Assembly (NCBI GenBank): GCA_002633005.1
Contig: NMRA01000684.1
Coordinates: forward strand, 62,001-126,000
DNA: 64,000 bases
Direction: 5' to 3'
Source: Phoronis australis
Lineage: Eukaryota; Animalia; Phoronida
Under the pieces are notes generated by a model. The model was not told the DNA's origin, made no database searches, and saw only the letters and a program-made list of their open reading frames with translations. The position numbers and the translations under genes were made by a program. Each line of letters starts with the position of its first letter. The first letter of the stretch is position 1. Positions 1 to 64,000 of this stretch are shown in pieces.

Positions 1-104
1 TGACAGCTCTTATACTGAAGACTTTTTGTATGTACCATACGCACTGATATGTTGTTTGGTCTCCTCCCGCATTGACGGTATCTATGGTGGGCGTTATTTC
101 TTAC

Positions 105-219
105 CAATGAATTTGTTATTTTGGAGATACTCGAGGACTTTCGTTCCATTGTGAATGGCCGTTTTCATCTCACCGCACATTCCTTCGAAATTTTGTCCAC
201 AGATGTCAACGTGCATTTT
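105..219 (-). CDS. mGluR-like exon 8 (KMHVDICGQNFEGMCGEMK...GTKVLEYLQNNKFIG)
   Basis: Acceptor TTTCAG, donor TG|GTAAGA; 115 nt, phase 0 to 1; 'MH..LC.....G.C..M....G..LL.YL....F' motif. Confidence 0.9.
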
Positions 220-3200
220 CTGAAATGAATGCATACGCTGAGTTCCTTGAAGCTAAAGTAAGCTTTCTCACTGGAATTAACTATGTTGCTAAGAAACGGG
301 CAGAATATAACATTGCTCATATCTAAAGGGGTTCGACAAAGTTTTAATTTATCGTTGATTTAAAAAACATGTTTCATTTTGTATTTTGGTCTCTGCCTGC
401 TACAAACCTGCAATCTGGTTCATCGAATTTCTTACGACGTCGTAAGTTTTTTTTATTTTATACACACGTTGTGTTCTCTGTCGAATTATAAAAAGTATGA
501 CGTCACCGACTAAGAGTCACATACAGTACTCAAATTGACTAAGTTCTTAAAACCGCGCCAATTTCTTGATATCAATAATCTCAAACGAGAATTTCAAATT
601 TGCTGTAGTCACACGTAATGCCTAGGCTATGGTTTGCCTGTTGTTTTGTACAATAAAAATGAAAGATCATCATTTTTCAAATTAAATAATAATGTTTTCA
701 GCAAACTGCGTAGAACCCCCGCAACAGAATGCAAATCTAATTTTAGAGCTCGTCCAAGTAAGCAATTACAAATGGCTAATAGTTGTGTCTACCGTGTCAC
801 TCAACTTCCTTTAAAGTTTCTTCTAAACACATAAACCGCATTCAAATGTGCGCAAATTGCTCATTCAAACCTACATTTTAATAGGGCAAATTCAGTATAA
901 AATAAAAAAATTATTGTTGATGGGACGTAAGGTATATAATTGCCAATTGCCAGCTAGAAAATTGTTTACCTGGAGCATTTTGCTATACGCCATGACAGCG
1001 GTGTGCGCTTGAAGTATAAGAGGTTCTTGTTTCTGCAATTGATCACTCATTCGAGGAACCTCGTTACCCGTACAGTTCTTTTTATAGTGACAGTTGTGCG
1101 GTGTCCTCGTCTGCCTGTCTGCAGATTCGTACCTGTAAAAACCACAGAAGTTTTGGTGCGATTGCAGAAATTGATTAGTTGACTCGCCGCTTGCACATGT
1201 AGCGGCTTAGAAATGTTCTCTGCACACCTTTATTCACAGTAACTCCAGAAGTAACGACTTGTAAAGTTACGTTACAAACGAATGCTCCTGTACACAACGC
1301 AATGATTTCCATGGCCTTCTCACTGAGAAATTGTAACTTTACAGTCATTTTAACTTAAGGCATATTTAAAATTAAACCAGTCTTCTACTAAAAATAAAAA
1401 TGGAACTTTTTAGGAACTTATAATCTCGTTCAAACCTGCTTTATATCTCACACAAAGTCAAAATGGATTAGATGTCACCATAGGCTTAACGAGTATCTAT
1501 GATGCCACAGGTGTAAATCATGCTTAGGCCTACAACCAAAAAGATCTCATTTTTAGGAAAATAAGCACCGGTGTAGCGATTTCACTAGGCATGGTAGTTT
1601 CAACACGAACACTCTCGAGTATTGCGAGAACATGTATTTAAGCGCGTACCTGTTCGAAAGCAAATCTTACCTGCAGTCAAATGTTTCCTCCCAATACTCA
1701 GCAAACCAGGGGTTTCGTTTGTTGGACGCTGGGCGCAGCTGGTTGAATTTTTTTGTGAAAGACTGGAATGGCGCCGCGAAAGGCTGTACGACTATGGCGC
1801 CCTCTAACTGTGAATTAAAATGAAAATACACCAATGAAAACTTGAGTAAGGTGTAGCAAAACTATTAAACGGAAATAATCGTTTCATAAATGATGTGGTA
1901 CTTTCATGTCTGCTGGCTCATGCACCTATATTTGTAGCTGCGCATATAACCGGAAACAGTCCCATGCGCCCATGCGCGAAGCATTTTAGTAAAGCCGTGA
2001 TTGATAGAGTGATGCTCAGGGTGTACATGTAGGAGCATCGTCTTTATTTTTAAAATATTCTCATCTATGTATTTGACTGGTAGAACCCAACAAAGAATCT
2101 TGCGAATGATAGATGCTCTCATAATACGCCTAGACGTAACTACACGTTAATGTGTTGAGTTAGATAGTAGGTTTCTTGTGGATGTCGTAGGCATACAGGC
2201 GATAAGTCGGTAATGGGTCTTCTCGTCCGGTTTACTTTTTGATTGATAAAACAAAGTATGGAAACAGTTACTTATGAATAATAGATTGGATATAAATACA
2301 CTGTCAAGCTACACATGATTATCTCCCTTTCATTTTCGTCCTAAATATGCAAATTACAGGTCACCTGACCAAAAGTTGTGACCTTGACTACAAAGCTTTG
2401 CAAGTAGCACCTGTGCCGGGCAACTTGCACCCGATCAGCCGCATATTCAGGCGACGATCCCGTACGTGGTGTCAGGCAAGTGGAGCAGGGCGCAAATCAC
2501 TTTGTGCATGTCTCTAGTAAGTTGTAAAGATATGTAGTTGGGGCTACCCAACCCCAGTCGTATCTACTATTCATTAATGATATGATTTCTGGGTAAATAA
2601 ACGTATTAAAAAAAAACAAAAAAACTTGTGCATGTCATTCTAGTACGTTTAGTATTACCGGCCACAAAAATGCGAAACGGAAGGAGTTCAAGAAAACAAA
2701 GGTTTGCGATATTTCCCTGACGTTTTTCCTTACATCATTTTTATCGTAAGTTCGTAACTTGATGAAAACGAAAGATGGCGCGAAATGCAGTAATTCATCA
2801 ACTGGATGAACTCAATTGTCCACACGGCCACTTGAAATGGGTCAAGTTGATCGGGCGCAAGTTGGACTACGTCGCAGAGGTGGGGGGTAATTGTCATACC
2901 CGTGTCAAGCTTCATTAGTTTAAGTCTTGTCCACATGGTCACTTAAAGTAGCACAAGTCGCACGTGCTGGGACAAGAATTGTGCTAGTTTAAGAGTCTGT
3001 CTGGCCGGACACAACTTAAGAAAACGGTGGCTGTGAACGGACAATTTTTAACACGTGGCCATGTAAATTGCAAGAGTAAAGGATCACAGAAAATGAACAT
3101 GACAACGTTTATCGACAGATAAGTCTGAATTTGTTAGGATTTCTGATTTTCAGCATATTTTCACTTGGAAGATCCAGGTCCGGGCTATAGTTATCGGTTG

Positions 3201-6200
3201 GGAAGTATAACCACGAGAAGTACCAGCGCTGCCCCAGAATGCAGCGTTGGTGGACCAACTAGAGCTTAGTTTGAATCTTTTTTAAACACTTCGTTTGTTT
3301 TTTTTTTAGTTGATAACCCACAATTACGTAGGACAAATTTATCGCAAACGAATGGAAAGTCATATTTTGAAAACTCTTATTTTGAAAGGAGCTCTTTGCT
3401 CAACTTTTTCTCAGTTTCCTTGCTCAAATTTTCCCTTCTTTTCCCAACTGAACTGACAATTATAGGGGATTTTACACCTCCGACACAATTCTCCCCCACA
3501 AAAAGCACTCCCCTGCATCCGAAGCCCCGGAGATACAGTCATCCATGTAACAAGCCAGACTGCCGGTCTTGACGAAGCCGAGTGATAAAAAGAATCCTGC
3601 ATTGACACCCTATCCGGTCGAGATTGGTCAACTCGACCGGTTTGGGCACCACGGAATTTGCTACTTTAGATCACAAACACCATGCTGTTGGTGTTAATTA
3701 AATCGCCTCAGGGTGCTGATGTTCTCGTTCTCTAGATAATGAAACCATCATAAACACATTAAGGGTCGACTGTAGTATTTTTAGATATTTGTTTTGAAAG
3801 TTTGTAAATAGTATATTTGAATAGTTCGTGAAATGCACTCGTGATTATGTTTTTTTTTAATTTTGAAAATTGGACACAAATATGACATTTACAATAATGT
3901 GTAACTCATTAATTCTACTGGGTGTGCAACATAATCGGGCCAATTACCAAACCACCAGTCAGAATTGGATTTTGAGGTAAGCCATTAATGTCATCGTACA
4001 ATTCTTCAGTTGACATGTAAAGAACCCCTGTCACTAGTGTGACAGACATATACCTTAACCACTATGCCTCTTGTAAAAATGTACTACAGACTCTCAAATC
4101 AGGCCTAGTATGTCATAAAACTGCTGAATAGCTCTCAAAAGAAAGACACGGAAACACTGTGTGTGTACGAAGTGCCGTTTTCAGTTGAAGGCGGTATTGT
4201 GAGCCCTTAGTAGACACGAGCTCGGAATCTCGTGGATGTGCTTGAATGCAATCTTTCAGTTTATTATTGAGTCGACAGGCCCCAGCGACCAGATTCGAAT
4301 TACCATAATTTTGATATCTGGTACTCTCACAATTTTGTTCCTATTCAACCAATTTATGATGACATTTATCAGGTTTTAAAGACCATACTTGTTCTTTCAC
4401 AGCGTCCTCCTCGAATGGTTTTCCGGTCCAAGTTGTGCCACTGATCCAGACAAACTTGCCCGTTGAATTAGTCTTGTCCACTGCCATCATAAGCTTGCCT
4501 ATATCTTTGTGGTATCCGAAGACAATCACGCCTGGCAAAAGAACATCGTTTATCTAAGCAAATTAATTCATTTCGTTATGTAAATTAATAGGATGACATA
4601 CAAATCCATCAANNNNNNNNNNNNNNNNNNNNNNNNNNNNNNNNNNNNNNNNNNNNNNNNNNNNNNNNNNNNNNNNNNNNNNNNNNNNNNNNNNNNNNNN
4701 NNNNNNNNNNNNNNNNNNNNNNNNNNNNNNNNNNNNNNNNNNNNNNNNNNNNNNNNNNNNNNNNNNNNNNNNNNNNNNNNNNNNNNNNNNNNNNNNNNNN
4801 NNNNNNNNNNNNNNNNNNNNNNNNNNNNNNNNNNNNNNNNNNNNNNNNNNNNNNNNNNNNNNNNNNNNNNNNNNNNNNNNNNNNNNNNNNNNNNNNNNNN
4901 NNNNNNNNNNNNNNNNNNNNNNNNNNNNNNNNNNNNNNNNNNNNNNNNNNNNNNNNNNNNNNNNNNNNNNNNNNNNNNNNNNNNNNNNNNNNNNNNNNNN
5001 NNNNNNNNNNNNNNNNNNNNNNNNNNNNNNNNNNNNNNNNNNNNNNNNNNNNNNNNNNNNNNNNNNNNNNNNNNNNNNNNNNNNNNNNNNNNNNNNNNNN
5101 NNNNNNNTATTTAAGCGCGTACCTGTTCGAAAGCAAATCTTACCTGCAGTCAAATGTTTCCTCCCAATACTCAGCAAACCAGGGGTTTCGTTTGTTGGAC
5201 GCTGGGCGCAGCTGGTTGAATTTTTTTGTGAAAGACTGGAATGGCGCCGCGAAAGGCTGTACGACTATGGCGCCCTCTAACTGTGAATTAAAATGAAAAT
5301 ACACCCATGAAAACTTAAGTAACGTGTAGCAAAACTATTAAACGGAAATGCTCGTTTCATGAATGATGTGGTACTTTCACGTCTTCAGGCTCATGCACCT
5401 ATATTTGTAGCTGCGCATATAACCGGAAACAGTCCCAAGCGCCAATGCGCGAAGCATTTTAGTAAAGCCGTGATTGATAGTGATGCTCAGGCTGTACACG
5501 TAGGAGCATCGTCTTTATTTTTAATATCTATGTATTTGACTGGTAGAATCCAACAAAGAATCTTGCGAATGATAGATGCTCTCATAATACGCCTAGACAT
5601 AACTACACGTTCATGTGTTGAGTTAGGTAGTAGGTTTCTTGTGGATGTCGTAGGCATACAGGCGATAAGTCGGTAATGGGTCTTCTCGTCCGGTTTACTT
5701 TTTGATTGATAAAACAAAGTATGGAAACAGTTACTTGTGAATAATAGATTGGATATAAATACACTATCAAGCTACACATGATTATCTCCCTTTCATTTTT
5801 GTCCTAAATATGCAAATTACAGGTCACCTGGCCAAAAGTTGTGACCTTGACTACAAAGCTTTGCAAGCAGCACATGTGGCAACTTGCACCCGATCAGCCG
5901 CATATTCAGGCGACGATCCCGTGCGTGGTGTCAGGCAAGTGGAGCAGGGCGCAAATCACTTAATGCATGTCCTTCTAGTACGTTTAGTATTACCGGCCAC
6001 AAAATGCGAAACGGAAGGAGTTCAAGAAAACAAAGGTTTGCGATATTTCCCTGATGTTTTCGCTTACATCATTTTTTATCGTAAGTTCGTAATGATAACG
6101 AAAGAGAAAATGCAATTCGGTGTGAGGTTTGAAAATGGCGCGAAATGCTGTGATTCATCAATTGGATGAACTCAGTTGCGCAAGCGCGTAACGAATAATT

Positions 6201-9200
6201 GCTTGTGCCTTGGCCCGGGCGGGTTTGCTGTCCACACGGCCACTTGAAATGGGGAAAATTGATCGGGCGCAAGTTGGACTACGTCGTAGAGGTGGGGGGT
6301 AATTGTCATACCCGTGTCATGCTATACTAGTTTAAGTCTTGTCCACATGGTCACTTAAAGTAGCACAAGTCGCACGTGGGACAAGAATTGTGCTAGTTTA
6401 AGAGTCTGTCTGGACACAACTTAAGAAAACGGTGGCTGTGAATGGACGATTTTTAATACATGGCCAAGTAAATTGCAAGAGTAAAGGATCACAGAAAATG
6501 AAAATGTCAACGTTTATCGACAGATAAGTCTGAATTTGTTAGGATTTCTGATTTTCAGCATATTTTCACTTGGAAGATCCAGGTCCGGGCTATAGTTATC
6601 GGTTGGGAAGTCACCCACGAGAAGTACCAGCGCTGCCCCAGAATGCAGCGTTGGTGGACTAACTAGAGCTTAGTTTGCATCTTTTTTAAACACTTCGATG
6701 GTTTTTGGTTGATAACTCACAATTACGTAGGACAAATTTATCGCAAACGAATGGAAAGTCATATTTTGAAAACTCTTATTTTGAAAGGAGCTCTTTGCTC
6801 AACTTTTTCTCAGTTTCCTTGCTCAAATTTTCCCTTCTTTTCCCAACTGAAGTGACAATTATAGTGGATTTTATACCTCCGACGCAATTCTCCCCCACAA
6901 AAAGCACGCCCCTGCATCCGAAGCCCCGGAGATACAGTCATCCATGTAACAAGCCAGACTGCCGGTCTTGACGAAGCCGAGTGATAAAAACAGTCCGTCA
7001 TTGACACCCTAACCGGTCGTGATTGGTCAACTCGACCGGTTTGCGCACCACAGAATTTGCCGGTTCAGATCAAAGACACCATGCTGTTGTCGTCACTAAA
7101 TTGCCTCAGGCTGCTGATGTTATCGTTCTTTAGATAATGAAACCATCATAAACACATTAAGGGTCGACTGTAGTATTTTTAAATATTTGTTTTGAACGTT
7201 TGTAAATTGTATATTTGAATAGTTTGTGAAATGCACACGTGATTATGTTTTTTAATTTTGAAAATTGGACAAAAATATGACATTTACAACCTAAAATGTT
7301 TTTGAATGTTGCAATAATATGTAACTCATTAATTCTACTGGGTGTACAACATAATCGGGCCAATTAGCAAACCACCAGGCAGAGTTGGATTTTGAGGTAA
7401 GACATTAATGTCATCGTACAATTCTTGACATGTAAAGAACCCCTGTCACTAGTGTGACAGACAAACCACTATGCCTCTTGTAAAAATGTACTACAGACTC
7501 TCAAATCATGCCTAGTATGTCATAAAACTGCTGAATAGCTCTCAAAAGAAAGACACGGAAACACTGTGTGCCGTTTTCAGTTGAAGGCGGCATTGTGAGC
7601 CCTTAGTAGACACGAGCTCGGACTCTGGTGGATGTGCTTGAATGCAATCTTTCAGTTTATTATTGAGTCTACAGGCCCCAGCGACCGGATTCGAATTACC
7701 ATAATTTTGATATCTGGTACTCTCACTATTTTTTTTTTCCTATCCAACCAATTTATGATGACATTTATCAGGTTTTAAAGACCATACTTGTTCTTTCACA
7801 GCGTCCTCCTCGAATGGTTTTCCGGTCCAAGTTGTGCCACTGATCCAGACAAACTTGCCAGTTGAGTTAGTCTTGTCCACTGCCTTCATAAGCTTGCCTA
7901 TATCTTTGTGGTATCCGAAGACAATCACGCCTGGCAAAAGAACATCGTTTATCTAAGCAAATTAATTCATTTCGTTATGTAAATTAATAGGATGACATAC
8001 AAATCCATCAAACAAGTCGAAGCAACTTGTTTTGTTTCCGACTAAATGATATGGCAAGTACTGTTCTTGATCTGTCGTGAAAGCAAAATCATTGTCAGGT
8101 CTATGTTCAATTGGGGCGAATACAGCACACAACAATTTCACTAGGCGGATAAATTCTGTTCATCTTAACAAATCTGCAATGTCCCCTATACTTCCTCGCA
8201 TTTTTGCATAACTTCCCCGGTTTTGAAAGTAAAAGCACTTTCGGGGGCTATTAATTTTCGCTCATATTTTTCTATTGAAATTCCGCTTTCTTTTACATTT
8301 TTTACAACTTATATGGTATTAATGTCTACGTCCCGACACAATTTCTCCTGCTCCCCACTGCGACAATTTTAGCTCGACGTTATTTACCGATTGTTATATA
8401 ATTGTGTTATTTAGACTACTAATGTGCCGTTTTCTGAATATTTAGGACAACGTTAATGTGCAAAATGTTAATTTTGTGGAAATCACATGCGATGACAATG
8501 GGTGAACAGACCCTAACCACAAGTCAGGTCATAAGAATTTAGACTCCCATAGCAGATTTGCCGGACGACAGGAAAGAATATCAAGCGTTCAAACGGGACT
8601 TTTTCTGCCGGTGGATCAGACGTCTGCTCCCCCTTCCGGCATGCGAACGCTATATAAATAAAAAGGCCCTCCGCCATTCCATTGACAAGATTCCAGCTAC
8701 TTAATCTTTATCCTTTCTGTCTTAGCTCAAATCAGAACCATGCTCAACCAAATGATGCATAGCGTGAGGCTTCATATGTAGGAGGACCCCTTCGTAATAT
8801 GTGTTGAATGGATGAACCAACTATGGGTTGCTCTTGTTAAGTGTTATTATGGTCATAATCAAAATTAAGTCAGAAGCATTTGGGGTTTTCTGTATTATTA
8901 GCTCTAACATATAATTAGTCTAAGTACCTTTCGCATTTGGATCTTCCCGTAGTTTTTTCACGATATTCTCATAGTGTTCTGGAGGCGAATTTCCTTTCAG
9001 TTCGGCCGTGACCGCTGTACATATGTTTGCTTCTCGGAGAAGTCTATCGAGCTCATTTACACTCTAATAAAATAAAGACATGATATTATGAAAAATGGGA
9101 ATGAAATAGAATGTAATGAAAATCAACGGAGGCGAAAACATAAATTCACTCGTTACCAAGAACAAAAACAACGCGTCAAACGTGACGAAAAACGTGACCG

Positions 9201-11461
9201 GGAATGACGTAATTGCAGCGATGGTAGGCGCTGGTTTGACTACACACTTTGATGTGTACCATCGGTTGCAGAAATATAAAGGTGTATTCACTTGGTGGTC
9301 AGAATGAAATCGACATCTCTTCTGCACAAACACGTTTTCATGCTTTTATGTAAGGTAAAATCTCACCAATTAAGGACGCAATATGGCGCCAAGTGAAATT
9401 TCATTTTCTCAAATTTTCACGAAGAGATGATGTTGCACCAAATTGATGTTTTAACATGTCCAAACTCTGCATCACAGCTATCACCGGACAATATCTTGAA
9501 AATTGATGCCAGAAGCCTTTGAAAAATGAAGAAAAGGGCAATTTTGGCAATTGTTTTTGTTCGAAATTGGTGAGATATTACCGTAAATCACATGCGAAGG
9601 GCTCGAGATGTGTATAAGTATACTTACTGGAATTTCATCAGTTAATTTCATTTATCTACTTCTTTTCAAGCATACAGGAATTCTTCCAAGTATGCTCAGT
9701 GAGGGATTGCGTTTCATCTGTGCATATTTGTTCGAAATTACCTGTGACCCGTAGAAATTGTTATCTATGACAGTGCTAACGTAGGTCCAATTGAGTTGCT
9801 TGAACAAGTTCACGATGGCCTCAGCACGGACGGTGTCCGACGGCAGGGTGCGCAAGAAGTAGGGATAGCGCTCTCTGTTGCTTAGCTCAGGACTCGTCGA
9901 CGAGTGACTGATCTGGAACATAACAGTAGTGAGAAGATATTAGGAATTATCAAGTCTGACTGCGTGGGTACTAAAGGTCATTTGTTGGAATAACTTGTGT
10001 CAATGTTAAATCTGTGGTCCTGTGAGCTATTACAGTTGCCAGCAGCTAATAATTCAGTGAACTCTATAAACCAGTAAGCCCTTATTGGTTCCAAAGTGAA
10101 CATTATGGGCTTGTCTACCAATTCCTTGAGATGCAATCATAGCTGTGTGTTATAAATGACATTTTATCAAACCTAAAGCAAATTTCAAAAAATTCACATT
10201 ACCAGTTATATCAACAACAGCGAGATTAAGCACGTGTTCTAGCTTCATCACATCAAAGCACCGTTTCTAAGGTTTAACGTTAAGTGTCTGTTTGAGTCAA
10301 ACCTGATTGTGAAGTGATGTAAAACGAAAAAAAAAAAAACGTGGTGAAAAAAGGCAATAACAGGCATCAGAGCTGGTAAATTGTTTATATGACCTTCCGC
10401 TTTATTGGCTGACTTTCTAGGCCTAGTTAAAGTTCCACGCTTTCTTCAGCTGGTTAAAAAATAACCTCTTAGCACATAATAGTCACCTGCGGCTTCTTGA
10501 ACAACTTCAGCAAGCTCGCAATTTGTATGGATGTGGCGCTAGACGTCCCTCCAATCACACCGATAATTTCATTTCCGCCTGTTGTATTTGAGCCATGGCA
10601 GCTATTGCCCTCTATGGAGTTCCCACCTGCAAATCACATGTTTTGATAAACTTCTGGAAACCATATCACAGGGAAGAACAACCTACAACAAATTTGCAGA
10701 CGGGAAATATCGTATAAATTGAGGAATTCTTGCCAATTAAAGGTATTCAAACGTAGCATTTTAAAGAGTAAAACGCTGATTTCGAAACCGTTATTAAGCA
10801 GTCAAGCGAAATATAATTTACTCACAGACTGGTTAATGTCAAGCTTAGCTAAAGCAAAAACGTTAAGCTAGTATGACGTTCACACTCTGCCTGTGCTCAT
10901 TATTTTAATATTTTTAATATTTTAAGTAGTCCAGATTGCTTTATAATGTCTAGGACGATATAAGCATCCCACCACAGTTTTAATTGTAAGCTCCTGTACA
11001 CGTACGTGCTAGTGTCTAGTTGAAACATGAAGCCTTATTTGTAATAAATCATTTCATACGTGGTAAATTTATTTAACAACACAAGTGAGTATGGCAACGG
11101 CACGATGTTTTATCGAACACACACGTACTAAAGTGTATTGGCGTTGGTTTTTTTTTCAAACATTAGCTTTCGTTATTTGATGGGAACAGTTTAAACCTTG
11201 AAGGCAACCAAATTTTCGCCATGTGACTCCGAATTCAAATAAGTTAGGCATCAGCACACTAAGCCTCTTGTGATATGGTCACGAAAAAGCCCCGAGAAAG
11301 CATCATTAGGAACCATTACAACAAAAGAATCAACAACAACTAAAATAATAATACTGATGATTGTGATGATGATTATGATGATTATGGTGATGACGTTGAT
11401 GATGATGATGATTATGATGATGGTGATGATGATGATGATGATTATGATTATGGTGATGGTG

Positions 11462-11493
<32 letters not shown>

Positions 11494-14400
11494 GATGATG
11501 TTGATGATGATGATAATGATGATGATGATGATGATGATGATGACGTTGATGATGATGACGATGATGATGGTGATGGTGATGATGGTGATGGTGATGATGA
11601 TGATGGTGATGATGAGCATAATCATTATAAATTTCAATTACGCGCATGAATATTTACGAAAATGGCTTAAAACGAATTCTACTTGTGTCATATCTGAATG
11701 CTGAAAAAGTTTCATCTTGAAAAACATAATTTTCATGAACTTTAGCTTATAGTCAACCATAAGAGATTTGCCCAGTTCTCATATTGGAACATATGCAAGG
11801 AACTTCACTTCAATTATTAATGGAAAGAAATACACTAGTTATGAGAAGAGACGAATATCACTGTTATTACAACTGCTTTAAACAGGTGAAATGTCAGCAG
11901 TCACGTGTTCCGTCGCTCGGGGTCGTATCGAGGAGTAACTATACTCCTTGGTCGTATTCGAATCATCGCGTTGTCGTGTTCTTCATACAGCACTGGATTC
12001 CCTGTGAATTAGTTCTAACGTTACGATAAATTGTTTTAATTTGTTCTTAGAACTTGAATACTTGTACGAACCTAAAAAATTGATTTGTCTGTACAAGTGA
12101 TCCGGTACTGATTGGTCTACTATAAACAAAGAATATTCGTTGTTCTCTAGAAAATTTCATCTAAACTGTGTTGACAAGGGTGTGATTTTCCAGCATCCAG
12201 GAGGATATGTCACCCAGGGATTTTTGCTCATTTGCGTAGTAAAGGTTATATTTACACACTTGCACGGTAAATCAACGTCTGACTGTGTGCTTATTCAGGA
12301 TGATCACCCAGTCAATCAATCGACATTCTCAGAAGAGTTAATTCAGGTCGTGTAAGTGAGCAAACTCGTTTTCGAAGTTTGCACCATCCAAAGTCCACAA
12401 GAATTGGTACACGAGAGGAAATCGGTTTTCACTACATTCAAGCGAATCCGTGTCCCAGATTTCGACGTGCAAGCATTTAAGTCAGACTGTCGCGAGTATA
12501 TTAAAATTTGTGACAACCTGTAGGTCGGATAAGTGCCAATTACAAACTACATATCAACAGTTTGCTGACACTACAGTTTTCAGAATTCCTGTTAGATCAA
12601 TATTACAGTCTAGCAGATAAGCCCACTTAAACTGCTCCTGTTGGGATGCACATAACAGATATTGTATATCATGCTATCATTGATTTCCCGATATACGAAC
12701 AAACAAACATGAAAAAATGTTTTCGGCTTTCTTGCACTATACACGCATATTCACTTAAGGCAGCTAAAACTTTGACGTCGTCTTTCCCAAATACACGAGA
12801 CTCGTTCTTTTCAATGTAGCATGGGGATTACTGCGAAAACAAATGGTACACTATTATAATTTGCGATCTATTTTTTCACATTGTTTCCAACAATAACGGA
12901 AATCGTGCTGCAACCTTGCGAAACAACACAGTAAAGTCAAAAGCAACCTGCTTGCCATTTTCTGTCTAAACCAGTTGTTTTATATAAATTAGCACAGACA
13001 ATTGCTTGATAATTGGCAAGGCGTCAAATTTATAAAACATCGGACACCGCCATAATTCATCATACCACTATCGAATTGGTGCGAAAGTCTGATACCAACC
13101 AACTATATAAATCCGAATGATGCAGTCTTCAGTTGTTTTGAAAATTGATGCGGCGGTACAGTGTAATTTTATTTGTCCACATTTTCCAAACCGAAATTCA
13201 TCCGAGACGAGCAAAATAGAAGCGTTTCAATTTAATCAACTCCAGTTTCAAACCATTTTCAGTATTGCAGCCACACGATTGCCAGACCAATCCCAATGTC
13301 ACGCGATTCCTAGTGCTCTTGGTCGTGTGTATCGGGATAGGGGGACGGGGGACACCAGTTGTGCGTGCAAATGGTGAAGAGTGGCGTTTTCGTGCTTTTA
13401 AGGGATATAGGAAATTCAACCGATATATCATGATCTAATTAAAAAAAAAAGCGGAAAAGGTGTTTCAAACACTAGAGTGCCTATTACAGTCAACGGTTAC
13501 GGTTTAATTCTTACCGGGGATTTCCCAAAGAGACCCCAGCAACATCAAGCCCCCATAAGGGCTATTTGTGAAACAAGGATCGAAAAAGGCCCCATGGTGA
13601 TCTTTCGGAATCGTTGAGCGGGTCAAATGAATGAAAATGTGGCAAAATGCGGGAATATTGTTTTTAATTATATCGATGCTTGTCAACCCGGAGGGGTCTC
13701 CGGACTACTCTAAGGCTTATAGTCAATTTATTGCTAAAGTTGAACTTGACTAGTATTTCAAGTTAAGAAAAGTTAAGATTTATGTTGAAACAAGTCACTG
13801 CCTCCGACGCCACCATCACTGAGCTCAATTTTCTAGTTCCAAGTAAATGTACGCCACTTATTTCCTTATAGCACTTTTAAACCCCACAGCTCAATGAGAG
13901 TGATGTGGTTAGCAGTACAAGTTTCCGGAAGTCTCACCACTTTTTCAGAAAGAGCGCCCCTGGGGTCTTTTTGTAGATGCAAAATCACTTCTGGGAAAAT
14001 AAGCGTTACAAATAGCCGGTGCCGTTTTGCTGTGTTGCCTGTCTGCGAGATCCTCTCTTAAACACGTTATCGTTTTACGGATTTCAAGACTCTCGTGCAC
14101 ATTCATAAAATAGAAATCTCCTGTAATTGCTGTATTCTAGACTCTCTTTAATTAACACATAAACAGAAAAATGTCACACGAGTTTGTTTTAGTATCTTCT
14201 GGTAACTTGCCGACTGTCTTCACTGATCAGTGCACCGGCCCACCATCAAAATCACTGCTCATAATCATATAATTGTCTACCAGAAAGTACACGTGTATCC
14301 CAGAGTCGTCTAATAGTATAGGTCCCCTGGCATAGCCGTGCATTGAGGCCCCTACCAGCACCATCCGCTCATAGCAATAAATTGTTAATTCATTGTGTAC

Positions 14401-17400
14401 CAACAAGTACACGTGTACCGCAGGGTCGTCTAACAACAGGTACCCTCTGACACAGCAGTGCATTGAGGTCCATATACATAGCTTATGTAGGAAAACGTGG
14501 AAGAGACGACAGAAATTCAACCTCATTGTCACGATAATGTGACTGTCGTCGGCGAGACTTTGTGTATCTAGTACATCATCTCTTTGAGGGATCGCGTACC
14601 ATCGGGTGGTCACGTGGTCTCCTTGCATGAAATTTTCCAGACATGAAATTTTCCTGACGTGTGAAAATTTCCTGGAGTAATAATTTTTATGTCGTAGCGT
14701 GATAAATTTCCGGTCCCGAGGTGTTATGCTTTGGTCCGGGCGCAATAAATTATAGGCCCAGGCGCGATAAATTTTGTTTTGAGTACATTTTTTTCTGACC
14801 TGCAGAGAATTTAGTTCTTGAATAGAAAATTTGTGTCCTGGAATTTTCTCCGCTTTGGCTTTCCATTGTGCACTGAGGCCCCTATTAGCACAACTGTTCA
14901 TGGCCATAAATGTAAATTGTGAACCAGCAAGTACACCTGTACCACTGGTTCGTCCTAACAACAAGCTTCTGACACAGCAGTGTCACTGAGGCCCCTATCA
15001 GCACAACTTTTCGTAGCAATAAAATGTAAATTGTGCAACCAGCCATATGACATTCGAACTAGCCACATTTGGAATTTTTGTAGGGTCTTATTCAATGTAC
15101 ATAAGTGTTTAGTTGAATTCTGTTTTTACCACTCGAGTATGAATTTTCAACATAATTTAGACATTTCAACAAGTTGGCTTCATCGTTGAACGCTGTTGCC
15201 TCTTGCACATTGCGTATGAATCGCTTTAATAGCACTGAAAATTACCCTACTTTGATTTCAAGGTATGATATGAATGATTGATTACAGCTAAATGCAATCA
15301 GGAAATTGAAAAACACTATACATGAACAACACAAACTGTAATCCCAAAAGCCATCCTATCGTGTGTGGGATTCAAAATGATTCAATTGCGTCTGAAATCA
15401 TAACCGTTATCACATCAATTTCAGGCCTTTACAAAAATATCCGGCGTGCATTCCGTAAACGCAGGAACTTCGAAAAAACACAAGATCGCGCACGATTTCG
15501 CGAGATATTGCAAGGTAACATTACAGGCGGAACACGTTATCACTTTGCGAGATTTTTGCGTCTACGGAACTCAATCCTATAATCGCCAGGGGCCCGTTTG
15601 ACTAAGCATTCAAAGTGCCTGTGGGAGCAATGAATCGTTTACGAGTTACTTTATGGACCCGATGGCAACAGTTTCTGACGGGTTCGCGTCCTTCTAGATC
15701 GGCTATTCTGTCCTCCATTCTCCAGTTCTGAAAAATTTCTGTCGCAAAAGTTTGAATCACCCATTATTGTGAAATGGGCCCCAACGGTCTGCTTGTAACA
15801 TAGATTGTGGCCTTAATAATTATTTCTAATTGTGTTTTACAGACAATAAGCGTATACGTGCGTGCCAAGGGGAAATCGAAATAAGTGTTCGTTGTAGATC
15901 CCCAGTGGGAAATTTCCTCCCTCGTGAGAAGAATGTCGCCATGCAGTTAACCGATTAAGGCAACATTTGGGTAATGTCGGAGCCTGTAAGTTGGCTTAAA
16001 CACCACAGGCAGTCAGAAACGTGAGTACACCGGAAATGAAAACCCCTAACTCACTGTGAGTTACTGCGCTGACGACCCCGTCATCGTTGCTTCTCTTTTT
16101 GCAAAACTTACACCACTGACCCTACCCTGACTCTCTGGTCACCATCAATAACATCTTTTGTTTACCTCCCCGCAATGATACCAAAACGATGCGATTGCCA
16201 CAACTTTAATTCAAATATCTCACACTACCTAAGAGAGCAAAATACGTCACTTTCACAAGATGGACCAATACCCTGCAGTTTGAATGACAACAAAACGTGC
16301 GACCTCTGTTTCACCAACGAGGTAGATAGCTCCGGCTTGACCTTGCACTGTCACGGGGAAAGCTGGTCGTCGTCTTAAAGGACAATAAGACGAGCGCTTT
16401 TGTCAAAAACCAACTTTTCATTTATTAGGTCATTTACCGCTACAAAATCGGTCTCGTCTCATTCTTTACTCATATTAGAACTGATGTCTAGACTTGAGAA
16501 GAACACGCAGTTTGTGATTGTTTCAGACTGGCCTCGTGACTTTTGCTGGTCACGGCGGGTTCGTTTCCGCTCCCCAAGCAGTGCGACGGCGGTTACGTGA
16601 ATTCTAGGCGTTTTATTGCAACAAATTTCAAAGGATAAGAACTCTGTTACGTTGCACTGAAAGAAAAAGTATGCCCGTGAAGAGTGTCGTATATAGCGAT
16701 ATTGTTTATAGCGACGTAAATTAGTGAAAGTTCCCAATCTCAAAACCTAAATATTACAAATTATACCACAATATCAGCCTCGAATGGCCAATACAACCGT
16801 GTAATAACTCATTTAGTTATCTCACTCGTGAGATAACATTTTGGCGGGAATCGAGGCCGGTTTCGAACCCGATCGCAAGAGTTTCGAGTCGTCGACTTTA
16901 GCACTGCACCATTCAGCGACTGACGTCATCGAACGTGAAAATAGAATACTTAAATGAGCACGCGCAACAATCGCATGTTCAACAAAGGGCATTGATTGTA
17001 CCGACATTTATACGCTATGAAAAATAAGAAGCATTATTTCATAAAAACGATATTTTAATTCACTGAATTTTATCTCTCATTTTCTCTCACTTGTAAAACA
17101 CCGATCTCCAATTTGAATGCGAGTATCGTGTCGTCGGGATCATGATCCTTTGACCTGAGCATTAAACTCGGTTACCAGTGGTAACCTACTTTAGCAGACG
17201 ATATTTTCTTGGTCGAAGCTTAGCATGATAAAATGTGTAGTAAGCTATAATAGTTGCTAAACAACCTTAATTTATAGATTCACTTTCTTTCCATTTTGTC
17301 TAATTGGTGTTGAGTACAAGCATTATTTGACAAAAATAGCTCGGCTTTTCTAAAAGGTCACGATCTCCTACCTCGGGCCTCTGACATAGAAAGTAGTTAC

Positions 17401-20400
17401 AAAGCCGAGGCGAGTCGAGAAAGGTAGATCGATTTATTGCAATGTTTCTCGTTCAGTATGTGGTATAAATAGATTATTATATGTTCTCAGTCGTTATCCC
17501 CCTTATCTAGAGCCCTCGTGGATTTTGGAGAATTATCGCCTGATGGGCTGACGCCCCTCAGGCGATAATTCTCCAAAATCCACTCGTGCTCTAGAATACG
17601 GGGGATAACGACTGAGAACATGTAATAATCTATATTTAACAATACGAGCACGCCCGCAATGCAAAGATTTGCCAGGAAGATAGCAAATAATCCGTATGTG
17701 TAAGTTCAGTTGTAAATAAACGTTGAGCGATTGTGAAATCGATTTAAGTGACGTCCATGACGAATGTGCAATGTGAATTCAACGTGCTGTCGGTAAGTCT
17801 TGAAACACTTCAATTGATCGTAGTTAATACATTAGCAAAACACTCGTAGAAAATATAATCCATTCGTGGTAAACATTTCCTGGAGCATTTGTTCTGAATA
17901 ACATTGTTATCTATGACATCCCAAGACTAATTTTGCATTCATAACCCTTGTCTCGCAGTCCGACATCTTTCTAAAAAACAAAATGTCTACCAAGTGGGAA
18001 ATCAGCTGGCATGTTACTCTAAAAACGCTCGTCGTGAACTTCATCAAAGATCAAAGGTTGGTTTATTTTTTACCTTCATCGTTTTCGCTCAGTGACTTCT
18101 TTAGTGAATGTACGGCACTACGGAGCAAGGATTCAGAGAGTTTAAGCCCACCACTTCAATAAATGACAATGGCGGATTCAGAATGTCGCGTAAGGGCGAT
18201 TGCAAAAGCCCTAAATTAAGGTATGCAGTCAGCTTTCTGGCCCATGTCTGGAGGTTGGGGAACATGAAGAAAGAACGAACTCTCGTCAATAAAATGGTAG
18301 ATCCGCTACTCGCCTTTGAGTTTATGGAATGTTAGTACATTTACACAGCAAGTAATAAATGAAGTTGTTATAACAACAAATATTCCCTAAATAAACTCCT
18401 TCTGTTTCTTTTCAATTTCATACGCTTGAGTACTTCATCATAAAATTTTACATCAAAACAATATAATTTAAACGTAATTCCCAAACGATGCTTTTTCAAC
18501 ACTTTTAAAAATCAAATATTTTCAAAATCATCAGATCTAGAATTAAATATGGAACTTTAAAAAAAAATAAATTTCAGTTGGATCACCAACAAAATAGTCG
18601 CCACCGTTGAAGGACCATCAGTGATCTTCGCTTTTTATGAATTACCAGTGAAAGTACATAATTATGCGAAATGTTCCTTTTTGTGACGTCTTTCGATTGA
18701 TGACACTTTTTCTTTGTTCTAAACAGGCGAAAATAAAGGCAAGAGTGTTTCGTTGCTAGAACACTTCCAGAGTATCAAACGTTGGTGAACTTTGTTTTGT
18801 ATTGAACTTTGCAACTGATGTGATGTATTGTGTTTCACATGTAATTCTCGGCCGTGAGTCATAATTTGAGATAGTTCATGAACCCCTCAAATTACTTATT
18901 TACCGACCGCAAATGCAAATCAAACTAAACCGGTTCTTTGCGGCGTGTACATTTAGGACAGGTGGAAGTTTATTAGCTCGTGAATATGTTTTTTAAAGGA
19001 TGCGATATCATAGAATCGCAAATGTAAGAAACCGCCTCAACATTTGTTTCCAAGTTACGATGACATATAGACATGGTGGGTTCTCAACGGAACCTTTCAT
19101 ATTTAATCAAAGGAAGGCAATTAGACTAAATTTAGCTTTAATGACCCAAAGAATGCACGAGAGGAAGGCCCGGATTAGAGCTTGAGTCAGCACCTTCAGA
19201 GATTGTGACAGAGGAATGTCCGTGGACGTCGGTGAAGGCTTTCAGGTGATGTTTCTTGAATGTGATAGACAATGTTTGGATCAGATACACGCAAATAAAA
19301 CCTCCCATCACATTCATTTCAATTCACGTTTAGTCAAGGGAACACTTGCATTTTTTATTTTCCAGCAGTACGTGGTGGTCGTTCGGGTGAACAAGGTTAT
19401 GGTGCCGGATACCACGTGACTCTGCTTTGCAAAGTATGAGAGTATACCCCTAGTACTCCAGTCAAGTATAGAAACCTTACACAATCTTACTTTGTAAAAA
19501 CACCCGTCGCTTGGCTTTGACATAATCAGTCACAGCCTGAGTGTTTACTGGTACTGGATACGACTACAATGACATCACTTTAAAATGATATAAGAGAAAT
19601 TGGAAATGGTATCCTAATAACTTGTCTGAAGCACAGTCGAAAAAATAAGTGTTTACGAAAGTGGCCAGTCTTCGGTTTTGTCGGGTCACATAACCTTTCG
19701 CCACTGTTACTCCAGATTATTTAATGATGGCGGTTCATTTTCAAGCGCAAGTTTTAAAAATGTTCATTGGTTTCAAAACTTGACTCTTCGATGAGTAAAA
19801 CAGTGGTATGACTATTAAAGCAATCAAACGCAAAAAGCACGTCATTATTTTGAGTTCCTCTAATGACGTCAACATATCTTCAGTTTTAAGGCAATTTAAA
19901 AATTGCAACAAGTTAAATCATGTTATTCCGCACCAAACAAATACACATACGCATCGCGTACGCATGCAATGCAGTACACCTTCAATTCACGTGAACTTTA
20001 GTCTACTTTGCACCTGACGGCATTTAGAGTTTCGACTGCATAAATTCTTTTCGTGTTTTTTTCACGTGTTGGTGTTAATCATAGGATCCATTCATGACTT
20101 TTTGATTTGGTTTGCAACAGATTGTTGATCAGATCTGTGAATTTTCTCACACTCGGTTATAGAAGTACGTAGATACTCGCTGACGTAATCTACACACACG
20201 CCGACCGTAAAGTTTGTCTGCCAAATGGATTTCCGACTCGTTTAGCAAGTTAACTACGGAATATTCATATCGCTTACTAATTGCCTATGGTTTTTTGGGA
20301 AAATTGTTTCTGACAATCCCTTGATGTTAGAGTGAAAATACATGTTTCGCGCCTCGTGAATTTAACACGAGGTTTTCAGAAATGCCAACAACTCTTGATT

Positions 20401-23400
20401 ACGACTGACATTTATCCTATACGCGTGATAGTATGGACATGAAATAAGGGTCGTATTGTGTGCTGTGATATGGAAGAACTACTTTTCCGAATTTAATGAG
20501 TATTCAATACAGATTTTCTGTATTCAACGCTCGTTGAATACGGAAGCCTTCTTTCTAGCCCTACTGAGCACACCATACACTACAATCACCAGAAACATGA
20601 TTGTATTATATAGCATCGCTTCGGGTTCAGCTCCGTGCGAAATATTTTCACATGTCAACACTATGATATACGTTTTTAAAACAACAAATAAAGTGTTCGG
20701 TCTCGGTCGATACGCGGAATAATGTCTCGTGGGATATTACTTCATGTACGCCACTCCCCGGTACGTTTTGTGTATTTATTTGCTGTTATGAATTGAGTTA
20801 AAATCATTCCAGAAAATCAGTAATCTCTGGATTCGGCTTCAAATATGACAGCCATATTATGATAGTGTTTTACACCAGTATTTTACAACGCATTGTTAAA
20901 AAAGCGTAAAATCGCAGAATTCTTGTACCAATTCAAAACATTTAATTAAGTAATTAAATCGGACATGATGTTTAAACGCGATTGCCTGGCAAACTAATTG
21001 CATCCAAAACAGCTTTCTCCATCAGATGATGGTGAAAGTAGGTTACTCCCATGACATTTGATACATGTGAAGGAAGAGTGTAAAGTGTGTGTGCGCGCGC
21101 ATATCGGAAATTTTGGAGCAAAGGAGGAGGCATCATTAACACACATACTTCTTGGCATAGAATCTTGACCGCATGAAATTGATGAAAGTTCGTTCACCTC
21201 AACCAAGTTGAAATATCAAAAAGGTTGTTGATAAGCAAACCAAATGTGAAAAATCCACTTGATTTAAATGATTCAGAAGCTAACGGTATTTTACACTTGT
21301 AGCACACAAAAACATGTACGATAGAAAGTGTACTTTGGTATTACGAAAATCGCTCTTCCTGAACGAAGGGAGGAACGCATTTTTCACAGAAAGTAACATC
21401 CACCAAAATTAGTTGCAACACCGTCATTTCATTTAAAAACAGTAGGTGTGTCCGTGCTCTAGGTGCCTTTAATTGTCAATTAAAAACAAACCTAGAGCCG
21501 AGTCTGCTGAAGTAATTAAGCTGCAGTAGAAATATTCGAAGTGACAGTTCAATCGTAAGGCACTTCGTTGAAGGAGCAGATGAAGCGTGGAAAAACTGTT
21601 GTCACACCTCGTTTTAAAGCTTCAAATATAAAGATTACCAGTGACTTTAATTTCATACCATGAATATATATTTTAGCAAAATTGGGAAATAAGCCCAATG
21701 CCTTCTCACAAAACCCAAGGACGATCCCATTTCAAGCTTAAGAAATCTGCAAACCTGTCAAGAAATAGCCCACTTTTGCATATGATTGGAGTGGCAAGCA
21801 CAAAATGCCTGTTTTCAGGATGTGCATGCTACTGTAGATCATATGATGTGTAGTCTGACGTTTAACCAAAAAAACTACCACAGTCACGGTACAACTGTAG
21901 TGTTGAGTTCCTTAGACGCAAAAATCTTGCGAAGGGAGCTATAGTGGGATCACGTGCTTTGCTTGTAATACAAGTCGATGTCTCGCGAGTTCTTGCGTGA
22001 TCTTGGGTTTTCGCGAAGCACGCCGGGTAACACAATTGATCACGTGATACTTGCGAGATCACATTTGTACGAGCAGGACATTAGCACACTTACGGTCTAA
22101 TTTCACTAACAACTGACCTATCGCCAGGATTTTGAGTGACGGCTTAACTGACCATTTAGAACCCATCATTCTTTACACACCTTCGTTTCCAAGGTGCCAT
22201 TTTACCCAACAAACAACACATTGCCGGGTAAAGCTTATTGTTGGTTAGTCGACATTACGCAAGGGGGCGGAGCTTGCGATAGGTCAATTCCTTTACCAAC
22301 CCAAGTCACATGCGTCATTTTCAAATACGCAATGGTAGCGGTGGTCAACTCCAATAAAGGCGGAAGTGATTTCTTGAGTCGATGATGTTTCGTGTTCATG
22401 GTGGTAACGGAAGTAGAATCCCGTGACGGTAAGGAGTATTATGAGACCGGTTTTAAATGAGAGTAAACGGCCCAATTCCAATTTCCTTTCTAAGTAGCAA
22501 AAAGGGTAAAATGTGTTCAGTTCTTAAAAATGATGAGCCCATGAGTACATTACTTTGGTAAACATTTTTATATTTTCATTCAAATCACATCCAGTGCCTT
22601 TTAATTCCACCGTAAAACAAAACAAATACTGATCGAGCAAGCTTAGCCAGACACATGATCGAAGGCGTGAAGCATTGTCGGGTAATATAATGCCTGAAGA
22701 CAAAAGTTTCAAATCGCATCACATTGTGCGTTCATGGCTTAAAATTGCCATGTGAAACCAAATGTGGGTTTTATAAAGCGTTTGCAGTCAATTTCCATTA
22801 ACAAATCAACTCTCGATCTTCTAATGTCAAAAAACGGTTAGCTATTATCAAAAGGTGATCAACATTCTAAAAAGAACTCGCTTTCCCTCTTAACTCACTT
22901 AATTATTGAATATGCAATTATCTCTCGAGTATGGTATTGATCATCAATCTTGAAAAAAATTCCGCAATCACCATTTGTTTCATTGCAGTTACAAACTATT
23001 TCTACTCTCTGCAATCTTATAAACAATTTCATCAGTGTCAGGGATGGTAATAAGATTTCTACTTTACAATGTGATTAATAGACACTCAAAATGGCTACAC
23101 AACGAGGTTGAAAGGCCGTGAATTATTCACGAAAGTAACAGCTAAAGATGAGTATATTTCAGTACAAAGCAGCTGAAAAACCAAAGCTTCATGTTGTAGT
23201 TTAGAGCAAATGCTCGGTGTTTTAGGAACACTTTACTGCAACACAGAACAGTGCAATAATGGTACAAAGAATCAGCAAGGAAACGAATCGTTATAATTAG
23301 GCTGAGGACGTATGAAATTCCAGTTTTAATCCACGTAGGAAAACAAATCTGCTCTATCAATGAAGTTGAAAAGGTTTATTACAAGAGGCCTAGTATACAA

Positions 23401-26400
23401 TTTTGTTGCATAATTGATTTGTTATCTCAGTATCACATGCTTGTTAATTATGTATTTATTCTCCGATAGTGTCCTGGCTGATAAATATGTATTCTAAACA
23501 AACACGTTAAATGAATATTTAGTCCAAGTAGTCAATTTCCAACTTGAAAAGCAGTTGTTCTTGAGATTTTAATTAACTAGTAAGGGAATCTTTTCCGAAC
23601 TTCAAAGTGTAAATAGGCAGCCAGGCTATTCGTCTGGATGATCAGCCCCACACATACACGGAGTCCGTACCCGACTAATTGGCAACTTTGATAGTGTGTA
23701 CGAAGGATAATTTGAGGCCTCTAATATGTACGCCTTCCATGTATAAAAATGTGGAATACATTGAGTTGAATCTATCACAGTAATAATAGAAACGATTAGA
23801 CCTAATCAGCCCAGAGAACAACAATCACTTTGTCAAAACGGGTTAATAGCTAACTAAATTATAACAAATACACGTAATTATGTCTCATTTTCTACAATTA
23901 ACACTTTAGCTATCATCAGTCGAAATGCCAGACTTTCAGCTGGCTCGACTGCGCATCTGAAATATGTCAATTGTGGCTTAGCGGGTGGTAACCCGACTGG
24001 TAATTCTAAGAAATCCATGATACTGTCAAATTACTGAAACTAATTGGTAGAATATATGTGTGTGTCTAGCATTATAATATCTGTAAAGACTGGCTTGTGA
24101 AGAGGTTTTGGCCCTGTGCTCCAAACTACTCCATGCATTCAACAGAAATCAGACGAAACACCGGAAGCCTGCAAACACGTAATTTAAAAAGTTGCTGTTG
24201 CGATTTCGTGGCCAATTGGTATGATTCGCGATTATGCTCTCGACTACAACCTCTTTCGTATTCCCTAAGACTAAATCAACGGGAAGTTTTATACTTGGAT
24301 TTCGATCGCAATTAACACCGCAACAACGTGAGGTGCAGTCGCTCTGATTTAATTTATCAGTAACTCGAGCAATGGTCTTCGAAAGGAATTACGTGTTCAC
24401 TTGGATTCAATTTGCAAACTCTTTTCAACGATGAATGATATTTCGTCGGATATTTCCGACTTATGTGATGGTTCTAGATCTGGTTATGAGAAATCTTTAC
24501 TTATTCAAGTACCGTGCTTGGCTTATGGTTACATGAAATATTCTCTTAGACGTCATGACGATCCTCATAAGTAGGTAGCAAATCGCTATTGCAAAACACA
24601 TTTTTTTGCAGTTGAGAAAATCTGCGACGTGCATATAAGAGTTGACGGTTGTATGGTGCATCAGCTTGCTTCAACATCACTGGGGCTGGCTCACGCACAG
24701 ATTTCCTTCATTTGTTCGATGCCAATGCTTGTTCATTTTACGCTTATATTCTGTTAGGAAATGTTTCCCGAAAGCTCCGACGTTGACCAACTGTAGGCGT
24801 AACTGAGATATTCTGCGAAAACTGCTTTATTGATAAAAAGAATATCATACCTTTTCATTCTTGTTCTGGCTTAGTTAAAAACCACCACACATAGCAGGAT
24901 ACTGTTAAGGCGCTTATATTGGCTTGTTTTACCGTATTTAATACGATTTCTCATTCGGAGCATCGAGTAATCCAGCAACAAGCTAAGAGATTTCGCCACA
25001 GCGCGACCAACTTTGTGTAAATATAGGTCACGGTACCATATGATCCACACGATTTCATTGATCAAGAAAACGGTATTTTGCAATACTAAAATGCAACACC
25101 GTGAATGAAAGCCGTGTTGTCCCAAGCGCCACAAACACATTTCATCACCATTATCGAAATATCTTTAAAAACGCGAAAATATAAGAAAGTCAAGGCGCGT
25201 TAGTAGTTGTTGATCACGCTATTACGTCACTCGGGACAGCCAATGAGACGCCAGGAGCTAAGTAATATAATGTGGCAATGTAGCATAATTAGTTTATCCC
25301 AAATCTCTATCTCACGCTCGAATGTGGTGCTTTTAGTATTTTAAGCGAACGTATCTGCTTTGAAAACCTAGAAAATCAACGGATCATCCGATTGACGATG
25401 AAGTCCCCACGATCCAGTGGTACACTCGACATTAAGTGGTTCTAATCAAAAATGACTCTATTTTGTACTCTGGACTGTTCCGTAAGGCGGACACTATAGT
25501 GGGGCACTTGCATGTACTTCGAGAAATCGTCGCTCTTGGAACGGAAACAGAGAATTCAAACCCATAATTCAACATTCCGGTCTCGCCGATCAATCGCTCC
25601 ACAGGCCTCCATTTAAAGCTACATTTCACCCGTTTAAGCTGACATAAAGCGTGACATAAAACCACGCAATGTGTACATTGCGGAGACGTCATTGAGCACT
25701 CACTTGTGAAGTTCTTGCTGACAGTTCTTCATCAATATTCCATTCGTGATTGTTTGCATATAAATATTTGTGAAACAATTCCACAGTGCGCGCCTGAGTG
25801 GGCAATAACCCAGACGTGATATAGTATTTCACAAAACATTAACTGGATCATTGTTTGACTTACTCCGAAATGTAATAACGTCGATAGGCCTACTGTAAAC
25901 CTAGTCGGCAAGAAAAACAAACTACATAAAGATAAAATGGAAGTAAACCAGGTTTTGAAGATTTCCACCAATCCTCGATCTGCTGCCTGCTATTGCATCA
26001 TTGGCGTCAATCGTCGAAGTCCATGTTAAACGCAGTAATCAATTAAAATCTCATACTCCAACTTTGAACAATGTCGGCAAAACACAAACAGAAGTAACGA
26101 TAATGAACCAATATTCTCGTTGTGACCTTGAAAATAATATCAAGGCCATCAAATTCGACCGGCGGGTCTCGATGCCTTTGGTGCAAAATATGAAAAAAAT
26201 ACCCAAAAAACAAACGCTCTGCTTGAGCTAACGTGCTACACAAGGTATACTACACGGTTAACGGACTGCAAAACACCATGTCGAACGCAATAACACGATT
26301 CACATACACGTACAAGCGCTACTTACCCTGGAAGCCGATGAGTCCGTGACCAACGTGTATTCGGCATGATTTGTCGGAGTGAACCGTGTTTGACTGTCCG

Positions 26401-29400
26401 TGTGACGTATTTCTAAGTGAATGTGAGTCCGCGGCCGTGTTTTGTGAGTGAAGTGTGTTGTAAGTCCGATCCCGTGTATTTGAGTCAGTGAACGGTGTTT
26501 TCAGTAAGTGAGTCGTGTTTTTGAGTCCGACACGGTGTTTTGCAGTCCGTTAGTAGTGTAGTTAAGGCATCTTGTAACAACATCAGTTTGAACTAACGAG
26601 CGACGGGAGACAAAAACCGAAGCTTCCTTGCACATCAGTTGGAGGGATGTAGACACATGAGGATTAGTAGCAAAACAATTGAAATTTGAAATTCTGAATA
26701 ATTATGATCTATGAATAGATGTAACTGACGAATCAGGCATGCAGGTCATCAGACATAAGTGGCCATAAAAAATCTGAAATTTCATCACTTTCAGGATAAT
26801 TGCATGCCTGCCACGGATTGAGTACATCGCCGTGTAAGGCGGAGTCGTCGGAACCGCAGATTTATTCAGCTCGACTAGCTAGGCACAGTGAAATGACACT
26901 TGTTAACTCCTTAAAGTACTTAAAATCACCAATTTCATACAAAAAACACCAAAAGCCAATCCCACCAGTCGATCAGCTGTCAAATTAGAACGCCGGCAAA
27001 GACTATCTGACGATATGTTAAATAGTAGCTGATCTCGAGTTACGAGCGTTTACGTGTCGATACATACTGCATAGAATCGGGAGAACCAAACCCAGCATTA
27101 GTCATCTTTCATTGTGTTTAATGTGGGAAATCTTCAGGTATTACTGTTCGTTTTGCTGTGCTTTATGGTATAACAAAGAATGGCTAGGTTGATGGTTGTG
27201 ACAACGCAGTATTTGAGCACGCTGTGGCTCTTTTCATTTTCCCCCGGGACATCGGAGAAGCGAAGGATATGGCACAAGTTTGCACAAGCTTGTGTTGGTG
27301 GACATGACACACTGGCGCTGAGTACATTAATTGATCTATTGGCAGGATTTTGAGTGACGGCTTAAGTGACCACATAGAACTCCTCATTCTTGACACACCT
27401 TCGTTTCCAAGCCGCCATTTTACCCGACAAACAACACGTTGCCGGGTAAAACTTATTGTTTGTTAGTCGACATAAAGCAAGGCGACGGAGCTTGCTATAG
27501 GTCAAGTCGTAATACTCATCTCCGTTGAGCTAAGAAACTTTCAATTAAAGTCGCATTTCTTCAATTTTATCGTTTTTCGGACATGTATATAATTCACGGT
27601 TGCGATGTGCAATGCCATAAAGGAAGGTTTAACGATGTTGACAATGTATTCACTTAAGTCACAACAAAGTCATTGTGGTTTTAAGCACTTTAAAGCTACA
27701 GGCATTTAGGGCCATTTCGAAGGTCAAAAGCGTCAACACTATACCTTATTGTTTTGACAAGTTCCGACAAGTTCCGGGGTATACGGAAATTGCCGTACAG
27801 ATGGTTAACTTTCTCAAGACCATTTCTCCTACGAAAAGGCACCTTTTCCGTCAAAATTGCCCACAAAATAGTGCCTTCCTATTTAGCTCCCTACGAAAGG
27901 GCTCTTTTCAGATGTAATTCCCTACAAAAAGGTTCACCATGGGAGTTCAAGCTCTTCAAAAGGTTTCTTTTTCCAACTAGAAAACTGTATAGAAAGCTAT
28001 TAATACCATCTTCTTGTGCCGTGTGTGGCTTAGTTGGTTAAAAAGACAGCTGTCCAATAATTAATACGATTGGGCAAGGTTCATTGAATTAAACCCTAAC
28101 GGTGGTGTTTTCGGAACAAAACTCTGCAAAAGGGTGACATTTTGAAGAAAGTTCTCAACAATAACGCGTCCCTTTTTCGAGGGTACGTCGATTTATCGTG
28201 GTATTTCAGAATATTCTAAAGTGTTAAAGATTGTGTTTTAAGCCTAGGCAACGTCAGAGACACCCTTACAGCTTCGGCTAGGTAAAAGGACTTACCATCT
28301 GACTGCGAGCTCAAAAGCAAACTTCCGAACTTTTTCCAACTTCCTTCATCTCCAAGCCATTAAAAACTTGGAATAAGATTAAAAGGACATTCCACCCACT
28401 CGGTCGCATTATAGTAACTTCTTTACGTGATCGCTGAAGTTATTCACAGACCAATAAATCGCATAATCTGCTAAATGAAACAAAACTGACGCGCAGACGC
28501 ACTTGTAACGCAGCAGAATACAAAGGCTTACAATTGCACCGCAACACGTAGCTCACGTGCAGCGATGGGAATGACGTCACAGTGGGACAAATCAGAGTGT
28601 TCATTAATAGAACAGGTTACTAATCTGCATTCACGCTGGTCTAAAAGTTTCGTCTTTCGGTTTTACAACTTTTCAAATCATCACAATTTACTGAACCTTT
28701 TGGGTTACCGCCTTATATTGGTAGCCTTTTCGACACGTGAATATGCATTACAGGTCATCGTTAATTAACAATTTCAATTGTTATCTGTCAGCCCCATCAG
28801 GAACCCCATTTAATGCAGAAAAAAATTAGGGGGCGCTCGTTTAAATCAAACCTAGTGATGTCATTAACCATTGACTTCGGAATTCAACGCAACCGTATTT
28901 TAATTAGATCCGGTCAGATTCTCTCCACATGAGTATTTTCGGACGAAAACTTCATGGCAGAATCTTGTAATATCGGGTTTCAAAAGCAAAGACAAATGAA
29001 CATTTTTTTTGATAATTGGGCTTCACTTCTTTTGCTTCTCGTAAATTGAGTGGACTCGTGAAGTGTAGGCGATTTCCACAACACGTTGTTTGGCAGTTCT
29101 AGGTGACCAGACACGTGGACGAGGCGGTCTGAGTCGCCATCTGGTGACTGTATCGGCAATACGACAGGAGCGAAATTCGTTGACATAGAAGAAGGTGTGC
29201 ACCTACTGACAACATTGTTTTTCATTATTGTGAAAATTGAAGATGAAGTTACGTGGCTGCATAAATCAATTTATCGGATAGTTTTGAAAATTTTCAGGTC
29301 GACCTGCAAAAATATTCAAGCCTATATTGGAGACTTATGAAAGAACTGTGCAAAACTCAAGTCGAAAAATTATCTCTGAAATCCCTTTGTTTGTAACGAT

Positions 29401-32400
29401 TAAGCGACTGTAAAGCGATTGTGCTTGTACATGTCCATACACATTTCCTACCCATTAGAGTTAATTTTTGATCCTCTCATTCATGTTCTAAGTGAAATTA
29501 AAGTTCAAAGCCGCCGGTGATGGAACAGGATGAGGACCTGGCTTTCGCCTGATCACCAACTTATCTCCATGCAATAAGGCTTGCTGGCCTATAACATTTA
29601 ATGCATGCATACATGTTCACAAATTCCTATTCTGCGCTACAGCAAAGTTACCCGCATTTAATATCGAATATAGCAACACAAAATCAAACATTTTCACATT
29701 TAATCATACATGTGCAAATATGATTGACGGCAAAAGTGCAGTCACATGACTCGATGTTTTATGTTAATGAAAAAATATGTCAGACGGTTCTGAGCTACTT
29801 ATCACAATGGCAGGGGTAATTTGGGGTCAGTAATGCGTGACTACAGTTTACTTCACGCTGAACCTTCTTTTCTACTACTGTCTACAATATAACTTCGCTC
29901 CATAATCACTTTATTAGCGTTTTTTCTTGACGTGGCTGAGTTCAACCCGACCACGCGTCCCGTTCAGTACTGACGGCATGGCTTCCCTGGACTTCGAAAA
30001 TTTTCCCGGTATTTCCTTGAAACTGTTCGTAGCACAAAACGTCAAAATGTTCGATGCAGACTTTTCGTTTTGTCGCTAGGTCTAGTCCTTATTTGCGGCC
30101 ACAACTAATATATGCAATGCACGACTAGGTCAGACTAATGGGAACCCGATAACGGCAGAACGTGGAAATGCACTCCGTTACAGAAAACGTTACCGTGACT
30201 GTTCAGCACGCGCGACTTCAGCATTTAATCGGCATTAGTTGGTGAGTTTGACCTTTGACTTGTGTTGCGATGTTTTGAAATAGGATTTCAAGACGCATAG
30301 TCTCATTAAATTATGAATATGCAAGTGAAGTACTAATTTATAAACAACCCCGGGTCCTTCAAAGTGCCGGAAACCATCCGAGAACCAGATAGCATTACAA
30401 TCTCACAAAAGTCTCGTTTTGCGAGACTATTTTTATGTAAACCAGTATAGTAATATTTCATCGTTACCTTAATGAAACAAGGCGCAGTTTTTATTATTTG
30501 TTTATTTTATCATCAATTAACGATTGCGTAATATTTGGAATTACTAGAATTTTCTATACGTTCACACGTGTTTTAAGCGTATCAGATGTAGTGTTTTCTG
30601 TAAAAAGCAATTTATTTACAAACTGTTTCTGTTCTCTAACCGTTTAAACAAAAAATTCTTAGACGTACCCGTTTTTCATGGACGAGCTTCGTATCTAATG
30701 AGCATGGCCAGAAACACCCCGCGAAAATGTAAAATGTAACTTGTTCATGTAAACGGGTATGACAAGGACTCGTATATACTAATTTGTGTATGAAGTCTCA
30801 CTGCTAATAAAAATGAACGTTGGGATAAAATAACATCTAACTACTGTAAGGCGCGTTTGAGATTTCATTCTAGTAGAATGTACTATTTTCAATTATTCTC
30901 AGTGACAGAAAACCCACCATTCCTTACGTCTCTTTTTAGCAGAGTTCATCTGACATATACACTATGTACTATATATACATACACTATAACACAGTCATTT
31001 TCAAGACCCCTTTTCTTAATGGTCATATCAAATACATAAACAGAACGTGTCAGTATTTTCAGAAGTGCTAGCTTGAGTTGTATATCTTTAATTAACGCGG
31101 AAAGTTTATTACTTGAGTTGCTCCATTTGGGAAACCGATGACACGCCATCAGATGTACTGCGTAGATAAAGAGCATTTTTCATCAATAAAATCAGCGTCT
31201 CCGTGAAAGGGTGTAAATCACCATTAACGTCAAATTCATTCAACAGTAAACAAAAACGACTAGTTACGGCTTTGGGCGTTGCTTCTTCATTGTCACTACG
31301 ACTTCACTACGCTGTACCGATAACGTGAGGTGACTGAAAGAAACCCACTCTAGAGAGCATTATGTGCCCTAAATGCGTATATCGTAATGTGAAAGTTGTC
31401 ATTTGGGCCTAGCATAAACCACAAAGTCGCGGATCGGAGGCGCTTTCGCAGAGATGCCTACGGTTATTGTAGGCCAAATGCGACACAGGTCCTAGTTATT
31501 ATAGTAATAATTCGCGATTTTTTTCAGTAATAATTCTTTAGCCAATCAGAAGCCAGGAATAATTACTGGAATAAATATCAATTACTGTAATGAATATTTA
31601 TTACTGTAGTTATTCCTGGCATCTGATTGGTTTATTTATTCCAGTAATAAATATGCATTCCAGTAATAAATAACAATTACAGTAATCAATATTTAATATA
31701 GTAATTATTCTTAGCTTCTGGTTGGCTAAAGAATAAATCGCGAATTATTACTGTAACAAAAAGGAATTTTGCCACACTTGGCCTACCATGTTATCGTAGA
31801 CCCATTCTTCCATCGCCCGAGATACAACGTTCCGTTTGAGTATCTTACATGATGGAACTGTTTTAATTGCATGATATGATTTTTCGCACTTAAGACTGAT
31901 TAAAAATCTGAAAAGATCTCGAATGAATTAACTTACAGTATAGTACTGAACGTTAAAATATTTATGCACAACGGCTAGTGTTCATAGTAACTCAACATAA
32001 ACACGTGCTACTTCGCCCGGGAGGCCCAAAACTGCTACAACATCACGGCCGGAAAACTAAAGTGATATTGCAGTGGGCTCTTGGATAGTGAGGTCATGTT
32101 GTCTGTGATAGTCGTTTCGTACAGTAGATATCACATATATCTTGTTGATTCTGAGAGAAACTCCGTTAAAACGTTAATTATAGTTTAAGCTACAACCTGT
32201 GAATAGACCAATGTCAGGTAACAAAATGAATGCCGCACAACAGATGTGCACCGCATCCCGTTTTCAACTTCTCTCTGTTGTATGTATTCGTACATGCAGT
32301 TTTCACACTTTCTGGGGCGCAGGACGTGTTATTCCGGGTGGCTAAATAATTACTGTGTCTCAGCATTGGGACTCACACGACAGCACAAAAGTTGCTGCTG

Positions 32401-35400
32401 GTTTATTTAATATATAAAAACAGCAATTCCAGCGAGGTTGAAAATTGTGCGTTACGAAAGTGAAGCACTGTGGGCAAATACCGCACTTGCCCAGTAACAC
32501 CTCATGATTTCGAAGGACTTGCTCAGGATGACGACTTCTCCAACAACTGCACGTGCTGTATGACGTCACAAATACCTTCATAAACAACGTCATACATATA
32601 TCTTTACTATTGATCAATAGATCAAGAAAGGACGGGTGCGGATTTTCTTATCCCAGATGCAAATTGTTTTACGTTCAACAGTTAATGGTATCGTTGTCTT
32701 AATTAATCAGTCTAGATGGAGTCGTAATGGATAGGGTCGAAATAATAATGCATTTTAGCATGAAACGAATGGACACCCCGGCAGATCAAACGAGAGCACT
32801 TTACATTGATTTACGGATGTTTCGTGGAAACTTGAAGAAATACGTAAATCTAGCGCAGATTTACACTTTGACTCTGCCCGTAGCTGTACAAACGTCTTAA
32901 TTCGGAATCGATCTTTCTGGGCATAATTCAACCTGAACTGAAGTTGTAGTCGAAAACTTAAAATCTCCAATACTCGCCCACTACTTAAAGTGTCTATGAA
33001 CCCCTGTTCTCTCCAAGAATGATTTTTTTATTTATACCACTTACCACTACGGAAATGATCTAAACGAGTGACGTGATTTTTGGGTTTGAACTGCAAAGAA
33101 GTGACTGCTTGTTATTTCCCGAGACCATGCTTGGCGCATAAAATGACCCGCCGTGACAAGCTAACTTGCAGAGCCTGTTCTGAAGCAATCATCGCAACCA
33201 ACAGTCAGATCTTTCAAATCCCTGAAATCGCCTCAAATTTGAGGAAGTCTCAATATGCGACCAATTGTACAACCCTTAAGTAGTATGGTGTCTGAATCCA
33301 AATTATTTTTCTTTGATGGAAGGTGGATTAAAAGGACAGATAATTCACGCCTTCTCAGTGTAAAAAACGATGTTGGTCACTTGCTGTTATAAAATCAGTC
33401 TCATCTCCATCCTTACTCTTGTTAGAAATGATTTCTAGACTTGACAAGAACTGACGCTTCGTTATTTCTTCACTAGGCTCATGAAGTCTGCTTGTCACGG
33501 CGAGTTGGTTTCAGCGCGGCCAACGGAGTAGTTTGGTCGTTAGGGAAACTTCGATTGTTATATTACAACCGATTTCAAATGCTATGAACACCAGTGACGT
33601 GGCTTTGGAAGAGTTGCCAATGTGAAGGCCGTTTTTGATTCCAGAACGAGTTTACAATTTCAGCATTTAAAAAAATTAAATATGAGCAGATAGTCCAACT
33701 GTTCGTGTTGTATTGAGAATTCAGATTTCACGCATCACACCAGTCTCAGCTGAAGGAATACACAGTGTTCAACTGCAACGACGTAACTGCAAACCATGAA
33801 CAACATTTTGTTGACACGGATCCCCAGCATAAAAGTCAACACTACTAATCACATCCGTTTGTGACTGGCACTTCTTGTGCCAGAAAACTACTAGTAATGC
33901 GCCGAAGCGATGTCCAACCGACACGGTGAAACGGACGGATTAAATGAATTAAGCTGTTACACGATAGGTTCATAATTTGCTAATAAGTTATTTTTAAATC
34001 GACCCTCCGCCAAATGACATTTAAAAAATAAATACGTATAGCACAATGCATGCTTCGGGCTGTGCAAGTGACTTGCATGATTTCCGAGTGTCTATTTTTG
34101 GTATTTACTCGGTTTTGTATTGTTTCTAAGGTTTACTGATGTTTAAGCACTGAAAGTGACGGCCTTTTTGCTTTTTAACACTTGAGAAGCTGACATGACT
34201 AGGAAGTTTTCGTGTAGCAATTTACAAACTGCAGTTCATAAATGCCACAGTGAATAACAAATGTAAGGAATCGATTGCAATTCAAAGTCAATTCTTTAAC
34301 AACAACTTATCACGATGAAGAAAATGGAAATTTATTTGCTTGTTTCAGTCATTATGACGTGATGACTTGACATTTGATCACGCGCTCAACCGGCGGCCGG
34401 TTCGATTTAATGTGAAGCTGTTCAATTAGCTAAGTTCATGAGCATGTTGATGCCCACCGTGTATGCGCGTACTGAGGCCCTTGCGCTTGTACGTGAGGGT
34501 GTGCCTTTTTGCAAAACACTTGAGCAAGGCCCATCGCACAATTTTTTAAATATAGTGAATCAAGCTTAACTTATTCGTTACAAAACGATGGACATGTACG
34601 ATATTTGGCTTCGTCACTTAGACACATGTTGTCAAATTAAGGATTCTTCGATTCTTGAATCAAGGTGTCGTAATCTTGTGAAAATTCGTTCATGCAGATT
34701 TTACGCAGACGATAAAGGATTGTTGTCGACAAAGAATGTCCTTTAATACTTATCTGTATTTTTATGAACAAGATTGAATTCAAATTTGAAAATTATCCTA
34801 CTCTAAATATATCACGGCACGCTTTCGCTGTTCAAACCACAAACTGTTAATATTGCAGTAGGCTGACACTTAAATATTGACCGGGCAGAAAGAGTGTGCC
34901 CTTGTTCTAATATCATTGAAGAAAAATACCATTTTCTTTTAAATTGTTATACAATCATACCTTGAAATTAGAGAGACATATATGCACAAGTATTACTGCA
35001 AGTAACCTTCGCTAATAAATTCGCGCGCACCCGGGGGGGGGGAGCTCGGGAGGTTGAACGAGTTCCCCACTTGGCGAAGTGGGCAAAAAGGTTTGCCTCT
35101 GAGAAACAAAACTCCGAAAAAAGTAGAAAACGAGTCAAAAGTTAACTAAAAAGGCGTTTTCGCTGCACTGTTTTGGCAAGACCGCTTACTTCGAAGGATA
35201 TACATGCACAGTGATGGGAGGCCTTCGTTTAGAGTCGCATTAATCAACTTTTTTGTAGAGCTTAGCGAACGTGTTTTGACTCCAAGTTCCGCTAAAAAAC
35301 GACTCGGGTGGTGAGGAAATAAAACTCCTCGTTCGAGGTGCTACAAAAAACGACTCTTTAATTCATGGACAGCTCGTCTTTCTGACTAAAACGCTGACGA

Positions 35401-37479
35401 TTTAGCCAGGGAAACTGTGTCAGCGTTTTGTTGCCACTCTATGTGGACCTACATGTTGTATTTCGTCATGCAGTACATGACAAAGATTATAGACATGGTC
35501 ACCAGTTGAAAAAATGGGGAACCCACATCACCACAGAAACGTTTTTCTGTCGGTGGAAATCTTTTGTAACAGGTTAGTAAAGGGTAATGCGTTTTGAAAA
35601 AAGTGTAATTGGTGCCTATAGTTGTAAACATGCACGTTTTGTGTAATAGTCATCGTAGGGCTAACCAGTATAATATGAGCTTGGGCGTAGACGCAAGAAT
35701 CTCGCGAAAGGAGCTTGCGTGATCATGTCCTTCTCTTGGGTATACAGGGCGATATCTTGCGAAGTGCTACGTGACCTTGCGTTTTCTCGAGGGTTCTCGC
35801 GTCCCCGGAACGCGCGCCCGATTTTCACAGATGGATTCTCGTTAACTCGCGTTGAATACAGAGCATTGAAGGGTTCTGTTACAGTCGTTGCCGTTTCACC
35901 AGTGCACCTCTGTGTAAACGAAGATAATGGAGCAAACATTCAACAACCTTGAAAACCTACCATTAAAAGCAAATAGCTCTGAACTGACCTGTGAATTTAA
36001 CGCGCCTGTTCCGAGGTATAATTCAAGTTTTAGAGAAGATATTCACGACATGGCCTACTAGCAGATGTGCATTTGTAGTTATGCGTTCGTTTACAAAACT
36101 GAAGTCATAGGTTTCGCTTGCGTCGTGTTAGCTCTGCCTAAATCGATTGAAATTAAAAAAGTAATTTCAACATAAGTATTACTTGGAAGTGTACAAAATC
36201 AACCTTTCCTGTTGCAGTTCTATACGAATGTTTCACGCACTAGTTTGTTTGGCTCCGACCGTAAGCCTATATGTGATACCAGAATTACGCACGTACTACT
36301 CGCTCGACGTGTTCTTAGAAAATTACAGGAATGTCAGTGCACGTCAACAGTTCATGACGAGATACGCGACCTTATAGATAGATTTTTGACTTGCTGAAAA
36401 TCCCAATAATTCATCTAACACACGTATGATGACCAGCTTACTTATATCGGGTATCGCCTCTAAAACCAGGCAATTTTATGGCACGTGCGTGAACACGCGC
36501 CTTTGTACTGCAGTGGTTACCATCCGCCCGTGATCAGTTTAAACCCAAAGGTTAGCAAATCTAAAACTGCGTCGAGGATATTCGTTTCCGTACGAGACTC
36601 ATTTCCAACTATGCGGCTGTCGATTAGGATTTAATGAACGGACCATAAAATGTGATCAGCTCTCGACATTCATTAACTTTAACAAAAATACACCAAACGT
36701 TTTTGCCACGGGGTTAAACGTTCGCCCTGTATTTCCAGAGTAAATGTCCGAGTAAATGTCGGTTTCAATTAAAGCCAACGGGAACATAAGAATTCCAACC
36801 CCAAGTCTTTGTCGAAATTCAGAAGGATGTACAGTAACATTTCTGAAACATTTCCTATCCACATTCTTGGCTATTTTTTCAGTCTGTCGTTATTTTCAAC
36901 ATAGAACGCATTATTTATAAAACGGTTCATCAGCTTACTGGGTAGACGCACATGTTTAATATTAAAGATAAGAACAATTTTGGATAAAAAAACAATAAAA
37001 AAGCACCTCATTAATAACTACATAAATATTGCACAGATAAATGCAACAACTGACGTTGATAACATTGTTCCGTACTTTCGTTTCAACTCACCTTTGATGA
37101 AACCCACGGCCTTATCAACACCGATAGTATCGCTATCACAGTCATCTTGTATGATAACTCCCAGTTTGTAGCCCTTCAAAAAGTTTGCGTCATTGTTTGT
37201 GAGATCTAGTGTATGGAGGATGGCTTCAACAACTTCTACCCCTCCGTGCGTCACCACGGGTCCGCACGTGAATGCGTCACTCTTTTCGTGCACGCGCACA
37301 ATCACCCCCAGCATGACGTCTCCTTGAATTTTCACTTTCGTCTTCCTTGGCCAGTTTTGTTTGTCGTAAAGGCACTGGTCGCCATTGCTTTCAGCAATTT
37401 CGTAACGAACATTAGGGGACTGCCCTCCGACTGCCAACGACAATGAAATGGCGAGGAGTTGAAGTAAGTATTTTTCCAT
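105..37479 (-). CDS. Metabotropic glutamate receptor-like class C GPCR, spliced gene span (signal peptide + Venus flytrap domain; CRD/7TM lie beyond the left edge)
   Basis: Eight phase-compatible GT-AG exons: 37479-37092, 10626-10487, 9912-9742, 9063-8928, 7930-7788, 5280-5144 (or duplicates 4531-4389/1807-1671), 1132-970, 219-105. Motifs: GDVMLG, EAILHTLD, LGVIIQDDC, IIGVIGGTSSATSIQIA, STSPELS..RYPYFLRTLPSD, NWTYVS, RNPWFAEYWEETFDC. Confidence 0.93.
970..1132 (-). CDS. mGluR-like exon 7 (RYESAD...KNCTGNE...KQEPLILQAHTAVMAYSKMLQ)
   Basis: Acceptor TTTACAG, donor CAG|GTAAAC; 163 nt, phase 2 to 0; 'CTG.E' and 'AV.A.A..L' motifs. Confidence 0.88.
1671..1807 (-). CDS. mGluR-like exon 6, copy A (duplicate/allelic)
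   Basis: Identical by eye to 5144-5280; splice sites intact. Confidence 0.85.
2502..2645 (+). mobile_element. Short 5'-truncated poly(A) retroposon insertion with target-site duplication
   Basis: TTGTGCATGTC(AT)TCTAGTA duplicated at 2502-2519 and 2626-2645; insert ends AATAAACGTATT+A-rich tail; absent from the second copy (empty site ~5960-5980). Confidence 0.8.
4389..4531 (-). CDS. mGluR-like exon 5, copy A (duplicate/allelic)
   Basis: Three differences from 7788-7930 (two synonymous, one K/M); splice sites intact. Confidence 0.7.
4613..5107. other. Assembly gap (495 N)
   Basis: Run of N. Confidence 1.
5144..5280 (-). CDS. mGluR-like exon 6, copy B (LEGAIVVQP...RNPWFAEYWEETFDC)
   Basis: Acceptor CACAG, donor CAG|GTAAGA; 137 nt, phase 0 to 2; RNPWF.E.W motif. 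Confidence 0.85.
7788..7930 (-). CDS. mGluR-like exon 5, copy B (GVIVFGYHKDIGKLMKAV...FVWISGTTWTGK...KEQ)
   Basis: Acceptor GCCAG, donor CAA|GTATGG; 143 nt, phase 1 to 0. Confidence 0.88.
8928..9063 (-). CDS. mGluR-like exon 4 (SVNELDRLLREANICTAVT...IVKKLREDPNAK)
   Basis: Acceptor TTTATTAG, donor AAG|GTACTT; 136 nt, phase 0 to 1; aligns with mGluR 'ICIA...I..LL..PNAR'. Confidence 0.88.
9742..9912 (-). CDS. mGluR-like exon 3 (ISHSSTSPELSNRERYPYFLRTLPSD...NWTYVSTVIDNNFYGSQ)
   Basis: Acceptor TCCAG, donor CAG|GTAATT; 171 nt, phase 0 to 0; hallmark class C GPCR motif. Confidence 0.95.
10487..10626 (-). CDS. mGluR-like exon 2 (GGNSIEGNSC...EIIGVIGGTSSATSIQIASLLKLFKKPQ)
   Basis: Acceptor TGCAG, donor CAG|GTGACT; 140 nt, phase 1 to 0; matches the mGluR 'VGVIG..SS.VSI.VA.LL.LF.IPQ' motif. 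Confidence 0.92.
11353..11615 (+). repeat. (GAT/ATG)n trinucleotide microsatellite, imperfect
   Basis: Directly visible; produces spurious poly-M/H/I ORFs. Confidence 0.98.
14228..15064 (+). repeat. Degenerate ~120-bp minisatellite interrupted by ~380 bp of unrelated sequence
   Basis: Recurring AAGTACACGTGTA..GTCGTCTAA..ACAGCAGTGCATTGAGGCCCCTA near 14285, 14405 and 14930, with partial units at 14865 and 14975. Confidence 0.8.
15441..15581 (+). repeat. ~140-bp dispersed repeat family, copy 1
   Basis: Matches reverse-oriented copies at ~21896-22030 and ~35668-35820 (shared TTGCGAGATTTTTGCGTCTACGGAACTCA end). Confidence 0.75.
15590..15781. mobile_element. MITE with GGGCCC termini (PIF/Harbinger-like)
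   Basis: Left GGGCCCGTTTGACTA vs right (reverse complement) GGGCCCATTTCACAA; flanks CAG/CAA resemble a 3-bp CWG target duplication. Confidence 0.5.
16375..16665 (+). repeat. Diverged dispersed repeat, copy 1 (TTAAAGGACA start, Kolobok-like end)
   Basis: Aligns by eye with 33328-33613 (AAAATC.GTCTC.TCTC..TC.TTACTC...TTAGAA.TGAT.TCTAGACTTGA.AAGAAC). Confidence 0.7.
16850..16925 (-). mobile_element. tRNA-derived SINE head / tRNA pseudogene fragment
   Basis: Minus strand has an A-box-like GTCGCTGAATGGT and B-box GGTTCGAAACC at tRNA-like spacing; no clean acceptor stem. Confidence 0.45.
17469..17633. repeat. Near-perfect ~165-bp palindrome (foldback element)
   Basis: ATAGATTATT..ATGTTCTCAGTCGTTATCCCC..TCTAGAGC..GTGGATTTTGGAGAATTATCGCCTGA is mirrored in reverse complement around a ~6-nt loop at ~17550. 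Confidence 0.92.
21896..22030 (-). repeat. ~140-bp dispersed repeat family, copy 2
   Basis: TGAGTTCCTTAGACGCAAAAATCTTGCGAAG...CACGCCGG is the reverse complement of copy 1. Confidence 0.75.
22111..22289 (+). mobile_element. ~180-bp MITE, copy 1
   Basis: TIR TGACCTATCGC..GCGATAGGTCA; clearly similar second copy at 27329-27507. Confidence 0.8.
26253..26558. mobile_element. Non-autonomous CACTA/EnSpm-like element
   Basis: ~50-bp TIRs (CAC...TAACGGACTGCAAAACACC.TGTCG.AC.CAA.AACACGA.TCAC), TA on both flanks, internal subterminal repeats (GAGTCCG..CGTGTTT). Confidence 0.75.
27329..27507 (+). mobile_element. ~180-bp MITE, copy 2
   Basis: CAGGATTTTGAGTGACGGCTTAA...GGAGCTTGCTATAGGTCAA matches 22111-22289. 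Confidence 0.8.
31472..31783. mobile_element. Foldback/MITE with ~100-bp imperfect TIRs
   Basis: TA|GGCCAA...AGTAATAATTCGCGATTT...TTCTTTAGCCAATCAGAAGC mirrored at the right end ...TTGGCC|TA; interior built from AGTAAT/ATTACT repeats. Confidence 0.8.
33328..33613 (+). repeat. Diverged dispersed repeat, copy 2
   Basis: See 16375-16665. Confidence 0.7.
34590..35020 (+). mobile_element. Decayed non-LTR retrotransposon ORF2 3' end (Cys/His zinc-knuckle region)
   Basis: Frameshifted translation ARFRCSNHKL / NIAVG*HLNIDRAERVCPCSNIIEEKYHFLLNC resembles the 'RLSSH.L.IE.GR...R..R.C..C...EDE.HF...C' LINE C-terminus. Confidence 0.7.
35668..35820 (-). repeat. ~140-bp dispersed repeat family, copy 3
   Basis: GTAGACGCAAGAATCTCGCGAAAGGAGCT... 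similar to copy 2. Confidence 0.65.
37092..37479 (-). CDS. mGluR-like exon 1 (signal peptide MEKYLLQLLAISLSLAVGG..., VFT start)
   Basis: ORF from ATG 37479 to ...KAVGFIKG; donor AAG|GTGAGT at 37091; 388 nt, ends phase 1. Confidence 0.93.
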
Positions 37480-37726
37480 TACATAATCTTAAGAAATCAA
37501 ACTTCAGTCCGCGTGTCGGTAAGTGCCAGTATAAAAGTATCGCTTGATAGATCTTCACCGAGTGTGTTCCAAATCGATAAGACGCTTTCTATAACAGCGA
37601 ATTCTGAGAGAATTTTTCACACACACTCTGCCAGTACTAATCCGATAAAACGACTCAAATGATTCCGTGCGATGGGTTTGATAATTGTTCAACTACTCTC
37701 GCTTCCACTACCAGCAGACGGCGCAT

Positions 37727-37738
37727 GGTCACGTGACC
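37727..37738. promoter_or_regulatory. Perfect palindromic E-box GGTCACGTGACC ~250 nt upstream of the mGluR-like ATG
   Basis: Contains GTCACGTGAC (USF/MiT-TFE class site); position fits a proximal promoter, function untested. Confidence 0.35.
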
Positions 37739-40700
37739 GATCGAGTTTTGAGGTTTGAAAAGCTGAACTCGTTGGAATTTAAGTCATCGCGCATTGCTGA
37801 AACGAATTTGTCGTTCATTGCAGAAGCCAAAGAAAGAAATTCGAAATCAAACGACGTGACGTTGTAGAAATATGCTCATCAACGTCAAAACGGAGAACCC
37901 GAAACTTAATCAATATTCGCGGCGCTGATAAAAAAATCTAAAAAATCGTCTCAAGTGACGAAAACTGTAACAGCCAGCGATAAGACAGAAGAAAATAGCG
38001 TAACTGGTTCAGGTCTGCACCCGGCTCATTTTGAAACCTGGGTCTCAATGTTTAAAGAAAAAAGACCGCGCTCGCGTCAATTTTAGCTGCATTCTATTCT
38101 TTCTAAAGCTAAACAAAATCTACAGTAGATTATCTAGTTTTTGAACGAAGTAGCTTGATCAAATTTCGGAACGTAAGTGTCTCAGACGCGGTCAGCCCTT
38201 TCCATCCGGTCGTTAGGCGTACCACGGTCTGGTCTAAAATGTGGTAAAGGGACATTTGCTGAAAAAATGTCTTCGTAAGCTGTAGAAACAGCATGTTTTT
38301 TGCGCCCAGGAGCCTCCCCGGCTGTTCCCCATTTGTGTACAGAATGAGTGCTGGACCTCTAAAACCGACTCAGCACACCTAATTGAGCTAGTTCACACAG
38401 GTGGTCATTTCGAAATGTGCAACTAAAACAAGACCCCACCAGCACATCAATTCTCAAAAAATACAGACCATAAACAAGTATTCTTTTTGGCCTATACTGG
38501 GGCCCAATAGTCAATAACAACTGCAAGTGACATGCTTAGTCATGATGGCAAAACGTTTTGTTTTGGTGACTACGTGTAGATGCCCTCAGTCGTCAACGAT
38601 CAGCCTTTCAAAACTATTTGTGGTTGATTCTTATTTGAAGTGTGTTACTGTAATCAGGAAAGGAGGTAATGCGCTATAAATGTAGCTGTTTACTGGAGCT
38701 AATGAGAACATCTGTAAGCACTGTCGAGCAGATCAGCCGTCAACGGTCTCAACTAAGCTCGGTACGCTACTCGCGAACATTAAAATGGTAGCCAGCGAAG
38801 TGATTTGTCGGCGAGGCTGGAGTGCTGAATAACGGGACGCATGTTGTTTCCGTTCCACAAGCGAAGATATTCCGCCGTAAGTGCCTCGCGAGTGTCTTTA
38901 TTACGTAATACATGAGCTTTGTGAGATTAATTACAATCAGTTGCAATCAATACTGAATGCTAATATAGATGCACAAATCGTATTTTAATCTAGCTTTGAT
39001 AGATCAATAAAGTTATCAATTTATTTTTAAGACTCTGCTTCCCATTCAAATCAGTTCAGGATGTAGTACGGTTTGTCGTCTCAGTAAAATATTCCTTCAT
39101 CAGACCGCCGAGATCTGGATCGTTAACCTACATCATCATTCTATAGTCAAATCTCGGCGCGAATAGGTCATGTGATCAGTGTCACATCTACCGTTGTTAT
39201 TCTTTGACCGCAATTACCAACTCATTCGAAGAGTTGGATAGCCGTCTTGCTTGGTATCTACCACTTTTAAAATTGCTATCAGAATATCGGAAGACTTGCT
39301 GAACTCATAGTGATATTGACTTCAAACAACTGACGTGAGAAGCATTTGATAGTTCTGCTTTGTACAATAAAGAGGACAAAGGAGGTATATGGATAGATCT
39401 ATAAAGACAATTAGATAAAATATCATAAATCCGTGTAAGAAGCACGTTACAACACAGCGCATGTTCTAAAAAACACCTGTACATAGTGGTACCGAAAACA
39501 AAAGGCGTGACTCGCGTTCCATAGATTCAAAACGCTCGCAATGCTCTTGCGGCGAGAATCATCGGTTATGAAAAGGAAATGATGAATTCTACCCGTCATT
39601 CAGCATTTTAGCCTCACTGACAAATCATTTCATTGGCCGCTATCTCACTACTGCTGGGCCGGGGTAGGCTAGCAAGGTCCCGAGCATACTCGTGAAACAC
39701 TCGTATTTCATATGCGTGATTTTGCTCGAGTTTATTGTGGCTACTAGTACGGACCGAACCTGGTGAATCGACCAGGCGTCACTTACACTGGACATACCGC
39801 TAAGGTAGCAGCTGTTTGCCAGGTAAGAAATGGTGACGTCAAGGCAAAAGTAGTAGAAGTCTGCAGCTGATTTATAAATTTAAGTTTAAAATATATGGTC
39901 CCCGAGACATGCCTCACGATGTTAGTTATGACAAACTACTATTCAGTGAAGTGAAGGCCAATTACATTTCTTAATAGCAGTTTTAATCATTATACCACAA
40001 GTTCAGAGTAACTCGGTAGTCACATCACATCATATGTAAGTGTAAACGGCACTTTTAGACAGCTAGCAAACTAGACGTGTTTAAGTAAGCGAGACTAATT
40101 TCTTGTGTATTACACGACTGTCTTGTTGTGCATTTAGTTGTGTATGTGTGCACATCTGTTTACTGTACATTATATTTTGTTCAGTATCTTTGTAATTTGC
40201 ATATTTAATGTGTACACTTTCTGCCATAAATTAATATTCATTCGATTTCGTTATACATTGTCTCCACTTATATTTATGAAATAGAGCGTTTGTCTTTTCT
40301 GACAAACCTCCCTGTAAAAAAGGGTTCACCTCATGGCTTTAGAAAAACTCTTCATACAAGTCCGTTTGCGCATCGGGGCTCTACAAAAAGGTTTCGTATT
40401 CTTTTTGCCGGGTTTGCCAGGTTAAGAATACACTCCAGTATTGTAATTCAATAATCTTGGCCTCTGTGGGGGTGTTGTTACATGGAACAAACCTTTGCAA
40501 ACACGTCGACCAGCCTAGCAGAGTTTGCCGCAAGGGAAAACCTCTTATCAAATCTTGATGCAGCTCCAGGCTATCAGCGCGCCTACTTAGCTGCTAGCAG
40601 TGAGTCGAATTAACTGTGGTTTTAATACAGTATATGAGCTAGTGTAGAGTGTAAATCAGTTGTCAACTTTCAAGTCCGTTCACGTTTTCACGAATCAGCT

Positions 40701-43700
40701 TTTTAAGAGTTAACTGTCCCCAATGACCGGAACACCCGAAAATTTGCTTCAAATCGTAACGCAGAAATGTGAACTTTTGAAAAATACTGATTTCATGAAA
40801 AGACTGTTGAATTTAATTTGCAGGAAAGCGTGTCTCAGATTTTTTCCGTCGAACAATGGAGACATCGGCCATCAAATTCCCGTCCAAAGTCTCTTTTGAC
40901 AACTGATATCACCGTTTTGGAAAGTAACAAACATGTGCGACGACCTTCTCTGTAATATAAGTGTGAAATTTTTGTGCAAATTTACCCTCGATGTACGTTT
41001 AAGCCGCCAAAAGCGTCCAGAATCAAAAGGCTTGAACATGGCCAATGATTATTTTCCACCGTGCACTTGAACTGAAGTCAGTAGTAGTCGTTCCAAACAA
41101 CTTGCACAATAAGGCGTTTAAAGCAATAAAATTTGATTTCGTGTCAGGAAGATCTATCAATGACCGACTACGAGTAAGGAAAAAATAGCGGGTGCCCCCT
41201 AAACAAGTTTTTCATAAAAGCTCCCTACGAATAGGACCCTTTTGTTCTCACTCTTCCAATTTCTCATCAATGACGTCATCAACCTTACTCGGTCACGATG
41301 AAAGATTTGACGTACCTCACGAGCTGTTCGTGTTCAGAATGTGTCGTAAATGTACATTGCTAACAAAATTCAGACCACAACAAAACGTTGGTTCCTGTTG
41401 CAAGGCACTGAATTTCTACCGGCAGTTCTACGAATTCGCAAAATCGTATAACTGAATCGGCTCATCTTTTTGATGAGCTGTGATACTCAGGTTTCCCCCT
41501 AAGGCTTCAGGCCGTGTTTTTAATGCACGCCTACTCAGTAAGCACATCCAAGAACTTGTTGAGTTATCGATTGAGAAGCAAGTAATCGCGGAAGTGTGAA
41601 TTCTTTGTTCCACACGCCATGCATAATAATCCCCGTACTTTCAAAAACAATGGTTACTTTAATGTTGTATTTTAAACTATATAATGTTTTCATAACCGGC
41701 GATTATCATAACCCGTCAGCTTCTTACAAAACCCTGGCTAGCAGAACACTATAGCGGCTTTACTTTCCGTTCATTATTTTAAACAAGCCAATTAAATCTT
41801 TATTCATTCTGATCCTCAACATATGATAACACATTTGGTTCTGAAGTCAATTTAATTGTGACGAGTGGTTTTCAGTTTTACACATTGTGAACCAATTATC
41901 AAAGTGGTCGAGTGCTTCTCTGAGTTTTATTGCAATAAAGAATAATTATTCTACTCACATTTTTGTTTATTAATTTCCTATCAACGCTAACTCCCATTTA
42001 GTGACCGACATTCGATGTAAAATCAAGAAAGCTGAAAAGTACTCTAAGCTATTTATCAAATAATTGGTGCCCACGTTTGTCAATAAGTGATTTAAGGTGA
42101 CAATATAGATGACAAAGTTCCGTATTTGAGAATCCATGACCTCATCGGTCGCAATTTCAATACTGCGCTAGGAGAGCTAATGGCCAAGTTTCGTGTTTTT
42201 TCAACAAACACGCCTATTTTCAGTCGACAAAATTAAATTTCACTGACAAAAGTGGGCGGCCTCACATTCACGACTAATACAAATTCATTGCCAAGAGTGC
42301 CACGTGACCTTTATTCCCCAGAATACGACGAATATAAACAAATGCAGTATATCAAGTTCACGACCTTCCTCGTGGAATAAGGTAAATATCCTGCTTTCTT
42401 TAAGAACTTATAATTCTACATATAACGATCATGCTGAACAAGTCATGCCCGAACAGATAACATCGGGATGGGGACTCCTGCAAAAAAAGGGCCCCGAGTA
42501 AGGCCAAGCTAGAGAAGGCGGAAATTGAAATGTTACTGACCTCGACGATCGATCAGACTTGTTATTTTTATTTGGCGAACTTACCGATTCAATATAAAAC
42601 CTTGGCAACTTAGCTGACGTTTCGTTTGAACTCTCCTAGTGCCCACTATGTCCGCAGACGGAGCGTCTGATTATATCGTCTGCCTTTTGTATAACGTTCC
42701 TTCGTTTGTCTCAATTCTCTTTTTTGGGCAATTCATTCTCTGTGGACGTCTGCCTCTTTGTCCCGATGACAGAGATGTGTCCAAGACCGCTATCTAGATT
42801 ACGACCAGTACCGTTTAGCGGTTGTAGTCGAAATGTGAGATGAACAAACAAATATAAGCACCCGCTGAGCGAAGTTCGAGTTGAGGCTGATTGATAAGTT
42901 TTTTCCACATTTTAGGAGACATTAAATAAATGTTTCCGGCGTAATTGCTACAGAAAACTAAGATACGTGGCTTTGGGTATTTCTTTGTACCCGGATCAAA
43001 GATGATGATTTGTCTCGATGTAATATACAAAAATTCGATTTAATTAGAATTTTATCCGTATTTTTTGTCAAACACGGGTCCATCGACTAATAGGGTGATC
43101 GGCCTCAATTTCAGTTAAATTCTACCAAATGGCTGGACGAGCGAACGTCGAGCATCGTCGATTTCCAATGAAATCACAAAAACATAACAGATTTTGCTAT
43201 TTTCTAGCTCTGATCAAAGCCATTAACTTCAATCAATCCCAAAAGTGAGCTTTCGACCCCCTAAAACCGATTGTGTCTATTTAATCTTTTTCATTAGTCT
43301 CTTGTCCTAATTTCCATCGATTTCTCTTCCACTTACATTCGCATAACCGTAATGTCTCAATTACAGATTTGATAAGATTGCCAAGATTGCCTGACGATAC
43401 AGCCCAAGTAACTATGTGATTCAACGGGGTTATAGCTGAACGACTCTACACGTAGTGTAATGTGCAACAAGGGGAATTTATGACGTGAATTTATCCTAGT
43501 GTTTATTCATTACGTATCAGGAGGATGGGCAAGGTTGCTGATCTACTGAAATTCCATTCTTGTGGAGCGAATTTTATTTTTTATCTTACGTACTACAAAT
43601 TGTCACCTAAATCGAAGTGAACGTTTTGTTTACTGGTGCAATCTGTAGGCCTACTGTTTTCATGTGGAGTACGTTTTACGTGTATTGTTTTACACCGGTT

Positions 43701-46239
43701 GAGAACTTTTGAGGAGCACGTGTTGAAATTAACGTATTTAATTAAAGGGCAATGTGAGGTACCTTGTTGTAGGGCGCCACACCAATCCATCGTCTCACCG
43801 TGGTCACCTTTCTCGTACCACATGTTCAGGCACGGTCGCCCATTGACTGTGAGCGTACCTACTCTGTTATTTGTATCCGTTCTCAGCCAAAATCTATCTA
43901 TTTTTAATTAATGGGCTCGGACAGATCCCTGGGGACAAATTTGATTCGAATTATCACCGCAAGTACCCTGCTCTTTTCCAACACATGCATAACCTACTGC
44001 ATGTATCTTATACGCACGTATTTAGCCGCATGCGCCTGTATGCGAAGCTGACGGCTTTCTTCTGCAATTAGGTGTATGCGCCTAAATGCGACACATTTGA
44101 GTAAAACCAAATGAATTTAGCTTAAGTATTACAGAATTGTTGACATTAACTCGTATTCACTTGAAAGTACGTCGTATGCATGCGCTTGAATGCACATGAA
44201 ACTCTAGGACAAAATGTTGTTTGAAAAACCGCAATATTTTGCATGTGGGTGCATCGGACTAAATATTCGCATGTAGGGTATTGCATAAGTTAGGTGTCAC
44301 TTAAAGGTGATATCGCATTCAATATTATTTTAGGAAGGGACGATCCACTAAACTGATACGTGAACGAACGCTGTCACAACCTAATTGCAGGTTACATAAA
44401 CACTGTTGTTTATGTTTACGTTTTTAGAAGAGTACCGTAAACAGATAACTAGGTCACAAGCCAAGTGCAAATGCTAAAAATAAGACAGCTGTTTTTGCCA
44501 TTCAGCCGATTTTAGAGGCAACCGGCGTGGGTATCTGTTATTGCAATACGTTACGTACTTTTTACAAATAATCTCTTCTCGAATAAAGCATTTGCAGCAG
44601 TAGACTGGAGTTGGAGTAGTGGACAGTCTCTATTTCCAAGTTGTTTCATGTATTTTGATACTGGGTCACTGTATGCGACTTCAGCCAGAGACCAAAAAAA
44701 CAGAACAGTGTGTGTCAAACTGCCCAGGAACATTAAATACTCGAGATGTTACGGAGAATTTCACTTGTACCTGAATAACACAAACGCTTGATAACCGAGC
44801 TCACGCAGTGGAAGGGTACACATACCGTCCACCTCTGTGCTTCTAAATTCTAGCTACGCCTCCCAAGTCGTCAGAGTCCCAGACTTGCAAACATGGGGGC
44901 GCGGAGACCTAACTCCAGTCCTTGGGAACTAGTTTCTCATCCGAACAGATGCCCGGAACTCAGGAGTTAGGGATCGCCGGCTCCATAGAGACTGGTTACA
45001 GAATATGGAGCATTTTTAACGCGTGTATGAAATTAAGAGTGCGGGTTTGGTGTTTTGTTGATCCCCGGGGCGCGCACATGACGGGATCGCTCGTTTGGTT
45101 ATTCCGACATCAGCTTTACTGTTATCATTTTCTAATTCTTTACGAACAATAAAAGAAGGTAGCACGGGAAAAGCGACAACACCCACGGGCTCTTCAGAAA
45201 ACTTAAAAATACAAGTATAGGACGCCTTGCACTGTGAAAAGGTCAAACTTCTCACTGTAGGCGCGCCTTGGCGTTTTTACCGAACACTATTGGCTTTTGA
45301 TTTTAGCCAAGACAGATATGTGACCATGACAAGCCAAAGTTATTTTTTGTCTTTTGCATCTTGTCTTCTGTCTATTCGAGCGCATTCAGGATTTCTGTTT
45401 TTTTGACAAATTTTCTGATCGACTTACAGCCTTAGCCTGTTTTGTGAAGCAGGCCAACCATCCGTCGACTGGTTTTTGGCCGGAAGTCGAAAGACTTCGA
45501 GAAACAGGCCAACCAGTAAAAGTGATCTTCAACCCAAAGAGACGCCATCATCTTATATAACTCTATTCGACAATACAGAGCTAAGTGTTACGAGCTACTC
45601 AAAACCGTAGTACTCTAGATGTGTTGATTGGCATTATTATGGCACAGGTGAATGTCCAGTAGCAGTGGCGCTTGTTGCCGTCTTTAAATCGTTATTAAAT
45701 GTCATGGTCATAAACAAACATGAACGTCGTTACTTCGCAGAAATATGAAATAAAAAATAACCCCGTTATCCAGTTTTATTCTTGCGACATATTTAAAGTG
45801 GGTTAACGATAGATTTGTGCGGTATCATTAGTATAGTACCTTCTCGTTAAAATGAAACAAGTAATCGGGAAATTGGAAAATCAACTTGTATGCGTGATTC
45901 ATGGAATGGTTTCCTCTCTTGTTCGGGAACTATGAAGTATTTCTGTATACGCAATTAACCATCACAGTGTCCAGCATTCACAGGCCTTCGTTATATAGTA
46001 AGAAGATACAATTTCCCGCCGTTTTCATAAAATAATTAGACTGGCATTTCCCACAAAAAACGAGGTCGTATATCCAGTTAGTCAGTTTATTGACCACAGA
46101 GTGTGTGTACAAATTAAAACACAATGCACTCGATCAGCAAGCATTCCGATCACTTAATAATGTAATAACAGTGAACAAAGCACTCAATGGCATAGCTATG
46201 AACAGTCGTAACAAAAGGATCCTATTTCTACTACTTAAT

Positions 46240-46830
46240 TAACCTTATTAATAGTAGAACCATAAAACTCCGTCTTTTGAAAATTCTCGATGATCACAGA
46301 ATCATATATCAAATAGTGTCTAGATATTTGTAATCACAATTTATAAAAAAATCTTGATTTTCACCGCACGAAGATCGTCGTAATCCACAAAAACATCTTT
46401 TTCACATGAAACTTGCTAATTCTGTTTCTTCGTTCTATAAGCTACAAGAATGTCCAGGATTTTCAACAAGACCATTTAGCCTGAGAACTCTGCTGTAAAA
46501 AACGAAGACGTCAACATTCTTTGAAAAAAGTGTTCGTGGAAAATACTCTCAGAGAAAAATTGAGATTTTCTTTAGGAAACGCGCAATCATGCACAATTGA
46601 TAACTGCTTTTGAGTACATAACAAGATTCTGTGCTCATCAAGGATTTTAAAAATATATTGTTTTATGGGTCTACCATCAATACTAAAGTTCTTTAAGAAG
46701 TGCAATGCTATGTAACGAAGGTAATCCATTAACATAACTTGCGCCAAACCTAATTCGTTGTTATATATGGTGTATTTAAACACCCACTTAAACAAACAAA
46801 GATAATATGTGATTAGTGGAATCATTATGG
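46240..46830 (-). mobile_element. Decayed L1/Tx1-like ORF2 C-terminal remnant
   Basis: KQYIFKILDEHRILLCTQKQL...CAF.KE...FFKEC resembles 'FQFKILHRIL.TN..L...CTFC..E.....LF.EC'. Confidence 0.45.
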
Positions 46831-47099
46831 CGTCTTACGTTTAAACAATTAGACTAATGACGGTTTACAGGTTTACAGGGGAGTAAGTTGAGGCAAAACT
46901 ATAAACATCAAACTCCCACTACCCGTTTTTCAAATCTTCGGTAACAGCGGCAAAGCATGAGACAGACACACACTTTGGGGTAGAGTGACAAATAGACACA
47001 GGGTAATTGACAGAAATGTCGGGCTAACACTCATTACCACCAGATGGTTCTTTCAACCTCCTCCACAGGCCACACCGGCTGGCCTATGCAGACAAGAGT

Positions 47100-47400
47100 A
47101 CCACGTTAGGCAATGGTTATGTCTTACAGTTAGTCGTATACTTTTCTAACCGTGCGGTTTCCCTATCAATAGTCTTTGTGTTTAATTCTTAGTAAAATAC
47201 ATTAACCTACATTTTAAAATAAACTCGCATTGTATCTTTTTTCATTGTAGGTGTATTTATTTCTGATGTTATTTATATTGTTCTTCTTACTTGTTAATAT
47301 CTGTTTAATGTATATTACTGGGTGGTCAGCTATTAGCGGCCCCTGCCTTTGCTGGCCACCCAGTCATATAACAATGTGTTTTTAAGATTTAAAAATAAAA
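47100..47400 (+). mobile_element. CR1/L2-clade LINE 3' end remnant
   Basis: FSNRAVSL/NSL...TF/KNKLALYL (frameshifted), T-rich UTR, 14-bp stem ACTGGGTGGTCAGC/GCTGGCCACCCAGT (47317-47364), then AATAAA. Confidence 0.55.
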
Positions 47401-47790
47401 GTTTCTCTAAAGGCCAGGAGGCCGAGCGGCAAAAACTTTTTATTTTCGAACACCCACCCAGCCGCCGTCTAGTTGGCTATCTTTTCATAACCTTTAACAC
47501 TATACAAAGTGGCCCGATTTGATTGGCATTAAGTTACTAAAATAACCTTCGCCTCAAAGCCATCTACTTTGTTTGTTTCATGTGGCTGGGAAATCTCCCA
47601 TAGAAGAGGTTGTCGGTGATATGCTGCAAGCGTGGGTGACTGCCCTGAATTTTTGTGAGCAATTTCTGTTTTGCTCCCAGGTATGGGTGTCACCTCATCA
47701 GTGTCATCCAGAACTCGCCAGGTTTTGTATGCGTAAACATTAACAAAGACTTTATATAGAACCTAATTTCTCCAGACATAATTTCAACAC

Positions 47791-47813
47791 CGCGTGCGTG
47801 CGTGCGTGCGTGC

Positions 47814-47853
<40 letters not shown>

Positions 47854-47860
47854 GTGTGTG
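47791..47860 (+). repeat. (GCGT)n(GT)n microsatellite
   Basis: Directly visible. Confidence 0.97.
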
Positions 47861-47899
47861 AGAATGGCGCGTGAAAGTCCTTCCCCCCCGCTCCCCTTT

Positions 47900-48051
47900 C
47901 CCGTTCCCGGTACATTTTATATTGCCTTAGATATCTATTAGTTGCTATTATATACTTTTGTAAAAGCCAAAACTGAGGCACCCAACCTCCCAACCTCAGA
48001 CTGGCTAGGTGATGTTGTCTGGGCAATAAATGTATTAAAAAAAAAAAAAAA
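47900..48051 (+). mobile_element. Poly(A) retroposon 3' end
   Basis: ...TCTGGGCAATAAATGTATT followed by an A-run; same terminal signature as the 2502-2645 insertion. Confidence 0.6.
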
Positions 48052-48268
48052 TCCAACCAAGGCACCACCAACAGTCATAAAACTAAGAAATCTATTTTAT
48101 AGAAGCTGTTACATAAAAATATTCAAAAGCAGCACTGTTTCATACAAGTCTGGTTGTGGAGCAATTGCCAACTGCAGTCTGCAATGTGTCTATCCTTATA
48201 TCACTGAGCTGGGCACAGGAAGTACAGTGAATACTTCCAGTGACCACGATGAGGCCTAGCACTCCCAG

Positions 48269-48328
48269 CTAAAGAGATGAACTGAAGACCAGTCCTTCAA
48301 ACACTGGGCAAATGAAGGCACAGTTTTC
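48269..48328 (-). CDS. Putative terminal exon (ENCAFICPVFEGLVFSSSL*)
   Basis: Acceptor AATAG (weak pyrimidine tract), phase 0, TAG stop at 48271-48269. Confidence 0.45.
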   Translation of the reverse strand, partial: ENCAFICPVFEGLVFSSSL

Positions 48329-51300
48329 CTATTATTTAATATGTAGAATATCGAACAAAGTTCCCCTACAGAAAGCTAACAATAATTTAAACCCATTTAC
48401 TACATTTCATCCCAACATTATTTGTTCCATTTTAACAGTACAACCGCTTTCTAACAAGTTAAGCTCAAAATAAGTTCATCAAGCACAATTTGAAAACGTT
48501 TATTTTTTACAAAGTGAGCCAACTTTTTGATGTCTGTGTCATAATAATAATAATAAGACTTTTTTCCACTTTTATGTGCTCTTATTTACAAACTATTGAA
48601 ATTTATTATCAACAGATTCTCCCCTCCCATCAGGTCACATTTTGAGTTGACCCTCAGTGGTCATCCATTCACCCAACTACCCCTCCCCCTCCCACCAAAT
48701 ATTACCCCCTCACTCATCACTTCCGAGTCAATAAGAACAAAGCCGCACAAAATAATGCTTCACAGAGTGGACATCAGCTGCTCATCGAGGGGGTACAGTC
48801 ACTCTTGTTGGACCCAACGTCTACAGACATGTTACTTGAACTCCCAGTTGTTTCCTACGCCTATGTGTACAACACTGAGGCACATGCGGGTTATTACCTG
48901 TGTCCATGACAACCCGAGCTCAAGATTTGAATACAGAGACCCGTATTGGGTATGCATTCGAGTCAAACAATCTCTCAGAATTTTCAGCAACTCATGTCTG
49001 TGAAGCCATGTGCTGTCGACACTTAGACTGCTTTCCAACTCTTCGATCAAGTTTCGTCTGTGATCAAGAGGGAATATGAAGACAATGGTTTTGTACATTC
49101 GCAGCAATGCTGTGCCCATAACTAGCACGCTAAGACATCTCTTCACTTCAATCTCCGCTCTCAAACCTAGAATTGGAAGAAATTGATGGACTATTTATTA
49201 CAAAATGATAAACATCTTTTCTATACACAGGTAAATACACCATAATTCACTATATAGTCAGGCAAGTCTAATGAAACATTCAGCAACAACTATTTTACAG
49301 TGCAAAATTATTGATCAGATAATACTAATCAAAAGGAACATGTCTTAAAGTGTACCATTGCTTTGAGGTCCAGGATAAACCAATAACTTAACAAGAATTC
49401 TGCGCCCAAGGCACCACCTGGGCCAGTAAACTTGCATTAGAAGTTCCGCATTCATATCACATGTCTGGGTTTTATGATCCACGCATGATTTATCCACCAT
49501 TCTAGGCCAAGAGTTCTCATCTCAAATGTAAAAATATTCCCATTTTGAAGGCAGGGGGAATTGTTTTGAACTCAAGGCAATACTCAACCTCTAAAGAGAT
49601 GCTCAAACATGGAGTGAATGATCACAGTACATTACACAAATCAACTGGATACACAGAATGTAATCTGTATATGGATGATAATCTACAAGTGAGATGAACG
49701 ACCCTTACCAAGTGACTTGACACCAGCAGAGTTGAGAATCTCACACAGAGTTAGCCAGGTGTTGCCAACAGTTTGAAAATCTGCATCACTGTTACATTTG
49801 TTCTAAAATATAGAACAGCTCAGTAACTTTTATAAAGCACGACAATTAAATAACGAAGTCGTGTCATAAGTCATTCTTAGTATGCTTGAAGATGATAGTT
49901 GGAATGACCAATATTGGCTGAATTCAAATGCTGCAGCAATATATCCAAATAAAGACTGTCAGAAGAAAACAGGATTTTCCATGTTTACATATACACACAT
50001 TCCAAGTAATTTCTATAATCAAAATGAATTCAATTTAAACATCTTTTATGTACCGGTGCCTTGGATGATCTATTTGAGAATGAAAACCATCTTCTATCAC
50101 GAGATGGAAATGTTTGAGACAAACATATTGTGTGGTGGAATGACAGGGTTTACAACTTTCATTTTAGTTGACGAGAGTGAAGAAAATATCCCTTTGTTAA
50201 ATAAAACCCCTTTTCAATGGTTTATTATTAATAATTAAATGCAACATTAACAATTAACATTTATGTTTACAAACTGATGTATCGATGATTCACTCAAAAT
50301 GTCACATGACACTGAGGGTGAGGCTACCCATTTCTAACCATCAGATTTGCATGATTCAGTGCCAGAAGATGCTCCTAAACCTACCAGTGCTTTTGCCATA
50401 GCAAGTACATCGTCACTGAGTTCCAGGCGATTGCAGTACTTGTCTAGAATGATGGTTTCTTCCAGAGACCATCTTTGCCACTTTTCATACAAAGATGAAC
50501 CTGTTCAAATTGCATCAAGCCATAAGAAATGTCAATGAAGAGAGCTCCTGGAAGTCATGCACCAGTTTTAGGCAGAGTTGTGTTGTTGATTATATGTTGA
50601 AATATTTCAATATTTTAAAGGGTTAAACAAACTCACAAATGACTCAGACAGCTTATCATTCTGAAATTTGTCTGGACTTACTCCTCTTGCACAGTGCATG
50701 ACATGCTATTATATATCACAACTGTAGGGGCTTGTCTCGAGCAATAACGACTCAAACTGTCAGTTGGAAGCCTAGGAATCACCTATAACTTGATAAGGAA
50801 CATTTTGAGACAAATTTCATAGTGGTAAGATGTTTGTGTCAAAAGTCAATTTTTGTGACTAAAAAGGGCTCAAATTTAAGCAATTAGGTTTTAAAAGTTT
50901 CCATGACACTTTCTTCTAGTTTTCAGGGTTTTGTTTCATGCTAATATGTAAATCTAGCACTATAACAAAACTAAATATCTGCCGTAAGCACTATTTCAAC
51001 CCATTTCCGTAACAAATACCTCACACAATATTAACAAAAACTAAATACCAGTATCTGCCGTAAGCACTATTTCAACCCATTTCCGTAACAAATACCTCAC
51101 ACACTGATCAGCTGACAGACAACTGGGTCATGACCAGGAAACATACACTGAATGATCCCATCAAAGTCCTGCATATGTATTCATAAATTTCAAATCAACA
51201 ATAAAAATTACCCAGCCATTGATCCTTGATACCTGGTTGTCACATTCAGTTCATGTGACGTCACACCATCTGATGGTACATGACATAGTATTTTTTAGTT

Positions 51301-54300
51301 TTTCGGTGTTGTTACTGGGTTCAGTGGTGCAGCCACAACATTCTTTCAGTGCAGCCATTGTGTTGGGGCATCTAGCCATGATAGTACTGTTTCTACCGTC
51401 TGAATAGTGGTTTACGCGCATGTGCAATTTGGGATTTTTTTGGAAAGTTTTTCCTGTACTGTGGTCAAGAGAAAGCTTTTCAGAGATGAGACAAAAATTA
51501 CAACTTTGGATTTTTCAAGTCAATTTCATTTTTTCATTCCATTGTGTATGAAAAATCTAAGGGCACATTGTCAACCTTACATCAAAATACAAAATATCAA
51601 ATCAAAAATTCAAAATTAAGTACTCGTGGCCATGGCGGGACATGTTTAAAAGGTATGACAAGAATAAATATAACTTGAAAATAAATAAATACAAAGTACT
51701 GGTCAAATATTACTTTAAACAATATCAAGAGTGACGCAAAGCATTGATATGCACCCACCTGGTGCAACACAAATGGCAAAGATATAAGGGCACTGACTCA
51801 TTTGTTTAAATATTTCCATGCACAAGAGTGGAGGGCACTTATTGAACTTAAAACTGAGACTACAGGAGGCAGTGTTAGTTATCTGAAAATTGGCAAACGT
51901 AATCCTGATAGATATTGGGATTGAAGCCTGAAATTATCACTAGGGGGAACTGCAGCAGTCAGATACATTCAGTAAATGATTCCAGTCATGTTAAGCTTAA
52001 GGGAAACTCGTTTGTCATGAGGATTGCTCAATGGATTTTGCAGGTAGAGAGGTGGACACCAAAAGAGAATAATTACCATGACAGTATTAACTAATAACAC
52101 TGCTACTAGGGGGCACAACTTTTAAGCTGGCAATTACCAAAATGCAGAAGCCTAGGGTAGATGTCTCCTTGTTAAAATCTTTTCTGCCAAATTTCATGAC
52201 AATCTTTGATCAAAGTTGGGGGACATTGAGACAATCACAAAAACGTTGCCATTGCAGACACGTTTCCATCAATATAATAAACACATTCATCAAATTTCAT
52301 AAGAATTCTTCAAACCATTTACCAGGTAAAACGGCAAATGTTCAAAATAGACACCAAACTATTAAAACTACAACTAAGTCAACTAAGTGGTGCACAACAA
52401 GCCAAAGTCCTTCTTGACAGAAACACATTTGTCAAATTTTATGAGGTTCCATCCAGGATCTTGCTAGGTACAAAGCAAGCACAAAAAGGTATAATTGCCA
52501 CAAGAGGGCAGGGCAGTAACTGGATACGTCTGAAAGTCAAAATAGGCCATGTCCTCACTAACACGGATACACACACGCACGCATGCACAAAGTTCCATGA
52601 CAATCCTTCAAGAACTTGGTTGCTACAGAGGTTTGCGCAAAATAAATAAAATTACCAATAGGGGGCACAGCAGTAATGCAATACATCCAAAAACAAAGTA
52701 ATATATGAATCATACTCTCCTCACTAGAATCATATCTGTAAGTTTCAAGATAGTCCTTTCACCAAACTTTAATTTGATAAATATTGAGGCAGGTGCAAAA
52801 AAGTGCCAGTAGGGGGCAGGGTGGTAATCAGATGTGTCCAAAAATCAATGTGCCTCATGCTCTCACAAATGGCAACAAATTCCACGAATTTCATCAAGAT
52901 CCATCAAAATGTTTGCTATATACAGATACAGACACAAAAAAACTACAATTGCCCCTAGAAGGCACACATCAACAAAATGCAGCCACATGAAAATTGTCCT
53001 GTGACAATGGCTCTACGATACAAACATTTTTCTAATCCATCAAGGGACTTGGCAGATATAATATATAAACAAATACTGCAAAAAATCAAATTGTCACAAA
53101 GTAGCTGAATTTGTGTGAAAGCCGTCCTCATCCGTCAAGAAGTGCATATGAACATAGCTGCCAAATTTTAAGATTAGTTCGTGTTCGAGGTTTAGAAGAT
53201 ACAGGCTGCAGATCCAATATGTACTAAATCTGATGCAGGATGGACAAATGGATACAAGATGGACAGATGCCAGACAAAAATAATGGCAACATGTAAACAA
53301 CATAATAACCAATACGAACATATTCAAAGGATTAGAATGATATCACAAATCTAAGTCTGGTCAGCCTGCCATCAATTGGCCACATCACATGACCTAAAGA
53401 ATATAAGTCTGAAAGGATTTCTGTCTGTCTGCACATTGCTTCCAATTTGTTCCTTGCTTTAAAGTAAACATTACAACATACCATCTCTTTTGGTGCCAAC
53501 AGGAACTAGATTCTTGTACTGTGACGTCTGCTTCTCAAAGAATGGGAAACATGGCCGTAAAAGGTGCCCAAAACGCTGACTGTCGAGCCACGCGCAGGTC
53601 AGAGTGTCTGACTTAACAGTGACAGTGGCGGAACGGGGCTGGTGGTAGAGAAGTGAGACCTCACCTGAAAACAGCAGAGCTCACATCATGTACACACTGG
53701 TCGGCATACAGATCAACATTGCTCAGGAACAGGCAGACAATATGCAAAGCACAATCCTACAAAGTAATGCTAAATGCCATATATGCAGGTCATCTCAAAA
53801 ATGAGCACAAAGTTGTAATACAGTACCAGGAAATGGTTTTACTAACCAGATCCTTTGCTTTAACTGCAACTCGAATCATAAATGAACCAACTGCATGACA
53901 CGCTTAAAGTAAAATTAGAAATTTTGTAGCCGGTCTCAAATTGAGCAGCGTGAGTCCGAATTGAGTTTGAGTTCAGAAATTATACACTGGCCCCAGGTGT
54001 TGCCCTGGTTCCAATAATTCCAAACTTGCTTTGCAACGAATTAAGACAAGTGCCACACAGCTGACTCTATTTGCAGAGAACAGTTCAGCTCTAGCACAGA
54101 ACACAAACAGTATAGCCTAGCTCCAGTGCAGATGTTGAGGAGTCAGACAAGCTGGTGTGCCAAGGCAATGAAGAACTGACACAACATGTACTGTTTTGTG
54201 ATTCCGGTGTTCGGTCTGAATTAGCATATAGCCGACCTAGAAGGAGAAGTGTTACATCGCTGCTGCATTCATCCGTTGACCCCCAACACGTTCGATGGGA

Positions 54301-57300
54301 TAGCAATTAAAATGAACAAGTAGGGGGGCTGACCAGTGAAGACAGTATCTTACGCGATTGATTAACTCTACTGCCAGTGGTATTTATGGTTGGAGGGCCA
54401 GCTCTATTCAAAAGTTGCTCCCAAGAATGTGAGATGCCATTCCCCTGGACTGTTAAAATCAAGAAATTTCCAATATCAGGATCTGACCTAGAATCACGTT
54501 TGATTAATAATTAAAACTTGACAAACAAGTCTATTGTGTTGGTACACAGTGCTGTGGCAGTAAGTAGGTCAGAGCGGTCACACAAAGGAATCAGCAATAG
54601 ATAGTTAAGCCTAATTTCTCTGAAAGTCGACCGTTTTTCTCTGTTTGAAGTTTTTTGGTGATAGTATTTCATAAAAAAACAATATTCTCCACAACATTTG
54701 TTGACTGTCATTTGGAAATAGTATTTTTTAAATATTGGTGAGCGGCAGGCGTGCTGTGTACAACATAATTGCTGGATTACATGAGCTTATCAGTTGAATG
54801 GAGACAATGAGCGAGCAGGACTATGTTAACATTGGTTTGTGAAACTGATAATGCCACAGCTGCATCCCAAGTTCCCGATCAGCGAAATCGAGACTCACCC
54901 CACAGCATGGGAGCATAACGAAATGGTATCTAGCCTGAATGGGCTGTGCTGTTAAAAATAAAAGATAAGTTATAAATCGTTTGAGCACAAATCAAGAACA
55001 ATTCTGAATTCTAGGTCAAATGCTGATCATGTTTAGATTCTGAATCACCAAAATCACCCATCGACAACTTACAGCTGAAGTTAAGAGACTCTAGTATTAT
55101 TCTTACTATCCAAACTCTTTTAACGGTTTCAGTTACTGTTGACTCTTTGAGGCCTGTTAGATAACTGGCCTGCATATTGTTATACCAAACAAAAGACTGT
55201 GCCCTCAACAGTTAACAAAGGAGCCAGATGTCATCAGATGTTCACAACCAGGGAAAGTCTGGTACAGTTATTGTCAGGGTATCGCCTCAAGTTAATGTCT
55301 GCAAAGTACAGACAGGCTGTAAGAGTGTCATGTATTCAGTCTGAAACACATGACGGACCTAGTACAGTCTGGTGAAACAGGCACCTATAGTTTTATGACA
55401 TAAGGAGATGTCATAAAGGATTACAGGGGTGGCCAAGCAGCCCAAGAGCTGGACTGATTTCAATGGGCTATTGTGTTCGCATTAGCACAATCTAACTGTC
55501 TGATGACCATCATCCCATAGTCAATTTTTACCTGAACTGGGCACCTCATGAATACATTCTCCATGTTTTGTAAACAGGAATCAACTTTTAACATAAAAAG
55601 TAATTTGTAGTTGTTCTGGACCTGTTCTAATGGTGGCATTTTGGTAATGTTAGAAGGAAGCATGTTTGCTCTTTCAGCATTAGATCCACAAAAAACTGTC
55701 CTTTACTTGCTTCTTGTATTGTTGACAGGAACGTACACTAAATTTCATTCCTGCCTTTCTCACTATGGCCCATTATTGTCAACTTCCTCAATCCATGCAC
55801 TTCGCATAGAAAGAAAACTTGATAAAGTCACCATATGATTAGCAATATTTGCTTCACAGTTAGGATGAAATTAAGCCTCCAACATCAACTACCCGATAAC
55901 TACTTAAATTTTGATACTGAGTGCATCACACCATCTTACTGACCAAAGTAGTCATTCGCTTTCAAACAACCAACGTCAGTGGGCTGGCAGTCATCTTGGC
56001 TTTGCTGAGAAACTACGGCCTCCCCCTGAATGACAGAAATCGAGCAAGATTACAAAAGTGAATGGAAAAGTCTGGAAACATTCATTTGCACGGGATTGAG
56101 CACATTTTTCTTTATTGTCGCGGACAGATCTTAATCATTCTTTACTGACAGCACATGCTGAGTAATAAAGTTCGCAAGTATTTACTCACAGAGGCGCATG
56201 GCCAAAACCTTCAAAGTTCACTGCACAACATACACTCGACTAATGGATAAGATTTGTACGTGACCGAAAAAGTTGTCCTCGTGGTTTGCAATAGCAAAAT
56301 GAAGTGTGCACGCAGCAAGACTTAACTAGACAGTGAACATGCAGCCATCAGCATTTTTGTTGGTTATCTAGCAATGCTTAGCAGAGTTGAAGACTTTTGA
56401 GAAAATCTACTTCGCACATCAAAATTATCATTTAAACGCAGCGGAATTACAAATTTTAAAGACACTCAGATACAGTGAATTTAAGTTGACTACTGCTAGG
56501 ACTATAAAATTGGAACACACTAATGCAATTCAGAAATAGAAGCCCATACCCATGAAATGTGCAAGGAACAGGTGAATAAATCATTCTTCAAAGCTGATTT
56601 TTTGAAAGAAAGTATTAAGTCAAATGTTTTTAGCTAACTGCAATCATGATTAAAGGAGAATACCACCCAATTTAATTAGTCTTTTTTACCGTCTTAATCA
56701 GTCTATATCCACATCACCTCGTATATGGTCGATCTCATCTCGCCGAGAGGTGTCGCGTTAACCTGTGAGGAAGGTGAGAAACAACTCAGCGACGTCAGTC
56801 GTTCTTCTGCAGAGTGAGTGTCGCTATGGTGTGGTGTATTGTTCCCGGCTTGTGCGAACTATGAAGCTATGAGGAAAGCAGGTATATCGTTTTTTCGATT
56901 TCCTTGAGAGCACAGAATGCTTTGGAAGTGGTTTGCCGTAGTAGAGAATGAAAAGTACGCTGTAATACCAATTAAGTATGAGGCCGTGAAACTTCTCATG
57001 CCTGTCTGTGGCTGGCATTTCGTCTCCAGCAATTTCACTGACGATCGAATGCCGGCATACCAAACAGCTCATGCCAGGGCAGAAAAAGAGACTGAGGATG
57101 AAGTCAGATGTCATGCCTAGTGTGTTTGCGTACGATAGGCAGGAGACAAACCAACATGGATAGGTTTTTGCTCAGTTTTTGATCATGGAGAATTGTAGCT
57201 GGCCATGAAAACATAAGCAATTACAATTAACCCAAGGCATGAGAACATAACGTTTTATATAGCCTGTTTGATGACTTACTCATTCGTCATGCTTCTGTTT

Positions 57301-60300
57301 GGACCTCTGGGTGTAGGATGTTTTCGCCAGTTCTTTTTCCCAGTCCCAAAAATGTCATATGCAGACTTCTGTTTAGATGCAGTGCAAAATCAGGATGGTC
57401 CGTGAGACACATCTACGCTGCTCCAAGAAGGCGTTTCACTTGCGGAATTTCGTGGCAGCAAACACAAGCGTCAGTTGTTTCCATTATCGTGCAGTTAGCA
57501 CACTGACACCATGACAGATAATTCAAACGGTTTTCGGAACTATGTTCCGTTGTCTGTGCACGTTCACGGCGCCTCTCTTGTATTTCGTGATCAGTGAATT
57601 CCAGTTCGAACTGATAGCTTGTAAACCTACCAATCAACCTGTGAAGTCTTCGTCGGATGAGCACTCGTCTAAGTCGGGATTGTGAGTTGCCACAGTTAAC
57701 GTTTATTATTGTGTGCCATTTCAAAATGAATTATTCTCACCCTAAGTAGAATATATATTAAAACAACAAGAATTGATCAACTGAATTTTTCGGATATAAT
57801 AACGTCCTTCGTCAACAGAAACAGAAAACTATACGACAATTGACATTTAAGATATGGCGAAATGAATATGATACCCTAACCAATGCTTATATAAAACTGA
57901 AACAAAGATGCAATAAACTAATTGACCGCGCAACTTCATACCGTGAATAATACGCTTACAAGGAAGTCACGCATTTCGAAAGATATGCGGGAATTTTCAC
58001 CAGACAAGCGGCTTGTACCAGGATCAAAGAGAGCGTGGCGTCGGAATCGGGTACAATTGTGATGACCGTAATGCCTGATGTGAGCAAGAACCAATTAAAT
58101 GAAATTATCCGACCATAAACTGTATTAGACATCTCTGACTGTACATAATGGCGAATTTTCAAAATGCATTAACCATTTATTTTTGTATTCAGCTGGAAAA
58201 AAACAACCAATTACTGTTTTCAATTTTTAAAAATCGAATCTAAAAACTACTACCATTAGGTACAATTGAAGATAAACTACCGCGCGTATTGATACACTCG
58301 GTGGATATTCAAACGCTGATCAGAGTTGACAATATCACATGGATTCATTTTTTAACATTCTTTCAAGCTCTAACCAGATTTTTGACCAGGAAACAGTTGT
58401 GCCCACTTTTCATTTTTTATTACTGACAAAGAGCTAGTCTAAGAATAGTTATATAGTCGGTGCCATCGAAATTGTCCAGAGATTCCAGATCCTCAGTTTG
58501 GTTATCACCATATTTGCACTTTTGTATATATTTTATGATTTGAGTTCTAATAAAGATTAAACTTTAATGACACGTGAAATGTTTAGTGTAGGCCTACCTC
58601 TAATGTGGAAAGGTCAGGGATGGGCTCACAATGAACTTAACTAGTAATTAAGTTTAGCTGGCGATCAAACTTTACCACTATCGTTCCTTTGGGAAGTGGC
58701 TCTTTGTAAAGATAAACACAAGTTAACCTTTTTAGTCATTTTGCAATATTTATAATGTACCAAGTTAAAACTACTCTCCAGAGGAAACCAACTTGGCGGT
58801 ACTAACAACAACCATTGTTGAGACACTAATGCTAGCAATTACCACTTCATTAGCTCAGATCTACTTCAATACAAAGGTCGTGCTGAATACTAGCCATGTA
58901 AAAGCTGTCTGGGGCTTAGGGAATCAAAGTGGTCACCAGTGTAAGCGAGAAATTCTTCACATGTTGGCGGTGTGAGCACATGCTAATGCAGTGTATGCTG
59001 ACAGAAAGCTGTTTTTGAAACAATATCTCGATTGTATATCCTATGGTCAGATGTTAGGGGAATCTTAATTTAGATATTCATATACATATTTATTCAAATC
59101 ATTGTTACTGTGCAACTTTTGCACTGACGGCTTTGCTGTGGAAGGGTAACCTGACTTCGCGGCCCCCGACGAGCTAGTAAGTAGATATGCAGTTTTGCGT
59201 CTAATTCACCAAAATAATCACATGCACGTTATTTCTTTGGCTCACTAGTATAGTCTTTTCGTGACGGGAAGTTTAGTTTCTAACTCTGCCTCGTTTGTGT
59301 TCGTGATGTCTTCAGGCCAGCCGTGACGGGCCTGATCGGGTTCCAAGCCACTGGTCAGGATAACAAGCGTTTTAAAATTTGTGTGTTTAGAACTGAAAAA
59401 ATCGCAAGTCTAAAATTACAACACACAGCTATGTTCTCCTGTCTGTATTTCACGGACGAATAATTCGAATTTATCACCAAACAGGGCCCAAAACTCCCGC
59501 GACCGACCTTGGTAAATTGGCCTACCGAACTTTGTAGACTACGGTACGTTCCAAAACCTAATCCGTAACAGTGAAATAAAACAACACATTTGTTCAATAA
59601 CTCGATGTATTTGTAAGGGTTTTACATCGAATTTTGTTGATTTATTGGTGTAAAATGATGAATTGAACCGATAAGCTGACACCAGTAAGTGTGTTGTGAA
59701 CTGCTGAACAGACTGCATTTGAACCTCTGACGTCATTGGTTAATTTCAACACCTCCGTCTGCCGTCATGTTCAGGTAAAAGAACCGTACTTGCTGTTATC
59801 GAGTGGAACTACTCGATCTAAATTGATACAAAATAGTTTGTTTTCTGGGTAGCATTCTCCTTTAAAAACCACACATTCCTGGAAACCATTTTGACAAATT
59901 TCAAAGAACAATCTTGCTGTGATAACTGAAGGACATCACCACAGTAAGTGACCTGGCAGTTAATATGAACCTACCTCAATGACCACATAGAACCTACTCC
60001 CAGGCTCTTCTTGGTTCACAATCACATCCCCGCAGCTAAATGTTGCCAACGTCAACGTAGACACAAGCAGTTGTCTGGCAATGTCACTCAGAGATTCTAC
60101 AACAACACAAAACCAAGCATTCCGTGTAAGGCACTGGTTTTTGTACAAGTTAATTCACAGTGTTTAAACACGAAATCGTACAACGTAAATTGAGCCTATC
60201 AATCTGGACTTGAAAAATTTCCTCACCAAAATTCAGTTGAAACTTAGATATGATCCGAGACTGAACCACCACTTCCTGAAATACCACAACACCCTCTCTG

Positions 60301-63300
60301 AGTGTCCAGTATTACCCACAATGCTATGAGTTCATTAAGGTACTTAGCCTACAACTGTACACTGCTTCTGTGTCGAAATGCAGGCAACAAAAAAGCTCAG
60401 TGACATACACTATAATGTTGCTACCTCTGCAACAGATAAAATGTTGTAAAACGAAAATCTGGAAATTGGCAGTCACTGGTGGTAAAATGGTCAGCTCAAG
60501 ATTTTCTATCATATACTATCATTTTTTTTGCACACACTTCGTGGAAATGTAGTCTGGTTCATTGGTAACAAAAATTTTCATATCAATGTTGTCGGGATTA
60601 GAGACCTAATGGTAAAGCTTCACTTATTTAGCACACAATATGGCTGAAATTCTGTTTTGTCAATTTTCTACACAAAAATAAAGATTAAGAAAATTTTAAT
60701 CTAGTAGATGGCATGAAATTTTTTTGGTAAATTTTCCAATTATGTAAATGTGTTACATGTTCATGCATGAGATAAAAAAAACTGCATAATAAAACAGACA
60801 TGTATGCACAAAAGATAAAACAAACTCGCAATCCAAAAGACAGTGGACTCAACAGTCCAGCGATGTAGCGTGCAAAAATGGCATTTACAATCATATGTGC
60901 CTAACACAAAGGTCCAAATTTGAAGAAATAATAAATACTTTCATTTACAAAAACATCAAATTCGCATTGTGCCACTGATCAAAGAAGCACAATCTAAACT
61001 AAACAACACACAAAACTCATTGAAAATAAAGATCATGACAAAATCCTTTTTTAATTAACAATGATTACTTAAGCACTGCATGTTGTTGACGCAGCTGATC
61101 AAGCCTTGGTTCACACATTCTCTTTTCGGCATCTGAAAAATAAAATTGCTTGATGAATATTGAGAAACGCAGTATTACATAAATATCGACCAGTCCTGAG
61201 GATGTTATCAAGTCTTAGGGATACAGGGACGGCAACATCACTCTCCCGAGGTTCACATGACCCAATAGGCTTTCGGGCTCCGTCTATATTATGTTTTATT
61301 ACAACATGGACTGCCAACACCACATATTTTCAATGGACGAAATCTGTGGTCTTACGCATAAGCCGTGACGTCATTATTCATTAGCGACACCTGGCAGACA
61401 TAGCACGTATTACTGCCAGCAAGTACGTCATCTGCCAATCATGGTCATTTCATCGAGATTTGGATCGGCGATTTCGCCAGATTCACTACTCCAGAAATAA
61501 CTACCAGGCCTACTCAAAAACCAATCTTGCCCTTCAACAGCAATTTACATGACATTTCATCTTAAGCTCGAACGCTGATGGAAAACCTTGAACAATGTTT
61601 CACTGCTGAAATTATTTTTTTGCACTAGACAGTAAAATAGAAGAATTTCTTGTCACAATACACTAACTGGAAGCTGAGAGTGCTATGTTTAGAGGGTGGC
61701 ACCTCCTTTAGGATATTTTGCTGAAAATGTTGGAGTTGCGAATCTGTTGTCTATAACCTATGATTACGAAATAATCCACTGCTTCTTTCCTCGGATTTTT
61801 TCGTCTCTTGAGAAAGTCAGCTTTCGTAAAGAATGACTCAACAGCCTTTGGAAGTCTTATGCATTTAGTCTTATTTTCATAATCAGTTGTTCAATCAAAC
61901 TGAAGTGGAACTTGCACGCTAATTCCTTATCTCTGTGATTGCTTACTCTAATCACTTAGAAACACAACACACAGCGACGATGTGAATTAAATGAAGTAGA
62001 AAATTGCCAAATGTCTTTCAGAAGAAGTTTTGAGGTGAAAATGATCCACCGCAAATCACTCAACCGTATCCAGTACGTATCGTGACGTGGCGTACAAGAA
62101 TAACATTGCATGATGCGGCCTATATGAGCCCCAATGGTACGTCATTGGTGCAAAGGTCACCTATTTGCAGAATTTTTTATTTTCACATTGACAAGCTGTC
62201 AATGAATACAAGAGCGCACTTTGTTTAGCGTAGATGATGTTCAAATAGCAGTGTTGTAATTAAAATCCTGTTATACATTTAGAGCATGTATTTATTATTC
62301 TTTAAATAACATACCTCCGTGTAATACCACATGCAATAATCCAGCAGATAGTGAAGAAAATCACCCTCAATGACCCACAGCTCAGTGTCAGTCAAGGTCA
62401 AAAAGGTGGGCTCACATGAGCAAGGAAGAGAGAATGGCCATTCTCGCTCGATCCCGAAACTGTCACCAGCAGTCAACACAACGGCGGGACTCGTATCAGC
62501 CTGCACCTGTAAACAAAAGCCCGTACCTTAATACATGTAATACAAAACAGTTCACACTCTGTACAAGCTGAAGAGACATCCCTTTGACTCACTTTGATTA
62601 TGCTGTAACAGAGAGTGCAATTCTTTGCAAGTGAACATTTTCTTTCATTGATAATACTTCTGAGTAACACTTTGCCTAACATTAAGCTGTGCAACGCATC
62701 AAATGGGTTACTAACTAAAATATAAACCTGGGCTTCATAGATCATAAATTGACGTTTTGTAAGGTGTCACTTTTTGCCAAAAAATTGCTTCAAGCAGGTA
62801 AAATTGCAATAATTTGAAAACACTTGTTATGATCTGTGCAATAAGAACAAGAATCATGCGAGAAAATGTAAGAAGAACCGAACTAACAAGTGTTTGACTC
62901 TCTGCCCCCCTACACCACAAACCTGAGCATGCTAGTGATTTTCAGAATCTTAAATTAATGAAATTGGTCCACTCTAACAATGTCCAACATAAAGGCCCAT
63001 GGGCATTTCATTGGATGGGCTTATCTACGGAAATATCGGTAGTCAAATAATTTTTAGTCTGTGGTAGTCGTCACCTCAACAGCTCCCTTGCCAATTATGT
63101 AGTGCTTTGACAGACAAACCACCTTGTATCCAGCTTTCTTATAGACTGGCCTCAGGTGATCAATCAGCAGGCTGAAAAATAGAATAAAATAATAAGACAT
63201 AAGCGATTTCAGCAATAACAAACAGGGCTTGGCTATCCAAAGCCAATAGGGGTAGTAAAACAATTATCATAAACCCTTTTTTAAGTTGTCTTTCCTTACA

Positions 63301-63997
63301 CAGGCCAACTGGGACAGTTGTATGACTAAGAGCAGTGTTCGCACAGAACAACTTTCAATGATCTTGCATGTCAATTGCCTTGTGAACAGCATTCATTTGG
63401 TTTCCGCCATTTTCAAAATTGTTTTGATTTTTTTTCCATCAGTCTGAAACTTGACAAGATTTTACAAGTTAGTTTAAATAAACTTTGTATTTTTTCAACC
63501 CACACACCTTTTTAATGGACAAAACTGATAAAAGGTAAACAGTCTTATAACCACCACATTTCTTCGGACATGGATTAAATTTTCAGTTATTATTTTTAAA
63601 GGATATAAGGACATGCAGCTTTGAGAATTTTACTGTAACCGGATCAAAGATCATGATTTAATTGATGTGTCAAATACAAAAAAGATTGATTTAACTTCGA
63701 ATTTTAACCACTTTATTCATCAAACACAGCAACTTTGAAGAAAAAAATTGATTCGATTTTTCTAAAAGATCATTCACCCAGACATTATCTTGGATAATTT
63801 TAATGGTAATTGTTATACCCAGGTAATAATTAAATTTTGTATTCGTATCACGTGCCAGTTTTAGAGCATGATGTTCACCACCAGTTTATTCTGAACTCTC
63901 CATTCTAAGTCTACCCTCAGTCACCTTTTCACTAGACTGGCAAGCCAAGCAAACAGTCCGCATTGTTGCCCATGGAAATCAGATGACCCTTGGAACC
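48269..63997 (-). CDS. cAMP-dependent protein kinase type I regulatory subunit-like protein (tandem CNB domains) with C-terminal extension; spliced gene span, 5' end outside window
   Basis: Eleven phase-compatible exons: 63997-63925, 63171-63075, 62506-62315, 61132-61069, 60096-59975, 56025-55944, 53664-53482, 50500-50385, 49802-49709, 49166-48898, 48328-48269. CNB-B: FSCGDVIVNQEEPGSRFYVVIEGEAVV...DYFGEVSLLYHQPRSATV. Confidence 0.8.
48898..49166 (-). CDS. C-terminal extension exon (LRAEIEVKRCLSVLVMGTALLRMYKTIVFIF...LELGLSWTQ)
   Basis: Acceptor TTCTAG, donor CAG|GTAATA; 269 nt, phase 1 to 0; long open helical frame. Confidence 0.72.
49709..49802 (-). CDS. C-terminal extension exon (NKCNSDADFQTVGNTWLTLCEILNSAGVKSL)
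   Basis: Acceptor TTTTAG, donor TG|GTAAGG; 94 nt, phase 0 to 1. Confidence 0.72.
50385..50500 (-). CDS. C-terminal extension exon (SSLYEKWQRWSLEETIILDKYCNRLELSDDVLAMAKAL), cyclin-fold-like
   Basis: Acceptor AACAG, donor CTG|GTAGGT; 116 nt, phase 1 to 0, open frame. Confidence 0.7.
50964..51103 (+). repeat. Local tandem duplication (52-nt exact core, 76-nt period)
   Basis: TATCTGCCGTAAGCACTATTTCAACCCATTTCCGTAACAAATACCTCACACA at 50976-51027 and 51052-51103. Confidence 0.95.
51724..53330. mobile_element. Helentron-associated (HINE-like) non-autonomous element with ~150-bp internal tandem repeats
   Basis: Units marked by TGCCA.TAG(G/A)GGGCA at ~51940, 52105, 52496, 52652, 52803, 52949 plus AA(A/G)TTTCAT..A.ATCC; CAAGAGTGACGCAAAGC at one end and a degenerate GGAC(A) microsatellite (~53240-53270) at the other. 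Confidence 0.5.
53482..53664 (-). CDS. PKA-RI-like exon with phosphate-binding cassette B (GEVSLLYHQPRSATV...QYKNLVPVGTKRD)
   Basis: Acceptor TTTTCAG, donor TG|GTATGT; 183 nt, phase 1 to 1; no stop where RI proteins normally end. Confidence 0.9.
55944..56025 (-). CDS. PKA-RI-like exon (GEAVVSQQSQDDCQPTDVGCLKANDYF)
   Basis: Acceptor ATTCAG, donor TG|GTCAGT; 82 nt, phase 0 to 1; aligns with RI '[27 protein letters not shown]'. Confidence 0.88.
56654..59861 (-). mobile_element. Kolobok-type DNA transposon (decayed, 3.2 kb) in an intron of the PKA-RI-like gene
   Basis: TTAA|AGGAGAATACCACCCA ... TGGGTAGCATTCTCCT|TTAA: 14/16 TIR match and TTAA target duplication; contains a Cys-rich KolX-like remnant. 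Confidence 0.8.
57270..57560 (-). pseudogene. KolX / P2X7-ballast-like zinc-coordinating Cys domain remnant
   Basis: RLNYLSWCQCANCTIMETTDACVCCHEIPQV...*MCLTDHPDF matches 'WC.C..C..M.....C.CC.E...C.T.HP.F'; in-frame stop at 57413-57415. Confidence 0.75.
59975..60096 (-). CDS. PKA-RI-like exon (SLSDIARQLLVSTLTLATFSCGDVIVNQEEPGSRFYVVIE), CNB-B start
   Basis: Acceptor TTGTAG, donor GAG|GTAGGT; 122 nt, phase 1 to 0; aligns with RI '[40 protein letters not shown]'. Confidence 0.9.
61069..61132 (-). CDS. PKA-RI-like linker exon (MPKRECVNQGLISCVNNMQCLK)
   Basis: Acceptor TTTTTCAG, donor AA|GTAATC; 64 nt, phase 0 to 1, exactly bridging the flanking exons; a similar small exon sits here in RI genes. 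Confidence 0.65.
62315..62506 (-). CDS. PKA-RI-like exon (VQADTSPAVVLTAGDSFGIERE...TELWVIEGDFLHYLL...), degenerate CNB-A barrel
   Basis: Acceptor TTTACAG, donor GAG|GTATGT; 192 nt, phase 0 to 0; 'GDSFG' and 'LWVI' match CNB strands. Confidence 0.85.
63075..63171 (-). CDS. PKA-RI-like exon (LLIDHLRPVYKKAGYKVVCLSKHYIIGKGAVE), CNB-A
   Basis: Acceptor TTTTCAG, donor GAG|GTGACG; 97 nt, phase 2 to 0. Confidence 0.75.
63925..63997 (-). CDS. PKA-RI-like exon (..GQQCGLFAWLASLVKS), start of CNB-A helical part; 5' boundary uncertain at window edge
   Basis: Donor AAG|GTGACT, phase 2 matches the next exon; resembles RI 'KNVLFSHLDDNERS'. Confidence 0.55.
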
Positions 63998-64000
63998 CTA

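Follow-up and report, generated by a model that had tools for sequence, protein, structure and literature searches.

A spliced gene of Phoronis australis that joins a type I PKA regulatory subunit-like cyclic-nucleotide-binding domain to a long C-terminal tail

On the minus strand of the window, by which we mean the whole 64,000-nucleotide stretch of Phoronis australis DNA that was analysed (G+C ~39%, with long introns), we found a gene in which the second of two cyclic-nucleotide-binding domains (CNB-B), resembling that of the type I regulatory (R) subunit of protein kinase A (RI), and a C-terminal tail are made as one frame in one transcript. The CNB-B exon reads past the point at which RI ends without meeting a stop codon and closes in a GT donor (53664-53482), as the original prediction had it, and the extension that it put at ~180 aa comes to 188 residues past the RI end. 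The window holds the 3' end of the gene, and the 5' end lies beyond 64000. Exons A-H have AG/GT ends and share a single open frame, 395 codons across 8 exons with the stop at 48832. The features of the gene, all on the minus strand, are these:

Exon Z (predicted), 63075..63171, minus strand: putative start of the first, degenerate CNB domain (CNB-A), with the gene extending upstream of the window.
Exon A, 62315..62506, minus strand: second half of the degenerate CNB-A, its cassette without the canonical Glu and Arg (from sequence and language-model features).
Exon B, 61069..61132, minus strand: linker helix joining the two CNB domains; 64 nt, and it keeps the A-to-C frame open.
Exon C, 59975..60096, minus strand: start of CNB-B; 122 nt (PDB matches and C-D joint reads).
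Exon D, 55944..56025, minus strand: middle of CNB-B; 82 nt (both joints seen in reads).
Exon E, 53482..53664, minus strand: intact CNB-B phosphate-binding cassette, capping Tyr and 7 tail residues, with a donor in place of the stop.
Exon F, 50385..50500, minus strand: first tail exon, with a 23-residue patch that faintly resembles TFB helices 1-2 (joints read).
Exon G, 49709..49802, minus strand: second tail exon (joints read).
Exon H, coding part, 48832..49166, minus strand: last exon, 111 codons with TAA at 48834-48832 and four predicted helices (joint read; unspliced at 48898).
3' untranslated region, 48200..48831, minus strand: covers 48365-48269 and may go further down (seen as read depth on one strand and as X1 contigs that overlap without splicing).

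The case for a fused transcript comes from four runs of two studies that were mapped on the region; X2 and X3 belong to one study, ~18-19% of each of X2, X3 and X4 was read, and X1 consists of contigs from the second study, its being RNA a guess. The joint on which the fusion turns, E-F at 53482|50500, for which the original prediction had proposed an RNA check, was found in seven reads from two runs (1, 6 and 0 reads in X2, X3 and X4, respectively) and in one X1 contig, a sequence of 280 letters with 44 on the shorter side of this joint that spans E-F, F-G and G-H alike. The neighboring joints were read in the same three runs: C-D at 59975|56025 (8, 7 and 2 reads; 17 in total), D-E at 55944|53664 (2, 6 and 2), F-G at 50385|49802 (7, 6 and 1) and G-H at 49709|49166 (5, 7 and 10). 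All joints seen in reads are GT-AG, and the first mate lies on the plus strand in every joint read, which fits RNA made from the minus strand. Read depth was low (about 2-12 on exon bins in X2 and X3). Since reads across the fusion joint are roughly as common as those across the neighboring joints and the bin just within the intron after exon E has depths of 0, 0 and 0.94, the fused form seems to be the main form of the transcript. Reads matching the tail exons at 90% likeness came from one strand only, unlike those of the intronic repeats, so a transcribed repeat is not an obvious reading of the tail. An RI-like cyclic-nucleotide sensor and a long C-terminal extension are thus carried in one transcript, as had been proposed.

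The 3' end proved simpler than the four additional phase-compatible exons originally proposed. Three of these stand, with joints read (starting at 50500, at 49802 and from 49166 onwards), and the fourth, 48365-48269, is untranslated: no splice from 48898 to 48365 was among the 11 joints listed, read depth does not break off at 48898, and 48621-49031 is spanned by an unspliced X1 contig, from which we take exon H to be the last. AATAAA occurs in the 3' untranslated region at 48607 and 48504. At the other end, the 15 of 86 joints listed do not include Z-A, A-B or B-C, which are predicted; exon Z is placed in the gene by inference only, from its AG/GT ends, its open frame with the next exon and its phases of 2 and 0, which fit introns c.440 and c.549 of human PRKAR1A. 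Three of the four runs gave no reads in 63429-64000, which suggests that the 5' exons sit beyond the window; the N-terminus, which in RI holds the docking domain and the inhibitor site, would fall upstream of 64000 and so outside it.

Both the protein and the exon structure of the front half point to an RI-type gene. The best PDB match of exon E was RI-alpha (E 1.5e-8, residues 324-376), with RII at 5e-5, and exon C matched PKG (E 9e-6) as well as RI, the latter over residues 267-297 (E 0.001). Against a profile built from 17 bacterial CNB domains the C-D-E region scored 44.4 bits, a score reached by none of 2000 shuffles. We compared the introns with those of human PRKAR1A as given by its splice variants (c.440, 502, 549, 708, 769, 891 and 973; PMC11240189). 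In that set, introns B-C, C-D and D-E coincide in both residue and phase with c.769, c.891 and c.973, and the lengths of exons C (122 nt) and D (82 nt) equal those of c.770-891 and c.892-973. The other introns match PRKAR1A in phase only (lengths of 64 vs 61, 192 vs 159 and 97 vs 109 nt), and the c.502 intron of that set is apparently missing here. Because of the exon E match, the shared intron places and phases and the exon lengths, we infer that the gene probably arose by copying an RI-type gene at the DNA level, the introns having been compared with those of PRKAR1A.

The two pockets have fared differently. The canonical phosphate-binding cassette is described as FGE..L...PR (PMC2246266), a pattern that exon E carries and exon A does not. 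Pocket B keeps the Glu, the Arg and the capping Tyr; R10 and Y49 of the exon E query align with R333 and Y371 of RI-alpha, the latter being described as the residue that caps cAMP in CNB-B (PMC12851291). The Arg is followed by Ser, where RI has Ala; in PKG both Thr and Ser at this position are reported to favor cGMP, Thr conferring the selectivity and Ser costing only 4-fold (PMC3080414). Pocket A is without the cassette Glu and Arg, and by ungapped extension of the exon C alignment position 260 is Ile; in RI, W260 is reported to cap site A, and CBD-A to be needed for both kinase inhibition and activation (PMC4664472). Exon A is still CNB-like by language-model features, with cNMP-binding clusters making up 27 of 30 matches; the best scored 0.93, and PF00027 is present on 44% of it. 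Pfam and PDB sequence searches with exon A gave no match, exons Z and A found no solved structure in the PDB at E<=10, and Z+A+B scored -0.4 bits on the CNB profile, with 45 of 2000 shuffles as good. Judged from these residues, site A is likely dead, and the gene likely keeps one working cyclic-nucleotide pocket only. Exons A-H contain no basic inhibitor-like (pseudosubstrate) site.

The tail had been read originally as a retinoblastoma-N (RbN)/cyclin-fold domain, a reading that our comparisons place at chance level. For these we used eight RbN sequences from metagenome contigs, Pfam-checked (2 of 8) or motif-selected; the profile holds p107/p130-type N-domains only, without RB1 or plant RBR. 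Pfam assigned the two checked sequences to DUF3452 at E about 6e-46, with a TFIIB match in addition. On this profile the 188-residue tail scored -2.1 bits (538 of 2000 shuffles as good) and its first 150 residues -0.7 bits (612 of 2000). In pairwise comparisons of the tail with RbN, at least 185 of 500 shuffles did as well in 15 of the 16 tests, and 14 of 500 in the remaining one. The three collinear p107-like patches offered for this reading did not hold up either; against five real N-domains, 133, 190, 127, 42 and 197 of 300 shuffles reached the score, and the best three collinear patches between tail and RbN scored 61-71 vs shuffle means of 62-64, so three such patches are expected by chance. 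Of the five profiles tried, one was made of 74 archaeal TFB sequences; there the tail scored 0.5 bits, through a 23-residue stretch of exon F, and 38 of 2000 shuffles equalled it. Two true RbN controls scored 9.3 and 4.3 bits on this profile, out of reach of all 500 shuffles in each case, and their alignments extend through the third helix, whereas that of the tail does not. With profile, three-patch and nearly all pairwise scores at chance and the third-helix motif unmatched, sequence comparison does not support RbN (DUF3452) as the identity of the tail. The fold model of exon H has four helices at low confidence (pLDDT 55.7), and fold searches with it were generic; since a true RbN piece put through the same single-sequence folding missed its own family as well, this structural result speaks neither way.

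Other families were compared with the tail as well. An F-box profile was run because the LR_CC family is described as carrying an F-box (PMC2246266); its 18 viral F-boxes, all confirmed with Pfam, had been chosen to have the exact spacing proposed. The tail scored -0.7 bits on it, a level matched by 1014 of 5000 shuffles, and shows no F-box signal. Pfam scans of single exons gave no leucine-rich repeat (LRR) match, those of the single tail exons were empty, and exons F and G had no Pfam or PDB match. A SAM domain, suggested by eye from a patch, was tried with 41 bacterial sequences as the profile; the tail reached 4.2 bits (36 of 5000 shuffles as good) by way of two patches, 12 and 11 residues long, whereas a match to the domain would span about 60. 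Searches with exon H brought up no relatives, but the word search also missed RI when given exon E. We therefore describe the tail as 188 residues, predicted to be helical, with no detectable relatives in these searches. The variants listed in exons F-H number 14 (4 synonymous and 10 non-synonymous); all keep the frame, and none gives a stop or an indel. Their synonymous share is like the neutral 22-28% (P 0.37-0.59). All 10 amino-acid changes have BLOSUM62 scores of at least 0, vs 46-50% expected (P 0.0004-0.0009, in a test picked after the variants had been seen, and with variants mostly from two runs). Because every change is conservative, the tail may be a fast-evolving but folded and constrained domain.

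The explanation we favor, and to which we would give about an even chance, is that this is an RI-derived spliced gene whose product binds cAMP, possibly also cGMP, at CNB-B and whose helical tail binds partners instead of controlling the kinase. Beyond the single transcript and the RI ancestry, seen in both sequence and exon structure, the mechanism would run as follows. Pocket B would bind the nucleotide, to judge from its Glu, its Arg and the Y371-equivalent cap. In RI-alpha the C-terminal helix lowers Y371 onto the bound base; by analogy, bound nucleotide would close this helix over the pocket here, and the tail, because it begins a few residues past the capping Tyr, would be expected to move with the helix when site B is filled. 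The weakest step is the last, that the tail would be a folded interaction domain. Output through the tail appears likelier than output through the catalytic subunit because site A is eroded and CBD-A is needed for inhibition. Points that count against this explanation are the neutral synonymous share, the absence of the E-F joint from X4 and the lack of exon H relatives in our search.

How far the gene has left the kinase is the question on which the main competing account differs. The RI ancestry and the retained tandem CNB layout would also suit an R subunit that still binds the kinase, with release via pocket B alone or in a cAMP-resistant manner and with the tail anchoring the complex, and the 5' exons beyond the window could hold its inhibitor site. 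Since CNB-A, which RI is reported to need for inhibition (PMC4664472), is strongly diverged, to the point that exons Z and A match nothing in the PDB at the threshold used, and exons A-H hold no basic inhibitor-like site, we consider this account unlikely. Less probable again, and in our view improbable, is a decaying duplicate, its stop lost and exons from downstream incorporated, with a product of little function. The loss of pocket A, the low read depth on the X2 and X3 exon bins, the neutral synonymous share and the failure to find relatives all agree with decay, and set against them are a 395-codon frame held open over eight exons with long introns, a fully retained pocket B and tail-exon variants that bring in no stop or indel and change residues only conservatively.

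We give very little credence to the idea that the tail is an RbN or TFIIB-type cyclin fold coupling cyclic nucleotides with complexes of the cell cycle or of transcription. The TFB-like patch in exon F and the all-helical prediction for exon H lean its way, but that patch came from one profile among several, the direct comparisons with RbN are at chance, and the true RbN controls are found by both the TFB profile and Pfam TFIIB, whereas Pfam gives the tail exons no match. A cell-cycle or transcription link of the tail is not supported.

R subunits normally stop right after the second pocket, and few kinds of cAMP receptor are known in animals. If the favored explanation holds, an RI copy minus one pocket and plus a spliced, constrained tail would show a new sensor growing out of a kinase brake; unless orthologues or a tail family come to light, the gene is an odd paralogue in one species. 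More tentatively, and with the odds against it, the gene might belong to a novel class of animal receptors for cyclic nucleotides. An RI copy would then have abandoned site A and control of the kinase, adapted site B to cGMP as well as cAMP, and acquired a helical output domain of an undescribed family that would be conserved across a whole invertebrate group.

We found no paper in the open-access literature on this layout of CNB domains plus tail, and parts of it have clear counterparts. The nearest are RI-alpha and RI-beta (PRKAR1A/B; PDB 4mx3, 6no7 and 4din), which share the tandem CNB layout, give the best match of exon E, have three introns in the same place and phase and two exons of the same length, and carry R333 and Y371, whose equivalents the gene keeps. 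The gene differs from RI in being without the site A cassette and W260 and in having Ser, not Ala, after the site B Arg; RI ends just after the CNB-B capping helix, whereas here an intron and 188 more residues follow. Of RbN (DUF3452, PF11934) and the TFIIB repeat (PF00382) the tail recalls the all-helical prediction and one short TFB-like patch, but there is no significant sequence match and the third-helix motif of the controls is unmatched. A precedent for an output part placed C-terminal to two CNB domains is the LR_CC family of metazoans and fungi, in which tandem CNB, F-box and leucine-rich repeats are combined (Kannan et al. 2007, PMC2246266). As described there, these proteins resemble ours in that RI-like tandem CNB domains precede the C-terminal output region; they differ in that our tail gives no F-box signal above shuffles and no LRR match in single exons. 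By description only, the gene can also be likened to CRIS, a stand-alone cyclic-nucleotide receptor (PMC3854790), and to the divergent Leishmania R subunit (PMC11006142), CNB proteins with roles beyond the standard kinase switch, from both of which, as described, the Phoronis gene is set apart by its animal RI exon structure.

In one contig of X1, a sequencing run only guessed to be RNA, a minus-strand segment at 53846-53976 was spliced to the start of exon E, the CNB-B cassette, at a depth of 14.8; the segment had zero depth in runs X2-X4. Since a stop lies in frame immediately ahead of the joint with exon E, the segment would act, judging from sequence, either as a first exon that is not translated or as a poison exon. 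In such a transcript, the first in-frame Met after this stop sits in tail exon F, and a start there would be predicted to yield a tail-only product of ~147 residues. Within exon H, all of the reads of X2-X4 covering base 49042 (27/27) disagreed with the window, a difference that changes Glu to Asp; either the assembly is wrong at this base or the window carries a rare allele.

One-strand reads at a depth of 4-10 covered 46000-48800, extending ~2.8 kb past the stop of the gene, and an X1 contig at 46142-47784 (depth 114) carried 54 differences from the window. Either the 3' UTR is long, or the signal over 46000-48800 comes from a related repeat.

Two features lay in the introns of the gene:

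57416-57730, minus strand, frame resembling the P2X7 intracellular domain (E 0.0008, below the cut-off)
50976-51027 and 51052-51103, perfect direct repeat of 52 bases in the E-F intron

The first sits in a C-D intron repeat with deep reads on both strands and is likely a piece of a mobile element.

Near-identical stretches at 1550-3670 and 5110-7070, containing the same frames, flank a 495-base N gap, and from their sequence would represent either a ~3.4 kb tandem duplication or an assembly artefact. Downstream of the PKA-regulator-derived gene, and on the same strand, lies a class C GPCR gene, which is glutamate-receptor-like and has these exons with ANF_receptor matches:

37488-37092, minus strand, class C GPCR exon (E 5e-7)
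9655-9939, minus strand, class C GPCR exon (E 2.8e-18)
7743-7952, minus strand, class C GPCR exon (E 0.029)
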